From positions 1 through 54,510 of the IMG/VR virus record IMGVR_UViG_3300036770_001615: a stretch of 54,510 nt of DNA. One strand, 5' to 3'. A program made the position numbers and the translations under genes. Under the pieces are notes generated by a model that was given only the letters and a program-made list of their open reading frames with translations, did no database searches and was not told the DNA's origin. This stretch comes from a virus (lineage: Duplodnaviria; Caudoviricetes). Positions 1-54,510 of this stretch are shown piece after piece; the first letter of the stretch is position 1; each line of letters starts with the position of its first letter.

Positions 1-2
1 AA

Positions 3-371
3 CTCAACGTAATTTTAGAAAATCATAAGTTATCAACTGTTTGGATATTAGATACTCCTGAAGTTAGAGTTATAAAAGAATTTATTTTGTCTAACTTTGT
101 TGATCCATTTGGATTAAGATTGCATGTCTTAGGTGCTAACCGATCTTTGACTGATGATAACCCTCATGCATGGCCTAGAGTATTCATTCCTGCATCAAAT
201 GATGATTGTGAATATACCATTGTAGACAAGCAGGGAGTGAAACATTCAATGTTTTACAAAGTAGGTAAATGTTATATGTGGGATGTTAGAAACCCGCATT
301 ATGTTAAGAATCATAATCTTACCGATGAAAGAGTTATCGCTACGTTTATGATTGACCCAAAAAATTTATAG
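3..371 (+). CDS. 5'-truncated Asp/Asn beta-hydroxylase-like (cupin/2OG) oxygenase
   Basis: Frame is open from the window edge. C-terminal 'WDVRNPHYVKN..ERV' is typical of phage cupin oxygenases. The stop overlaps the first 2 nt of tRNA-Arg. Confidence 0.6.
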   Translation, partial: LNVILENHKLSTVWILDTPEVRVIKEFILSNFVDPFGLRLHVLGANRSLTDDNPHAWPRVFIPASNDDCEYTIVDKQGVKHSMFYKVGKCYMWDVRNPHYVKNHNLTDERVIATFMIDPKNL

Positions 372-445
372 GTCGTTAACTCAGTGGACAGAGTGCTTGG
401 CTTCGAACCAAGCGGTCAGGGGTTCGAATCCTCTACGACCTGCCA
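370..445 (+). tRNA. tRNA-Arg(TCG)
   Basis: Acceptor AGGTCGT/ACGACCT, anticodon arm CTTGG-CTTCGAA-CCAAG, TTCGAAT T-loop, CCA. Confidence 0.93.
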
Positions 446-456
446 AGGAGTATATT

Positions 457-876
457 ATGCCTTTTATTGAGAACGTAGCAGCCGCAGACATTCCTACTCG
501 CTTCCATCACGATGCGGGTGAGAACAGTATGCTAATTCAGATTATGGATACTGGCACCGGTTGGTGGCCTACACCCATACACAAGTTTAAAGAAATTCAT
601 CGTTTTGAATTTTTAGATGTGGAAGAAAATGATCACGTTGATGATGAAGAAATGAAGATTAGCGATGACCAAGCAAAACAACTTGTTGCACTACTGCAAC
701 ATGCACTTGACAACAAAATGAATGTTGTAGTACACTGTTATGCTGGTATATGTCGTAGTGGAGCAGTTTGTGAAGTTGGTGTAATGATGGGCTTCAACGA
801 TTGCGAACGCTTTAGACAACCCAATTTGTTGGTCAAGCATAAGATGATGAAAGTCTTAGGCTGGACTTATGATTAA
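457..876 (+). CDS. Protein-tyrosine/dual-specificity phosphatase-like protein
   Basis: HCYAGICRS (CX5R) motif. AGGAG SD precedes ATG 457; the longer ORF start runs through a tRNA. Confidence 0.8.
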   Translation: MPFIENVAAADIPTRFHHDAGENSMLIQIMDTGTGWWPTPIHKFKEIHRFEFLDVEENDHVDDEEMKISDDQAKQLVALLQHALDNKMNVVVHCYAGICRSGAVCEVGVMMGFNDCERFRQPNLLVKHKMMKVLGWTYD

Positions 877-877
877 T

Positions 878-954
878 GCGCCCTTAGTTCAGTGGATTAG
901 AATGCAACGCTACGAACGTTGAGGTCGGAGGTTCGATTCCTTCAGGGCGTGCCA
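878..954 (+). tRNA. tRNA-Arg(ACG)
   Basis: Cloverleaf, CAACG-CTACGAA-CGTTG, CCA. Confidence 0.95.
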
Positions 955-956
955 AA

Positions 957-1118
957 GTTTTGAGACTGTAGATGATAACTGCAATTTGATTCTACTGGTT
1001 GCTAGGTGTAATGGCTGGCAAGGCAGAAGGTAGTACCCGAATAAAGGTTTGCAGACTGATTAAGCGGCGAACGCGGACGCAGGGGTAGGTTCGAATCCTA
1101 CAAGCATTTACTCAAATT
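957..1118 (+). ncRNA. tRNA-like structured RNA of unknown family
   Basis: Perfect T-arm GTAGG-TTCGAAT-CCTAC (1085-1101), D-loop-like GGTGTAATGG, GCAGA/TTTGC stem with a 20-nt loop, ends TTTGAG/CTCAAA; no CCA. Confidence 0.5.
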
Positions 1119-1127
1119 CATTTCTAT

Positions 1128-1203
1128 GGTGGGTATCGCCAAGTGGTAAGGCCTCGGGTTGTGATTCCGATATGCGTGAGTTCGATCCTCACTATCCACC
1201 CCA
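1128..1203 (+). tRNA. tRNA-His(GTG)
   Basis: Encoded G-1:C73, TTGTGAT loop, CCA. Confidence 0.95.
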
Positions 1204-1208
1204 AATAT

Positions 1209-1284
1209 GCCGATGTAGCTCAGTTGGTAGAGCAGCGGACTGAAAATCCGTGTGTCACTGGTTCGACCCCGGTCTTCGGTACCA
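1209..1284 (+). tRNA. tRNA-Phe(GAA)
   Basis: GCGGA-CTGAAAA-TCCGT, CCA. Confidence 0.95.
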
Positions 1285-1297
1285 AATACAATTTAAC

Positions 1298-1374
1298 GCC
1301 CCGGTGACGGAATTGGCATACGTGTCGGTCTTAGAAGCCGAATTTTAGGGGTTCGACTCCCCTCTGGGGCACCA
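1298..1374 (+). tRNA. tRNA-Leu(TAG), short variable loop
   Basis: TCGGT-CTTAGAA-GCCGA, 5-nt V loop, CCA. Confidence 0.9.
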
Positions 1375-1477
1375 TATTAAAACACATTCAAGGCTAAGTA
1401 CACGCCTTACTGTAGCAGTAGCCCTGCCTTGTGGCAGTGGTGGACGGTGCAACTCCGTTGAGTGTGTTTCAATATGG
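1372..1477 (+). ncRNA. Stem-closed RNA cassette A (cloverleaf-like cargo)
   Basis: CCATATTAAAACACATTCAA pairs with TTGAGTGTGTTTCAATATGG. Four internal hairpins, the last T-arm-like (ACGG-TGCAACT-CCGT). Confidence 0.65.
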
Positions 1478-1550
1478 GCTGTTAGTGATAATGGGAGCAC
1501 AGCGGGTTTGCACCTCGCAAGTAAGAGTTCGATTCTCTTACGGTCCACCA
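1476..1550 (+). tRNA. tRNA-Ala(TGC)
   Basis: G3:U70, TTTGCAC loop, CCA. Confidence 0.9.
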
Positions 1551-1556
1551 AAATTT

Positions 1557-1633
1557 GCCCTGGTGATGGAACAGGTATACGTGTCTGACTCAAAATCAGA
1601 ATTTTGTGGGTTCGAATCCCACCTAGGGCACCA
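1557..1633 (+). tRNA. tRNA-Leu(CAA), short variable loop
   Basis: TCTGA-CTCAAAA-TCAGA, 5-nt V loop, CCA. Confidence 0.9.
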
Positions 1634-1634
1634 C

Positions 1635-1663
1635 TTGACATTAATCACGATATCAAGTAGAAT
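1635..1663 (+). promoter_or_regulatory. sigma70 promoter
   Basis: TTGACA-17-TAGAAT. Confidence 0.85.
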
Positions 1664-1672
1664 ACATTTAAT

Positions 1673-1747
1673 TGGGGATTCGCCAAGCGGTAAGGCATCG
1701 GATTTTGATTCCGACATTCCCAGGTTCGATCCCTGGATCCCCAGCCA
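1673..1747 (+). tRNA. tRNA-Gln(TTG)
   Basis: T1:A72, TTTTGAT loop, CCA. Confidence 0.95.
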
Positions 1748-1760
1748 AAGGAGATATATC

Positions 1761-1940
1761 ATGAAAACAGTAACATTTGAAAGTGTATATAATAAAGAGA
1801 AGTTTACCTGTAACGGTAAGTCCTTGCAGGATGTTAGAGTTATTGATGGTATAGAATACCTACGTGTCTTTAAGTTCGGGACACACCGTGAGGTATTAGT
1901 TCGTAAAGATACTCTAAAAAGGGTATCTAACAAACGGTGA
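1761..1940 (+). CDS. Hypothetical protein (59 aa)
   Basis: AAGGAG SD before ATG 1761. Confidence 0.7.
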   Translation: MKTVTFESVYNKEKFTCNGKSLQDVRVIDGIEYLRVFKFGTHREVLVRKDTLKRVSNKR

Positions 1941-1966
1941 TTAAATAAAAGAAGATAGGAGTTATC

Positions 1967-2530
1967 ATGGCTGTTTTGGCATTGGACATCTCAGGAATTC
2001 CTAGGCAATGGATTTCCTTTGATGACGCTATTGTGTATCATGCAAAGGAACTTGTTGCATGGAGTCTTGGAGATGTAGTAGCAAGGTATCGTGGTGGAAT
2101 TCAAAACGACGGTACTGAAAGTTATTTAGAAACCCCAAGCATTATTGCAATTAGAGGTCATGGATTTGACCCTGCGCGGCACAATAGAGTTAGTCTAACC
2201 AATCGAACATTGTTCGGTCGAGACAGGCATGTTTGTGCATACTGCGGAGGTCACTTCCCTAACTATCATCACCTAAGTCGAGACCACATCATGCCTAAAA
2301 GCAAGGGTGGTACCGATACTTGGATGAACGTTGTGACCGCTTGTAAGGAATGCAACGGTAAAAAAGGTAATAAGACATTGAAGGAAGCACGTATGGAACT
2401 GATTTACGTACCCTACGTGCCCAATCATTATGAAAATATGATTCTACAAAACCGCACGATTCTTGCGGATCAAATGGAGTACTTGCTAGCAGGTGTTCCA
2501 AAACATAGTAGAATTTTAAAAATGTCTTGA
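1967..2530 (+). CDS. HNH endonuclease (McrA-like)
   Basis: RDRHVCAYCG..DHIMPKSKGG...NVVTACKECNGKK. Confidence 0.9.
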   Translation: MAVLALDISGIPRQWISFDDAIVYHAKELVAWSLGDVVARYRGGIQNDGTESYLETPSIIAIRGHGFDPARHNRVSLTNRTLFGRDRHVCAYCGGHFPNYHHLSRDHIMPKSKGGTDTWMNVVTACKECNGKKGNKTLKEARMELIYVPYVPNHYENMILQNRTILADQMEYLLAGVPKHSRILKMS

Positions 2531-2570
2531 CAATAAACTATTTATCCTGTATACTACGGGGTAAATAGTT
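2527..2570 (+). promoter_or_regulatory. sigma70 promoter with overlapping hairpin and TAAATA
   Basis: TTGACA-17-TATACT. Inverted repeat 2536-2550/2556-2570. Confidence 0.8.
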
Positions 2571-2579
2571 ATGAATTAT

Positions 2580-2655
<76 letters not shown>

Positions 2656-2666
2656 ATTTAAAATAT

Positions 2667-2742
2667 GCTGGCTTAGCTCAGTTGGTAGAGCATCTGCCTT
2701 GTAAGCAGGAGGTCGTCAGTTCGAATCCGACAGTCAGCACCA
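2667..2742 (+). tRNA. tRNA-Thr(TGT)
   Basis: CTTGTAA loop, CCA. Confidence 0.95.
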
Positions 2743-2766
2743 TACAACACACAGGAGTTACAGTGT

Positions 2767-3003
2767 ATGAAGAAGTTAGTTATTGTAGGATTGTTTGCCA
2801 TTTCTGCTAATGCAATGGCCGTTGATAGAGTTTTAAAGTTTGATACGGATTTAGATGGCAAAGTTTCATACAAGGAACTTACTTTATCATGCGATGTTTC
2901 AAAAAGTTTATTTGACCGAGCAGATAAAGATGGCGATGGGTATTTGACAAACGTAGAAATGCGTACTGCAAAGAATTACCTATTCGTTACTTGCAGTAAG
3001 TAA
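2767..3003 (+). CDS. Secreted EF-hand protein
   Basis: Signal peptide (..ANAMA); Ca-binding loops DTDLDGKVSYKE and DKDGDGYLTNVE. Confidence 0.8.
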   Translation: MKKLVIVGLFAISANAMAVDRVLKFDTDLDGKVSYKELTLSCDVSKSLFDRADKDGDGYLTNVEMRTAKNYLFVTCSK

Positions 3004-3010
3004 GAATTAT

Positions 3011-3087
3011 CTGCCCGTAGCTCAGTTGGATAGAGCAATGGCCTTCTAAGCCATCGGTCGGACGTTCGAATCGTCTCGGGCAGGCCA
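3011..3087 (+). tRNA. tRNA-Arg(TCT)
   Basis: ATGGC-CTTCTAA-GCCAT, CCA. Confidence 0.95.
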
Positions 3088-3097
3088 AATTGGAGAT

Positions 3098-3607
3098 ATG
3101 ATGGATATAACTGATTATGTAATTGAATTACCCTTCTTAAAATATGATAAGCAGGCATTAATTGATTACATGAAAGGTAAGGGTCCTTGGGTCAGTGAAG
3201 GATATGCTAATAAGTATCTACGACCTAAAGACAGTATAGACCTATTTTCAGATATCTATAAACAGATCCCTGAATTTGAAATTGACATTGGAAGAGTATT
3301 TTTTGCTGAATTAGAACCGTTTCAGTTTTTGCATCCACATAAGGATTTATATAGAAAAGCATCTATAAACATTCCTTTGATTGGGGATTTCACAAAAACG
3401 CCGGTTACCTTTTATAGTGAGAAATCTACCAAAAAAGAACACATTTTGTATAAACATTGCTATAATGATGTTGCAACAGTAATTAATACTGAAGTATATC
3501 ATGGAGTAGTAAATACAACGAATGAAATTAGATATATATTTTGTTTGAGTGTATATCCTGATTGGAATACAATTAAACAAGTATATGAAAAGTATAACGG
3601 GGTGTAG
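3098..3607 (+). CDS. Cupin/2OG-Fe(II) oxygenase-like protein
   Basis: HxD (HKD) ... H (YHGV) ... R. The stop lies inside tRNA-Pro. Confidence 0.7.
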   Translation: MMDITDYVIELPFLKYDKQALIDYMKGKGPWVSEGYANKYLRPKDSIDLFSDIYKQIPEFEIDIGRVFFAELEPFQFLHPHKDLYRKASINIPLIGDFTKTPVTFYSEKSTKKEHILYKHCYNDVATVINTEVYHGVVNTTNEIRYIFCLSVYPDWNTIKQVYEKYNGV

Positions 3608-3675
3608 CGCAGTCTGGTTAGCGCATCTGCTTTGGGAGCAGAGGGTCGTGAGTTCGAATCCCACCACCCCGACCA
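3598..3675 (+). tRNA. tRNA-Pro(TGG)
   Basis: TCTGC-TTTGGGA-GCAGA, CCA. Confidence 0.95.
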
Positions 3676-3680
3676 TTATT

Positions 3681-3755
3681 GGAAGTTTAGCTCAGCGGTA
3701 GAGCAACGCCCTTACAAGGCGAAGGTCATAGGTTCAATCCCTATAACTTCCACCA
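3681..3755 (+). tRNA. tRNA-Val(TAC)
   Basis: CTTACAA loop, CCA. Confidence 0.95.
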
Positions 3756-3839
3756 ATTCTTTGATTGTCACAAAAATTTAATACAATTTTTTACAGGTAA
3801 TAATAAATACGAATATTATAATACATAAAAGGTAGCGAC

Positions 3840-4274
3840 ATGTTAAACATTATCAATAGTATCAATGATCCGCTACTAAGTTACATCAAAGATGATCCAG
3901 TGAGACCCGAAATTCCTGTAGAGTTTCGGGTTTCTAATTTTAGATTTGTTGGCGCCTTAGTAGAGGATAAACCACAAGCAATAGTTTGCGTAAGCCTACA
4001 TGACTTTATACCCGAATCAGTAGAAGATTTATCTAGAGAATCAGTATCTCCTGATACAGCAATCTTCTATACGATTTGGAGTTATAAAGCAGGAGCGGCT
4101 AAAGATTTGCTATTCTCTACAGTTAAAGAGATCCAACGTATGTTTCCTAACATCACACGTTTTGTAACACTAAGTCCTAAGACTGAAATGGCAAAACGAT
4201 TCCATTTGCGTAATGGAGCGTCGGTGTTGAAGGAAAATCTCACAACGGTGAATTACGAATATAAAGTCAGTTGA
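3840..4274 (+). CDS. Hypothetical protein, possible GNAT-like fold
   Basis: AIFYTIWSYKAGA...FVTLSP..A..FHLRNGA. TAAATA at 3804. Confidence 0.6.
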   Translation: MLNIINSINDPLLSYIKDDPVRPEIPVEFRVSNFRFVGALVEDKPQAIVCVSLHDFIPESVEDLSRESVSPDTAIFYTIWSYKAGAAKDLLFSTVKEIQRMFPNITRFVTLSPKTEMAKRFHLRNGASVLKENLTTVNYEYKVS

Positions 4275-4299
4275 CAAATATTCCTAGTTCGTATATAAT
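4271..4299 (+). promoter_or_regulatory. Consensus sigma70 promoter
   Basis: TTGACA-17-TATAAT. Confidence 0.9.
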
Positions 4300-4316
4300 A
4301 CATTCTTTCTCGCAGT

Positions 4317-4391
4317 ATCTCGGTGGTGTCAACGGCAGCATGACGGTCTCCAAAACCGCTGGTGGGGGTTCGAATCCCTCCCGGGATGCCA
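4317..4391 (+). tRNA. tRNA-Trp(CCA)
   Basis: CTCCAAA loop, CCA. Confidence 0.93.
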
Positions 4392-4404
4392 AAAACTGAT
4401 TGTA

Positions 4405-4452
4405 AATCAAGTACTTACGAGGCTTGACAAATAATCAGAGTTGTAGTAGAAT
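4405..4452 (+). promoter_or_regulatory. IHF site plus sigma70 promoter
   Basis: AATCAAGTACTTA (WATCAANNNNTTR), then TTGACA-17-TAGAAT. Confidence 0.8.
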
Positions 4453-4461
4453 GCTTATATT

Positions 4462-4491
4462 CGCTGAGAAATCAGCAACGTTCTTTAAAAA
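4462..4491 (+). promoter_or_regulatory. rrn-type boxB-boxA antitermination signal, copy 1
   Basis: GCTGA-GAAA-TCAGC hairpin plus GTTCTTTAAAAA; identical 30 bp at 7654. Confidence 0.75.
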
Positions 4492-4509
4492 CTGAAGTGA
4501 AAATTTTTT

Positions 4510-4596
4510 GCCCGGGTGGTGAAATAGGTAGACACAAGAGACTTAAAATCTCTCGCCCGAAAGGGCGTGCCGGTTCGATTCCGGCCCCGGGCACCA
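4510..4596 (+). tRNA. tRNA-Leu(TAA)
   Basis: CTTAAAA loop, long V arm, CCA. Confidence 0.95.
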
Positions 4597-4743
4597 TATA
4601 AAAGTGTTATCAAGGTATCGTGTATGGACGCATACACTATTCGGGTCCAATCGGCCGGAGACGGATCCTGAGATAACTGCATCGGCTTTGTCAAGTTAGC
4701 TACTTTACGACTAAATTTGCACGATAGCACTTTTATATGGTGT
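4591..4743 (+). ncRNA. Stem-closed RNA cassette B
   Basis: GCACCATATAAAAGTGTTATC / GATAGCACTTTTATATGGTGT. Internal hairpins GTGTATG/CATACAC and GGGTCC/GGATCC. Confidence 0.65.
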
Positions 4744-4751
4744 TATAAAAA

Positions 4752-4845
4752 AAGGGGGAGTGGCGGCTATGTCTCAACGTCATGGTCATCGCCTTTGTGT
4801 TTACTCTTAAACAACAGCATATCCTCATTCGTAGGTGTGCCCCTT
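4752..4845 (+). ncRNA. Possible small structured RNA
   Basis: Two imperfect hairpins (GGCGGCTATG/CATGGTCATCGCC; GCATATCCT/AGGTGTGC) in a GC-richer spacer with no ORF. Confidence 0.35.
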
Positions 4846-4852
4846 ATCAATT

Positions 4853-4929
4853 GCCTCTGTAGCTCAATTGGTTAGAGCAGTGGACTCATAATCCATTGGT
4901 TACAGGTTCGAGTCCTGTCGGAGGCACCA
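4853..4929 (+). tRNA. tRNA(CAT), probably Ile2 (lysidine type)
   Basis: GTGGA-CTCATAA-TCCAT, Ile2-like body; separate Met and fMet genes are present. Confidence 0.85.
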
Positions 4930-4934
4930 TTTTT

Positions 4935-5025
4935 GGAAGTGTGGCAGAGTTGGTTTAATGCACTAGTCTTGAAAACTAGCGATTCAGCAATGGGTCCGTG
5001 AGTTCGAATCTCACCGCTTCCACCA
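4935..5025 (+). tRNA. tRNA-Ser(TGA)
   Basis: CTTGAAA loop, long V arm, CCA. Confidence 0.95.
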
Positions 5026-5031
5026 GTATTA

Positions 5032-5123
5032 GGAGAGGTGCCCGAGAGGCCGAAGGGAGCGGTTTGCTAAACCGTCGACTCACGAAAGTGGGTCCGTGGG
5101 TTCGAATCCCACTCTCTCCACCA
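5032..5123 (+). tRNA. tRNA-Ser(GCT)
   Basis: TTGCTAA loop, long V arm, CCA. Confidence 0.95.
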
Positions 5124-5138
5124 GTTTAAGGAAATGTA

Positions 5139-5507
5139 ATGTTAAAACAATTTTACATTGATGACAGTTATATCACTGATGTTACTGTAAGGACTGAACA
5201 TGATTTTATTAAAGATCGTAGTAATCCTACACACGATGACCTAATAAAAATCCTTAAAGGATATGACAGAGGTCTTAGTATTAGTAACAAAGACCATGAT
5301 GAGTTTACAAAATTGCGTAATCAACTTGAAGAATTGGGTTATATTGTAACTCAGCGTGGTTGGTGGAACGGTGATAGAGTATTGAAGTCATTCAAGTTAA
5401 ATGAGTGGACATTTAGAAAGAATCATAAGTTTCCTAGTGCGGCGGCAATGCGTACAAGTATTGACTGTGCTAGGAAGTTTGGATGGAAAAGTATTAGTAA
5501 TTTATAA
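5139..5507 (+). CDS. Hypothetical protein
   Basis: 122-aa ORF with AAGGA SD between tRNAs. Confidence 0.7.
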   Translation: MLKQFYIDDSYITDVTVRTEHDFIKDRSNPTHDDLIKILKGYDRGLSISNKDHDEFTKLRNQLEELGYIVTQRGWWNGDRVLKSFKLNEWTFRKNHKFPSAAAMRTSIDCARKFGWKSISNL

Positions 5508-5508
5508 T

Positions 5509-5586
5509 GTATCGGTGGCAGAGTGGTCAAATGCAACGGATTGCAAATCCGTAAAGTCGTCAGTTCGAATCTGACTCGGTACTCCA
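5509..5586 (+). tRNA. tRNA-Cys(GCA)
   Basis: TTGCAAA loop, U73, CCA. Confidence 0.95.
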
Positions 5587-5592
5587 AACATT

Positions 5593-5667
5593 GCCTGTTT
5601 AGCTCAGTGGTAGAGCAACGTCTTGATAAGGCGTAGGTCCGTGGATCGTTCCCACGAACAGGCACCA
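5593..5667 (+). tRNA. tRNA-Ile(GAT), atypical T-loop
   Basis: TTGATAA loop, T-loop ATCGTTC, CCA. Confidence 0.9.
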
Positions 5668-5675
5668 AATAAGGC

Positions 5676-5704
5676 TTGACAAATAAATCAAGTTAGTATA
5701 GAAT
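5676..5704 (+). promoter_or_regulatory. sigma70 promoter
   Basis: TTGACA-17-TAGAAT. Confidence 0.85.
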
Positions 5705-5717
5705 ACATGTATTGATT

Positions 5718-5813
5718 AGGAGATATGACATGAAACGAGGTAAACGCTAGTGTCATCTTAGTTCCAATGTACGAACTAAGGTGGCACGTTAAACAAACTT
5801 AGTACAAACATTG
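5718..5813 (+). other. SD + micro-ORF MKRGKR-amber followed by a 15-bp hairpin/pseudoknot
   Basis: AGGAG 5718, ATG 5730, TAG 5748-5750. Stem 5750-5764/5773-5787; loop CAATGT complements ACATTG at 5808-5813. Confidence 0.5.
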
Positions 5814-5888
5814 GGACGTTAGCTCAGTTGGTAGAGCAGTAGACTTTTAATCTATTGGTCGTGGGTTCGAACCCCGCACGTCCTACCA
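5813..5888 (+). tRNA. tRNA-Lys(TTT)
   Basis: GTAGA-CTTTTAA-TCTAT, CCA. Confidence 0.95.
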
Positions 5889-6127
5889 TATTAAAGTATA
5901 TTGAAGGTTACTCACACCGTTAGGGGTGAACGAAGGCTGATTACGAGCCGGATACCCATGAAGCAGGAGGGACTTAGAGTATGGCGAGACACCATTGAGC
6001 CAAAGGGTAAAGTCTAATTTAAACTCCAGGGATGCGACGGGTTAAACAGTGGGGAATAATGAGAAAGCAACACGATATGTGGTGTTGAGTGTTAGCGGTA
6101 CTTCCTTTAGTATATTTTAATATGGTA
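5884..6127 (+). ncRNA. Stem-closed RNA cassette C (~196-nt cargo)
   Basis: 24-bp stem 5884-5907/6104-6127 with 3 G-U pairs; several internal hairpins. Confidence 0.7.
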
Positions 6128-6131
6128 TAAT

Positions 6132-6206
6132 AGTAGAGTAGCATAACGGTAGTGCAACACCTTCATACGGTGCGCTGTGTGGGTTCGACTCCCTCCTCTA
6201 CTACCA
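6132..6206 (+). tRNA. tRNA-Met(CAT), elongator
   Basis: TTCATAC loop, paired 1:72, CCA. Confidence 0.88.
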
Positions 6207-6217
6207 AAAGATTTTTT

Positions 6218-6292
6218 GCTCGGTTCGTCTATTGGTTAGGACGCTGGCCTTTCACGCCGGAAAGAGGGGTTCAATTCCCCTACCGAGTACCA
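6218..6292 (+). tRNA. tRNA-Glu(TTC)
   Basis: CTTTCAC loop, CCA. Confidence 0.95.
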
Positions 6293-6298
6293 AACAAT

Positions 6299-6386
6299 GG
6301 GTGTTGCCCCTGCCGGCGGACTGTAAATCCGTTACTCTGAGAGGTAGGAAGTCGAGTTCGTGGAGCGTTACCATCAACACCCACCA
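6299..6386 (+). tRNA. Non-canonical tRNA-Tyr(GTA): 8-bp acceptor, 4-bp T stem, no D arm
   Basis: GGGTGTTG/CAACACCC plus A-CCA; GCGGA-CTGTAAA-TCCGT; GTGG-AGCGTTA-CCAT. Confidence 0.75.
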
Positions 6387-6438
6387 AACACACAAAAGAG
6401 ATAAATATATCTCTTTTGACACAGAGAGGAAACAGAGT

Positions 6439-6525
6439 ATGGAATTTGTAGGAATGAACATCCTAGCCGTATTAGTTATGTCACTAGTGATTATCATTAG
6501 TGATATAGTTAACTTGCTAGATTAA
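6439..6525 (+). CDS. Small hydrophobic peptide (28 aa)
   Basis: GAGGA SD, single TM segment, TAAATA hairpin upstream. Confidence 0.5.
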   Translation: MEFVGMNILAVLVMSLVIIISDIVNLLD

Positions 6526-6531
6526 GAATAA

Positions 6532-6608
6532 GGCCCGTTAGCGCAGTTGGTTAGCGCACATGCCTGTCACGCATGAGGTCACCGGTTCGAGCCCGGTACG
6601 GGTCGCCA
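6532..6608 (+). tRNA. tRNA-Asp(GTC)
   Basis: CATGC-CTGTCAC-GCATG, CCA. Confidence 0.95.
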
Positions 6609-6681
6609 ATAAAAACTAGTTCTTTACTGTCTATTAGACACTAAATATTAGTGTCTGAAATAAGGCATAAAGGAGAAAACA

Positions 6682-6840
6682 ATGGATATGGACGTTATAG
6701 TTCCCATAGTTATAGTTTTAGTAGTAGCCGGATTCTTCTTTTGGAAGAAAAAAGGCAATAGTGCTGATGCACCAGTTGATGGTGAAAATGTCGGTGGTGG
6801 TGGGAAACCCACTGATACTAAAAATCAGCAATTGAAATAA
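6682..6840 (+). CDS. Small membrane protein (52 aa)
   Basis: AAGGAG SD; MDMDVIVPIVIVLVVAGFFFWKKKG... (not in ORF track). Confidence 0.7.
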   Translation: MDMDVIVPIVIVLVVAGFFFWKKKGNSADAPVDGENVGGGGKPTDTKNQQLK

Positions 6841-6843
6841 GCA

Positions 6844-7048
6844 GACCCCGGTTTACACTTTTACGTTATATAAAGTGGGCAATTGTCGTAGCCATACGGA
6901 CACGGTAAGATTGTTATAGACCGCAAGGCTCACTATATGGGCGACTTGAGACACACAATCGGGCAGAAGCAAAACTGACCTAGATGCAAATGTTGACGGA
7001 CAGGGTAACAACTCAGTTCGGGGCTAAATGGGATTAGTGGCCGAACAT
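6844..7048 (+). ncRNA. Structured RNA (~200 nt), unknown family
   Basis: Non-coding, GC-richer. CCCCGG/TCGGGG ends, CACTTT/AAAGTG, GATTGT/ACAATC, TATAG-ACC-GCAA-GG..CTATA hairpins. Confidence 0.6.
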
Positions 7049-7061
7049 TTTAATATTACAC

Positions 7062-7601
7062 ATGAAACTTAACGACTACATTTTTGTTAGCAAACTTTTT
7101 GATTCACAAGAATGCGATGAAATAATAAACAAAACCAATCAGTATAAATGGCGCCAACATAAATGGAATGCCTCTAATACAAAGGTTAAGTCAGTAGAGG
7201 AAATCGATAACATTCTAGTATGTAATATTGATCCTTTACTTGAAAGTAAAATATCTCCTAAGTTATTGAACGTATTTGGAAAATATAGTATCCTATTTGG
7301 ACCACATAGTGTTCCAATTCAGTTGACTAATCAATGGGATAATATTAGAATAAACAAATATACAGAAGGTGTCGGTATGAGAAATCATATTGATCACGGT
7401 ATAGATAGGGAACATCCTGTACTTACAATCATTGCGTTATTGAATGACGAATTCACAGGTGGTAATACTTTTATCTTAAATGAGGAAGTATTGCTTAAGA
7501 AAGGTGACTGTGTTATCTTTCCTAGTAATTTTATGTATCCACATGAAATTAAACCTGTAGTGAATGGTACAAGATATTCACTAACTACTTGGGCTTATTA
7601 A
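7062..7601 (+). CDS. 2OG-Fe(II) oxygenase (prolyl-4-hydroxylase-like)
   Basis: HIDH...FTGG...FPSNFMYPHEIKPV..GTRYS. Confidence 0.9.
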   Translation: MKLNDYIFVSKLFDSQECDEIINKTNQYKWRQHKWNASNTKVKSVEEIDNILVCNIDPLLESKISPKLLNVFGKYSILFGPHSVPIQLTNQWDNIRINKYTEGVGMRNHIDHGIDREHPVLTIIALLNDEFTGGNTFILNEEVLLKKGDCVIFPSNFMYPHEIKPVVNGTRYSLTTWAY

Positions 7602-7612
7602 CCCAAAACTGT

Positions 7613-7641
7613 TTGACAAAAAATCAAAAGTAATATACAAT
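7613..7641 (+). promoter_or_regulatory. sigma70 promoter of the ncRNA operon
   Basis: TTGACA-17-TACAAT. Confidence 0.85.
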
Positions 7642-7653
7642 ACGTTGTATTGA

Positions 7654-7683
7654 CGCTGAGAAATCAGCAACGTTCTTTAAAAA
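7654..7683 (+). promoter_or_regulatory. rrn-type boxB-boxA signal, copy 2
   Basis: Identical to 4462-4491. Confidence 0.75.
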
Positions 7684-7698
7684 TTATTAGTATAAAGG

Positions 7699-7930
7699 GA
7701 AGTCTTTATACACATGACAATTAAATGTCAGCAAATGAAAGTCACTATTGTTAGTAGCCGGCCAGCCAAAGCAATAGTAAGCAGTGGGGGGCGCAAAACC
7801 CTAGCAAAACCTAGACACACTGGATGAGTAACTGAAGTGACGTACCGAGTCCTGCCCGGGTTTAATTACACAGGTGAATGGTGCTAATAACGATGGTAGC
7901 ACATTTTAGTTGTCAGTTGTATAAAGATTT
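7699..7930 (+). ncRNA. ~230-nt self-closed structured RNA or domain
   Basis: GAAGTCTTTATAC..TGACAATTAAA pairs with TTTAGTTGTCA..GTATAAAGATTTC; internal hairpins. Confidence 0.65.
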
Positions 7931-7934
7931 CAAA

Positions 7935-8805
7935 GATTGGGGGCATAGCCTCGTTAGAATAAGTGTAGCGATACACCCAAAGCAGAATCCGCCTACAGGA
8001 CTGCACCAGCAATGGTTCATCTATGCAAGCCTGCTCACACCCGTGAGGGTGCGATCACTGATAAGACCGGTGGTTGTAACAATGAAGCAAGTGTGTTGGA
8101 AAGAATGTCTGTTTAAGTCCCCGCAAGGGTAAGACAGGCAGACAGAGAGTAACAGGTGGTGCTGACCTCAACACAAAACCAACTTGTCAATTGGTATGAG
8201 AAAGGGTAGTATATATTGTCCGAAGGGTCGCTCCTAAGGGCGTGTATGCAGTATGAGTGGTTAATGGGTATTGATTACGGGTCAATATACATAAATCGCA
8301 AAATACGTCTGAGTAGTCCGCGAGACAAAAGGAACGTGGTGTGTTGTATTATGTAATCCAAAAGATTATGTAGCAACTGAGGCAGCACATCATAGTAGGT
8401 TCAGTTATAGCACAACGGTAGTGCAACTCCATTTATCCAGGAGTCGGCTGAAGGTTCAAATCCTTCTAACGATTATAAAAACGCAAAGTCTGCCTCGGTT
8501 GTATGTGAAAAGCATCTAACTCTCAGGCCGCAAGGTAACTGAGACTGACGTAACTCGCAAGGTGAAATCAGTTTATGCTAGAAGATTCGTAACGGTTTAG
8601 CGACTGTGAATGGCTCGCAAGGTCAACGGGTAATAAAGCGTAGAGTAGCATATAACGTCAAGTCTACTGCATGACTTTAAACTGCGATGCTGGTAATAGA
8701 CGTAGATACCGCAAGGGTTTACGTGGATATCGGAAGAAAGTATTCTCGCAAGGAATACAATAATGTCCGAGGTATTACTGGCTAACGTGTAATCTCAGCG
8801 TTAGC
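7935..8805 (+). ncRNA. Large ornate RNA, GOLLD-like (boundaries approximate)
   Basis: ~870 nt with no credible ORF; dense GNRA-capped hairpins (CGCAAGG x6); terminal GCTAACG-TGTAATCTCAG-CGTTAGC hairpin; phage tRNA-array context. Confidence 0.75.
8401..8473 (+). ncRNA. tRNA-like domain embedded in the GOLLD-like RNA
   Basis: D arm GCAC-AACGGTA-GTGC, ACTCC-(9-nt loop)-GGAGT, T arm GAAGG-TTCAAAT-CCTTC; no CCA. Confidence 0.75.
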
Positions 8806-8806
8806 A

Positions 8807-8872
8807 TTATTCTAAAACACATTCGCAACCACAAGGTAGTGAAATGTACGAGGGGAGTGTGTTTTAGAATAA
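8807..8872 (+). ncRNA. Stem-closed RNA cassette D
   Basis: TTATTCTAAAACACATTC / GAGTGTGTTTTAGAATAA; shares AAAACACATTC/GAGTGTGTTT with cassette A. Confidence 0.6.
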
Positions 8873-8880
8873 AAAGTTTT

Positions 8881-9140
8881 GGTAGTAGCCGTAAGGTGAA
8901 CTACCCGGAGACAAGAAAGAGATTAGGACTGACGAAACTTATTATTGGACTTTTTATCCAATAATGATCAATACGGCAATACGTCTTGAAAAACGTATCG
9001 TGCTTATGTGATCTAGTCTAAACGGTTTTATCTAACCTTCTTGTACTTTGCTGACTAGGAATATGTAGGCCTCTGTGCTTTGTTAAATGTCACTTGCAGG
9101 TTGCATATTGTAATGTTGGTTACTTACTTTTTTGGCTCCG
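8881..9140 (+). ncRNA. Structured RNA with 7-nt periodic repeats
   Basis: Several hairpins; CGGAG/CTCCG closing pair; TG at 9074, 9081, 9088, 9095, 9102, 9109. Confidence 0.6.
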
Positions 9141-9170
9141 TCACTATTCATTAACATAAAAGGTATTAAA

Positions 9171-9734
9171 ATGGAAATCACACTTCGTAAAGCAAATGCA
9201 CTTCAAAACAACATCAACGATATGTTGAAGTCAATTCAGGTTGCTGATTCAGTTAACCTTAACGAGTTCCAAGATGCAGAAGCCGTAATTGGAACTAAAG
9301 CAGTAGAGGCTACAAAACAATTTCAGCGCCAAGTGGCACTCACCAAAGCATTGTACGATATTCGTACAGAAGTGGCTAATGCTAACCACTTCTCACGTAT
9401 CACAACCATGTTGACTCAAGTTGCAGAACTTGAAAAGTTGATTGGTTTCAATCAAAAAATGGCAGAGCGTAAAGTTCGCCTAGAGGCTGGGGTCATTCGT
9501 GGCAAGTTGGACAAAATTCGCACTGAGGGTCGTTCATTGATCTATGATCGTTACAATGAAATAGAAACTGGACTAACCACTGAAGCAGAGGTTCAGTCAT
9601 ACAAGGATACTGTGGCAAAACTTAAGCGTGAGAAGCAGGCTTTGCAGGATCAAATCTTAGAAGCCAACGTTGGCACTAAGGTAAATCTTAGCGAAACTAC
9701 TGCAAATGTATTGCGTACTGAAGGTTTGCTATAA
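9171..9734 (+). CDS. Alpha-helical coiled-coil protein (DIP1984/DUF6847-like architecture)
   Basis: MEITLRKANALQ...IRTEVANAN...LQDQILEANVGTKV. AAGG SD. Family assignment is inference. Confidence 0.65.
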   Translation: MEITLRKANALQNNINDMLKSIQVADSVNLNEFQDAEAVIGTKAVEATKQFQRQVALTKALYDIRTEVANANHFSRITTMLTQVAELEKLIGFNQKMAERKVRLEAGVIRGKLDKIRTEGRSLIYDRYNEIETGLTTEAEVQSYKDTVAKLKREKQALQDQILEANVGTKVNLSETTANVLRTEGLL

Positions 9735-9741
9735 ATAATAT

Positions 9742-9816
9742 CGTGGGGTGGAGAAGAGGAAACTCACCAGTCTCATAAGCTGGAGATCGCAGGTTCGAGT
9801 CCTGCCCCCGCAACCA
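9742..9816 (+). tRNA. tRNA-fMet-like (CAT)
   Basis: C1xA72 mismatch, CTCATAA loop, CCA; lacks the 3 G-C anticodon-stem pairs. Confidence 0.85.
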
Positions 9817-9817
9817 G

Positions 9818-9892
9818 TCCCACGTAGTTCAAAGGATAGAATAAGACACTCCTAAGGTCAAGATATCAGTTCGATTCTGGTCGTGGGAGCCA
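9818..9892 (+). tRNA. tRNA-Arg(CCT), weak anticodon stem
   Basis: TCCCACG/CGTGGGA, CTCCTAA loop, A20; only 3 WC pairs in the anticodon stem. Confidence 0.75.
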
Positions 9893-9900
9893 AAGTATAT

Positions 9901-9978
9901 GCGGGTAGATTGTGGCAAGGGGCGCCCAGCAGTCTTCCAAACTGATAATGCGGAGTTCGACTCTCCCTACCCGCTCCA
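9901..9978 (+). tRNA. tRNA-Gly(TCC), atypical D region
   Basis: GCGGGTA/TACCCGC, U73, CTTCCAA loop; extra nt before the D stem. Confidence 0.8.
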
Positions 9979-9999
9979 TTTCATGTTGATAAATAAAAC

Positions 10000-10614
10000 A
10001 TGGTAAATTATTTTCATAAAATCAATAAGTTTTATATTGATCATAAAAAATTATATGATGAATGGTACAGTGTGGCTACTAAACATGATATGTTTGAGAG
10101 GACACACCACTTTGTATCCCGCAGAACGTTAGACTATTCACCTTCTATTCCCGTATATTATAAATTATTGATTAATTACCCTACATCAATGGATCAAAAC
10201 ATTGATCCAGTATGGTTAGATAGATCGGAAGATAACGACACTGGTAATGATACTACTTTTTCAATCGACAACATCAATATAAATTTTAAAAATTCATATA
10301 CTGAAACTGTAGTAAAACATATAGATAAGTTTATAACGTCGAAATACAAATCATATAAAACAACAGTAGTAAAATATGCGGTGTTAAGACCTAATTCACT
10401 TATTAATACTCATGTAGATAAAAGGTCTATACCTAGATTTTTCTTAACCGTAAACGCCCCTCAGGGATGTTTTATGGAAGTATGTGGTGATAGGCATTCA
10501 TTAAGTGATACGGGAGCATTATTTAAAATGATATGTAATGCACCGCATAGTCCTATTAACGAAAGTGATCAATTTCGTGTTATGATAATTTTTGATGTTG
10601 CTCCCGCAACATAA
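10000..10614 (+). CDS. Asp/Asn beta-hydroxylase-like oxygenase
   Basis: LRPNSLINTHVD...PHSPINESDQFRVMIIFD. Confidence 0.7.
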   Translation: MVNYFHKINKFYIDHKKLYDEWYSVATKHDMFERTHHFVSRRTLDYSPSIPVYYKLLINYPTSMDQNIDPVWLDRSEDNDTGNDTTFSIDNININFKNSYTETVVKHIDKFITSKYKSYKTTVVKYAVLRPNSLINTHVDKRSIPRFFLTVNAPQGCFMEVCGDRHSLSDTGALFKMICNAPHSPINESDQFRVMIIFDVAPAT

Positions 10615-10628
10615 ATATTACAGAATAC

Positions 10629-10704
10629 GGGCCTGTAGCTCAGTTGGGAGAGCGCCAGCTTTGCAAGCTGGATGTCGCAAGTTCGATCCTTGTCAGGTCC
10701 ACCA
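10629..10704 (+). tRNA. tRNA-Ala(TGC), second copy
   Basis: G3:U70, TTTGCAA loop, CCA. Confidence 0.95.
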
Positions 10705-10710
10705 ATTTTT

Positions 10711-11046
10711 ATGAATATTGAATACAGTATTTTAAATGCTTTGTCATTAGTAGAAATTTATAAACAATATTCTATTCCATGGCTTGATATAACGGATGAT
10801 CCATTATTAAACATAAAATCTTTTCCTAAAGATATAAAGTTTCTAGCAATAGAACAACTGGATAAAGTTCAAATGATATATCAGGATAGATTAGATAAAA
10901 CACAAGAGCAATTAATCACAAACATTAGAAAAGAGTTATGTGAACACATAGATTATTGTGATCCAAGAGCAATAAAGTTTGCGATGTTGTCACTGGATAA
11001 TGATTCCGAGTTATATAATATTTTAGAGCAATACAATACGCTATAA
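10711..11046 (+). CDS. Hypothetical protein
   Basis: ATG 10711 after the tRNA. Confidence 0.55.
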   Translation: MNIEYSILNALSLVEIYKQYSIPWLDITDDPLLNIKSFPKDIKFLAIEQLDKVQMIYQDRLDKTQEQLITNIRKELCEHIDYCDPRAIKFAMLSLDNDSELYNILEQYNTL

Positions 11047-11068
11047 ATATTTCTAAAGGAGTTCACAT

Positions 11069-11200
11069 ATGGCAAAAAGCGCAGGATCTAAGATCAATTC
11101 AGTTGTTAAAAGAACAAAGCAAGGCGGCAAAGTAAAGACTAGTAGCCTTAATAAAACTGAAAAACGTAACTTTAAAAAGTATCGAGGTCAAGGTAAGTGA
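11069..11200 (+). CDS. Small basic protein ending KKYRGQGK (43 aa)
   Basis: TATAAATA 11042, AAGGAG SD; motif common in T4-like phages. Confidence 0.7.
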   Translation: MAKSAGSKINSVVKRTKQGGKVKTSSLNKTEKRNFKKYRGQGK

Positions 11201-11397
11201 GCGACGGTGGTAAGGGTAGCAGTCCTCGCCCATTTAGTGTAGATAGAAAAACTTTTGAAAACAATTGGGATGCTATCTTTGCTAAGAAAAAAGAGGAATC
11301 AACAGAACAAAGCGGGTATAATTCAGGGGTAGAATGTTTGCTTGCCAAGCAAAATGTCGTCGGTTCGAATCCGACTACCCGCTCCAATGATAGATGA
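11197..11397 (+). CDS. Small protein (GKGSxPRP..NWDAIF) whose frame runs through tRNA-Gly
   Basis: GTGA overlap with the upstream stop, ATGA overlap with the downstream start. Confidence 0.6.
   Translation: MSDGGKGSSPRPFSVDRKTFENNWDAIFAKKKEESTEQSGYNSGVECLLAKQNVVGSNPTTRSNDR
11312..11386 (+). tRNA. tRNA-Gly(GCC)
   Basis: TTTGC-TTGCCAA-GCAAA, U73, CCA. Confidence 0.95.
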
Positions 11398-11975
11398 ACT
11401 ATCAATCTCTGATTGAAAGAAATGTATTTTCGCTAATGGATCCATTAGCAGTTCAATGGTTAAAGAATCATTGTTCTACACTTTCATCTGGAGATATAGT
11501 AGTTGAGTTAGGCACTTTTTTAGGTGGTACTATAAAAAGTTTAGCCGAATCTAATCCAAATATTATTTTTCATACTATAGACATTAATGATGCTGAATGG
11601 TGGCATGAAAGAAATTATATCTCAAACGTAAGAAAAGTATCTGGTAATAATTTAATAAATTTTAACAAAGAAGATTATTTGAAAATTCAAGATTTGCATC
11701 TTAATCATTTAATCAATGTTGTTAGACATACGGGTTCTAGTTTAACTTTAACTATACCAAACATATCATTATTAATCAGTGATAGTTCGCATAATGAAGA
11801 ACTAACATATCAGGAACTCAATCATTTTTGGCCTCTAATTAAAAAGGGTGGATCAATAATTGGAGATGATTTTAATAATATGCCGGAAGTTAAACGTGCA
11901 TTCATCAGATTTATAAGAGAAAACAATCTATCTTATTCAAGAATTTATAGTAATCAAATAAGAATTGTAAAGTAA
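11394..11975 (+). CDS. Class I SAM-dependent methyltransferase
   Basis: VVELGTFLGGT...DSSH...GGSIIGDD. Confidence 0.8.
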   Translation: MNYQSLIERNVFSLMDPLAVQWLKNHCSTLSSGDIVVELGTFLGGTIKSLAESNPNIIFHTIDINDAEWWHERNYISNVRKVSGNNLINFNKEDYLKIQDLHLNHLINVVRHTGSSLTLTIPNISLLISDSSHNEELTYQELNHFWPLIKKGGSIIGDDFNNMPEVKRAFIRFIRENNLSYSRIYSNQIRIVK

Positions 11976-11985
11976 TAAATACTAG

Positions 11986-12471
11986 ATGCTATTCATATCG
12001 TATCGTGGTATTTTTGACGGACAAAACTTCGAAAATGAAAATACAATAAACCAAATAGGCACAGCCTTTAATGCAGGTTATTCCTGCATGGTAGATGTTT
12101 GGCGTATTGACGATAAGATATATTTAGGTAGTCAACAACCTCTAGTAGAAGTTACTGCTAGATATATACAAGGCAATCGGTTTTGGCTTAATGCTAGAAA
12201 CAACGACATGCTAATTTGGTTGCAAGCACAGCCAATCAAACTTTATCCAAATTATTTTTCAGTACCTTATCCAACGCCCGATTATGTAACTACTAGCAGT
12301 GGTCATCAATGGGTGTTTGGTAATGTGCCTACAAACAATAACAGTATTATAGTATTACCTGAGATACCTGACAGAGGGTTATTCAGCACTGTTAAGTTGC
12401 GCAACTACGGTATATGTAGTTCTTATCTTTCTTTCATTAAACGCTGGCGCAACGAAGGCGTTTGGTATTAA
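11986..12471 (+). CDS. Hypothetical protein, degenerate GDPD-like
   Basis: ISYRG...EN....A...GY...VDVW pattern. Confidence 0.55.
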   Translation: MLFISYRGIFDGQNFENENTINQIGTAFNAGYSCMVDVWRIDDKIYLGSQQPLVEVTARYIQGNRFWLNARNNDMLIWLQAQPIKLYPNYFSVPYPTPDYVTTSSGHQWVFGNVPTNNNSIIVLPEIPDRGLFSTVKLRNYGICSSYLSFIKRWRNEGVWY

Positions 12472-12917
12472 TAATCAAATCGACAGTATGCATTACTGTC
12501 ACTAGTCTCACTTGCTTCCCAATCTGAGACTAAGGTAAATCCCGCACTACGATAAGTTTTCCAACTTGTTTGTCGTGGGTAACTCCAACATAGGCTAGCC
12601 CCTTCACTACGACCCTGTTCGATAGTCGCAAGTAGCAAATCTCTGCCTATAAACAATCCCCTAAAATTTTCTTTTACATATAATCCACGTGAGCGATAAT
12701 GGTTATCTTTACACATATGACCACTGTTCACTCCTACGATATCTCCATCTAATCTATAACCAAAGAATGTAGGTTCAGTGTTCATGTTGTACATATCATA
12801 ACCACCAAGTAAACACATTGCACTATTAGTTTCAATAGCACTTGTTCTATTTGGCCAAAGTAATGTATTCCATATAGGCAATATTTCGTCAAATCTAATC
12901 TTACATATTCGTGTCAT
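12468..12917 (-). CDS. GNAT acetyltransferase
   Basis: RGLYVKENFRGLFIG...Y.SAGF. Confidence 0.8.
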   Translation of the reverse strand: MTRICKIRFDEILPIWNTLLWPNRTSAIETNSAMCLLGGYDMYNMNTEPTFFGYRLDGDIVGVNSGHMCKDNHYRSRGLYVKENFRGLFIGRDLLLATIEQGRSEGASLCWSYPRQTSWKTYRSAGFTLVSDWEASETSDSNAYCRFDY

Positions 12918-13698
12918 TCAAGTCCTCTAGTTTATATAGAAGTTTGCTCGGGTGTCCTGGTAATAGTAAATCATCAATGTGTGCCCATCTAGTAGTAAAT
13001 GCCATTCTTGGTTCTTTCTTTGTGTCATCTAAATCCATATTACAATTTACACCATGATGCACTTCATTACCATTGACACATAACCCTGTGTTTGCTGTAG
13101 GTCTATATACAAATCCACTCTCAGACCAAAATTCGCCACCTGTGTTTTCTTTTTGATTGTCTAGATAAAATGTAACGCTAACCGCCCTAGCATGACATGC
13201 ACTCTTTGTATTAAAATATTGATCATTCATATCATAATGCACACTTAAAAATCTGTCATATGATAGTATATTTGCATGCCAACGAAATGGTATCCAGCAC
13301 TTAGGATTGTCAGCAAAGGGAGGTTGCTTCTCAAAAAATTTTAAATACCTATAAAATATTGGGTTAGTGTTATGTAACAACCAATTATTTGACCAATCAT
13401 AGACTGTATCTTTAGTTTGATAGAACCACTCTGGTTCAAACGTCAAGTCATAAACAACTTGCTGTTCTCTATTATTTTGACTATGAGACACAATGTGTTT
13501 GTTTTGACCTTCAAAAACAAACGTAGTTCTATGTGTCTTGTATGTGGTAGATTTGTTTGTTTTGAATAAAACTGCTATAGCGTTCTTTAATTTATGAAAA
13601 AAAGGTTCATCAAATACATCTTTGTAAATGTATGCATGAACCTTTTTTTCGAACCAATGAACCGATGCAGTATCTTCAATATACTCAGTGACTATCAT
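12901..13698 (-). CDS. 2OG-Fe(II) oxygenase
   Basis: HYD...GGEF...HHGV...R. Confidence 0.75.
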   Translation of the reverse strand: MIVTEYIEDTASVHWFEKKVHAYIYKDVFDEPFFHKLKNAIAVLFKTNKSTTYKTHRTTFVFEGQNKHIVSHSQNNREQQVVYDLTFEPEWFYQTKDTVYDWSNNWLLHNTNPIFYRYLKFFEKQPPFADNPKCWIPFRWHANILSYDRFLSVHYDMNDQYFNTKSACHARAVSVTFYLDNQKENTGGEFWSESGFVYRPTANTGLCVNGNEVHHGVNCNMDLDDTKKEPRMAFTTRWAHIDDLLLPGHPSKLLYKLEDLNDTNM

Positions 13699-15437
13699 TT
13701 AAGCGGATTGTTCCAAGTACCAAAGAAACTGATACTATTAACATCAGTCAATGCAAGAGTAACGTCTGATTGTAATGTATCTTGGTACATTGGGTTATTG
13801 TAGAAGAAAAATATTGTATTTGTTTTAACTTTAATTTTTGGTGTTGATGCAATACCAACAAAACTAATCATTACTAACTTTGTTTCCTCTGGTAAAGCAA
13901 CTGTTGGTTTATCAATAACAACAACACCTGTTACAGGATCTAAATTGACAAATGATCCATATATTTCTTCCTGTGCAGGGTCTGCCCATTCAATAGAATA
14001 TACGATTGGATCATCAGGATATATAGTTTTAAATAATTCAATGTCTAAAGCACTATTCAAGTCTGCAACGATTTTACTATCTGGTTCAGGATTATGAACT
14101 CCTAAATACGAAACCATGTTTGCGTTCTTGTATATTGATAATGGATCACTAGTATATAGGTAAACTAATCTATTTTGATTTTCGCTGAATTTATCATCTT
14201 CAAACAATAATGCATGCTCAGTTGCAGTATTAACTATAGTATTCTTAATAAAATCATAAAAGCAAGGTGTGCTGTTTAGCGCACATATTTCTAATGCAAC
14301 ACCTGCAACCAATGGGCTTGCAAAAGAAGTACCTGATACTACTACGTATTCATTAGTTGAAGAACCTTTGGCTGCTAATACTTCATCACCAGGTGCAAAA
14401 ATATCTAAACTTAAACCCGCTGATGTTACAAGACCTGAATCACTTGGACTAATGTTGTTATAACCTGCAGGAATATCATATTTGTCAATAGCGCCTACAG
14501 TAATAACATTATCCATACCTGCTGGGCTTATATCTTCAACACTAATGCCTTGATTACCGGCTGCACAAACAACAGTTACGCCGGCATCTAATAGACTTTG
14601 AACTTTAGCATCTAACCAACTTGATCTTGCGATACCCCAAGACATGTTAACAACTCTAGACAAGTTAGGATTGGTACTTACTTCTGCTAATATAGCATCA
14701 ATAGCCATACCCACTTCAATCAATGAAGCAGTATGTGCTGAACTACCAATCTTAACGTTCATTAATTTTGCATTACGTGCAACTCCAATGTTCTTACCTA
14801 CTGCCATACTTGCTACAGCAGTACCGTGACCTACGTCATCGGTGAAGTTACCGTTGAACACTGGCAATGAATAAAAGTCTACTTTAGTAAGACCGCTGTA
14901 ATCGAATTCAGCATGGTCAAAATTGATACCCGTATCCATTACATACAACTCTGGAGAACTACCGTGTGTTATTTCATGTACACTAAATGACGTTAATAAT
15001 GGACGATATCTTGAGGCTACACGAATTCTAGCCCATTGCCCTTCAGGAGCCATTGGGTCAAGAGTCTGTGCTCCTGGGTTCATTGCAGTAATCGAACTAA
15101 CTGCTAAAAAATTGATTGGTTGGCTATTGATATCAATAGTCTCTACGTGTTGGCTAAGATTTACACCATCAGTGGTAGCCACTAAAAAGAAACCCATACC
15201 CAAATCTTGTTTAATTGTGCCGTGCTGAGAAATAGTATCACGATCACCTTTAACAATAAATTCATGTTCAGTACTGTCCAATGATTCTACTGAAACCTTA
15301 TTAGTATGATTTTTAATATGGTTTAGTAAGTTCCATGGCACATCTAAATGGTCTACACCGCTAGGTATATCCAATTTGAATCTATCAGCAAAAGCATCCC
15401 TGTGTTCCACACTGCTGAAATTCACTCTAATAGTCAT
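13695..15437 (-). CDS. S8 (subtilisin-like) serine protease
   Basis: Catalytic motifs DTG, HGT, AAGN, GTSFASP; TAAATA upstream (15464-15469). Confidence 0.92.
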   Translation of the reverse strand: MTIRVNFSSVEHRDAFADRFKLDIPSGVDHLDVPWNLLNHIKNHTNKVSVESLDSTEHEFIVKGDRDTISQHGTIKQDLGMGFFLVATTDGVNLSQHVETIDINSQPINFLAVSSITAMNPGAQTLDPMAPEGQWARIRVASRYRPLLTSFSVHEITHGSSPELYVMDTGINFDHAEFDYSGLTKVDFYSLPVFNGNFTDDVGHGTAVASMAVGKNIGVARNAKLMNVKIGSSAHTASLIEVGMAIDAILAEVSTNPNLSRVVNMSWGIARSSWLDAKVQSLLDAGVTVVCAAGNQGISVEDISPAGMDNVITVGAIDKYDIPAGYNNISPSDSGLVTSAGLSLDIFAPGDEVLAAKGSSTNEYVVVSGTSFASPLVAGVALEICALNSTPCFYDFIKNTIVNTATEHALLFEDDKFSENQNRLVYLYTSDPLSIYKNANMVSYLGVHNPEPDSKIVADLNSALDIELFKTIYPDDPIVYSIEWADPAQEEIYGSFVNLDPVTGVVVIDKPTVALPEETKLVMISFVGIASTPKIKVKTNTIFFFYNNPMYQDTLQSDVTLALTDVNSISFFGTWNNPLK

Positions 15438-15525
15438 GTTTTAAACTCCAGTCGTCTATGATGTATTTATCTTTTCCCCTAAAATTGAAAAAAAACGCCA
15501 GTATCGACCTCAGTTAAATATTTGA

Positions 15526-16332
15526 ATGATAAAAGTACATATTGTTAGTGATCTAGACCTAGGATTTAACGAGTTTACAGATCCAATAGATGAGAATATT
15601 CCTGATGTAGATTTGGTTATAATCAATGGTAACATAGGAAATTTGAAAAGAAGTGCGTTATACGCTGAATCACTATGTCTAAAGTATCCTGATATTCAGT
15701 TTATATGGAATTTGGGAGAGTTAGAACGTTACTGGAGAGTGACAGGAAAATTTACAGGAGAAACTGAAGAAAATATTAGGATTAGGAAGTCTGCTAATCC
15801 CAAATGGCCAAAAAATCTAAATTGGTGCAATGATGAAAGCATGCTCATAAAACTTAGAACAGGTCAAACAGTAGATGTATTCTGTACATACGGGTTCCCC
15901 GAAATAGTTAGTTATCAGGGTGATTGGAAGAACACACACTGGTACAAACACTATGTGTCTCATATTACATATGATGTAAGAGAATACGTAGAAAAACCAA
16001 AAAACACATCATTTGTAAGTCATGGATCAATGCCCATATGGGCTACACAAGATTGGATAAATGAAAATCATTATAGGGTTTGGGATATACTACGTAAGTG
16101 GGAACGAGATATAAATCATTTTAAGATATTAGTCACACATATTAATCCCTACAATGATGATAGATTTGCGAATCAAAATGTAAGACCGTATAAAATACAT
16201 CTTCCTAATATGTTATGGGCTACTGCTAAAACTCCAGTAACTAACGTTAATTTTTTAGGGGCTAACTTAACATCAAATCCAGGCCGAGGCTCAGTGGCTA
16301 GATCCAAAATTATTGAAGTAGATACTGTTTAA
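15526..16332 (+). CDS. Metallophosphoesterase-like protein (degenerate)
   Basis: VSDL.L...DLVIINGNI...NPGRG; paralogous pattern to 44377-45225. Confidence 0.6.
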   Translation: MIKVHIVSDLDLGFNEFTDPIDENIPDVDLVIINGNIGNLKRSALYAESLCLKYPDIQFIWNLGELERYWRVTGKFTGETEENIRIRKSANPKWPKNLNWCNDESMLIKLRTGQTVDVFCTYGFPEIVSYQGDWKNTHWYKHYVSHITYDVREYVEKPKNTSFVSHGSMPIWATQDWINENHYRVWDILRKWERDINHFKILVTHINPYNDDRFANQNVRPYKIHLPNMLWATAKTPVTNVNFLGANLTSNPGRGSVARSKIIEVDTV

Positions 16333-17319
16333 TATAGCATCTTGCTCAGGTGTTAAGTTAAATTTATATGTGTGAAAATCAGTATTAAACAATTTAGATA
16401 ATGGGTGTCTAAATCGTTTCTCAAACGACCAACCATCACCCGTAATGTTCTCAAAATATTTCTTTACTAATTCGAACCCAGTGTATTTTGTTTTCTGCGC
16501 CATAACATTAAACCCCACGTTTTTATAGCCCTGTACTTTTAAAGGGTAACGTTTATCTATCAATGACAAAAACTCTTGTGCAGTTCTAGAGTTATCTAAC
16601 TCATGTACTTCATCAAAAGACGGTGTTAACAAAGTTGTTGCCCAACTCAATTGTGGGTAAAAACTTAAAAAACTGCCTTGTACGGGTATATCAAATATGT
16701 CTTGTATAGCAGTATAATGAAATGCATTTTTATCGAAGTTCTTGCCCCACTCATTAAAATTTTTTGTAGGAGTTAGTCCACCAAAGCAAACTCCAGTGTG
16801 CCCTTTATATTTTAGAATTTCTACTAGTTTGTAATGTACATTGAAGTGTGGACTACCCGATCTATACTTAATACCTAAATCATAATTGTCCCTAGATAAA
16901 AATGTAACTACATCAAAGTCTATTGTATAATAAGGAACGCTATTTACTTTACAAAAATGAATAGCATGGTCTGTATCTTGCGAATTCAAATCGTTTTTGA
17001 ATTGTAAAATATATGTGTCAAAGTTTAATCCTGCTTCTTTCCAAGCAAGAATCATAGCCTGACTATCTACGCCGCCGCTTAAGCATAATGCAGGTTTTGA
17101 ACCTAGCATCTGACTACATAATTTGGCAGCATCTATTCTATATGACTTTAATGAATCATTGTCAAATTTTAAAGATTCGAAAAAACTAACGTCTAGATTT
17201 ACTTTATGATCTACACCGGACGCATTGACCATACCTGAAATGTCTAGCCAATCGTTGTAAAAAGATTTAAAGGGCAACAATTTTTTTAACCATTTTGGAT
17301 AAGATTTTTTCGTCAACAC
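16291..17319 (-). CDS. PP-loop (asparagine-synthase-like) ATP pyrophosphatase
   Basis: LCLSGGVDSQ motif. Confidence 0.7.
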   Translation of the reverse strand: MLTKKSYPKWLKKLLPFKSFYNDWLDISGMVNASGVDHKVNLDVSFFESLKFDNDSLKSYRIDAAKLCSQMLGSKPALCLSGGVDSQAMILAWKEAGLNFDTYILQFKNDLNSQDTDHAIHFCKVNSVPYYTIDFDVVTFLSRDNYDLGIKYRSGSPHFNVHYKLVEILKYKGHTGVCFGGLTPTKNFNEWGKNFDKNAFHYTAIQDIFDIPVQGSFLSFYPQLSWATTLLTPSFDEVHELDNSRTAQEFLSLIDKRYPLKVQGYKNVGFNVMAQKTKYTGFELVKKYFENITGDGWSFEKRFRHPLSKLFNTDFHTYKFNLTPEQDAILNSIYFNNFGSSH

Positions 17320-17902
17320 CTATGTTTAAGACTAACATCACACAATTGTCTACAAAACTGAATAGACTATGTAACCTACTGGTATTGATAAAGTATACTT
17401 GGCCTAATGTTAAATTGAGTATGCGTTCTTCTTGTATCCATTTCATATCATTAATACCAAAATTGTGTATGGGTACTAATATTCTAAACGTTGGCACAGA
17501 TACTAAGGCGCCGTTATCTCTATGAGGTGGAAAGAAGCCTCCTTTATCTAATCTTAAAAAGTGACTACGACCTAAGTTAGGTTCCCAAAAATCTAAGAAT
17601 TCATTTAACTCAGGCAAAAATTGAACGACATTTGTTCGTTTATTAAAACACATTTCGTTATATGATTCATTATACATATTTTGATATTCACGTAAACTAT
17701 ATAGATCGGGCTTACCGCTAAACCCGCCGTCAAGACTAGTCACACTAAGACCATATCTATTGTAGCCTGGCTTATGGGGTTGATATTCTTTCCAACCTGG
17801 ATGCTTATTCAATACGTTCATTACCTTACTTAAATCCCATTTAGGAAAATCAAGTTCGATAACCTCACCCCAGTTAATTATAAAATCAGTAAGAGTATTC
17901 AT
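17267..17902 (-). CDS. Asp/Asn beta-hydroxylase-like oxygenase
   Basis: GGFFPPHRD...FINTSRLHSL. Confidence 0.7.
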   Translation of the reverse strand: MNTLTDFIINWGEVIELDFPKWDLSKVMNVLNKHPGWKEYQPHKPGYNRYGLSVTSLDGGFSGKPDLYSLREYQNMYNESYNEMCFNKRTNVVQFLPELNEFLDFWEPNLGRSHFLRLDKGGFFPPHRDNGALVSVPTFRILVPIHNFGINDMKWIQEERILNLTLGQVYFINTSRLHSLFSFVDNCVMLVLNIGVDEKILSKMVKKIVAL

Positions 17903-18498
17903 AGTTCATGAAAAACAAAGTTGTGTGTACATCTAGCAGTTATTATATCTGTCCCAAACAATTCACCATATGAATGAAACAATGATCCATCAAACAATAT
18001 CATTCTATTCCATTTAAGTGATACTGTAAAATCTAATGTCCAAGCATCAGCATTATAAAAGTCATTCTGAACATTAGCATAATTTTCAAATCCTTTTATC
18101 CTGTTAGAATTAGTTCTCTTATGTATATAGAAACTTGTACCGGCTTTTGATTCTATATCATTAAGATAAACGATTCCTTGATATTGCTTCTTGTTAGTTA
18201 ATATTGGCTCACTGTCAGTATGACAAAATTGGTCAATTGTATCTTCTATAGTGGATATTCTAAAGTATCCTCCTACAATTTTGTCACTCAGAAACGGTTT
18301 ACCTAAAACTTTGCTAATTATGCCATCTATTCCTTTTGGTATATGTCTATCTTTACTGACACACCCTGGCCATGGCCCTGTACCATTTGGGTAACTTTCT
18401 GAATGTTTAGGTAGATGATAATTTGAATTCAGTGCTAAATTTCTGATACCATATGGGTCAGCATAAAAGTCATCAATGATTAAAAAAGAAGGGAGCAT
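17899..18498 (-). CDS. 2OG-Fe(II) oxygenase-like protein (DUF6445-like)
   Basis: IIDDFYADP...HTD...YLN..GTSFY...WNRMILFDG..FHS. Confidence 0.75.
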   Translation of the reverse strand: MLPSFLIIDDFYADPYGIRNLALNSNYHLPKHSESYPNGTGPWPGCVSKDRHIPKGIDGIISKVLGKPFLSDKIVGGYFRISTIEDTIDQFCHTDSEPILTNKKQYQGIVYLNDIESKAGTSFYIHKRTNSNRIKGFENYANVQNDFYNADAWTLDFTVSLKWNRMILFDGSLFHSYGELFGTDIITARCTHNFVFHEL

Positions 18499-18514
18499 AA
18501 TGATATTTAATCAC

Positions 18515-18543
18515 TTGACAGTTAATGGATATTTTGTTATACT
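18515..18543 (+). promoter_or_regulatory. sigma70 promoter
   Basis: TTGACA-17-TATACT. Confidence 0.8.
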
Positions 18544-18565
18544 TGTATATTCTAAGGAGAATTAT

Positions 18566-19147
18566 ATGCCTAGTGTTTTCTTAACTAGCGACACGCACTT
18601 TGGACATTTAGGGGTGTGTAAATTTACAAAGTCCGATGGGGTGACTAAGTTGCGCCCATGGGACACTCCGGAAGAAATGGATGAAGAAATGGTCAAGCGT
18701 TGGAACGAAGTTGTTAAGCCCAACGATAAGGTGTATCATTTGGGTGACGTTGTTATCAACCGCCGAGCATTAAAGACATTGCACCGTCTTAACGGGGACA
18801 AGGTCTTAATTAAAGGTAACCACGATATCTTTAAGTTAACTGATTACACGGAGCACTTTAGAGATATTAGAGGATATCATGTTATGAATGGAATGATTCT
18901 TAGTCATATTCCAATGCATGAAGAATCATTAGGTCGCTTTGGTGTCAACATTCACGGGCATTTACATGCTAACAGGGTTATGCGTGTAAAGCACAAGGGT
19001 GCAACACCTGAGATTGATGTTAGGTACCATTGCGTTTGTGTAGAGCAGACTGATTTTAGACCTATCTTGTTTGAGGATGTGATCAAACGAATTAAAGAAG
19101 AAGGTGGGTTTGTTGGTATGCGAAACGGAAACGGACCTATGATGTAA
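18566..19147 (+). CDS. Calcineurin-like phosphoesterase
   Basis: SDTHFGH, LGDV, GNHD, HGHLH; AAGGAG SD. Confidence 0.9.
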   Translation: MPSVFLTSDTHFGHLGVCKFTKSDGVTKLRPWDTPEEMDEEMVKRWNEVVKPNDKVYHLGDVVINRRALKTLHRLNGDKVLIKGNHDIFKLTDYTEHFRDIRGYHVMNGMILSHIPMHEESLGRFGVNIHGHLHANRVMRVKHKGATPEIDVRYHCVCVEQTDFRPILFEDVIKRIKEEGGFVGMRNGNGPMM

Positions 19148-19155
19148 TAAATATT

Positions 19156-19569
19156 TTGATGCAAGTCAAAGTATTTTTTGCAGATAGTAAAAGGCAGAGG
19201 CTAGTCTGTAAGATTGTCGAACAGGCTAGTCTCTATCTTACACTACCTGACATAGTTGAAGTGGAATTTCAAAAACTAGGTCCTAGTGCATACGGAGAAA
19301 CGGATATAGTACGTAAACGCATCACAATCAATCAGGATTTAGAACTGAATGATATAGTATTACCCTTAGTGCATGAGTTGATTCACCTAGAGCAGATAGA
19401 AACCGGTAGACTTGCAAAAAGTAGACAGGGTCAATATGTATGGGATAATGCATCTTATCGTGCTGACCCTAGAACTATGTTGCATAAAGACTACAGTAAA
19501 CTTCCGTGGGAACTAGATGTTGCTAAAAAACAACAGAAAATATTGGATAATATCATTAAAAATCAATGA
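19156..19569 (+). CDS. Zincin-like metallopeptidase
   Basis: HELIH..Q ... PWE. Confidence 0.7.
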   Translation: MMQVKVFFADSKRQRLVCKIVEQASLYLTLPDIVEVEFQKLGPSAYGETDIVRKRITINQDLELNDIVLPLVHELIHLEQIETGRLAKSRQGQYVWDNASYRADPRTMLHKDYSKLPWELDVAKKQQKILDNIIKNQ

Positions 19570-19608
19570 CTTATAAGGCTTGACAAATAATCAATTTGGG
19601 CATATAAT
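19561..19608 (+). promoter_or_regulatory. IHF site plus early promoter cassette
   Basis: AATCAATGACTTA; GGCTTGACA..TTTGGG..TATAAT. Confidence 0.85.
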
Positions 19609-19614
19609 ACACAT

Positions 19615-19947
19615 ATGCTGAAAACACGTAAACGCAGGTCCGATCGTAATCAGGTCATCTACTACATTGAACATGTAGCGACCGGTAATTACTATATTGG
19701 TCTTACTGCATTGAGTTTTAAAGGTAACGTCAAGCGCACTCTGCATCGCCGTATGCAAAAGCATTTGCAACGGGCTATGGCTGAGAACAAGGATTGGGGC
19801 CTGTCACGTGCATTACGCAAGTTTGGCCCTGAGGCTTTTGTCTATGGTGTTGTTGAGGTTGTGCGTGGCAAGAAGGCTGCTCATGCACGTGAGACTGAAT
19901 TGATTAACACTATGCAACCTGCTCTTAACACTTTTGGAGTCAAGTGA
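19615..19947 (+). CDS. GIY-YIG-like nuclease-domain protein (leaderless)
   Basis: VIYYI...YYIGLT..R..H...E...N. Confidence 0.75.
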   Translation: MLKTRKRRSDRNQVIYYIEHVATGNYYIGLTALSFKGNVKRTLHRRMQKHLQRAMAENKDWGLSRALRKFGPEAFVYGVVEVVRGKKAAHARETELINTMQPALNTFGVK

Positions 19948-20135
19948 TGAAAAACAAAACTAAATGGTCACCGACTGATCCTAAGCATTTTGAGGGCAAG
20001 ACCCTAAGTGAACTTAAGGATCAGTTAGTCAAAGCAGAAAAATTTGCCCAAGGTCATCCAGAATTTGAACTTGGTTGGCATAATGAATACAGGCAAGAAT
20101 TGCGTAGGCGTATTGCTGAAAGGATTGGACGATGA
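19944..20135 (+). CDS. Hypothetical protein
   Basis: Coupled ORF in the early operon. Confidence 0.6.
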   Translation: MMKNKTKWSPTDPKHFEGKTLSELKDQLVKAEKFAQGHPEFELGWHNEYRQELRRRIAERIGR

Positions 20136-20344
20136 ACGAACGAATTAAAGAACTTGCTGATGAGGCTGCAAAATACAGTGCCGTAATGGCATTACCGACT
20201 GGGCAATCAGGTAATGAATTATTTGTTGAAAAGTTCGCCGAGTTGATTATTCGGGAATGTCAGGATAATTTGGCATGGCATGGACATGATGAAGCGGTTA
20301 GTCAATTAGACTGGCTCAAAGTTAATCGTTTTGGACTCAAGTGA
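20132..20344 (+). CDS. Hypothetical protein (MNERIKELA..EKFAELIIREC family)
   Basis: ATGA overlap; paralog of 46560-46877. Confidence 0.7.
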   Translation: MNERIKELADEAAKYSAVMALPTGQSGNELFVEKFAELIIRECQDNLAWHGHDEAVSQLDWLKVNRFGLK

Positions 20345-20475
20345 TGAAAACTGTATTAGCATGGTTTGGGGGTTTTGTGCTTGTACTTACCCTTTTAGGT
20401 ATCTTAGGCATAGGCAATTTTGTTATGATGTACAGTCCACATAAGATTACTTGTACAAAGGAGATTGAACAATGA
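20344..20475 (+). CDS. Small membrane protein (43 aa)
   Basis: MKTVLAWFGGFVLVLTLLGILGIG..., coupled at both ends. Confidence 0.6.
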   Translation: MKTVLAWFGGFVLVLTLLGILGIGNFVMMYSPHKITCTKEIEQ

Positions 20476-20693
20476 AGGATCGTTTTGATTTGGAACAGCA
20501 AATTTTGGAATGCTGGAATGTCACCACTGATATTAAACATGTGACAGAATATGTATTGGATGCTCCATTAGAGCCCAATCGTGAGGACAAGATTAGCAAT
20601 ATGCTAATTGGAATGGAAGAATTGTACAATCTTAAGTTCCAAAAACTGTTTGAAACTTTTGAAAAATTGATACATGATAAAAAAATTATATGA
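20472..20693 (+). CDS. Hypothetical protein
   Basis: AAGGAG SD; DRFDLEQQILECW. Confidence 0.7.
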   Translation: MKDRFDLEQQILECWNVTTDIKHVTEYVLDAPLEPNREDKISNMLIGMEELYNLKFQKLFETFEKLIHDKKII

Positions 20694-21478
20694 CTAAAAC
20701 ATTAGGTGTGTGCGGAGGCAGTTATTGGACTGCTGTGATTGAAGATGAAAAGATCCCAGACACTATAGGTGCCGAAGGTACACACTTTACAGAAATATTG
20801 GCTAAACGTTTGGGGTACGAATACTATACGTTAGCAAGACCTGGAATGAGTAACTATGGCATTAGATTACAAGTTGACGAAATGATAAAGAAAAGGGTTG
20901 ACTTTGTTATATTTGGTAATGCCACTGCAGGTAGAATTGAAGTTCCTTTTAAAAAATTTAATAGGGAATATGGCATACATAATATTTCTTATATCAATTA
21001 TTGTTCTCTTAGTAGAAATAATGTAGATAATTCTAAAGCCTCAATTGTCAGTGAAACATTAGTTAACCTATCATCATATCATGATCAAAAATCTGATAAT
21101 CGAAATGCCTTTATAAAACCAGAACAGGCTACGACTATCAAAAGTTATCTACTAGATTTACATGATAATGAATATAAAAAGCAATTAGATATTTGGGTTT
21201 TATCTAGTGCAATACAAGCACTTGAGGATGCTAAAATTCCCTATTTGTTTATGCCTAATGATGATTGGGTTTATCAGGATCAATATTTTAAATTAAGGGA
21301 TAATAACAAAAGGCTAGTCAATGACGTTAGAATGCGTCCTTGCTATTATGATGAAAAACATCCTTCACGGGTCCATCATACTTCGGATGAATCTCAAATG
21401 GTATTATCTAGGAAAACATATGGTTACATCATAGAAAACCGTTTGCTAGATTTTAATGACCAAAACAATTGCACTTAA
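20690..21478 (+). CDS. SGNH-hydrolase-like hypothetical protein
   Basis: GGSY...LARPGMSN...HH. Confidence 0.6.
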   Translation: MTKTLGVCGGSYWTAVIEDEKIPDTIGAEGTHFTEILAKRLGYEYYTLARPGMSNYGIRLQVDEMIKKRVDFVIFGNATAGRIEVPFKKFNREYGIHNISYINYCSLSRNNVDNSKASIVSETLVNLSSYHDQKSDNRNAFIKPEQATTIKSYLLDLHDNEYKKQLDIWVLSSAIQALEDAKIPYLFMPNDDWVYQDQYFKLRDNNKRLVNDVRMRPCYYDEKHPSRVHHTSDESQMVLSRKTYGYIIENRLLDFNDQNNCT

Positions 21479-21521
21479 AAAGGTAATGCAATATACTAAC
21501 AGTATAGATAGGAATATTATT

Positions 21522-22037
21522 ATGCACATGAAAGATATTTGCGAAAGTTTTGAATTTAAAATTGTTGGTGGTAGTGAATATCAGTGGCAATGTTACGGGC
21601 CCGATGCCAGATATTTAGATTTTGAATCTGACTATGCGCATGGATCATGTATCTTTGATACAGTGACACAGGAAATTTTTGAGGCTCAGGTACACAGTAA
21701 AGATGAGGGTGTAAGACCTTATCGATGGTTGAATCCTGATTTTAAAGATGATTATCTTGCAGAGTGTGAGGAAAGGTCTATAGATCATACTCAAGCTTGG
21801 GATAGCGTTAAATGGACTGATTTGGAAGTTGTAGAAGATTTCCTAGAAAAGGCTAATGCTATCTTGAAAGGTGATAGTTTTGATGATCGTGTGCAAGTGC
21901 CGCTTGACTTTAATGATGAGGAAATGTTACAATTAGCATTAGAGGCACATAAGCGAGATATGACCATTAACCAGTTTGTAGAAATGGCATTGCAACAGGC
22001 TATTGATAACGCTAAGGAAAAAAATGGAACGGCTTGA
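21522..22037 (+). CDS. Hypothetical protein with C-terminal RHH/HicB-like region
   Basis: ALEAHKRDMTINQFVEMALQQAI. Confidence 0.65.
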   Translation: MHMKDICESFEFKIVGGSEYQWQCYGPDARYLDFESDYAHGSCIFDTVTQEIFEAQVHSKDEGVRPYRWLNPDFKDDYLAECEERSIDHTQAWDSVKWTDLEVVEDFLEKANAILKGDSFDDRVQVPLDFNDEEMLQLALEAHKRDMTINQFVEMALQQAIDNAKEKNGTA

Positions 22038-22353
22038 CATTTTAGCAGAGAATTATAAACCAACTGAAAATTGGACAGATAAAGAATGGAATACCTTTAC
22101 CACTTGGCTTAAGGGTATGCTACAAGTCAACGATGAGGTTAAGGTCACATTCAATAAAAAAGATGGATCGGAACGTGTTATGCGTTGCACACTAAATCCC
22201 AAACTTCTGCCAAAGGTAGAAGTAAAGGAAGGTACCGAAAAGCCTGAGCGAAAAAAGTCAGAGGCTGTAATTGCAGTTTATGATCTGGACGCACAGGGTT
22301 GGCGTAGTTTCACAATTAAATCTGTTACAAGAGTTAATTTTACAATTCAATAA
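22024..22353 (+). CDS. WYL-like SH3 beta-barrel protein
   Basis: VTFNKKDGSERVMRCTL...VYDLDAQGWRSF. Confidence 0.8.
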   Translation: MERLDILAENYKPTENWTDKEWNTFTTWLKGMLQVNDEVKVTFNKKDGSERVMRCTLNPKLLPKVEVKEGTEKPERKKSEAVIAVYDLDAQGWRSFTIKSVTRVNFTIQ

Positions 22354-22366
22354 ATACATACAGTAT

Positions 22367-22582
22367 ATGAGCAAGTTGCAACTTTATTGTAGGCCCTATG
22401 TAGTTTTCGACCCTACTAATAAGGATCATAGAAAATGGTTTTCATACTTCAATGAACGTAGAAGTTGGGGACATTGCCCGGTTCGGTTCATCATCGAAGA
22501 TGACCATGGTGATTTGATTACAATGATCCAGCGTAAGTTAATCCAATATTACGTGGATAAAGAGTTTAAGAAAAAGGCTTGA
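22367..22582 (+). CDS. Hypothetical protein
   Basis: TAAATA 22351; ATG 22367. Confidence 0.65.
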   Translation: MSKLQLYCRPYVVFDPTNKDHRKWFSYFNERRSWGHCPVRFIIEDDHGDLITMIQRKLIQYYVDKEFKKKA

Positions 22583-22607
22583 CAATAAATCGGTTTGGGT
22601 ATATACT
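22579..22607 (+). promoter_or_regulatory. Early promoter cassette
   Basis: TTGACA-ATAAATCGGTTTGGGTA-TATACT. Confidence 0.9.
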
Positions 22608-22616
22608 ACTCACATC

Positions 22617-22778
22617 ATGAAAAAAGAAATTCTCTCATTCAAAGTTCCGCGTCCCAAAACACGTGCCCACAAGGCTTTGTTTGACCGCGATCTTCCGTTC
22701 CAGCCCAAGGTTGTGAATCCTAAGAATCAGTATAAGCGCCGGCCCAAGCACCGTAACGGTGACTGGGAGGATGCGTAA
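22617..22778 (+). CDS. ArfA-like small basic protein (53 aa, near-leaderless)
   Basis: HKALFDRDLPFQPKVV..KNQYKRRPKHRNGDWE resembles the ArfA core; not in ORF track. Confidence 0.6.
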   Translation: MKKEILSFKVPRPKTRAHKALFDRDLPFQPKVVNPKNQYKRRPKHRNGDWEDA

Positions 22779-22846
22779 GTTATTGATTTGTTTAGGCTTT
22801 TTTCTTACGAAAAAGGCTTGACAATAAATGGATTTGGGTCTATAAT
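22776..22846 (+). promoter_or_regulatory. IHF site (reverse) plus early promoter cassette
   Basis: TAAGTTATTGATT; TTGACA(22818)-17-TATAAT. Confidence 0.9.
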
Positions 22847-22880
22847 ACATAGTATTGAAACTGATAAACAGGACTGACAA

Positions 22881-23333
22881 ATGAATTGCAACCCTACTCT
22901 GACCGCTGACGAATTCAAGACCCTTCACAATGCCCTGTATGCTTTGGATTGCTTGAATAACGACAAGGTTACCGAGCAAGTTGAAATCATCCGTAATGCC
23001 CTTAAGGGTGCATACGATCAGGAAAACGATGCCTTTGACCAAAAGTACTCACACTACAGTAAGGTCCAAAAGGAATTGGGTCTTGATGCAATTTGGTCAA
23101 TCTATGAGGTTGACAATCTTAGTGACCGTCATACGTTTGAAAACGTGACCCGTGTGGTTTATAAGGATCATTTTGGTGACAGCCCAGTATCGTGCGAAAT
23201 CAACGGTTCTACTTGGGCGGCACTGTTTGTTGCGGCTAATGCTTGCATCCGTGACAGCGGTGATGGTCATCATGTGTTTATTGAGAATTTTAGACAATTT
23301 GGTGACACCCTCATTTTGACTACCGGATCCTAA
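22881..23333 (+). CDS. Hypothetical early protein
   Basis: AGGA SD; ...IRDSGDGHHVFIE. Confidence 0.75.
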   Translation: MNCNPTLTADEFKTLHNALYALDCLNNDKVTEQVEIIRNALKGAYDQENDAFDQKYSHYSKVQKELGLDAIWSIYEVDNLSDRHTFENVTRVVYKDHFGDSPVSCEINGSTWAALFVAANACIRDSGDGHHVFIENFRQFGDTLILTTGS

Positions 23334-23336
23334 GGC

Positions 23337-23365
23337 TTGACAATAAATCGGTTTGGGACTATAAT
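23337..23365 (+). promoter_or_regulatory. Early promoter cassette
   Basis: TTGACA-17-TATAAT with TTTGGG. Confidence 0.9.
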
Positions 23366-23398
23366 AGCATTATTGACAGTTGATTGACGGAGAACGAA

Positions 23399-23689
23399 AT
23401 GGCTACGATTCAGGAAATTAATTCAGAAATCATGTTTGGTGACTTTACCAATGACCAACTCAATGCGATTATCTCGGCGGTTAAGTTTCGCCGTAGTCAG
23501 TTGACCAAACAAAATGTCCGTTCACTGCGTCTCGGTGAGCAGGTCAAGTTTGTCAATAGCCGCACCGGCGGTGTCGTGATTGGTAATGTGGAAAAGATCA
23601 ACCGCAAGTTTGTGATCGTCCGTGAGGACCGCGGCAGTTATCTGCCCCGTTCATGGCGTGTTCCGGCTGTGATGTTGGAGGCAGTTTAA
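23399..23689 (+). CDS. Hypothetical early protein (SH3-like C-terminus)
   Basis: GGAG SD; G..EKINRKFVIV..WRVPA. Confidence 0.7.
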   Translation: MATIQEINSEIMFGDFTNDQLNAIISAVKFRRSQLTKQNVRSLRLGEQVKFVNSRTGGVVIGNVEKINRKFVIVREDRGSYLPRSWRVPAVMLEAV

Positions 23690-23859
23690 TGTCTAAAATG
23701 AGCGACCTTAGTGTTCAAATCCAAGACTATCTGACCGAGGGTGTACACCCAACTAAGATCGCTAAGATATTGAATATTCCGTTGGCCTGGGTCTATGACA
23801 CCCTAGAGGCTATGGAAGAATCGGATGAGCCGGATTTGACTTACGGCGAGGAACTGTAA
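23689..23859 (+). CDS. Hypothetical HTH-like small protein
   Basis: PTKIAKILNIPLAWV. Confidence 0.6.
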   Translation: MSKMSDLSVQIQDYLTEGVHPTKIAKILNIPLAWVYDTLEAMEESDEPDLTYGEEL

Positions 23860-23927
23860 GTTGTTGATTTGCAACGGTAAAAAAGTTGCAAAAAAGGCTT
23901 GACAAATAATCGGTTTGGCTGTATAAT
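23857..23927 (+). promoter_or_regulatory. IHF site (reverse) plus early promoter cassette
   Basis: TAAGTTGTTGATT; TTGACA(23899)-17-TATAAT. Confidence 0.9.
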
Positions 23928-23961
23928 ACATAGTATTGAAACTGAGAAAACGGAGTAACAA

Positions 23962-24378
23962 ATGGCTTACATGAATCAGGAACGCAAAGCAAAGATCGCT
24001 CAAGCACTCAAGCCCGTACTCGCTAAATATGGCGTCAAGGGTAGTCTGCGTGTCCGTAATCACATGGCTATCAGCCTGACCCTCAAGAGCGGTCCTATCG
24101 ACTTCATCGCCAACTGTAATGAGGTCTGCGGTCGTGATCACTATCAAGTGTCCCGCGGCTTTCGCCCGATCAAGGAAAGTTACACCGATGTAAACCCCTA
24201 CTGGTTCCAGGATCACTTTGACGGTGTCGCTAAGGAGTTCTTGACCGAGGCTTTCAAGGCCCTAAAGAGTGCCGACTACTACGACAATTCGGATGCGATG
24301 ACCGATTATTTCGACACTGCATATTACTACGACCTAAGCATTGGTCGTTGGGATAAGCCTTACACGGTGACTGCTTAA
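23962..24378 (+). CDS. Hypothetical early protein (DNSDAMTDYFD motif)
   Basis: GGAG SD; common phage early-gene motif. Confidence 0.75.
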   Translation: MAYMNQERKAKIAQALKPVLAKYGVKGSLRVRNHMAISLTLKSGPIDFIANCNEVCGRDHYQVSRGFRPIKESYTDVNPYWFQDHFDGVAKEFLTEAFKALKSADYYDNSDAMTDYFDTAYYYDLSIGRWDKPYTVTA

Positions 24379-24384
24379 TCATGC

Positions 24385-24413
24385 TTGACAGAATTAAGGA
24401 AATCTTGTATACT
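24385..24413 (+). promoter_or_regulatory. sigma70 promoter
   Basis: TTGACA-17-TATACT. Confidence 0.8.
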
Positions 24414-24487
24414 TATATTTGGTGGCTAGAGTCTGCTTTTTGGTTGGCTGTGGTTATCATGTGTGTTGTGTTTCTTTGGAGAGCATA

Positions 24488-24643
24488 ATGAATCAGTATT
24501 GGGTAATGGTAAAATATAAAGATGAGCCGGGAGCAGGTTTTGGCCGTGTAGTTCTAAACGCTGATAATCCGTTTCAGGCAATTCAAATGGCAAAGGCGAT
24601 GTACGGGCGTCTGCTCATTTCTGAATCCGCTAACCCCGTATAA
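24488..24643 (+). CDS. Hypothetical protein (51 aa)
   Basis: GGAG SD before ATG 24488. Confidence 0.65.
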   Translation: MNQYWVMVKYKDEPGAGFGRVVLNADNPFQAIQMAKAMYGRLLISESANPV

Positions 24644-24658
24644 TTAAGAGGAAATAAA

Positions 24659-24928
24659 ATGTCTAAGGCAAAATATCAACGTAAGTTGGAAACTGCAATT
24701 GTAGAAAATGGTCTGCTATTGATTCAATCTAAATTGGATACAGGCGTCACCAAAACTGTAACCCGTCCGTTCATTGGTAAGTTCCTTGAACCGGCATCTA
24801 ACCGCGATGGTGTTGGACATGATGTGTCTACCATTATCAAGGATGCGATTGCAGGGCATCAGGGTATGAAGTTTGTCCAAAGCAAAGATGGCCGTAAGGA
24901 AGTGTCCGTAGAAGTTACGGGACTGTAA
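24659..24928 (+). CDS. Hypothetical protein
   Basis: GAGG SD. Confidence 0.65.
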   Translation: MSKAKYQRKLETAIVENGLLLIQSKLDTGVTKTVTRPFIGKFLEPASNRDGVGHDVSTIIKDAIAGHQGMKFVQSKDGRKEVSVEVTGL

Positions 24929-24945
24929 TTCGGGCAAAATAATGG

Positions 24946-24974
24946 TTGACACAAACCGCGACATGTGTTATCAT
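24946..24974 (+). promoter_or_regulatory. sigma70 promoter
   Basis: TTGACA-17-TATCAT. Confidence 0.7.
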
Positions 24975-25021
24975 TATATCTGTGCAATGTCGCACTTTGT
25001 TAATTAAATGAGGTAATGTAT

Positions 25022-25396
25022 ATGTCTAATCAGACTTTTAAGGTTGTTGGTATCACTGTTCACAATGGCAACGCTAAGGTGCGTTTTACTGATGACATGG
25101 TCCGTCGTGTCAAGCAGTTCACTAAGGGTGGAGCCACTCGTTGTGAGTTCATTGAGTTGCCTAGTGAGATGACTAAGATCGAGGCACTTAAGTATATGCT
25201 TACTCGCCCTGAGTATGCTAATGCAAGTGATCAGGCAACTATCAATGATAGTCTTGCTGATCGTGAGAAGGAAGCCCGTAAGGGTGAAGTTAAGGTCAAG
25301 GCTACTAAGGCCAAGCCTAGCATCGATGCTATCAAGAGCCGTGCTAAGAAGTCAGAAGTGTCCGCGGAGGACGTACTGAAGGCAGTTGCTGAGTAA
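25022..25396 (+). CDS. Hypothetical basic protein
   Basis: GAGGT SD; KVRFTDD..R...IELPSEMTKIEA. Confidence 0.75.
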   Translation: MSNQTFKVVGITVHNGNAKVRFTDDMVRRVKQFTKGGATRCEFIELPSEMTKIEALKYMLTRPEYANASDQATINDSLADREKEARKGEVKVKATKAKPSIDAIKSRAKKSEVSAEDVLKAVAE

Positions 25397-25411
25397 TTCG
25401 GTCAAGTGTCC

Positions 25412-25446
25412 AAAAAGATAGGCCCCGCAAGGGGCCTATCCTTTTG
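25412..25446. terminator. Bidirectional intrinsic terminator
   Basis: AAAAA-GATAGGCCCC-GCAA-GGGGCCTATC-CTTTT between convergent genes. Confidence 0.9.
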
Positions 25447-25453
25447 TGTTTAA

Positions 25454-27562
25454 TTATGCTACAGGTGCTTTGATCACAATAAACTTAATGACCGGGGCCT
25501 CAGAACTTGTAGTAGATGAATCAAGATTCCTGATAACAAAAGCAACTTGTGTATCAGTTATTGTATAAGCCAAGGGCAAGTATGTGCCAAAACTTCCACC
25601 GCGTGTAGTACACACAATTATATCGTCAGCACTAACCTTGTTGTTTGTCATAGTAAAAGTGTCAACCTGCCCGGCAGTCATTGTTGCTGAAACTAGTGTT
25701 ATTTCTCCGGACAATGCATTTAATGTTACTCCTGTACCTCTTGATGTAGTTTGAGTGACATTTGCACCTGCACTATATCCAATCTTATCTGCCGCTGTAA
25801 CAGCACCCGTTGCAACATTGCCTGTAGTACTGATTGTGTTGCTACCGAAACTACCTAGTAATGTGACAACATTACTATCACCGTAAGTGCTAGATGGTGC
25901 TGCCGCAAATGCGCCGTTACCGTATAATACATTGCTTGAACTACCGTCTAGATTGATACTTGCAATGTTTCCTAATCCGGGAACAGTACCAAATGCACCG
26001 TTGCCTAGTAGAACATTAGAGGCATTACCGTCTAGGTTGATAGTAGCGATGTTGCCCACAGTCGGTACTGTTGGAATAGCAACAAATGTACCATTACCAG
26101 TTAATAAATTACTTACGTTGCCGTCAAGGTTTACTGATGCGATGTTACCTAGTGACGGTGTACCCGTGATGTTAGCATATGGTACATTTGATAAACCGTA
26201 ACCATCACCGGTAATTACACCAGTAGTTGTGATTGTATTAGAACCAAATGCTCCTAAAAGAGAAGTAACATTACTATCTCCATATGAACTATTAGCATCA
26301 GCACCAAATGTACCATCACCTCTAAGTACATTACTTGCGTTACCGTCTAGATTTACAGAAACAATGTTACCAAATGCAGACGAACCATTTAGAAACTTGA
26401 TTGCTACTGCATTGCCTGGAAGCATTAGGTTACCGTCATCATAGAAACGCCAAGTTGCGCTATTTGCAGTAACAACAAGATTGCCTGCAGGGTTTTGAAT
26501 CGTACCGTTTCCGATAAGTTGTAGGGCTGATGATGAACCTAGTTCAATCACTCCACCGTCTACACCATTAGTGAATGTGAAATTGCCGGTTGCAGCGAAT
26601 GCTCCACCGGAGTTGAATTGAACTTCGGCAGTATTGCCAGCAGGCGTGCTACCATCCACTGCCCAAGTACCATCGCCTCTAAGTACATTACTTGAATTGC
26701 CATCTAAGTTGATAGATGCAATATTACCAACTGCTAAATTACTAATGTTACTACCATCACCATACAAGAAGGCAGCGTCTACAATGTTTGCAGTTACATC
26801 ATGTGTAAAGTTTGCATAATCACCTGTTATGTTGCCTGTGTATGTTGGAAGATAGGCTGCAACATTGCTGTTTCCATAATCTGTAACGTCTGCACTCCAA
26901 CTACCGTCGCCATGCAATACGTTACTTGCATTACCGTCATAGTTTGTACCTACAATGTTGCCTAAATTGGTAGCACTAATATTACCTACGCTAACGTTTC
27001 CAGTAGTAGTGATAGTGTTAGATCCAAATGATCCTAATAATGATACTACGTTGCTGTCACCATAACTACTGTTAGCATCTGCTCCCCATGTACCGTCACC
27101 TCTTAGTACACTACTAGAGTTGCCGTTTAGATTAATACTAGAAATGTTACCTAAGTTAGCAACGCTAGCATTAATAGTTACCACACCTGATCCATCACCA
27201 TTTGTTGAAGTGATTGAAACATTGTTACCTGCAATAATTTGAGTTACACCAGCAGCCGGAGCAGTATATGTATATTGATTAACAGTCTCATTGACTGCTG
27301 TAACTGCAATGCCACCTGTAGTTTGATATACAGTGACTACATCACCCGAACTATTTGAAGGAGAAGATGTAACTGTTAATGTACTGTTTTCTCCTACAGT
27401 TGATGTAGTGGCAGTTGCTTGATTGAATAATGTTTCAGAATTGGTTACTACAACAGGAGCACTACTCCCTGATGCTTGTTCTTGTGCTACTGCTCTAGCA
27501 AGTTGTCTTGCTACTGTAGGATCTGCTACAGATACAAGTTGCGGGGTTGAACGTGTTGCCAT
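25454..27562 (-). CDS. Repetitive G/N/S/T-rich virion (tail-fibre-like) protein
   Basis: Repeats GNIASINLDGN(A/S)SNVLRGDG and YGDSNV..LLGSFGSNTI.TTG. Confidence 0.75.
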   Translation of the reverse strand: MATRSTPQLVSVADPTVARQLARAVAQEQASGSSAPVVVTNSETLFNQATATTSTVGENSTLTVTSSPSNSSGDVVTVYQTTGGIAVTAVNETVNQYTYTAPAAGVTQIIAGNNVSITSTNGDGSGVVTINASVANLGNISSINLNGNSSSVLRGDGTWGADANSSYGDSNVVSLLGSFGSNTITTTGNVSVGNISATNLGNIVGTNYDGNASNVLHGDGSWSADVTDYGNSNVAAYLPTYTGNITGDYANFTHDVTANIVDAAFLYGDGSNISNLAVGNIASINLDGNSSNVLRGDGTWAVDGSTPAGNTAEVQFNSGGAFAATGNFTFTNGVDGGVIELGSSSALQLIGNGTIQNPAGNLVVTANSATWRFYDDGNLMLPGNAVAIKFLNGSSAFGNIVSVNLDGNASNVLRGDGTFGADANSSYGDSNVTSLLGAFGSNTITTTGVITGDGYGLSNVPYANITGTPSLGNIASVNLDGNVSNLLTGNGTFVAIPTVPTVGNIATINLDGNASNVLLGNGAFGTVPGLGNIASINLDGSSSNVLYGNGAFAAAPSSTYGDSNVVTLLGSFGSNTISTTGNVATGAVTAADKIGYSAGANVTQTTSRGTGVTLNALSGEITLVSATMTAGQVDTFTMTNNKVSADDIIVCTTRGGSFGTYLPLAYTITDTQVAFVIRNLDSSTTSSEAPVIKFIVIKAPVA

Positions 27563-27591
27563 TTTATTATTTCCTTATTATTATTTTTATA

Positions 27592-29010
27592 TTAACCTAT
27601 AAACCATCCAGTTCCATCACTGAACACTGGCATAGAGTTTGCGGCGCCACCTACTGCAGGTGCACCAAATGTTGCTGAATCAGCATCAGTAACAAATGCT
27701 CTTGCACCTGCACCTACTGTTGCAGCTAAGGGCAATGCACTCACTGTTACTGGAGTAGTTTTAACAATAGTTGCAACTACGGCTGCATTTGCTCTTGCCA
27801 ATTCAAATGCGTTGTTTGCATCTGACATCCTAGCGAATTCTGCATTAGCAGTAAATCCACCTGTACCAAAAATAATATCTTTGGTAGTTCCATTATCACC
27901 GGTTGCAAATACTAGATTACCACCTGTCGTGTTAGCATATGTTTGAACGAAAACATATCCATCTCCTGCTCCAGTTAGTGAATAATTTGCGTCACTGAAA
28001 TTGTCACCATTGAAGCCAAAGTCTGTATATCCCTCATCATTGGTACCGTTAGCACCTTGTGCGATCCAATCAACTGAACCATCACCGTTCTCATTGAACA
28101 TTACTGCTTGTACATAAGTGTTACTATTGCCACCTACAATGATTGTCGGATCAGTTAGATAAGTTGCTGACTCTGCATTTGGACCAATGAATAAGGTTGT
28201 ACCTGATAATACTACATTACTAGGTGCTCTAAAAATACCACTAGTGTCAAATGTAAAATGTGAATTAGCGTTACTAGTATCCGTAGATATGATTACATTA
28301 CTTTCGCTATGAATTTCAAATTCATTGCTTGGATTAGGTTCAATGGCCCATTGATAAGGGCCTGGCCAATACAATGCACCACCTGCACCAAATACCCAAG
28401 TTGCATTTATGTTGCCGGCATCAGCAACGACACTAACATTAGACACGCTACTTATTGTATTAGTTCTTAAGTTTCCTACAAAGTAATCACTAGTAGGTAC
28501 AGAAACGTTTCCTCCTGCGCCAATGTAACCAGTGTTAACTGGCCCTAAGGTTGTTGTACCAGATACGTTTAAATCATTTGTTACAGAGATATTGTTTGCA
28601 CCTACGTTACCAGCATAAGTGGGAAGATAGTTAGCAACATTAGCATTGCTAAATGTTCCTGTAATATTAGATAAGAATCCACCATCACCACTGAAGAAAT
28701 TTGCAACTACTAAGTTACCTAAGTTAGCATTTGCACCTGTTATATTTCCCGATACATCTAAACTTGTTAGTGTACCTACACTTGTTATATTTGGTTGAGC
28801 GGCATTACTTACAGTAGCAGACAACACTGCTTGAGCCGCAGCAGGGAAATAACTTCCACCTGCACCGTTAAGAATTAGATTACCTACAATTTGTAGATTA
28901 GCCTTTTGAGTCTCTGGTGTACCAGACATGTTTACGACTGGTACTAATGAAGTGTACGCAATGTTAGCACCTATATTTGTCAGAGCCGTAATTTTTATAC
29001 TTTGTGTCAT
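27592..29010 (-). CDS. Tail-fibre-like structural protein
   Basis: AAQPNITSVGTLTSL, NANVANYLPTY motifs; C-terminal GARAFVTD...SDGTGWFIG. Confidence 0.75.
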   Translation of the reverse strand: MTQSIKITALTNIGANIAYTSLVPVVNMSGTPETQKANLQIVGNLILNGAGGSYFPAAAQAVLSATVSNAAQPNITSVGTLTSLDVSGNITGANANLGNLVVANFFSGDGGFLSNITGTFSNANVANYLPTYAGNVGANNISVTNDLNVSGTTTLGPVNTGYIGAGGNVSVPTSDYFVGNLRTNTISSVSNVSVVADAGNINATWVFGAGGALYWPGPYQWAIEPNPSNEFEIHSESNVIISTDTSNANSHFTFDTSGIFRAPSNVVLSGTTLFIGPNAESATYLTDPTIIVGGNSNTYVQAVMFNENGDGSVDWIAQGANGTNDEGYTDFGFNGDNFSDANYSLTGAGDGYVFVQTYANTTGGNLVFATGDNGTTKDIIFGTGGFTANAEFARMSDANNAFELARANAAVVATIVKTTPVTVSALPLAATVGAGARAFVTDADSATFGAPAVGGAANSMPVFSDGTGWFIG

Positions 29011-29024
29011 CTTTGTTTCCCTTG

Positions 29025-30149
29025 TTATGCGAATGTCACGCCATTGTTACCAATACAGAACCATTTATTAGAAATATATTGTAGTGTGCATCCCTGACCA
29101 GCGGCTGTGAAACTCATAGTACCACCTCCACCCCATCCTGCGTTAGTAACAGTTATTACCATTGCACCTGTATATGCCTTCATCATGAATGTTTTAATCT
29201 GCCCATCAGTACCGGCTGCTAATGTTGCAGTTTCAGATAATGATGTTGAAAAATATGTTGCCGTAACGGCTAAGTTTACACTATTACCAGATGCTAAATC
29301 TTCGCTACCATTAAAATAAACGCTACCATTGGCAGTGACATTACTTGTTGTTATGCTATTGGTAATGGTTATACTGCTGGGTAAGTTTATGTTTATCGTG
29401 CCGGCACCAACAATAGGGCTTCCAGTGACCACTAACTGACTACTTGCAACTCCAACGCTAGTAACGGTACCACCCAATGTGGTTGTAGAAATAGTTACGT
29501 TTCCGTTACCACTACTAACACTTATTCCTGATCCTGCGTTAATTCTTGTAACACCTGTATTAGTCACAGTAATGTTACCACTAGATGTAATTGGTCCACC
29601 GTTGATTTGTATTCCGGCGCCAGGGGTTATACCTACGCTAGTTACTGTACCAGATGTTGCCCCATTACTAGCAGAAATAATTCTGCCATAGGCATCAATA
29701 CTTACGTTTGGATTAGTATATGTGCCCGCAGTTACACCTGATATTGCTAAGTCTATACTCATGTTGCCATCAGCAACTAGAGGGGAGCCTGTAACAGTTA
29801 GTCTAGCGTTACTTGCTGGGAGCAGTCCAACGCTAGTTAATGTGCCGCCACCGTTACCATTGCCACCTGTACTTGATATAGTAACATTACCGTTAGATTG
29901 ATTAATAACAATTCCTGTACCGGCTGTAATACTAGTAACACCTGTATTCGTTATACCAATTGTTCCAGTATTAGCATCAGATGTTACCGCAATACCGTTA
30001 CCTGCATTAAATGTATTGTAAGGGCTTGCATTACCAAATAAGGTAGCAAAATTGACGTTTGTTTTTGTAAATGCGGTGTATAGGCTATCGCTACCCGTGC
30101 TTTCGTTGGGCAAGCCTATACTTATGACCTGAATATTTCCAATTGCCAT
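29025..30149 (-). CDS. Tail-fibre/baseplate-like structural protein
   Basis: N-terminal PN..TGSDSLYTAFTKTN.NF; GVTSITAG / GTVTSVG repeats; TAAATA 30168. Confidence 0.75.
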   Translation of the reverse strand: MAIGNIQVISIGLPNESTGSDSLYTAFTKTNVNFATLFGNASPYNTFNAGNGIAVTSDANTGTIGITNTGVTSITAGTGIVINQSNGNVTISSTGGNGNGGGTLTSVGLLPASNARLTVTGSPLVADGNMSIDLAISGVTAGTYTNPNVSIDAYGRIISASNGATSGTVTSVGITPGAGIQINGGPITSSGNITVTNTGVTRINAGSGISVSSGNGNVTISTTTLGGTVTSVGVASSQLVVTGSPIVGAGTININLPSSITITNSITTSNVTANGSVYFNGSEDLASGNSVNLAVTATYFSTSLSETATLAAGTDGQIKTFMMKAYTGAMVITVTNAGWGGGGTMSFTAAGQGCTLQYISNKWFCIGNNGVTFA

Positions 30150-30173
30150 CGATTAGTCCTTATCTTGTATTTA

Positions 30174-30500
30174 TCAATAAGGACTAAAAGAACTCCCACA
30201 TCCGCATGTACTTTGTGCTTGAGGGTTAATAATAGCGAATCTTGCGCCCTCTAAATCGTCTTTGAAGTCTACTGTAGCGCCCATTAGGTATTGTGCTGAA
30301 ATAGGGTCTACCAGGACACTTGACGAACCTGCAGGGATTTCAAAATCATCCTCTGCTTGGTCTTCATCGATAGTAAAACCATACTGAAATCCGCTACAAC
30401 CGCCACCTTGAACAAACATTCTTAGTTTAGTTTTAGGATTATTTTCTTCTGCTAAGACTTCAGATATTTTACTTTTTGCTGATTCTGTAATTGTGATCAT
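30174..30500 (-). CDS. erpA: A-type Fe-S cluster carrier (ErpA/IscA)
   Basis: GGGCSGFQYGF...CGCGSSF. Confidence 0.9.
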   Translation of the reverse strand: MITITESAKSKISEVLAEENNPKTKLRMFVQGGGCSGFQYGFTIDEDQAEDDFEIPAGSSSVLVDPISAQYLMGATVDFKDDLEGARFAIINPQAQSTCGCGSSFSPY

Positions 30501-30501
30501 G

Positions 30502-31056
30502 TTATAAACTCTTTCCCCATCGTGTTGACATTTTATTCCAGTCTATTATTTTCCATAACTGTTTTAGATATTCTTTTTTATTGCTACCATAATCCAATAT
30601 CCAAGCATGTTCCCACCAGTCTACTAGTAATAGTATGTCATCACGAACCTCGTGGTTGACTATCGTTTTTATCAACCCTGAGGTACTAAGGTATATCCAA
30701 CCACTGCCCTGTATAGACATTGCTTCTTCTTGAAATTTATCTTGGAATTCTCCGTAAGTTCCATGATGAGTTTCTATGAAACTGAGTATTGGACCGTTTG
30801 GTTTATTGATAGTTCTAACAGCCCTAAACTGATCGAACCAAATATTATGCAGAAATACCCCTGCATAATTGAATGACCTGTCGCCCTCACGATCATTATA
30901 TCGTTTAGCGTAGCCTTTCGCTAATTTATTGTAGTGTAATTCAAGGGTGTCATCACTCATCACAGGACTTACGTCCTTTCTAGTGAAGTCTAAGGGATTA
31001 ATTTCTATATCATCCCAGTGGGTCTTACCCTCAAGTAATTGAATAAACGGGAGCAT
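30502..31056 (-). CDS. sod: Fe/Mn superoxide dismutase
   Basis: LHY...LHNIWF...GSGW...DWWEHAW. Confidence 0.88.
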   Translation of the reverse strand: MLPFIQLLEGKTHWDDIEINPLDFTRKDVSPVMSDDTLELHYNKLAKGYAKRYNDREGDRSFNYAGVFLHNIWFDQFRAVRTINKPNGPILSFIETHHGTYGEFQDKFQEEAMSIQGSGWIYLSTSGLIKTIVNHEVRDDILLLVDWWEHAWILDYGSNKKEYLKQLWKIIDWNKMSTRWGKSL

Positions 31057-31064
31057 GCATATAT

Positions 31065-31799
31065 TTATCGCATGCTAATTGACTGGATAATTTGGTCCGT
31101 TATAATTTGATTTGTTTTTATGCCTGAATGTGCCAAATCTCTGGCTAAATCAATTTTCTTAATTATAAAGTCATATGTTTGAAAAGAACTTAATGCCGAG
31201 TATTGTATATGAAATAAAGGAACATCAATGATGTTTGATAACAAGTTATATGCAATATATTTTCTAGCGTGGAAAAAACCTGTGATTTCCCCAGCAGCCA
31301 TAAAATTTTTGTACTCATGTTCTTTATGCCAAGTTCCCATTAGTATAATGTTTTCATAGTTTGGAAAAACACCGGCATATCTACTATGGTCAGGCCATTG
31401 AATAAAAACATATTTTGGTTTCTTTTTAAACTTCAAAAACCAAGAGATTAAATTATGTTCTAATACATCTAGTCCTGCTCCACCAACGGCTAGATTGTAG
31501 TAGTCTATATTAAAATGTTGCGATACCTTATAAGGATATGTATCTTCTAGTGCAAGTCCTACGCCTTCGGTATGACTACAACCAGTAAAAAGTATATAGT
31601 TGTCAAAATTTAAGTCTTTTATATCTTTGCATCGAAATCCATGCGAGTTATGCTTATAGGTGAATTGTTTAGTCCTATATAACCAATCTTCGGGTTGATT
31701 TAATAAATTGGTTTTGTATAGTTCGATAGAATCCCCGCCGGTAAAGGGGGATTCTATGTTTATAGATTCTGTGCAAATAAAATCATCAAGAAATTTCAT
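31065..31799 (-). CDS. SGNH-like hypothetical protein
   Basis: NSHGFR...GCSHTEGVG...NLAVGG...D..H. Confidence 0.65.
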   Translation of the reverse strand: MKFLDDFICTESINIESPFTGGDSIELYKTNLLNQPEDWLYRTKQFTYKHNSHGFRCKDIKDLNFDNYILFTGCSHTEGVGLALEDTYPYKVSQHFNIDYYNLAVGGAGLDVLEHNLISWFLKFKKKPKYVFIQWPDHSRYAGVFPNYENIILMGTWHKEHEYKNFMAAGEITGFFHARKYIAYNLLSNIIDVPLFHIQYSALSSFQTYDFIIKKIDLARDLAHSGIKTNQIITDQIIQSISMR

Positions 31800-32416
31800 G
31801 GTCTAATCTTATTGGATACACTCTTTAGTGTGTTTACAATTAAATCTGCTATACCAATTTGATCATATGCATCACCATTAAATTTTAAATCAATAACATT
31901 GTCTGTTTCTATTGTCTTTTCTTTTTCAGAAAATACAATTTGATACATAGGATAGTTTAATTGTTTAACTTGTGTGGATAAAAATGCTCGTCTACTAGAA
32001 TGAAATCCGGCAGTATTTCCAATGGTCATTACTGTCATTACATCCTCATCATTATAATTTGCCGGCTTAACATATGTAAGTGTAGAGTCTGCGACTAGTA
32101 TTGCATTAGCAAACTCTGAAGCAAAAATGATTGCTTTAGGAGGTTGTTTTATTAAGGCGATCCAACTAAATAGATTAAATTTTATAGAGTCAATGCCACC
32201 GTTAAAGATAGATAGGTTGTAGTAATCTAGATTTAGTTTTTTAGAAACTATATAGGGAAAAGTTTCTTCGATAGGCAAATGATAAGATAAGCAAATATTA
32301 TCCCCTACAAATAAAATATAATTGTGTAGGTTTATATCAGATAGTTCTTTGCACCGATGTCCATATGAATTTAAATTAACATTTGATTCCCAATTCTTTA
32401 AGAATTTGCTCATCAA
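31796..32416 (-). CDS. Hypothetical protein, degenerate paralog of 31065-31799
   Basis: NSYGHRCKE...NYILF.G...DYYNL. Confidence 0.6.
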
Positions 32417-32628
32417 CGACGCCTTACAATTCTTCCTTTTGTTAGGTCGTAAGGACTTAATTCAACCTCGACATTATCACCTAATAAGATTCTAATTTCA
32501 TGTTGACGCATCTTACCTGACACGTAACTTAAAATAGTTGTACCGGTTTCCAACTTTACTTTAAACGTAGCGTTGGGCATAACGTCAACAACTTCACCTT
32601 CAAACTTAATCGTACCTTCTTTAGCCAT
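32413..32628 (-). CDS. infA: Translation initiation factor IF-1
   Basis: MAKE..I..EG.V...PNATF.V.L...[25 protein letters not shown]; own promoter TTGACT-17-TATAAT (32667-32695). Confidence 0.95.
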
Positions 32629-32698
32629 TGTGTTTACTCAAATCTCCTTAGTTAAAACACATAGACATTATAACAGAAGGTAATACTAAAGTCAACAT

Positions 32699-33286
32699 TC
32701 ATTTCTTTAAGATTGCCCAAACTTTTTCCTTCTCTATAATCTCTTTTTCTAGTTCTTTATAACGTTTACCCAATTCTTTAAGTTCATCCCATTTATCTTC
32801 TAGTTCAGGATTGGGATGTAATATGGCTAAACGTTCTTCTATCTTTTCAAACATTTCATTAATGCTTTTACCCTTGATCTTTACATCACCTTCAAACTCA
32901 GCATCACCGTTTACCTTTAGTCCTGGGTTAGTATTAACACTACCCCACATTATAGTATCACTCATACCTGTAGTCAATACTGTTCCGGCGCCACCGCTAC
33001 CACCAATACCAATAATTGGATTATTATAAACTGGGTTTACAAACGGATTAGTATTACCTGTCGTGTATGTATATTGACCACTACCCATAGCACCTATACT
33101 ATACGAACCCATTCCAGTACTAGATGTACTTGCTGTAATATTACTTTGATACGTTAAATCAGATAAGTTGATACTCATATTATCATCTAGATCAGATATC
33201 TTAAACAAATCTTGTTGTAGATTATCATCACCCAATGATGTAATGGTAATAGTATCGTATGAATAATTTGGATTAGATTGTGACAT
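32699..33286 (-). CDS. Hypothetical protein
   Basis: S/T/G-rich N-terminus, coiled C-terminus. Confidence 0.7.
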   Translation of the reverse strand: MSQSNPNYSYDTITITSLGDDNLQQDLFKISDLDDNMSINLSDLTYQSNITASTSSTGMGSYSIGAMGSGQYTYTTGNTNPFVNPVYNNPIIGIGGSGGAGTVLTTGMSDTIMWGSVNTNPGLKVNGDAEFEGDVKIKGKSINEMFEKIEERLAILHPNPELEDKWDELKELGKRYKELEKEIIEKEKVWAILKK

Positions 33287-33465
33287 TATTTGTTAGCCTT
33301 TTTAAGAATTAGTCGGCCTTTGTCATCAACATCAATTTCTACATCATCCCCTTCTTTTAATTTCAATGCTTCTAGTAATGGAGGGGGTAACGGGATAATC
33401 AAATCCCCATTTTCATCTTCCTGTGTGATGACTTCATATCTGCGTTTATCGATTGTTTTGGCCAT
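33286..33465 (-). CDS. AbrB/MazE/SpoVT-like DNA-binding protein (59 aa)
   Basis: EDENGDLIIPLPPPLLEALKLKEGDDVEI; not in ORF track. Confidence 0.75.
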   Translation of the reverse strand: MAKTIDKRRYEVITQEDENGDLIIPLPPPLLEALKLKEGDDVEIDVDDKGRLILKKANK

Positions 33466-33499
33466 GTTATATTATACTGTTGTTAATGTGCTACGTCAA

Positions 33500-34090
33500 C
33501 TATTTAGTTACCCAATGTGATAAGAATAAATCTCTGTCACCTTCGTACCCTAATTTAAGATTGTCTACCCCGTGACCATAATATCCATTGTGACATATGA
33601 TAGAGTTAGATGTTGTTTCAAACTTATACATTGGTTCATTTTCTACTAATGATACATTTAATTGTCCACCATAACTAATGTCCCAATTAGGATGCATATA
33701 GTATATTACTACCCAATGGTTTTTTGGTAATATCCCGGGCAACATCCCATGTTTATGCCAATACGTAACTTGGTTATTTCTATAGCATCGTACCATGTAG
33801 GGTTTTGGATCTGCTAAGTTATTAGATTCTAACCATTGTTTAATATGATACATCAAATTAGTAAATGTATTGCCTATGTATTTCTCGTATGTGTCTATGT
33901 CAAATTTATAATTGACAATGGAACCCATAAACACTTTGTGGTCTGTATTTTCTTGTACTGTTCCATCTTGATTTATTACGATTGATTTATCACGTTTGTT
34001 AACCAAATCATCTTTATAACCAAGTAAATTTTGAAAATCATTTTGGTTTAATAATGATGTATTATGAAATATACCGTTCATAGTGCCCAT
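33500..34090 (-). CDS. 2OG-Fe(II) oxygenase
   Basis: YYMHPNWDISYGGQL...HGV...R. Confidence 0.7.
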   Translation of the reverse strand: MGTMNGIFHNTSLLNQNDFQNLLGYKDDLVNKRDKSIVINQDGTVQENTDHKVFMGSIVNYKFDIDTYEKYIGNTFTNLMYHIKQWLESNNLADPKPYMVRCYRNNQVTYWHKHGMLPGILPKNHWVVIYYMHPNWDISYGGQLNVSLVENEPMYKFETTSNSIICHNGYYGHGVDNLKLGYEGDRDLFLSHWVTK

Positions 34091-34917
34091 GGCATTTTTT
34101 CTTCTAATAGTTTTCTTTGACTATTTAAATAACTTTCATATAAGTTAACAGTTCCTTCGTTTATGTCTTTACCGGTAATAACACTTAAATCATTTAATGT
34201 TTTATCTTTGTTATTCATTATATCGTAGAATTTAAATTCATATATATCCGAATGATAATCGTAGAATTTACCTAAATCTACATATTGAAAGTTTTCTTCA
34301 AAAGAGGATAGGTACTTATCTACTTCTTCAGTAGTAGCATCCATTGGGTGTTTTGATTCAATGTTATGTCGCAAACAAATTTTATTCCATTGATTTAAAT
34401 ATGAAACGCTATTAATGCTAGTTTCGCTTGCAACATGTCTTATAGATTTGTAAAAAAAATTTCCTCTTATTAATTTTTCTTCTTTAGGGGTATGACTAAT
34501 AATTAATATCTTTCCTAAAGGAAATCTAATCTTGTATCTATTAAAACTAATAGGAACATGATTAGTAAAAACTAAAGGTCTAGATTCGTCTAAGGGTTCT
34601 GCTAATTCAAACTCTACTGCACTATGACGTTTATAAAATAAATGATGTTGATATCTAAATCTATAAACAAAATTAGGATCCTCTAATTTCTTTTTATCTA
34701 ATATCTTTTTTGGTATAGACTCTGATACATAATTCCTATCATTTTTTATTTTTAGAGGAACATCGTAATGAGCATTGGCTTTTGAAAAGGAATAATTTAA
34801 TTCATTAGGATAATATAGACTATAAACCAATAATCTTAAAAAACTACCACCTGCTCCGGGAGCATATATGACATAGTATGCAGGCGTCTTGTCAAATGAT
34901 CTTACCAAGCCCTGCAT
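34078..34917 (-). CDS. Sulfotransferase-like P-loop protein (start uncertain)
   Basis: YAPGAGGSFL motif. Confidence 0.5.
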   Translation of the reverse strand: MQGLVRSFDKTPAYYVIYAPGAGGSFLRLLVYSLYYPNELNYSFSKANAHYDVPLKIKNDRNYVSESIPKKILDKKKLEDPNFVYRFRYQHHLFYKRHSAVEFELAEPLDESRPLVFTNHVPISFNRYKIRFPLGKILIISHTPKEEKLIRGNFFYKSIRHVASETSINSVSYLNQWNKICLRHNIESKHPMDATTEEVDKYLSSFEENFQYVDLGKFYDYHSDIYEFKFYDIMNNKDKTLNDLSVITGKDINEGTVNLYESYLNSQRKLLEEKMPWAL

Positions 34918-35366
34918 GACCAATAACGTGCTTTCCAACGTGGTCCCGGATTCTTGCAATTATGTCTAGCACGGAAACTCTTGCGGCGTTTTGGATTTGA
35001 CTTTTTAATCTTCATTTTTTTATCGCCGAAGTTGACCTTGACAACTTTGCCATTGGGTTTACGAACATAGACCTTAGATTTCTTAACGTCCCCTGCCATT
35101 GGTTTACCCAATTGGACCTTGCGTCCTTGATACTCTGCTTCACTTATTACTAGTTCTTCAGATTCACATATTATTTGATTAATATCTAGGAAGTCCAAAG
35201 TAGCGTCATCTGCTTCTAATATGATACCATCTTCCATAAATCCTACGATTCCAGTTTCAATAACGAAATCATCACTTAATTCAAAATCGACACTATCATA
35301 TAGTTCAATAACTTCGGTTTCTTGAATATCATCTAAAACTTGTAATAAATTTCTAAAGTCTGACAT
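34902..35366 (-). CDS. Late protein: acidic N-terminus, basic C-terminal domain (FG..RRKSFRARH.C..A.YWSC..W)
   Basis: AGGAG SD, TAAATA 35384. Confidence 0.75.
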   Translation of the reverse strand: MSDFRNLLQVLDDIQETEVIELYDSVDFELSDDFVIETGIVGFMEDGIILEADDATLDFLDINQIICESEELVISEAEYQGRKVQLGKPMAGDVKKSKVYVRKPNGKVVKVNFGDKKMKIKKSNPKRRKSFRARHNCKNPGPRWKARYWSCRAW

Positions 35367-35389
35367 AGTTGTTCTCCTACTTGTATTTA

Positions 35390-35941
35390 TCAGAATATAT
35401 TCCAAATATTTGGATTTTTATTAACAATCTCATCAAACTCGTAGTCATAACTGATTTGTAGTAGAATCCTAGAAAAACTGTCCTGAAGTACCCGAACATT
35501 ATGTAGATTGTTCACGTTAACTAATGTTGGATAATTACTACTATATACGCTAGTTTGAATAGGTTTATATGGATTGGGTTTACCTCTAGGGGGGATAGTA
35601 ATAGAGTTATCATAAAAGTTGATAGGTTCCTGTAGATTATAGACTATAGGGATAGTCATACAGGTTAGTCTATCATCGTCCCTATGGGTAGTAGTTAAGT
35701 ACCATTTACCGTCTTTTAATGATTTGTCATGACATTGTATAACAATGTTTTTATAGGGTAATCCTATACCGTCTATTATACCAGTTAGTAAATTTTTATA
35801 GTACGGATTGAAAAACTCTAGACCTACATAATTCCTACTGTCCCAAATATGATGTGCATTTGAAACTAAATCATCCCAGTGGTTCTTGATTACGCTAGGG
35901 TCATCTAGTCTGACAGTAAGAAGTTCAGCAAGATTATTCAT
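35390..35941 (-). CDS. Cupin/2OG oxygenase-like protein
   Basis: HRD...LHNV...RILLQIS. Confidence 0.65.
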   Translation of the reverse strand: MNNLAELLTVRLDDPSVIKNHWDDLVSNAHHIWDSRNYVGLEFFNPYYKNLLTGIIDGIGLPYKNIVIQCHDKSLKDGKWYLTTTHRDDDRLTCMTIPIVYNLQEPINFYDNSITIPPRGKPNPYKPIQTSVYSSNYPTLVNVNNLHNVRVLQDSFSRILLQISYDYEFDEIVNKNPNIWNIF

Positions 35942-36539
35942 ACCAACTCATACCTAAAAACATTCTAAGAGGGCATGCTTGATTTATAGGTGTCATCCAA
36001 TGTGGATGATCTCTAGTCCACATGACCATAGTATTTGGTTTAGGACTAAAGGGTATTTTATCTAACTCTGCTAGTGAAGATAGGTGTAATATACCTCCCC
36101 AACTATCATCCCAGTGTTCGTGACAAAATAGCAGTGAGGTAAAACATTTATCTATAGGTGCTCCCTTTACTGCACCATCGCTATGTCTATGCATCTTTGT
36201 ATCCATATCACCGTATTGCAACCAAATGTTACTAAGTTTTATGTTTGGATAACCCTTGTCAATAATATATTGTCGTAACTTTTGTACTGGTTCTCTAATA
36301 TCATTCCCAAAAAAACCCAATGACTCTTTTTCAACGTCATCAGAGTTACACCAAAATCTAACACGTTTTGCCTCTTGTTCAGATTTGATGGGGTTGTATC
36401 TACCGTATTCTATAGATATGTTGTCATCAACATCAAATGCACCGTATTCTAACTTTGATAACTTGTAAAATTTGCTTACTCTTTTATTAAGTTTGTCAAA
36501 TGAATCAGTATCAATAAAGTTTGATTCAGTGAAGTACAT
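35934..36539 (-). CDS. 2OG-Fe(II) oxygenase
   Basis: HSD...WGGIL...PKPN...PHW...R. Confidence 0.75.
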   Translation of the reverse strand: MYFTESNFIDTDSFDKLNKRVSKFYKLSKLEYGAFDVDDNISIEYGRYNPIKSEQEAKRVRFWCNSDDVEKESLGFFGNDIREPVQKLRQYIIDKGYPNIKLSNIWLQYGDMDTKMHRHSDGAVKGAPIDKCFTSLLFCHEHWDDSWGGILHLSSLAELDKIPFSPKPNTMVMWTRDHPHWMTPINQACPLRMFLGMSWYE

Positions 36540-37168
36540 TAGTGTGCATTCCTATATATGTTAGTGTCATTACTAGTACTCCAACCAGTACCTAAAAATG
36601 CTCTCATATAATTTGAGTCATTTACTGTAACAGTGTTCACTTTGTGCCAAACATCTCGACTCCAAATCAACATTCGATTTGGTATTGGTTGTATTATTTG
36701 TCTTTCTACCAACTCGTTGACACGAACTAATTTACCTTCGCTGTCTTTAGGAGCAATAGGATCACCAACGACAAATTCACCACCATAATGCGGTTCCCAA
36801 TCACTTACATATATTAGTGCGGTATAAGTATTTTCTTGCTTACTATTTCTTAATGCTTGATCTTGGTGTACAGGAATAGACATAGTATCAATAATATACT
36901 GGTACCAAACAGAATAATTATGTATCTCGTCTATTCCTAAAGATTGCATAGTGGATATAATCTTTTCAATAGCAGGAATACACTCTTTACCTAATAAGTT
37001 GCATCCCTCACGCCAATTTCCAGTGGGATCATGATAGGTCAATCGCACCGGCTCATCTGAGTTTTTATCAAATTTTTTCTTGTCGGTAGCAACGAATCGT
37101 TTGGTGATTCGATTTTTTAATGCTTGAAATTGATCTTGTGGTAAAAAGTTGTCTACGTAATGTATCAT
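36539..37168 (-). CDS. 2OG-Fe(II) oxygenase
   Basis: HQD...YGGEF...PNR...WHKV...R. Confidence 0.75.
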   Translation of the reverse strand: MIHYVDNFLPQDQFQALKNRITKRFVATDKKKFDKNSDEPVRLTYHDPTGNWREGCNLLGKECIPAIEKIISTMQSLGIDEIHNYSVWYQYIIDTMSIPVHQDQALRNSKQENTYTALIYVSDWEPHYGGEFVVGDPIAPKDSEGKLVRVNELVERQIIQPIPNRMLIWSRDVWHKVNTVTVNDSNYMRAFLGTGWSTSNDTNIYRNAH

Positions 37169-37731
37169 TTATCAAAGTAAATTTTTTCTAGTTGCCTAAT
37201 AGTATCTTCAGCAGAATTAGGAACTTCAAATTCATCTTCGTGTTTGACGGCTATACCACCTGCATCACGCCATTTTTGCAGATATGGACCAAAGTCATCT
37301 ACTAATACATTTACTTTGTCACCATCTTTAGCATACTTGTATTTGGCTGATGTAAAGATAGCATTGCCGCTAGTACCGGGATTGTATTGATCTAACCAAT
37401 CTTTCTTAGCCTGTATGCTTGCTTTACTATATGGTCCTCTAAGAGGTGCAGATAATACTGTAAAAGGTATATTATGTTTCTTTAGCCAGGCTATAATCTG
37501 CATTCCGCCTTTTAGTGGTTTTAAGTCTCTAAAGAAATCATAAACTTGTTTTTCAGAACTATTAGCCAATTGATTAATCTCATCTTCTTTATTCTGAATA
37601 GCCTTCCAATGGTTTACATTGTGTCGTTTAGCCCATGCTCCAAAAAAGTCAGCCTGTACCCCGTCCATATCTAGGTATAGATGTGGCTTTTCTGATCCAA
37701 TATTTTCAGTTAATAACTCTACTATTTTCAT
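37165..37731 (-). CDS. HAD-family 5'(3')-deoxyribonucleotidase
   Basis: LDMDGV.ADF...LSAP...K..W...LVDD; TAAATA 37737. Confidence 0.85.
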   Translation of the reverse strand: MKIVELLTENIGSEKPHLYLDMDGVQADFFGAWAKRHNVNHWKAIQNKEDEINQLANSSEKQVYDFFRDLKPLKGGMQIIAWLKKHNIPFTVLSAPLRGPYSKASIQAKKDWLDQYNPGTSGNAIFTSAKYKYAKDGDKVNVLVDDFGPYLQKWRDAGGIAVKHEDEFEVPNSAEDTIRQLEKIYFDK

Positions 37732-37787
37732 TGTAGTATTTATCGCTAAATATTTATGTTCCATAATAACAATAATAGGAGAACTAT

Positions 37788-38333
37788 ATGGCAGAAGAAA
37801 AGAAACCTATGTCTCGTAGTGAGCGTGAGGCACAAATTAAAGACAAAGCAGGTTGGGTAGTAGCATTATTTGCGGCTGTATTGGCTATTAGCACACTAGT
37901 TGGTGGTAGTAACAGTAGTAAAATTCTTACTAACACTATAACTGCTAATAATTTATGGGCTTGGTACCAAGCAAAAAATACACGTTTAACTTTAGTCGAA
38001 TTCGAAATTCCACGTGCTATGCGTGATAAAGATGAGGCTAGAGTTGCACAACTAAAAGATTGGGCTGCAAAACTTGAATCTGATCCTGAAAAGGGTGAGG
38101 GTAAAAAAGAGATAGCAGAAAAAGCACGTAAACTTGAAGCAGAACGTGAAGAAGCACGTAAGCGTAGCCCATGGTTTACATATGGCGGAAGTGGATTACA
38201 GATCGCCATTGTGTTATTAACTGCTAGTATATTGGCTGTAAGTATGAACCTATTTTGGGCTAGCCTTGTAGTAGGTGCAATAAGTTCAGTAGCAGTTAGC
38301 CAAGCAATATGGATGTGGATTCCATTTATTTAA
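37788..38333 (+). CDS. DUF4337-like membrane protein
   Basis: A.LAI...WAWYQAK...QIAIVL..ASIL. Confidence 0.75.
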   Translation: MAEEKKPMSRSEREAQIKDKAGWVVALFAAVLAISTLVGGSNSSKILTNTITANNLWAWYQAKNTRLTLVEFEIPRAMRDKDEARVAQLKDWAAKLESDPEKGEGKKEIAEKARKLEAEREEARKRSPWFTYGGSGLQIAIVLLTASILAVSMNLFWASLVVGAISSVAVSQAIWMWIPFI

Positions 38334-38658
38334 AAGTATCTGGCCAATCACGATATAGGGCATGTTGTATATTGCCCTGTACAAACTGATTGAAACTTTG
38401 ATGCTTACTTTCTAATTCGCCTTCTTTAGGGGCAACTCTATTGAAGGCGTCATCCATCTGAGCCATGTTTTTGAATTCCATCATGATATGCCATTCAGGT
38501 ATATCTAAACTACGAAATCCCATCTTACATCTTGTAATACGAAAACTCTCCATCTTACCTTCACTGACAAGATGTTCTAAAAACTTTCGCATGTTTGCTA
38601 CCCAATCAACATCAGATATGCCTTCTGACTTGTCACACCATATATGATAAATGTCCAT
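38326..38658 (-). CDS. DUF6614-like protein
   Basis: YHIWCD...RITRCKMGF...EWHIMMEF...LYRDWPD. Confidence 0.65.
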   Translation of the reverse strand: MDIYHIWCDKSEGISDVDWVANMRKFLEHLVSEGKMESFRITRCKMGFRSLDIPEWHIMMEFKNMAQMDDAFNRVAPKEGELESKHQSFNQFVQGNIQHALYRDWPDTFK

Positions 38659-38659
38659 A

Positions 38660-39838
38660 TTATCCTAAATCTTTAGTTTTCTTCCACTGATTAAATTCTT
38701 CTAAGAATAACTTAGTATTGTTTCCAAACACATTACAAGAAATATTCGTAAGACCTGGCTCACCTCTGTCAGGGAAATAATCTTGTATTCCTCCTTGTCT
38801 ACGAACGTCTAATGTTATACAGTGAATACCACCGTCCCAAAAACCTCTAGTACGCCATGGAACAATATGTACCTTTACTCCGTTTCTTTCTAGTTCTTCA
38901 TACAAAGGATCATATGCAGAAACCGTATCAGTACACATTATATTATTTTCATCAAGCATTAATGTATTAACTTCAAAGAATGTTTCTTTATAATTTCCTA
39001 CCCATTCTTTGCAATACTTTTTAACGTATGCATTGAAATGTCTGGGCAAACTATTAATATATCCTACCCAATCATTGCTGCCGTTACGTTGAATACTTGA
39101 TTTTGCCTGCGCTGCTTGTATTTTTTCTGCCACAACCCATGTAGGGTCTTGTATATTGATATGTCTCCAACCTGGTAATATTCTCTCATAGTCTACCCAA
39201 TATCTAGTAGTTAATACTAACCCCGGCTTAACTGGCATAAAGCATGCATCTACATGCCCACCATTGGTACTGTAATGCAGTCTATATTCACTAAAGAATG
39301 GCTGATATACTGTAGAAAACCTATAAAAATCTTTAAAGGCTGCTTCTTTCTTTTGCTGATTAAGAAGATGACTGCGCTCGTTAAAAAGTACTCTATCAAA
39401 AATTAAATCTTTACCAATTTTTACTAATGAGGATCCTTGAACGTCAGGTATAATGTTTTCTCTCCAAACAGGGACAAACACATTTTCTTTAGGATATAAT
39501 TCTTTCAACGGCTCGTATGAGGGATTTGGCGTACCTTGTACAAATAACTTATTACCTACAACTGCATTCTCATCACGTGGACATATAGGAGGTTTTAATA
39601 GAAACTTATTTTTAAAAAGATATTGAGATTTATCTCCGTCAATTTTAGGGCGTCTTACTGTAACACCAAATTCTTCTAATTTCTTTTGTATTGCAGATAA
39701 ATCTTGTTTAGTCCATTCGGTAAGTTCGTAAAAACTATCACGTATATCTGGTTCTAAGTCATCATAGAAATCTTTTGGATATACATCTCCTAACCATACT
39801 TCTTCAAGTTTATCCCAATTGTTGTTTACATTAATCAT
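38660..39838 (-). CDS. Amidinotransferase (glycine/inosamine type)
   Basis: CPRD, GHVD, WDGGIHCITLD catalytic motifs. Confidence 0.85.
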   Translation of the reverse strand: MINVNNNWDKLEEVWLGDVYPKDFYDDLEPDIRDSFYELTEWTKQDLSAIQKKLEEFGVTVRRPKIDGDKSQYLFKNKFLLKPPICPRDENAVVGNKLFVQGTPNPSYEPLKELYPKENVFVPVWRENIIPDVQGSSLVKIGKDLIFDRVLFNERSHLLNQQKKEAAFKDFYRFSTVYQPFFSEYRLHYSTNGGHVDACFMPVKPGLVLTTRYWVDYERILPGWRHINIQDPTWVVAEKIQAAQAKSSIQRNGSNDWVGYINSLPRHFNAYVKKYCKEWVGNYKETFFEVNTLMLDENNIMCTDTVSAYDPLYEELERNGVKVHIVPWRTRGFWDGGIHCITLDVRRQGGIQDYFPDRGEPGLTNISCNVFGNNTKLFLEEFNQWKKTKDLG

Positions 39839-40260
39839 AGTGGTCCTACTATTTCATATCCATTTATTTCGCTTTTATAATCATCGGCTAACCCTAAGTA
39901 CATATACTTGTAACCATATTTCTTATAATAGGCGCATTCATTCTTTAAACTTTCAATACCTAATCGTAATTTTGGATTTTCATAATCCCATGCAAACTGA
40001 CAGTTTTCAACATTATGATTGTCTAGTCTACGTACTAGTGTAAAGGCTATTAAGTTTTCTCTATCATAATATCCAAAGATATCGGTGTTTACATCCCTAT
40101 ATTGATTTTCAAATATAGGTACTACGCTTTCAAACTTTTTATAATCACAATACTTTTTAAAAATATCATCAAGTAATACTATGTTAGGATACTTGATTAA
40201 ACGATATATAGGTGATAGTACATAATCAGTTTTAGCGAGGTTAACTCTAGCATATTTCAT
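39835..40260 (-). CDS. Arg/Leu-tRNA-protein transferase C-domain-like protein (GNAT fold)
   Basis: WDY..PKLRLG..SL..E......GYKYMYLG....YK. Confidence 0.6.
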   Translation of the reverse strand: MKYARVNLAKTDYVLSPIYRLIKYPNIVLLDDIFKKYCDYKKFESVVPIFENQYRDVNTDIFGYYDRENLIAFTLVRRLDNHNVENCQFAWDYENPKLRLGIESLKNECAYYKKYGYKYMYLGLADDYKSEINGYEIVGPL

Positions 40261-40264
40261 GCAG

Positions 40265-40762
40265 TTATTTATTTCGCCAATTTACTACGTAATCTAAATT
40301 TTCTTTAGGCCAATGCTTGTAGTATCCATTATCTTCTAACTGCTTACTAGCATCAGTTAATTTAGAAAGTTTCTGAGCAAGAACTAGTGAGCATTCACCA
40401 AAGTTCATTGACACACCGTTTAGTATTTCAGGATTATCTGGATGATCCTCTAACAAAACATAGTCATACTTCTTTAATAATTGATTTAAAATATCAACCT
40501 TTTCGGCAAGCATTGTGGCAGATATTTCTTTTGGATCAATACAAAATATTAATACATCTAATGTACTGAGTCTATATAGATTGGACGTAATAAGACTATC
40601 TAAATCTCTACTAGAATCTTTAAATATTATTTCAACTAAATTGGAAAATAAGGCCTGCCTTGCATAGGGGCAAGGAGGCCAGTTATTCAATAACTTATTT
40701 GGTTTGCCTACAAAGTTATTAATCCAATCGATTAGTTTTTGACGTATTTCCCGTTCTTCCAT
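40265..40762 (-). CDS. DUF1415-like protein
   Basis: WI..FV......PCPYAR...DHP. Confidence 0.55.
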   Translation of the reverse strand: MEEREIRQKLIDWINNFVGKPNKLLNNWPPCPYARQALFSNLVEIIFKDSSRDLDSLITSNLYRLSTLDVLIFCIDPKEISATMLAEKVDILNQLLKKYDYVLLEDHPDNPEILNGVSMNFGECSLVLAQKLSKLTDASKQLEDNGYYKHWPKENLDYVVNWRNK

Positions 40763-41019
40763 ATTTTATCTGGCCTATAGTCTACATTCATAATGGGTTT
40801 TCTACTTTTTATTAACGAACTAGGTTGCTTAATATCGTCACCGTATTTCAATACAAAGTAAGAAATAGTACCCTCATCAATATCATCTGGTACACCAATA
40901 ATCATATGCTGATCCCATATGATTTTAGTATAGATAACCTTCTTCATAATGGGATCTTTTAATATCTCATCGAATTGATTATCTTCTTTGTAAATATAAT
41001 AATGTTTCATTTTTTCCAA
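40732..41019 (-). CDS. Hypothetical protein
   Basis: ORF in operon. Confidence 0.55.
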   Translation of the reverse strand: MEKMKHYYIYKEDNQFDEILKDPIMKKVIYTKIIWDQHMIIGVPDDIDEGTISYFVLKYGDDIKQPSSLIKSRKPIMNVDYRPDKIWKNGKYVKN

Positions 41020-41210
41020 ATAAGAAAGGCTATATAATCTCGCTCAAGTTCAAAGAAGAATACCCAACTGTTATACATTTCTCCATTAGGATCTTCTGTA
41101 TAACGATAGTCACCTTGACAGTTTCTATCACACCATTCAACTATTTCCTTTAATTGCCCATAAGGCATTGAAAGTTTAATCTTGTGTGCTGTCGGTATAC
41201 TGATGGACAT
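41007..41210 (-). CDS. Hypothetical protein
   Basis: EWC...W.F.FE.ERD..AF. Confidence 0.65.
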   Translation of the reverse strand: MSISIPTAHKIKLSMPYGQLKEIVEWCDRNCQGDYRYTEDPNGEMYNSWVFFFELERDYIAFLIWKK

Positions 41211-41706
41211 TGACCCCGCCTTGTTTTAAAAACTCCAATCCCGAATCATCGCGGTACTGATTACGGTAGTATAGTGTATTGATACCTGATTGATATATCA
41301 ATTTAGCACATTCAATGCATGGCGCATGTGTACAAAACATTGTAGCATTCTCGCTAGATTCTGTAGACCTGGACACTTTAGCGATTGCGTTGCTTTCAGC
41401 ATGTAGTACCTCTGATTTAGTTTTTAGTCGGTATCTCCCAGTCATCTCATTGCCATCGGCATCTAAGTATGTACCTTCATATGGCCAACGTTCTACAATT
41501 TCTTCAGCGTCAAGCCAACCGCCGGCGCTACACCATTCTTTATCCTCGCAGTTATTTTCCCAACCAGTGGGCATACCATTGTAACCGGTACCAATAATCT
41601 GATTTCCCTTAACAATTACAGCGCCAACTTGTAATCGTTTAGCATAACTTAACGTGCTAGTTAAGTTTGCAATATTCATAAAGTAGTCAATGAATTTCTT
41701 TTTCAT
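41176..41706 (-). CDS. dCMP deaminase
   Basis: VGAVIV..GYNG...HAESNAI...PCIEC. Confidence 0.92.
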
Positions 41707-42029
41707 TCTTCCAGTAGATCAATTTTGTTTGGTTTATCTTTCCACTCTTCAGCATCAGGCAATGCATCCTTTTTCTTTGTGATGTTAGGCCACTTCTTTG
41801 CTAGTCTACCGTTTAGGTCAATCCAAAATTGCATATTACTAATCGACTTATCACCATCTTCTACAATAGCATTAACAGGGCATTCGGGAATGCATACGCC
41901 GCAGTCAATACATTCATCAGGATTAATAGCAAGAAAGTTTGGTCCTTCATAAAAGCAATCTACAGGACAAACTGTAACGCAATCTGTGTGTTTACATTTA
42001 ATACAATTATCAGTTACTACGTGAGTCAT
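41703..42029 (-). CDS. fdxA: 7Fe ferredoxin
   Basis: [18 protein letters not shown]...[16 protein letters not shown]. Confidence 0.92.
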
Positions 42030-42268
42030 TTTTTAATATACCCTAATTTTTGAATATGATCTTTGGCTGTTTCGTCTGATAATCCTTTAAGGAAAATACT
42101 ATTAAAACCAAACTTTTCACAAAAGGATTCTCCGAACTTTTTACCTTTTAATTTGTCGAATACGAATTCTTTACAAAAAATATCGTATTCTGTTTTACTT
42201 ATCTGCTTGTCTTTATTGCCTGTTAATTCTTCAAGTTGTGATAATGCAATTATAAACGATGGTTTCAT
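42026..42268 (-). CDS. Hypothetical protein
   Basis: ATG just after the upstream stop. Confidence 0.6.
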
Positions 42269-42269
42269 C

Positions 42270-42806
42270 TTAGTCCCAAAGAGCCCTGTAATATTTACCA
42301 AACAACTCAAGACCCTCTTGAATTCGATCTTCATGCATTTGATGACCTATATGATCATACCAACGTTGATCAGGATGTTTATCTACCATTTGATATGTGG
42401 CTTCCATCTTACCTGAAATAGGATTAGGATATTGCTTGTCTGTCTTAACCCAATCATACTCCTGTTTACCGTGATGATATTCAGTATCGTATTCTTCAAT
42501 GGCTAGTTGTTGGAAACTCCAAATCATTTTGTCTAAGACCTCATCCCAACGTTTACATCCTTCTTCAAAAGATTCGTTATGTGTCTCTTTATAGAAATCA
42601 AAACTATCTTGTGAATCGTGATTGGCTCCTCCTACATCAGCAAACTCATTGGGTATACCATGTTTAGTTGCTTTAAGTTGCAATAAAGCAGGCAATATAA
42701 TTAATGCGAGGGTATGATCCAAATTCCATGTATCATACCCATCTATCTTAACTGAAATTCTTCTGTTCCCACTACCTTTGGGAAACTTTTTAATATCAAT
42801 TTTCAT
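42270..42806 (-). CDS. Hypothetical phage protein
   Basis: DTWNLDHTLA...LDKMIWSF...GLELFGKYY..LWD. Confidence 0.75.
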   Translation of the reverse strand: MKIDIKKFPKGSGNRRISVKIDGYDTWNLDHTLALIILPALLQLKATKHGIPNEFADVGGANHDSQDSFDFYKETHNESFEEGCKRWDEVLDKMIWSFQQLAIEEYDTEYHHGKQEYDWVKTDKQYPNPISGKMEATYQMVDKHPDQRWYDHIGHQMHEDRIQEGLELFGKYYRALWD

Positions 42807-43147
42807 TGAGGAACTGTCTTTACTTTTCCATTAACAAATACTAACATATTTTTGTCATGCAAAACTTTTGCCACTTTGACACTACATCTGGATGCAACTT
42901 CATCTAATGTAGAACCTTGACATATAAATGCATTATTCTTTTTATTATACACGTAAATAACACCATTGTCAAGTTCTGTGAAGAAAGTGGGTACCTCTTC
43001 TTCCTCATCATCTTCTTCTAAAGATTTTAAATCAATTCCTCTACGTTCGGCTTCTGCAAGAAAGGCTCTACGTAGTTTAATCAACAAGAATTGGTTACCA
43101 ATCATCCAACCTAAAGCAAATACTGAGATATAAATTATAATGTCCAT
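42803..43147 (-). CDS. Membrane-anchored hypothetical protein
   Basis: N-terminal TM; FICQG. Confidence 0.7.
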   Translation of the reverse strand: MDIIIYISVFALGWMIGNQFLLIKLRRAFLAEAERRGIDLKSLEEDDEEEEVPTFFTELDNGVIYVYNKKNNAFICQGSTLDEVASRCSVKVAKVLHDKNMLVFVNGKVKTVPQ

Positions 43148-43151
43148 AACC

Positions 43152-43433
43152 TTATTTATTAATGGTAATATTACTCCAGGTCTTCAATTTTTCAAACTTT
43201 TTACGTTTGGCTTTACTGATACCCTTATTACTGACACCAACATTGTGTCCAACAAGTAGTTCAATCATTGCTTGAAGATCGCCCAACTCTTTTTCTAGTT
43301 TTTGAATATTAGTTTCATTTGTACCCTGCATCATTTGATCGGGTCCAAATCGCATACATTTAGATATTTCTACAATGACTTCTGCACATTCTTCCTGTAG
43401 AATAACTAGAGTTTCCCAAACCTCGTCGTTCAT
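43152..43433 (-). CDS. MazG-like NTP pyrophosphohydrolase
   Basis: QEECAEVI..ISK..RFG...ELGDL. Confidence 0.8.
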   Translation of the reverse strand: MNDEVWETLVILQEECAEVIVEISKCMRFGPDQMMQGTNETNIQKLEKELGDLQAMIELLVGHNVGVSNKGISKAKRKKFEKLKTWSNITINK

Positions 43434-43951
43434 GCTTTTTTTCTGCTAGCCATTTTAGGCGCAACTTTCTTTTCGTGATAAGACTTCCAATCAGTAAGAT
43501 AATGATCGTTCCTTATCCAACGAAATATATTCTTTTTTGGTTCTACTAAAAATCCCCATTCACGTTGCTGTGGGCCCATAAAAAATAGCGTGGTTGCTGG
43601 ACTCTCATTATCTAATTCTAGCCAATGATATTCCTTAGCACCACGCTTTATAATACTTCCTGGTCCACGCCATTCTCTAAATGATGCAATCATTTTACCG
43701 TCTTTGTCGAACACAGGGGTGTGTTCATAGTAACCACCTTTAAGAACAATGGTCATATAAGGCCATGGGTGGTCATGCATGATAGGATCATCACTACGTA
43801 CAATCTTATGTAGAGTGACATTAAATGGGAACCATTTACGATCCTTGAATAATAGATAATAACGATGCATATAATCTGCACCCGTTCTGCGGTCTGGGAT
43901 CAAACGATATCGTCCCAACTTATCCATTAGTTTATGAAAAATATTTGTCAT
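43430..43951 (-). CDS. Cupin-like hypothetical protein
   Basis: LH..RSD..HDHPW...GGY.E...H...REWGF. Confidence 0.7.
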   Translation of the reverse strand: MTNIFHKLMDKLGRYRLIPDRRTGADYMHRYYLLFKDRKWFPFNVTLHKIVRSDDPIMHDHPWPYMTIVLKGGYYEHTPVFDKDGKMIASFREWRGPGSIIKRGAKEYHWLELDNESPATTLFFMGPQQREWGFLVEPKKNIFRWIRNDHYLTDWKSYHEKKVAPKMASRKKA

Positions 43952-44013
43952 TATATTTCCGCAGTTTAGAGAAAGGGGATTTTAAGGATTATCCCGAACC
44001 CTCTAATCAATGA

Positions 44014-44277
44014 TTAGACTGACATACCCTGTGTTGAAAGGGCACGATAACCAGCGGCAACAACCTGACGGCTGGGACGACCAAGACGATACTTGGTATA
44101 AGTCTCTCCGCGGCTATTAGTACGCTTGTTAGCGTAAACTGCAAAACCAGCAAAGCGAAGGCTGCTTACGGTTGCAGTAGGATTGGCAATCTCAAAGCGA
44201 GATGCAATCTGCTTGGCGGTCAATTCTTCACCGCGCTGAAGTGCCTCAAGAAGGCGTGTAGTCTTACTAACTGTCAT
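44014..44277 (-). CDS. Winged-HTH DNA-binding protein
   Basis: LTAKQIASRF.IANP.ATVS.LR...YRLG; GAGGA SD. Confidence 0.75.
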   Translation of the reverse strand: MTVSKTTRLLEALQRGEELTAKQIASRFEIANPTATVSSLRFAGFAVYANKRTNSRGETYTKYRLGRPSRQVVAAGYRALSTQGMSV

Positions 44278-44376
44278 AACATTTTTCCTCTTAGTTAAAT
44301 CGTCATTCTCATGACGTACACACATTCTAATACAATGTTTAGAAACTATCAATACTGTTTGGTTACCTTGCATTGA

Positions 44377-45225
44377 TTAGATGTCCAAATATTGTAATTC
44401 GAATTTATCTGCACTTTCCTCGTATCCCACATAACCGCGTGGATTACATACGATTCTAGTGTCACCGATCATATAATCAAACTTATCATGGGTATGACCA
44501 TGCGTCCAAAGTTTGATTTGTGGACGATCCAAAATGAATTCGCTAAGGTCACTACTATAAGCCCCATTAGTAAGATGATCATCCTTATATCTTGGATGAG
44601 TACTTTGCTTAGATGGGGCCATATGACCTACCACAACAAACTTTTCATCATGCTTTTCAGCCACGATAGTTTTGATATATTGAACACTAAGGCGATGCTG
44701 GTCAGCAGTATGTGCTGGACGCAATTTAGTATACCCATGTCCACTGTGTCTAATGATTTGGTAATCGTTCATCATAGACTGCACGGCATGAAGAGTTAAT
44801 GGATCACCCTTGTTCATGTCGGTCCACAATGTACAACCAATAAAGGTATAATCGCCGATTCTTTTGCAGTCGTTTTCCATAAAATAAACATTTGGAAACT
44901 TACCGCACTCATTACGCAGGTCATTAATGTTAGCAGGAAACTTACCATGATAGAATTCATGGTTACCTGCAACATAAACAACATGCGGAAACTGGAAACT
45001 GCAACGCTTCAAAAAATTTCTATAGTCAAGGGCTTTGGCTTGCCGATGACCTAGATTCTTGTAGATTTGCTCAGTTATTTGCGACCTGTCCATTTCAGGA
45101 TGATCATGTAAATCCTGAGCAGTCATAATGTCGCCAGAAAGGATGAGGACCTCTGCACCTTGTTCATTAACAAGGTTAATATCCCCGAACTCTAAATGCA
45201 AATCACTGGCTAGTGCAACTTTCAT
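44377..45225 (-). CDS. Metallophosphoesterase
   Basis: SDLHLE, GD, GNHE, HGHTH, NPRGY. Confidence 0.9.
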   Translation of the reverse strand: MKVALASDLHLEFGDINLVNEQGAEVLILSGDIMTAQDLHDHPEMDRSQITEQIYKNLGHRQAKALDYRNFLKRCSFQFPHVVYVAGNHEFYHGKFPANINDLRNECGKFPNVYFMENDCKRIGDYTFIGCTLWTDMNKGDPLTLHAVQSMMNDYQIIRHSGHGYTKLRPAHTADQHRLSVQYIKTIVAEKHDEKFVVVGHMAPSKQSTHPRYKDDHLTNGAYSSDLSEFILDRPQIKLWTHGHTHDKFDYMIGDTRIVCNPRGYVGYEESADKFELQYLDI

Positions 45226-45275
45226 ATATTCCTCACAAAGATATATTATATCTCATTTTGTAATTTAATGCAAGT

Positions 45276-45692
45276 TTATGACATATCTTCGGACTTGTCG
45301 CTAGGGAATTTTGTGCTTGCCATACGCACAACCAGGACACTCAACGCAAGTACCAATGTTGTAGCACCTATACCCACGATATCCCAAATATTACTGGGAT
45401 GTGTTACCATATCAACAAGATGCCTAGTCAATGCTGTGATAGCGATATAGATTAGAAATCTAACGGGCATGTGATTGGTCTTAAAGTAGATACCAACCAT
45501 TGCACCAATTTCTAGATAGATAAACAATAGCAACAAGTCTTGTATTGTTGCATGATGTTTTTGAAACAATTCGAAAAAGGTATAACCGGCTGCATACACA
45601 GTAGCCGCCCCAATACCAAACAATGCTAGTCTATGGAATAATCCTACTAGAAAATTACCTACATTATCTAAATCATTAAGTTGTTTGTTCAT
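45276..45692 (-). CDS. psiE: Phosphate-starvation-inducible PsiE-like membrane protein
   Basis: DLLLLFIYLEI..MV..YFK..H.PVRFLIYIAITAL.R. Confidence 0.8.
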   Translation of the reverse strand: MNKQLNDLDNVGNFLVGLFHRLALFGIGAATVYAAGYTFFELFQKHHATIQDLLLLFIYLEIGAMVGIYFKTNHMPVRFLIYIAITALTRHLVDMVTHPSNIWDIVGIGATTLVLALSVLVVRMASTKFPSDKSEDMS

Positions 45693-46242
45693 TACGTTTT
45701 TCTCTGTGTTTGTCACACAATGTACTTAACCACCCATCTCCGTTGGTCTTACCAATATCACCACAGACCTCGCATGTAACGGCCGACATTGCTTCAGCCA
45801 TACGCACAATACCATCAACAATATCGTCTCCGCCGCTATAATAAAAACGTAGCGTACCAAACTTTTCTTTGATTTGAGTGGCTACAACTTGGGGAACTAC
45901 ATCACGTACTTCTCTATAAGTTTCTTTAGCGATTGATTCTTCAACAGACTTTAATGTCCATTCAGTAATCTTGCCTCTATACGAATGATATTTGATTAGT
46001 GGCTCTTTGTTTCCTTCTAATGCCTTTTTAAGGGCACGATTAAATTTAAGATCGTTAGCACGTTGTTTTCTAGCCCAGTCAATGTGTGATTGAATCAATG
46101 CACATGCATTGTCAATGATATGATACCAACCATCACCACATTCAAATCCCCAGCACATACAGGTTTCCGTCATTGACTTGTTGCGATCTACAAAAATCTT
46201 AGGATACTTCCTACATAGTTCATCATCAAATTGAGTATTCAT
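45676..46242 (-). CDS. Hypothetical phage protein
   Basis: GDGW...QIKEKFGTLRFY...CEVCG. Confidence 0.75.
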   Translation of the reverse strand: MNTQFDDELCRKYPKIFVDRNKSMTETCMCWGFECGDGWYHIIDNACALIQSHIDWARKQRANDLKFNRALKKALEGNKEPLIKYHSYRGKITEWTLKSVEESIAKETYREVRDVVPQVVATQIKEKFGTLRFYYSGGDDIVDGIVRMAEAMSAVTCEVCGDIGKTNGDGWLSTLCDKHREKRNEQTT

Positions 46243-46243
46243 A

Positions 46244-46651
46244 TTACATCTCCTGCAACCACTCTACACGAAAATCATCTGGGTTATCTACCAACATGTG
46301 TGGCTTAACTTCAGTCCATTTTCCATCAACACGTATTTCTAGTTTCGTATTGTAAATCATTTCATGGTCAATTCTACGTTCAATCTCATCCAGTATGCCT
46401 AGTCGTTTCATTGCTTCACGGCGATTCCAGCTTTGGAATTCTTTGCTCTCTGCCATTTTAACAAATGCATCACGTTTGTTATCATGTTGACTACGGCTTG
46501 CTTCACTGTAACCATGTGCACCACTTGGACGATGACTACAATGAACAGCACTAGAGGTCTTATTTCTTTTCTGACCTCCGGCTCCAGTTCCCTTTGTGTA
46601 ACTCCACTCGCAGTCCTTTGCGGTCACGCTGAATAGCAGTTTCTTCTCCAT
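46244..46651 (-). CDS. GGQ peptidyl-tRNA hydrolase / release-factor-domain protein (ArfB/PrfH-like)
   Basis: GTGAGGQKRNKTSSAV...H.PSG...SRSQHDNK..A. Confidence 0.85.
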   Translation of the reverse strand: MEKKLLFSVTAKDCEWSYTKGTGAGGQKRNKTSSAVHCSHRPSGAHGYSEASRSQHDNKRDAFVKMAESKEFQSWNRREAMKRLGILDEIERRIDHEMIYNTKLEIRVDGKWTEVKPHMLVDNPDDFRVEWLQEM

Positions 46652-46877
46652 TTTTAAATTTCCTTAATTCATCAGTACATTGCCTAATTGCGCATTCCAC
46701 TAATCCTAACTGAAAAGTGGTAGATGCACAATGCGTAGGAGAATGTGCTACAATCTCGATACACTCATCAATAAGCATATCAACAAATTTTTCAAAACTA
46801 TCTGCGGGTAACCATCTCCCGCTAATATCAGGCTTAAATCCTGCTAACTCTGCAAGTTCCCTTGTACGCTCATTCAT
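46560..46877 (-). CDS. Hypothetical protein (MNER..ELA family)
   Basis: Paralog of 20132-20344; tail overlaps the next gene. Confidence 0.6.
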   Translation of the reverse strand: MNERTRELAELAGFKPDISGRWLPADSFEKFVDMLIDECIEIVAHSPTHCASTTFQLGLVECAIRQCTDELRKFKNGEETAIQRDRKGLRVELHKGNWSRRSEKK

Positions 46878-46885
46878 CGTGTTCC

Positions 46886-47194
46886 TTAAAGTTTCAACGT
46901 TTCCCAGATAGCAGTCTTTTCTAAATCACTTTGGAAGTCGGGGTAGACACTATCTAATTTATTTTTGTCTACTCTATCATAACCCCTTTTGATCTTTTTG
47001 TTAAACATTTCGGACGCATCATAACTAGAACAAGTTACCAATTTAGTCTGAAGTTTTGCGCCACGCCTGCCCCAAAATGTAAGATACTTGTTATTACGAA
47101 TAGGCCAACCTATATCATATTCTTCTAGTAGAATGATGCCCCAAACCTTGTCATGGATACCTTCTTTGCACCAACCAATGTGTTCAAATTTCAT
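46886..47194 (-). CDS. WGR-like domain protein
   Basis: DKVW...FWGRRG...KKIKRGY. Confidence 0.65.
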   Translation of the reverse strand: MKFEHIGWCKEGIHDKVWGIILLEEYDIGWPIRNNKYLTFWGRRGAKLQTKLVTCSSYDASEMFNKKIKRGYDRVDKNKLDSVYPDFQSDLEKTAIWETLKL

Positions 47195-47583
47195 ACATTA
47201 AATCCTGCACTACGCAATTCGTTTAATGCCGCATTACGATTTTTTGCATCGATATTGATTTTAATTGACTTGTTATTAGCAATCAAATTGTCCAACAAAT
47301 CTTTTGCTTCTTTGAGCGAAAGGTTGGGTGTGCTGACACTTCGCAATGCCTTGATCTGCCATACTTTGTTGCCATTGGGATTTAGGCTGTGAATATGTAT
47401 GATACCGTTGTATTCACCGGTCAACAATGAAAAGAAAATTTGACCCTTAATATCCTTGTCAAGAGTATTTGCGATTGTATCCCATAATTTCATGCCTTCA
47501 TCAGTGCCATAGGCATCTGTAATACTACGCATGAAATTGATACCACTCTGAATGATATCTTGTTTATATTTGGCAGGAATCAT
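47191..47583 (-). CDS. Protein with ribosomal L7/L12 C-terminal-like domain
   Basis: KVWQIKALRSV..LSLKEAKDLLD...L.SAG. Confidence 0.6.
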   Translation of the reverse strand: MIPAKYKQDIIQSGINFMRSITDAYGTDEGMKLWDTIANTLDKDIKGQIFFSLLTGEYNGIIHIHSLNPNGNKVWQIKALRSVSTPNLSLKEAKDLLDNLIANNKSIKINIDAKNRNAALNELRSAGFNV

Positions 47584-47647
47584 TTTAGCCTCAGCGCACT
47601 GCGAGAGATTTCCGTAGCATGTTCAGCAAATTCACTGATTCTATCGC

Positions 47648-47872
47648 TCATTTGATATCTATCCTCTCACCAAGTTGACTGACCATTTCATCAAAAGTAC
47701 CTTCTACCTCAATGCCATTGACCATGAGATAGGTTTGTTCACTGCCTACTTGTGTATAAATTTCTTTGATATCAGTTTCACGAATAGCATACTTGCGTGG
47801 ACGAGTAGCACCGCGAAATGAGTTTCCCGCACTTCGTTGGCTTTCAGTGAACACAAATACTCGTTCGGTCAT
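47648..47872 (-). CDS. Hypothetical protein
   Basis: Coupled ORF. Confidence 0.6.
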   Translation of the reverse strand: MTERVFVFTESQRSAGNSFRGATRPRKYAIRETDIKEIYTQVGSEQTYLMVNGIEVEGTFDEMVSQLGERIDIK

Positions 47873-48297
47873 TATCCACGCCTCATGCGACTAATATCCT
47901 GCATCTGCTCCTCGTTGATGACAGGAACAGCATTGCTCTTGTGCATAGTAGCAATACCCTTGATAAGAGTACCGGTGTACTTGACACTTTCCTTCTTAGC
48001 ACAACTGGTCGGGTCGCCAAAGGTCATGAGACTAGGAATCTTTTGTGTGTCACGGCGATATGGGACATTGTTGTCCGTAGGCAACTTGACACTGGCAGAC
48101 TTAGTGACCTTGGGACCACGACCATGTACATAATCCACAAACTCATCGAACGACACAGGACGCATGCCAATACTTTTGAGGAACTTATTGTGCTTGACAT
48201 GACGTTCCTGTAGGTCAGCAACTTTAGCCTTAGTCATTTTGACAACAGGCTTGCGAGTATTAAGTGTGGAGATACCACGTATAAGATGCATTGTCAT
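47872..48297 (-). CDS. Hypothetical T4-like protein
   Basis: YTGT.IKGIATMHKSNAVPV. Confidence 0.75.
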   Translation of the reverse strand: MTMHLIRGISTLNTRKPVVKMTKAKVADLQERHVKHNKFLKSIGMRPVSFDEFVDYVHGRGPKVTKSASVKLPTDNNVPYRRDTQKIPSLMTFGDPTSCAKKESVKYTGTLIKGIATMHKSNAVPVINEEQMQDISRMRRG

Positions 48298-48304
48298 AAT
48301 CGTA

Positions 48305-48634
48305 TTATAACACAGATTTTAAATGTTTGCAAGTACCGCGAAACTGAAAGCCTGAACACGTGCAAGTTTGGGCATCCTTATCAACAAAATACTTGTCGCC
48401 CTTGCTACCAATAACCTCGATAAGGCTACTCTTAACTTCAGTCTTGAACGGGTTGACCTTCAAGACCTCGAACTTGCGACCACGCTTGTCAATACGCAGG
48501 GGATTCTTAAAGTATTCGGGTTCGCCCTTGCCCCACTTGATATAGGCAAGAGCCTTGTCGCCATCCATGAGATAGACATGGTTAGGCTGCTTGTACTCAA
48601 CATCCCAAACTGTAACCTCACGAACGGCTAACAT
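48305..48634 (-). CDS. SWIM zinc-finger protein
   Basis: GSKG..Y.V...CTC.GF.FRG.CKH. Confidence 0.8.
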
Positions 48635-49059
48635 TATACAGTCACCTCTTCCCAAAGTGCAACACTAAGTTCCTTAAAGTCGCTACCATGATCAGACACG
48701 AACCAAATAGCAACACCATCAACATTGCGCAAAATGTAATCATACTCTTCACGCTGGGCATTGTCAAGATAGTCCTGATAATTCTTGAAGTATCGGGCAC
48801 TAACACCATCCTCACCACGATCACGACCATAGAAGGTACAGATACCTTCAACTCGGGTATCAAAATCATGCTTGGTGCCAATCATAGGAGCCAAACTAGA
48901 CAGGTCACCGAGGTCAATCAAGTCACGCAGGATGAAAGGGTTGCTATAACTCTCCTGAAGAATCTTACCGTTGTGCTCCAAGTAGCCATCCCAATGACAA
49001 TAAACTTGACCAACAGTACCGTCAGCAAATTCGAGGGCGATAGTAGAACGTGTTGCCAT
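48634..49059 (-). CDS. Hypothetical early protein
   Basis: MATRS.I...YCHWDGY...YGRDRGE. Confidence 0.8.
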
Positions 49060-49092
49060 ATATGAATCCTTTAATTAACTGTCAATAATGCT

Positions 49093-49121
49093 ATTATATA
49101 CCCAAACTGATTATTTGTCAA
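49093..49121 (-). promoter_or_regulatory. Early promoter cassette
   Basis: Reverse TTGACA-17-TATAAT with TTTGGG. Confidence 0.9.
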
Positions 49122-49459
49122 GCCTTGAGAGCCTGAAAAGATTGGATAAATTTATAGCCAACATCAAGGCTGACATAGTTATCACCTTGCATACCCTGCT
49201 CGCTATAGCCAACATCATCACCTGCGAGGCGAAGGCTAACCAAAAAGTGCTTGAGTTCATGCAAGAACAATTTGTCGGTGTAAATTAATCCGTCGTGATT
49301 AACATCCCAAACTTTGGTGTCAAAGTAAACACGCAATTCACCAAAGGTGCCGTCCTCATTAACATATCCAAGATCAAGACCAGTAATTGGGACATTTTCA
49401 CGCACATTTGACCAGTAACCCGAACCATCTGTATTAAGAATTTTTGAAACTAGCAACAT
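49118..49459 (-). CDS. Hypothetical early protein
   Basis: GLIYTD..F...YSEQGMQGDNYVS.D. Confidence 0.75.
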   Translation of the reverse strand: MLLVSKILNTDGSGYWSNVRENVPITGLDLGYVNEDGTFGELRVYFDTKVWDVNHDGLIYTDKLFLHELKHFLVSLRLAGDDVGYSEQGMQGDNYVSLDVGYKFIQSFQALKA

Positions 49460-49492
49460 TTTTTGCTCCGTTATCTAACTGTCAATAATGCT

Positions 49493-49521
49493 ATTATATA
49501 CCCAAATCCATTTATTGTCAA
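49493..49521 (-). promoter_or_regulatory. Early promoter cassette
   Basis: Near-identical to the 49093 and 23337 copies. Confidence 0.9.
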
Positions 49522-49552
49522 GCCTTTAAAAATGTTGTTTAAAAACAACAAC

Positions 49553-49951
49553 TTAGTAGAGTATAGGCTCGTTGGTTTCGACACCCTGTAGGGTCATCCA
49601 AATCTCTTTTTCTTCGCTATAGATAAGCCCTATATGTTCTAAATGAGCCCTACGTATACGTTCATCCATAGTTGTCCACTTTCCTACAATTTCATAATCA
49701 CCCCAAAGTATACCGCGGGTGTTAGTATTAACTAACCAAAGTGCAAGATTTTTTAATCCTGCAACCGTATTAGACGGATGACTACGACCCAACGCTCCTA
49801 TAGCATCGTTAGCCAATAATGATGTAAAAAACCCGCCGGGTTGAAATCCATGTACACAATAGTTATAGATCGGACTTGCAAATTCTCTTGGAACTTCGTA
49901 TTCCGCAAAACTATGCATTAAACGGTTTACACTATATTGTGTAAGTTTCAT
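49553..49951 (-). CDS. Hypothetical protein
   Basis: HGFQPGGFFTSLLAND. Confidence 0.7.
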   Translation of the reverse strand: MKLTQYSVNRLMHSFAEYEVPREFASPIYNYCVHGFQPGGFFTSLLANDAIGALGRSHPSNTVAGLKNLALWLVNTNTRGILWGDYEIVGKWTTMDERIRRAHLEHIGLIYSEEKEIWMTLQGVETNEPILY

Positions 49952-50247
49952 TAGTCACCTGAATCGATTTCGTAGGAACTGTCACAATGCTTACAAGTAT
50001 AACGGGTCAGACACCGACCAACATTGGCACTTGTGTACTCATGCTTGCAAGGAGTACCATCCTTACGCAACCTTGCTTCACCTGTAGCACGACCATACAT
50101 ATACTGGCCACCGCAGTTATTACATGCGAGGGTATCAGATTCCTTATCATATCCTGCTAGTACATGTTTGTACTTTTGATTATATTCGGGTACAGGCATA
50201 CGACAAGTACCATTGCAAACGGGACACACCCCATAACCTTCACGCAT
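49951..50247 (-). CDS. Cys-rich zinc-finger protein
   Basis: CPVCNG, CNNCGG, CKH, CKHC; GGAG SD. Confidence 0.7.
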   Translation of the reverse strand: MREGYGVCPVCNGTCRMPVPEYNQKYKHVLAGYDKESDTLACNNCGGQYMYGRATGEARLRKDGTPCKHEYTSANVGRCLTRYTCKHCDSSYEIDSGD

Positions 50248-50277
50248 ATTAAACTCCAAATCTTCTAGTGTATGTGT

Positions 50278-50306
50278 ATTATACACCCAAATTATGATAT
50301 TGTCAA
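50278..50306 (-). promoter_or_regulatory. Early promoter cassette
   Basis: Reverse TTGACA-17-TATAAT with TTTGGG. Confidence 0.85.
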
Positions 50307-51737
50307 CCGTTTTCTTTTTATATAGTTTTGCTTTAGTTGCGTAGAAACAACAATAGATTGATTCTTTATGGGTTCATATGATAGATTTTTTCTATAGATT
50401 CCTAAAGATTGATAGCCTGCATATTCTAAATGGCCTAACATGTCAATTCTACCCTCATACTCCTTGACTAGTGATTCTACCAATTGACTTGCGCCAATTG
50501 AATCAGTCCAATCACTCTGCCAATGGTATAAGGGTACGTATTTGTTTTCATGGTGAAAGGAATTAATGTTAATAATTTTATAGTTAAACTTTTGAGGTGT
50601 CTTATCTAAATCACTAAGGTAATCTGTTGATGTAATTGTGTTTGCTTTAGATATTAACAATGGATATAATTGAATACTATTCAATAATTTTTCATTTACA
50701 ATTTTCTGAATAGATTCACGTATTGATAATTCTGTATCCTTGTTTAACCCTACAATGATACCACCTACTGTATATGTGTTTGGTGATATTGTTTTAATCT
50801 TTAACAACGTATCATAGTTATTATCTAATCCACTTTTCTTTCTGACTAACTTACTAGCCTCATTATTGAAACTTTCTATTCCAAAAAATAAACTACGAAA
50901 TTGTATTTGTTCTAATAATTTTAACTGTGTTGGTTTTGCATTAATAATATCCAAACGTGCGTATGCTGTTATGTTAGGATGATAATCTAGTTTAGACATT
51001 GCCTCTGCAACAATTTCTAACTTCTCGTCAGATTCATTTAACGTATCATCACTGGCAAAGTAATTTGTTATTCCATATTTCTTATATGCTAAATCAAAAT
51101 ATTGATATAGTTCATATGAATCAATAAGTTTAGTTACCTTAGCATTGCGTAATTCATAATTGCAAAACGTACAATTAAATTTACAACCAACACCTACTTC
51201 AAATCCCAATATATCTTTTGATGTGAGTAAGTCTGTATCTTTTAGTATAGGTAGTACAGGGTTATCAATCTTTTCATCAAAGTTATTATTGACTAGAACT
51301 AGTGGATTAGTTTTTCTTATGTATTGCGTTATATCTTTATTATCTAGCCAAGCATCAAACATTTGCATGCTACGACCTAAAAAGATTACATCAATGATGT
51401 CATCCAATGATTCATCATATGTGCGAGAACCACCGTGTATAATTTTTAAGTTAGGAAACTTTTGTTTTGCCCATGCAAGTACTGACTTTATTTTGTGTAC
51501 ATCAGTAGTGTTAAAGGGTGTAGATATTGCAATTACTGGATTGGACTCATGATTGAAGTACGTTGAGATAACTTCTTTTAAATCATCATGAGTCCAATAT
51601 GTGAACCAGTCTAATATTTCAGCAGTATGACCCTTAAGTTCTATTCTACGGCGTAACTCAAACGCACCCATACTTCTAAAGTAAAGATGGGGCCATCCTC
51701 CGTTACTGTTTTCCGATAGAATTAAAAACTTCATCAA
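50292..51737 (-). CDS. Radical SAM enzyme (B12-binding-like N-terminus)
   Basis: GCKFNCTFC (CX3CX2C), DDT, FGIESF. Confidence 0.85.
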
Positions 51738-52324
51738 TCACGTTTATCGATTACCTTGTCCGCAAGGCCATAGTCTACTGCTTCTTGCGCACTCATAAAG
51801 AAATCACGTTCCATATCAGCCTGTAACTGCGAATAGTTCTTGCCAGTAGTATTGTGCTTGACATAGATTTCTGTCAATGATTTCTTCATAGCAAGAATCT
51901 CACGTACTTGAATTTCCATGTCAGTGGCCTGTCCACGGGCACCACCACTTGGCTGATGAATCATATGTCGTGCATGTGGAAGAATCAATCGCTTACCCTT
52001 AGCACCTGCTTGAGCAAGCAAACTACCCATACTACAAGCCTGACCCATAACAATGGTGCTTACATCGGGCTTGATAAACTGCATGGTATCATAGATTGCC
52101 ATGCCAGCAGTTACACTACCACCTGGGCTATTGATATAGAGACTAATGTCCTTATCTGGGTTTTCACTTTCGAGGAACAATAATTGGGCAACAATTAGAT
52201 TTGCCATTTGGTCATGAACTTCGCCCTCAAGCAAAATCACACGGTCACGCAATAGTCGGCTGTAGATATCATAACTACGCTCACCGCGTGATGTTTGTTC
52301 CAAAACGATAGGTACTAAACTCAT
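51734..52324 (-). CDS. clpP: ATP-dependent Clp protease proteolytic subunit
   Basis: [23 protein letters not shown]. Confidence 0.95.
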
Positions 52325-52377
52325 AAAAATCCTCTATTGGTAAAAACTTATTATATCATTTAAAATCAACAATGTCA

Positions 52378-53268
52378 CTAGATAAGGGTAACTTTTGAAA
52401 CAAATTGTCGTTTTCTTATTTCGGTAACTGGATCAAATGGTCTGGGTATAAGATCGGCTAATGGTATATTACCTGGTCTATTATAGGGGTGAGATAATGG
52501 TAATCCTCTTGAATCAAAAAACTCTTTGTTTGATTCATAATAAGATTTGATTTTCATTCTGTTATTTTTCCAAGTATCTCTATGTGTTTCAAAGAATCTT
52601 ATTACAAAGTCAGCGGTATAATGTCTAAAGGGTTTATATGCATCATCACCTATATATTGATCATTGTCAGTTGCTAAATCTTCAATAGTTTTACCAATCT
52701 CTACGTAGAGTAAGTAAATTGTTCCATATTCGTAGTAATCGCTGAAATGGTTATAATCTTCAGGTTCTAATGTATCATTACGATTCATGCCAAACCATGT
52801 TACAATATGTCTAGGCATTATCTTTCTACCTGATCCTTCTACGAAAGATTCACAACGATGAACTTCTATGTTTAATTGTGCTAATGCTTTTTGAACATAT
52901 TCAGGAGCACCAATATAAAAATCATGAGGTTGATCAATTAAACCATGATATACTTCAAATATATGATGTAGATAGTTTAACGTATCCTGATCAATAGGAT
53001 CACTAACCCTTCTTTTGACTATATGTTGATAATCATCAATTATTTCACAACATCTATTGATTGCTTGTATAGCCTTTTTCTTTTCACTCTCATAATCATT
53101 AAACCCATAGAATCTATCAGGCTGATCTATGTTATATTTCTCTATGCACGTGGCAACTTTATTAGCCCATTTTTGTGCTATGTTAGTAGTTCTAATTTTA
53201 TATTTTAGAACTAGAGGTTCTATATTGGTATGGGGGTTGGTATATTCTATGTGTATTTCTTTATACAT
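52378..53268 (-). CDS. Hypothetical protein
   Basis: LNYLHHIFE...LN..VHRCE...Y.EIGK. Confidence 0.7.
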   Translation of the reverse strand: MYKEIHIEYTNPHTNIEPLVLKYKIRTTNIAQKWANKVATCIEKYNIDQPDRFYGFNDYESEKKKAIQAINRCCEIIDDYQHIVKRRVSDPIDQDTLNYLHHIFEVYHGLIDQPHDFYIGAPEYVQKALAQLNIEVHRCESFVEGSGRKIMPRHIVTWFGMNRNDTLEPEDYNHFSDYYEYGTIYLLYVEIGKTIEDLATDNDQYIGDDAYKPFRHYTADFVIRFFETHRDTWKNNRMKIKSYYESNKEFFDSRGLPLSHPYNRPGNIPLADLIPRPFDPVTEIRKRQFVSKVTLI

Positions 53269-53290
53269 AGAAATATATAGTGCCTAATTG

Positions 53291-54510
53291 TTATTTGCGC
53301 TTTTTTCTACCAACCTTTAGGTGATCGGTACCTAAATGTTTATTAAAGAAATCCATCGTAGAAGATTTAGGTTCAGTGATTGCCTTAGCAGCCTTCTCTA
53401 AACCTTTTCTATCTGATATAGGACCTAAACTTGGCTTCTCTGCGCCGCCCAATGACTCGTCTGGTTTTGGTAATTCAGTCTTTGGATTCTCATTAGATAG
53501 TTTGAAACTGAAGCCACCCTTAGTTGGGTCTGTTGCGCCACTCTTACTTTCAAGTGTGATCTTACCTTCAAGTTTTGCAGGCCATTGTGTAGCAAAACTC
53601 ATAACACCTGTTTTCTTATCTAAGTCAGCATATTGCTGTACAAAGTTCATATCAAGTATGTTCAATACAACTTTTTGGAAGCCCGGTATAGCCTGCTTTT
53701 CGTTAACGGCTAACATAACTGCTTCTTTAACAACATATACTAACTTACCACCGTCGCTTGCACCCTTGCGTGATTTGACTTTGTTAGTCAACGAATCGTA
53801 TTGTGGTAATGGAATTGGTTTACCCTTTTTATATGCATCAATACTATCAGTAACTTCACGCACTACACTAGCAGGCCATGGTAAAAACTCTTTAAATTCA
53901 TCTGGTATTGCATCAGGTACATATTGATTAATCAAGTTCATCGCTTGAAATACCTGACTAACTGTGCGTGGGCTTGGCAACGGATACTTAGGTGGTATAC
54001 CCTTTTTCTTATCACCCGGATCCGCTAAGTCGATGAATGCTACTGCTACTTTATAATCTGGATTATTTCTAATCTCTTCAGGAATCTTTAATCCACTAAC
54101 GCTTGGTGGAGCACCTCCACCACTGCCTTTACTTGATATGTTTACTTTGTGGTTTGTTTTATCGTTACTAATATTAGCAAAACTATCTGCTAGTTGACTG
54201 TTACTTTCTGCTGGAAAGTATAGTGTTAAATCCATTGGATCAGCACCTAACCACTCAGTAAAACCTTGCTTACGTGGGAAACGTGAACGCCCCATGACCA
54301 TGGCCAATACGCCTAAGTATTCACCTGCATAGTCTAATATACTCTTACCTATACTAGTCTTAACATACTGTTTAGGTATAACTGCAGGTTGCCCTGCCAT
54401 TATCTGCTGAGCCATTTGTATGACAACCTGACCATACTCTGTAGATTGTAGTGTAGGGTTATTGATGATTTCATCACCGAGTTCACTAGCAGGTATATCT
54501 TTATCAGTGA
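53291..54510 (-). CDS. Hypothetical protein, 5'-truncated by the window
   Basis: Frame stays open from 54415 to the window end. Confidence 0.7.
   Translation of the reverse strand, partial: TDKDIPASELGDEIINNPTLQSTEYGQVVIQMAQQIMAGQPAVIPKQYVKTSIGKSILDYAGEYLGVLAMVMGRSRFPRKQGFTEWLGADPMDLTLYFPAESNSQLADSFANISNDKTNHKVNISSKGSGGGAPPSVSGLKIPEEIRNNPDYKVAVAFIDLADPGDKKKGIPPKYPLPSPRTVSQVFQAMNLINQYVPDAIPDEFKEFLPWPASVVREVTDSIDAYKKGKPIPLPQYDSLTNKVKSRKGASDGGKLVYVVKEAVMLAVNEKQAIPGFQKVVLNILDMNFVQQYADLDKKTGVMSFATQWPAKLEGKITLESKSGATDPTKGGFSFKLSNENPKTELPKPDESLGGAEKPSLGPISDRKGLEKAAKAITEPKSSTMDFFNKHLGTDHLKVGRKKRK

What the first reader, a model, noticed from the sequence alone, without database searches (positions are those of the whole stretch)
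22617..22778. Unannotated early ArfA-like ribosome-rescue protein
Seen: a 53-aa ORF starting about 3 nt after the predicted TSS, with ALFDRDLPFQPKVV...YKRRPKHRNGDWE. Established: the E. coli ArfA core is ALLHDPLFRQRVE...SYMRKGKHGNRGNWE, and the active form is C-terminally truncated. Inference: a constitutive ArfA mimic (lacking KGKGS) that rescues, or plugs, ribosomes stalled on cleaved mRNA at the start of infection.
Basis: partly seen in the sequence, partly recalled or inferred. Interest (0 to 1): 0.7.

Follow-up and report, generated by a model that had tools for sequence, protein, structure and literature searches.

The report
Phage ArfA-like ribosome-rescue mini-protein
A lake phage carries a real, conserved 53-codon gene whose product is a distant relative of the bacterial factor ArfA, which frees ribosomes stuck on broken messages, so the phage probably brings its own always-on version of that factor.

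Summary
The ORF at 22617-22778 (+) is real. It has 53 codons and sits 9 nt behind the -10 box of a consensus sigma-70 promoter. Close relatives differ mostly by synonymous changes (15-24 synonymous against 4-5 non-synonymous codons). It belongs to a family of about 50-residue basic proteins: 181 clusters at 50% identity, seen here only in viral and metagenome sequence.

The ArfA resemblance holds at profile level:
- A family profile hits only ArfA chains in the PDB.
- hhalign against 28 diverse bacterial ArfAs gives 86-90% probability over 41-44 columns, score 31-34. Column-shuffled controls score at most 17.
- A phage protein annotated as ArfA bridges both profiles.

The RF2-contacting Phe, the R/K-V-E strand, and the Tyr/Arg/Lys-His tail are conserved.

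It is not a Pfam ArfA member. It falls below the cut-off, lacks the invariant KGKGS loop, and lacks arfA's non-stop mRNA wiring. It lies nearest Pfam DUF7230.

Best reading (0.55): a constitutive, stop-terminated ArfA-type factor that docks in the empty mRNA channel and recruits a release factor. A non-productive plug remains possible. No function was tested.

The same window also encodes a tail-less GGQ hydrolase, 29 tRNAs and a GOLLD RNA.

The parts
22571..22607 (+). Sigma-70-type promoter: AAAAAGGC upstream element, -35 TTGACA (22579-22584), 17-nt spacer, -10 TATACT (22602-22607)
   Evidence: Consensus scan, 11 of 12 positions. The 19-mer AAAAAGGCTTGACAATAAA occurs 7 times in the window at up to 3 mismatches against 0.02 expected. 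Function as a promoter is inferred.
22614..22616 (+). Inferred 3-nt leader (A-T-C). The transcription start is presumed to be the A 7 nt after the -10 box, giving a near-leaderless mRNA with no Shine-Dalgarno sequence.
   Evidence: Read from the sequence. The ATG lies 7-9 nt after a -10 box, with an A at -3, in 13 of 19 loci, which is 6 of 11 distinct lineages. No RNA data exist, so this is inference.
22617..22778 (+). ArfA-like gene: 53 codons plus TAA. The product is basic (15 K+R, 6 D+E).
   Evidence: Conservation. Mostly synonymous divergence.
22662..22700 (+). Codons R16-F28: R-A-H, then the L-F-D ... L-P-F hydrophobic segment. It aligns with ArfA residues 14-25, the short helix that contains A18, plus F25, which contacts RF2.
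   Evidence: hhalign mapping. Family conservation out of 150: R16 132, H18 129, L21 146, F22 136, P27 143, F28 137. The AF2 model has its only helix at residues 19-22. ArfA residue roles come from passages of PMC8012679.
22704..22715 (+). Codons P30-V33. They align with ArfA Q27-E30, the strand that adds onto the RF2 domain II/IV sheet.
   Evidence: hhalign. In the family, position 31 is K or R in 142 of 150, and position 33 is E in 75 and V in 56. The role in ArfA comes from PMC8012679.
22731..22751 (+). Codons Y39-H45: Y-x-R-x-x-K-H, the basic tail with the Lys-His motif. It carries the same residue numbers as in E. coli ArfA.
   Evidence: Out of 150: Y39 134, R41 150, K44 150, H45 130. BLASTP of the window protein against E. 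coli ArfA aligns exactly this part, 9 of 20 identical, E 2e-4 for the single comparison. The KH motif binds a pocket of the mRNA entry channel in ArfA and BrfA (PMC8012679).

Best explanation
The gene encodes a divergent, phage-borne relative of the alternative ribosome-rescue factor ArfA.

Proposed mechanism, by analogy with ArfA:
- The basic C-terminal tail (Y39, R41, K44-H45) threads into the mRNA entry channel of a ribosome whose mRNA ends at or near the P site.
- The R/K-V-(E/V) segment and F28 bind a class-I release factor, most likely host RF2.
- The R-A-H/L-F-D helix at the decoding centre helps open that factor, so that peptidyl-tRNA is hydrolysed and the ribosome is freed.

Unlike bacterial arfA, the gene ends with its own stop codon right after the active core and has no internal hairpin or terminator. 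The peptide should therefore be made whenever the gene is transcribed, not only when tmRNA is overwhelmed. Transcription would come from a strong host-type promoter, as an mRNA with a leader of about 3 nt and no Shine-Dalgarno sequence.

Shown here: the gene is real, the family is large, it has ordered profile similarity to ArfA, and the residues that are functional in ArfA are the conserved ones. Inferred: ribosome binding, the release-factor partner, timing, and the benefit to the phage, namely keeping ribosomes available when host or phage nucleases truncate mRNAs.
For: (1) Real gene.
- 14 of 14 candidates are homologous.
- There are 18 viral loci.
- There are 181 clusters at E <= 0.001, 25 of them at <= 1e-10.
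- Synonymous/non-synonymous codon differences are 24/4, 18/4 and 15/5.
- It sits in a conserved gene block.

(2) ArfA relationship.
- The A1 profile against 177,635 PDB sequences gives 4 hits at E <= 10. All are ArfA chains. The best is E 0.029, covering profile 12-51 and ArfA 12-54.
- 4 of 15 close relatives and 17 of 150 family members hit Pfam ArfA, best E 1.8e-4 to 3.1e-4 and 20.6 bits.
- hhalign against 28 diverse ArfAs gives 86.3% (P 4.8e-6, 41 columns) for A2 and 90.4% (P 1.4e-6, 44 columns) for A1.
- A local re-run gave scores of 31.0 and 34.3. 200 column shuffles gave means of 7.9 and 8.9, sd about 2, maxima 16.8 and 16.3. Reversed alignments gave 7.4 and 9.1.

(3) Bridging sequence. 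The 51-residue protein of Pseudoalteromonas phage J2-1 is annotated ArfA. It scores 43.6 bits on the ArfA profile and 24.4 bits on the phage-family profile. E. coli ArfA scores 21.1 bits on the phage-family profile.

(4) The best-conserved family positions (L21, F22, P27, F28, K/R31, Y39, R41, K44, H45) map onto ArfA residues described as RF2- or ribosome-contacting in PMC8012679.

(5) IMG names 3 of 33 listed cluster members 'stalled ribosome alternative rescue factor ArfA'.

(6) No arfA-like wiring was found.
Against: - The window protein itself gets no Pfam, NCBIfam or PDB hit at E <= 10 and only 4.6 bits on my ArfA profile. The link needs profiles or intermediates.
- No family member reaches Pfam's ArfA cut-off of 25.5 bits.
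- The K-G-K-G-S loop is invariant in 28 bacterial ArfAs and absent in 150 of 150 family members.
- The position aligned with ArfA A18 is A in the window. Across the family it is V 57, A 52, I 13, M 11. A18T inactivates ArfA (PMC8012679), so activation of the release factor may differ.
- More family members match DUF7230 (66 of 150) than ArfA (17 of 150).
- The host is unknown, so it is not known whether it has RF2 of the ArfA-compatible type.
- There is no expression data.
- Both proteins are short and basic. The shuffle control excludes composition as the cause but not convergence.
Confidence: 0.55

Rival explanations
1. Plug or competitor. The peptide occupies the empty mRNA channel of stalled ribosomes but does not productively activate a release factor. 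It would block tmRNA-SmpB tagging and host ArfA/ArfB. The effect would be either to protect phage nascent chains from ssrA tagging or to contribute to host shut-off.
For: - The tail with the KH motif is the most invariant part (R41 and K44 in 150 of 150).
- The KGKGS loop is missing.
- The A18-equivalent position is beta-branched V or I in 70 of 150 members. A18T ArfA still binds and recruits RF2 but cannot activate it (PMC8012679).
- The N-terminal 13 residues are variable or absent in short members.
Against: - A pure plug would not need the residues that in ArfA contact RF2 rather than rRNA. F28 is F in 137 and Y in 12 of 150. The K/R-V-E strand is nearly as conserved as the tail.
- The window protein itself has Ala at the A18-equivalent position.
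Confidence: 0.2
2. A small basic nucleic-acid- or ribosome-binding protein with another role, for example RNA chaperone, DNA binding or translation modulation. Its likeness to ArfA would be convergent.
For: - There is no direct database hit for the window protein.
- The nearest Pfam family is a DUF.
- Structure searches found nothing.
- BrfA and ArfA are said to share the KH motif without common descent (PMC8012679), so such tails can arise independently.
Against: - The similarity is ordered over 41-44 columns and is lost on shuffling or reversal.
- Intermediates score on both profiles.
- The only PDB hits of the profile are ArfA.
Confidence: 0.12
3. Two-part phage rescue system. The peptide is the mRNA-channel sensor for the phage's own 135-residue GGQ-domain hydrolase (window 46244-46651, minus strand). 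That hydrolase lacks both a decoding domain and an ArfB-type basic tail.
For: - The window encodes an RF-1 (GGQ) domain protein: 54.3 bits against a cut-off of 35, GGQ motif present, acidic C-terminus.
- The complete 364-kb relative G302 has both an ArfA-like gene and an RF-1-domain gene.
Against: - The two genes do not travel together. 0 of 5 GenBank phages with ArfA-like genes have an RF-1 domain.
- Two near-complete jumbo genomes with the GGQ protein lack the peptide: G306 has no match and G307 only 12 bits, while the positive controls matched.
- The genes lie 24 kb apart on opposite strands.
- ArfA contacts RF2 domains II/IV, which the GGQ protein lacks.
- The GGQ proteins of G000 and G302 are only 32% identical over 65 residues and differ in architecture.
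Confidence: 0.05

Closest known systems
ArfA (YhdL, Pfam PF03889), the RF2-dependent alternative ribosome-rescue factor of E. coli and other Pseudomonadota
   Same: - The size of the active form is about 50-55 residues.
- The motifs come in the same order: a short helix with a small residue followed by L-L/F, then a Phe, then an R/K-V-E strand, then Y-x-R-x-x-K-H. Y39, R41, K44 and H45 even carry the same residue numbers.
- The profile-level similarity is significant.
   Different: - It is below Pfam's cut-off.
- The invariant K-G-K-G-S loop is deleted.
- A conserved R-x-H replaces ArfA's D-N-A.
- There is an extra residue in the D-x-L-P-F segment.
- It has its own stop codon, no hydrophobic C-terminal extension, and no internal hairpin or terminator.
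- It is phage-borne and absent from 185,579 species genomes by the two patterns used. ArfA itself was found in 30 of 301 sampled genomes of its phylum.
Phage proteins annotated as ArfA: Pseudoalteromonas phage J2-1 ATN93434.1 (51 aa) and Citromicrobium phage RXM g10 (PMC8953757)
   Same: They are phage-encoded, short and stop-terminated. The J2-1 protein also lacks KGKGS, has a similar R-V-E...Y-R-R-K-K-K-H tail, and scores on both profiles.
   Different: - J2-1 keeps the ArfA-type N-terminal half and scores 43.6 bits on the ArfA profile, against 4.6 for the window protein.
- RXM g10 keeps a G-R-G-S-Y loop.
- Both are annotations only. The RXM paper gives no experiment in the passages I read.
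Pfam DUF7230 (PF23876), function unknown
   Same: - It is the nearest family by count: 66 of 150 family members match, best E 1.9e-6.
- The nearest ESM Atlas clusters are DUF7230-labelled, score 0.93, with 203 of 256 features shared.
   Different: - The window protein itself does not match it at E <= 10.
- The one bacterial DUF7230 example I saw (L136, 76 aa) lacks the L-F-D/L-P-F segment and scores only 3.8 bits on the family profile.
- No paper mentions DUF7230.
BrfA (Bacillus subtilis) and ArfT (Francisella)
   Same: They are small release-factor-dependent rescue factors. BrfA shares a KH motif in the mRNA channel and adds a strand to RF2 (PMC8012679).
   Different: The review describes them as having very low sequence similarity to ArfA and independent origin. 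ArfT belongs to a family of charged-helix repeat proteins (PMC6514570). Neither was compared by sequence here.

Membership tests
ArfA (Pfam PF03889) | Score at or above the curated Pfam cut-off (25.5 bits) | tested here: not met
   The window protein has no hit at E <= 10. The best family member reaches 20.6 bits. 17 of 150 members match, all sub-threshold, with best E 1.8e-4.
ArfA (Pfam PF03889) | Ordered similarity to the ArfA core at profile level | tested here: met
   hhalign gives 86-90% probability with P 1.4e-6 to 4.8e-6. Shuffled controls score at most 16.8 against real scores of 31-34. The only PDB hits of the profile are ArfA.
ArfA (Pfam PF03889) | K-G-K-G-S loop (E. coli residues 34-38) | tested here: not met
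   The loop is invariant in 28 of 28 bacterial ArfAs. It is present in 0 of 150 family members and aligned as a 3-residue deletion.
ArfA (Pfam PF03889) | Phe contacting RF2 (F25) followed by the strand Q27-E30 | tested here: met
   F28 is F in 137 and Y in 12 of 150. Position 31 is K/R in 142 of 150. Position 33 is E in 75 and V in 56. This was tested at sequence level only.
ArfA (Pfam PF03889) | Basic C-terminal tail with Lys-His motif for the mRNA entry channel | tested here: met
   R41 and K44 are present in 150 of 150 and H45 in 130 of 150. BLASTP aligns this part directly to E. coli ArfA.
ArfA (Pfam PF03889) | Small residue at the A18 position, needed to activate RF2 | tested here: inconclusive
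   The window has Ala (A20). Across the family the position is V 57, A 52, I 13, M 11, E 9 of 150.
ArfA (Pfam PF03889) | Expression from a truncated, stop-less mRNA (internal hairpin or terminator; dispensable hydrophobic C-terminus) | tested here: not met
   The window ORF has no terminator-like site. None lies before the stop in 16 of 18 relatives; L014 and L015 have one weak site at codon level. There are 0 conserved pairs in 14 aligned 3' ends. The tail after H45 has a median of 8 residues.
ArfA (Pfam PF03889) | RF2-dependent peptidyl-tRNA hydrolysis on non-stop ribosomes | not testable with these tools
   This needs a biochemical assay.
DUF7230 (Pfam PF23876) | Score at or above the curated cut-off (27 bits) | tested here: not met
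   The window protein has no hit at E <= 10. 66 of 150 relatives match at E <= 1, best 1.9e-6. The nearest Atlas clusters carry DUF7230 on 10-29% of their members.
ArfB (GGQ-domain rescue hydrolase) | RF-1/GGQ catalytic domain in the same protein | tested here: not met
   The 53-residue protein has no Pfam domain. The only RF-1 domain in the window is a separate gene at 46244-46651.

The most novel reading that the evidence does not exclude
The peptide is a counter-defence and take-over tool. It would be an always-on ArfA variant, made within moments of infection from a near-leaderless transcript. It would keep ribosomes free when host RNA-cleaving defences, or the phage's own attack on host mRNA, create stop-less messages, and it would outcompete tmRNA tagging. 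In this lineage it would act together with the phage's tail-less GGQ hydrolase as a rescue kit independent of host release factors.
Probability: 0.12. Interest if true: 0.8.

Novelty: new variant of a known kind. Interest (0 to 1): 0.58.

Why it matters
Ribosome rescue is treated as a bacterial housekeeping function. In my searches, phage ArfA genes appear in print only as annotation lines (RXM paper).

A family of at least 181 sequence clusters of stop-terminated ArfA-like peptides was seen here only in viral and metagenome sequence. That would mean many phages deliberately manipulate the fate of ribosomes stalled on broken mRNA. It would also give a testable function to part of Pfam DUF7230.

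The family is a natural experiment on what ArfA needs. It has no KGKGS loop, a variable N-terminus, and V or I tolerated at the A18 position. It also removes the trans-translation-coupled control that defines bacterial arfA.

If the peptide blocks rescue rather than performing it, it would be a natural peptide inhibitor of trans-translation.

Tried and rejected
- Direct searches with the window protein found nothing. This covers Pfam, NCBIfam and PDB, and GenBank phages by megablast, blastn and tblastn. PHROGs gave only E 0.08-0.16.
- tblastn of P0020 against phages found no match.
- Complex prediction of E. coli RF2 with the family alignment gave no verdict: score 0.31 against a mark of 0.32, and the controls were not run. 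It is evidence neither way.
- The AF2 model has pLDDT 83.3, pTM 0.32 and one 4-residue helix. It gave 0 Foldseek PDB matches at E <= 10 and 0 VIA-align matches at Z >= 2 among 48,161 chains. That is expected for an extended peptide.
- No RNA holder was listed among sequencing runs.
With A1 it gave 53 pattern matches and 0 relatives.
- An ArfA alignment restricted to Enterobacteriaceae (A3) gave only 77-79% hhalign probability. I replaced it with the diverse set A4.
- The ORF RNA folds somewhat better than shuffles (z -3.09), but nothing is conserved. I rejected an arfA-like hairpin.
- The overlapping minus-strand ORF 22635-23042 is rejected as coding, because divergence is synonymous in the plus frame.
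- Earlier notes of this scan came up empty by place and by sequence.

Full report
**Observation**

The window is an IMG/VR virus record of 54,510 bases. CheckV rates it 14% complete and its G+C is 37.5%. DNA nearly identical to it occurs in freshwater and subsurface metagenome runs.

ATG is at 22617, TAA ends at 22778, and the product has 53 residues. The protein has 15 Lys+Arg against 6 Asp+Glu.

Immediately upstream is a sigma-70-type site: TTGACA, 17 nt, then TATACT, ending at 22607 and matching 11 of 12 positions. It is preceded by AAAAAGGC. The 19-mer that spans this element has 7 matches in the window at up to 3 mismatches, where 0.02 are expected.

The ATG begins 9 nt after the -10 box and there is no Shine-Dalgarno sequence. 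A start at the usual distance would be the A at 22614, which leaves a 3-nt leader. This is inference. No RNA run holds the sequence.

**It is a gene**

- A word-indexed search found 14 homologues among 14 candidates. They are 52-77 residues long and 53-91% identical.
- A profile of these sequences, searched against 1.84 billion cluster representatives, found 181 proteins at E <= 0.001 and 25 at E <= 1e-10. The 150 best listed are all 35-123 residues long.
- Eighteen viral contigs carry a relative, among them a 364-kb contig with terminal repeats.
- Against three close relatives, the codons that differ are synonymous 24, 18 and 15 times and non-synonymous 4, 4 and 5 times.
- The gene sits in a conserved block. 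A 193-residue protein, a WYL_2-domain protein, and proteins of 101, 138 and 74 residues flank it in most of the 18 loci.
- A pattern scan of one genome for each of 185,579 prokaryote species found no relative: 53 pattern matches, 0 confirmed. This close family was therefore seen only in viral and metagenome sequence.

**Relationship to ArfA**

The window protein alone hits nothing in Pfam, NCBIfam or the PDB at E <= 10. With profiles the picture changes.

- The 15-sequence profile, searched against 177,635 distinct PDB sequences, returns four hits at E <= 10. All four are ArfA chains. The best has E 0.029 and aligns profile 12-51 to ArfA 12-54.
- Four of the 15 members, and 17 of 150 members of the wider family, hit Pfam ArfA below threshold. 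The best is 20.6 bits against a cut-off of 25.5.
- I fetched arfA from E. coli K-12. I then fetched ArfA genes from 30 of 301 sampled genomes of the same phylum and built a 28-sequence alignment.
- hhalign of the phage family against this alignment gives 86.3% probability (P 4.8e-6, 41 columns). The close family gives 90.4% (P 1.4e-6, 44 columns), pairing window residues 9-52 with ArfA 7-53.
- As a control I shuffled the columns of the ArfA alignment 200 times. Scores fell from 31.0 and 34.3 to means of 7.9 and 8.9, with maxima of 16.8 and 16.3. Reversed alignments scored 7.4 and 9.1. Shared basic composition therefore does not explain the match.
- Intermediates exist. The 51-residue protein of Pseudoalteromonas phage J2-1 is annotated ArfA. 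It scores 43.6 bits on the ArfA profile and 24.4 bits on the phage-family profile. E. coli ArfA scores 21.1 bits on the phage-family profile.
- IMG's pipeline already names 3 of 33 listed cluster members as ArfA.

**What is conserved**

Conservation among the 150 family members:

| Position | Count of 150 |
|---|---|
| R41 | 150 |
| K44 | 150 |
| L21 | 146 |
| P27 | 143 |
| K/R31 | 142 |
| F28 | 137 |
| F22 | 136 |
| Y39 | 134 |
| R16 | 132 |
| H45 | 130 |
| H18 | 129 |

By the hhalign mapping these positions fall on the following ArfA features:
- the short helix that contains A18;
- F25;
- the Q27-E30 strand;
- the Tyr/Arg/Lys-His tail.

Passages of the review PMC8012679 assign roles to these features:
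- F25 and the Q27-E30 strand bind RF2 domains II/IV.
- Residues 15-24 form a helix at the decoding centre.
- A18T blocks RF2 activation.
- The basic C-terminus, with its KH motif, sits in the mRNA entry channel.
- The active form lacks the last 17-18 residues.

An AlphaFold2 model built with the family alignment is an extended chain whose only helix covers residues 19-22. Its pLDDT is 83.3 and pTM 0.32. This is compatible with ArfA but is not evidence by itself.

**What differs**

- The K-G-K-G-S loop is invariant in the 28 bacterial ArfAs and absent from all 150 family members, where it aligns as a three-residue deletion.
- The family has its own R-x-H signature. The residue aligned with A18 is Ala in the window. 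Across the family it is V 57, A 52, I 13, M 11.
- More members match Pfam DUF7230 (66 of 150, best E 1.9e-6) than ArfA. The nearest ESM Atlas clusters are DUF7230-labelled, at score 0.93. The window protein itself does not match DUF7230. No paper mentions that DUF.
- The regulatory hallmark of arfA is missing. The ORF has its own stop eight residues after the KH motif. There is no terminator-like site in the window ORF or before the stop in 16 of 18 relatives. Fourteen aligned 3' ends have no conserved base pair.
- Earlier notes of this scan report terminators inside the frame for other clades of ArfA-like phage peptides. I did not find that layout in this lineage.

**Expression signal**

In 13 of 19 loci, which is 6 of 11 distinct lineages, the ATG lies 7-9 nt after the -10 box of a consensus promoter and an A stands at -3. 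The other five lineages have leaders of 22-41 nt without a clear Shine-Dalgarno sequence.

Neighbouring genes behind equally good promoters have leaders of about 30 nt with AGGA- or GGAG-like sites. The near-leaderless layout is therefore specific to this gene.

**Mechanism and rivals**

The best-supported reading (0.55) is an ArfA-type factor. Its tail senses an empty mRNA channel, and its middle part recruits a class-I release factor, most likely host RF2. It would be made constitutively.

The main rival (0.20) is a non-productive plug that blocks tmRNA-SmpB and host rescue factors.
- For it: the missing KGKGS loop and the V or I at the A18 position.
- Against it: the RF2-contacting Phe and strand are as conserved as the tail.

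Convergent similarity in a protein with an unrelated role gets 0.12.

A co-folding test with E. coli RF2 gave no verdict and counts neither way.

**Context found on the way**

The window also encodes a 135-residue protein with an RF-1 (GGQ) domain at 46244-46651 on the minus strand.
- It scores 54.3 bits against a cut-off of 35, has the GGQ motif, and ends in an acidic C-terminus rather than an ArfB-type basic tail.
- Its closest solved relatives are PrfH and RF2 domain 3.
- It has relatives on 46 viral contigs.

This suggested a two-part system, but the two genes do not co-occur.
- 0 of 5 GenBank phages with ArfA-like genes have an RF-1 domain.
- Two near-complete jumbo genomes with the GGQ protein lack the peptide, while the positive controls matched.

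I keep that idea at 0.05. The window also holds 29 tRNA genes and a GOLLD RNA. Together these show a phage heavily invested in translation.

**Novelty**

Canonical-type ArfA homologues occur in several GenBank phages. One search matched 12 records, 9 of them phage genomes at 42-63% identity, and two of those are annotated ArfA.

One paper lists such a gene without experiments (PMC8953757, passages read). My searches found no functional study of a phage ArfA, and the rescue-factor survey PMC6514570 has no occurrence of 'phage'. Its supplements were closed.

This is therefore a new variant of a known kind. It is a large, unnamed, KGKGS-less, stop-terminated branch of the ArfA-like peptides, seen here only in viral and metagenome sequence. 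Notes of this scan show the theme recurs in many phage windows. Those notes are leads, not support.

Noticed in passing
window 46244-46651 (-): A 135-residue stand-alone GGQ (RF-1 domain) protein. It scores 54.3 bits against a cut-off of 35, lacks a decoding domain, and ends in an acidic C-terminus instead of an ArfB-type basic tail. It is closest to PrfH and RF2 domain 3 in the PDB, and has relatives on 46 viral contigs, including ones of 379-400 kb.
   Followed up: partly
window 8336-8801 (+): A full-length GOLLD RNA (Rfam RF02032, 213.6 bits against a gathering score of 150). A tRNA-Ile(tat) at 8401-8474 lies inside it, and it sits within the tRNA array.
   Followed up: no
window 370-11386 (+): An array of 29 tRNA genes, all on the plus strand.
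   Followed up: no
window 22571, 22810, 23329, 23891 (+) and three more sites: A repeated consensus promoter with the upstream element AAAAAGGC. The 19-mer AAAAAGGCTTGACAATAAA has 7 matches against 0.02 expected. Four of them head successive small genes around the ArfA-like gene.
   Followed up: partly
window 22003-22353 (+): A WYL_2 (Sm-like SH3 barrel) domain protein, 52.8 bits, lies two genes upstream. It is conserved next to the ArfA-like gene in most related loci.
   Followed up: no
L137:1153-1269 (Pseudomonas phage vB_PpuM-NoPa) and L138:1153-1269 (phage XD2): A 38-codon ORF that keeps the strand and KH tail of the family but lacks the hydrophobic helix. It scores 19.6-21.7 bits on the family profiles. 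It is unannotated in NoPa and 'hypothetical protein' in XD2.
   Followed up: partly
L025:1417-1641 (Salmonella phage Arash gp99c); L024:1486-1638 (Pseudomonas phage pf16): Arash gp99c is a clear ArfA homologue (68.7 bits on my ArfA profile, with KGKGSY) but is named 'ribosomal protein L2'. pf16 has an ArfA-like ORF (65.9 bits) that is not annotated. An opposite-strand gene, pf16_199, is annotated over part of it.
   Followed up: partly
Several end in ...L-L-A-A or ...F-L-A-A, which resembles an ssrA-like degradation tail encoded in the gene itself.
   Followed up: no
L136:1480-1710: The only DUF7230 match in 301 sampled bacterial genomes is a 76-codon ORF lying between two larger genes. Judged from their sequences by eye only, these look like a Fic-like gene and a restriction-endonuclease-like gene. 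That would be a defence-island-like setting.
   Followed up: no
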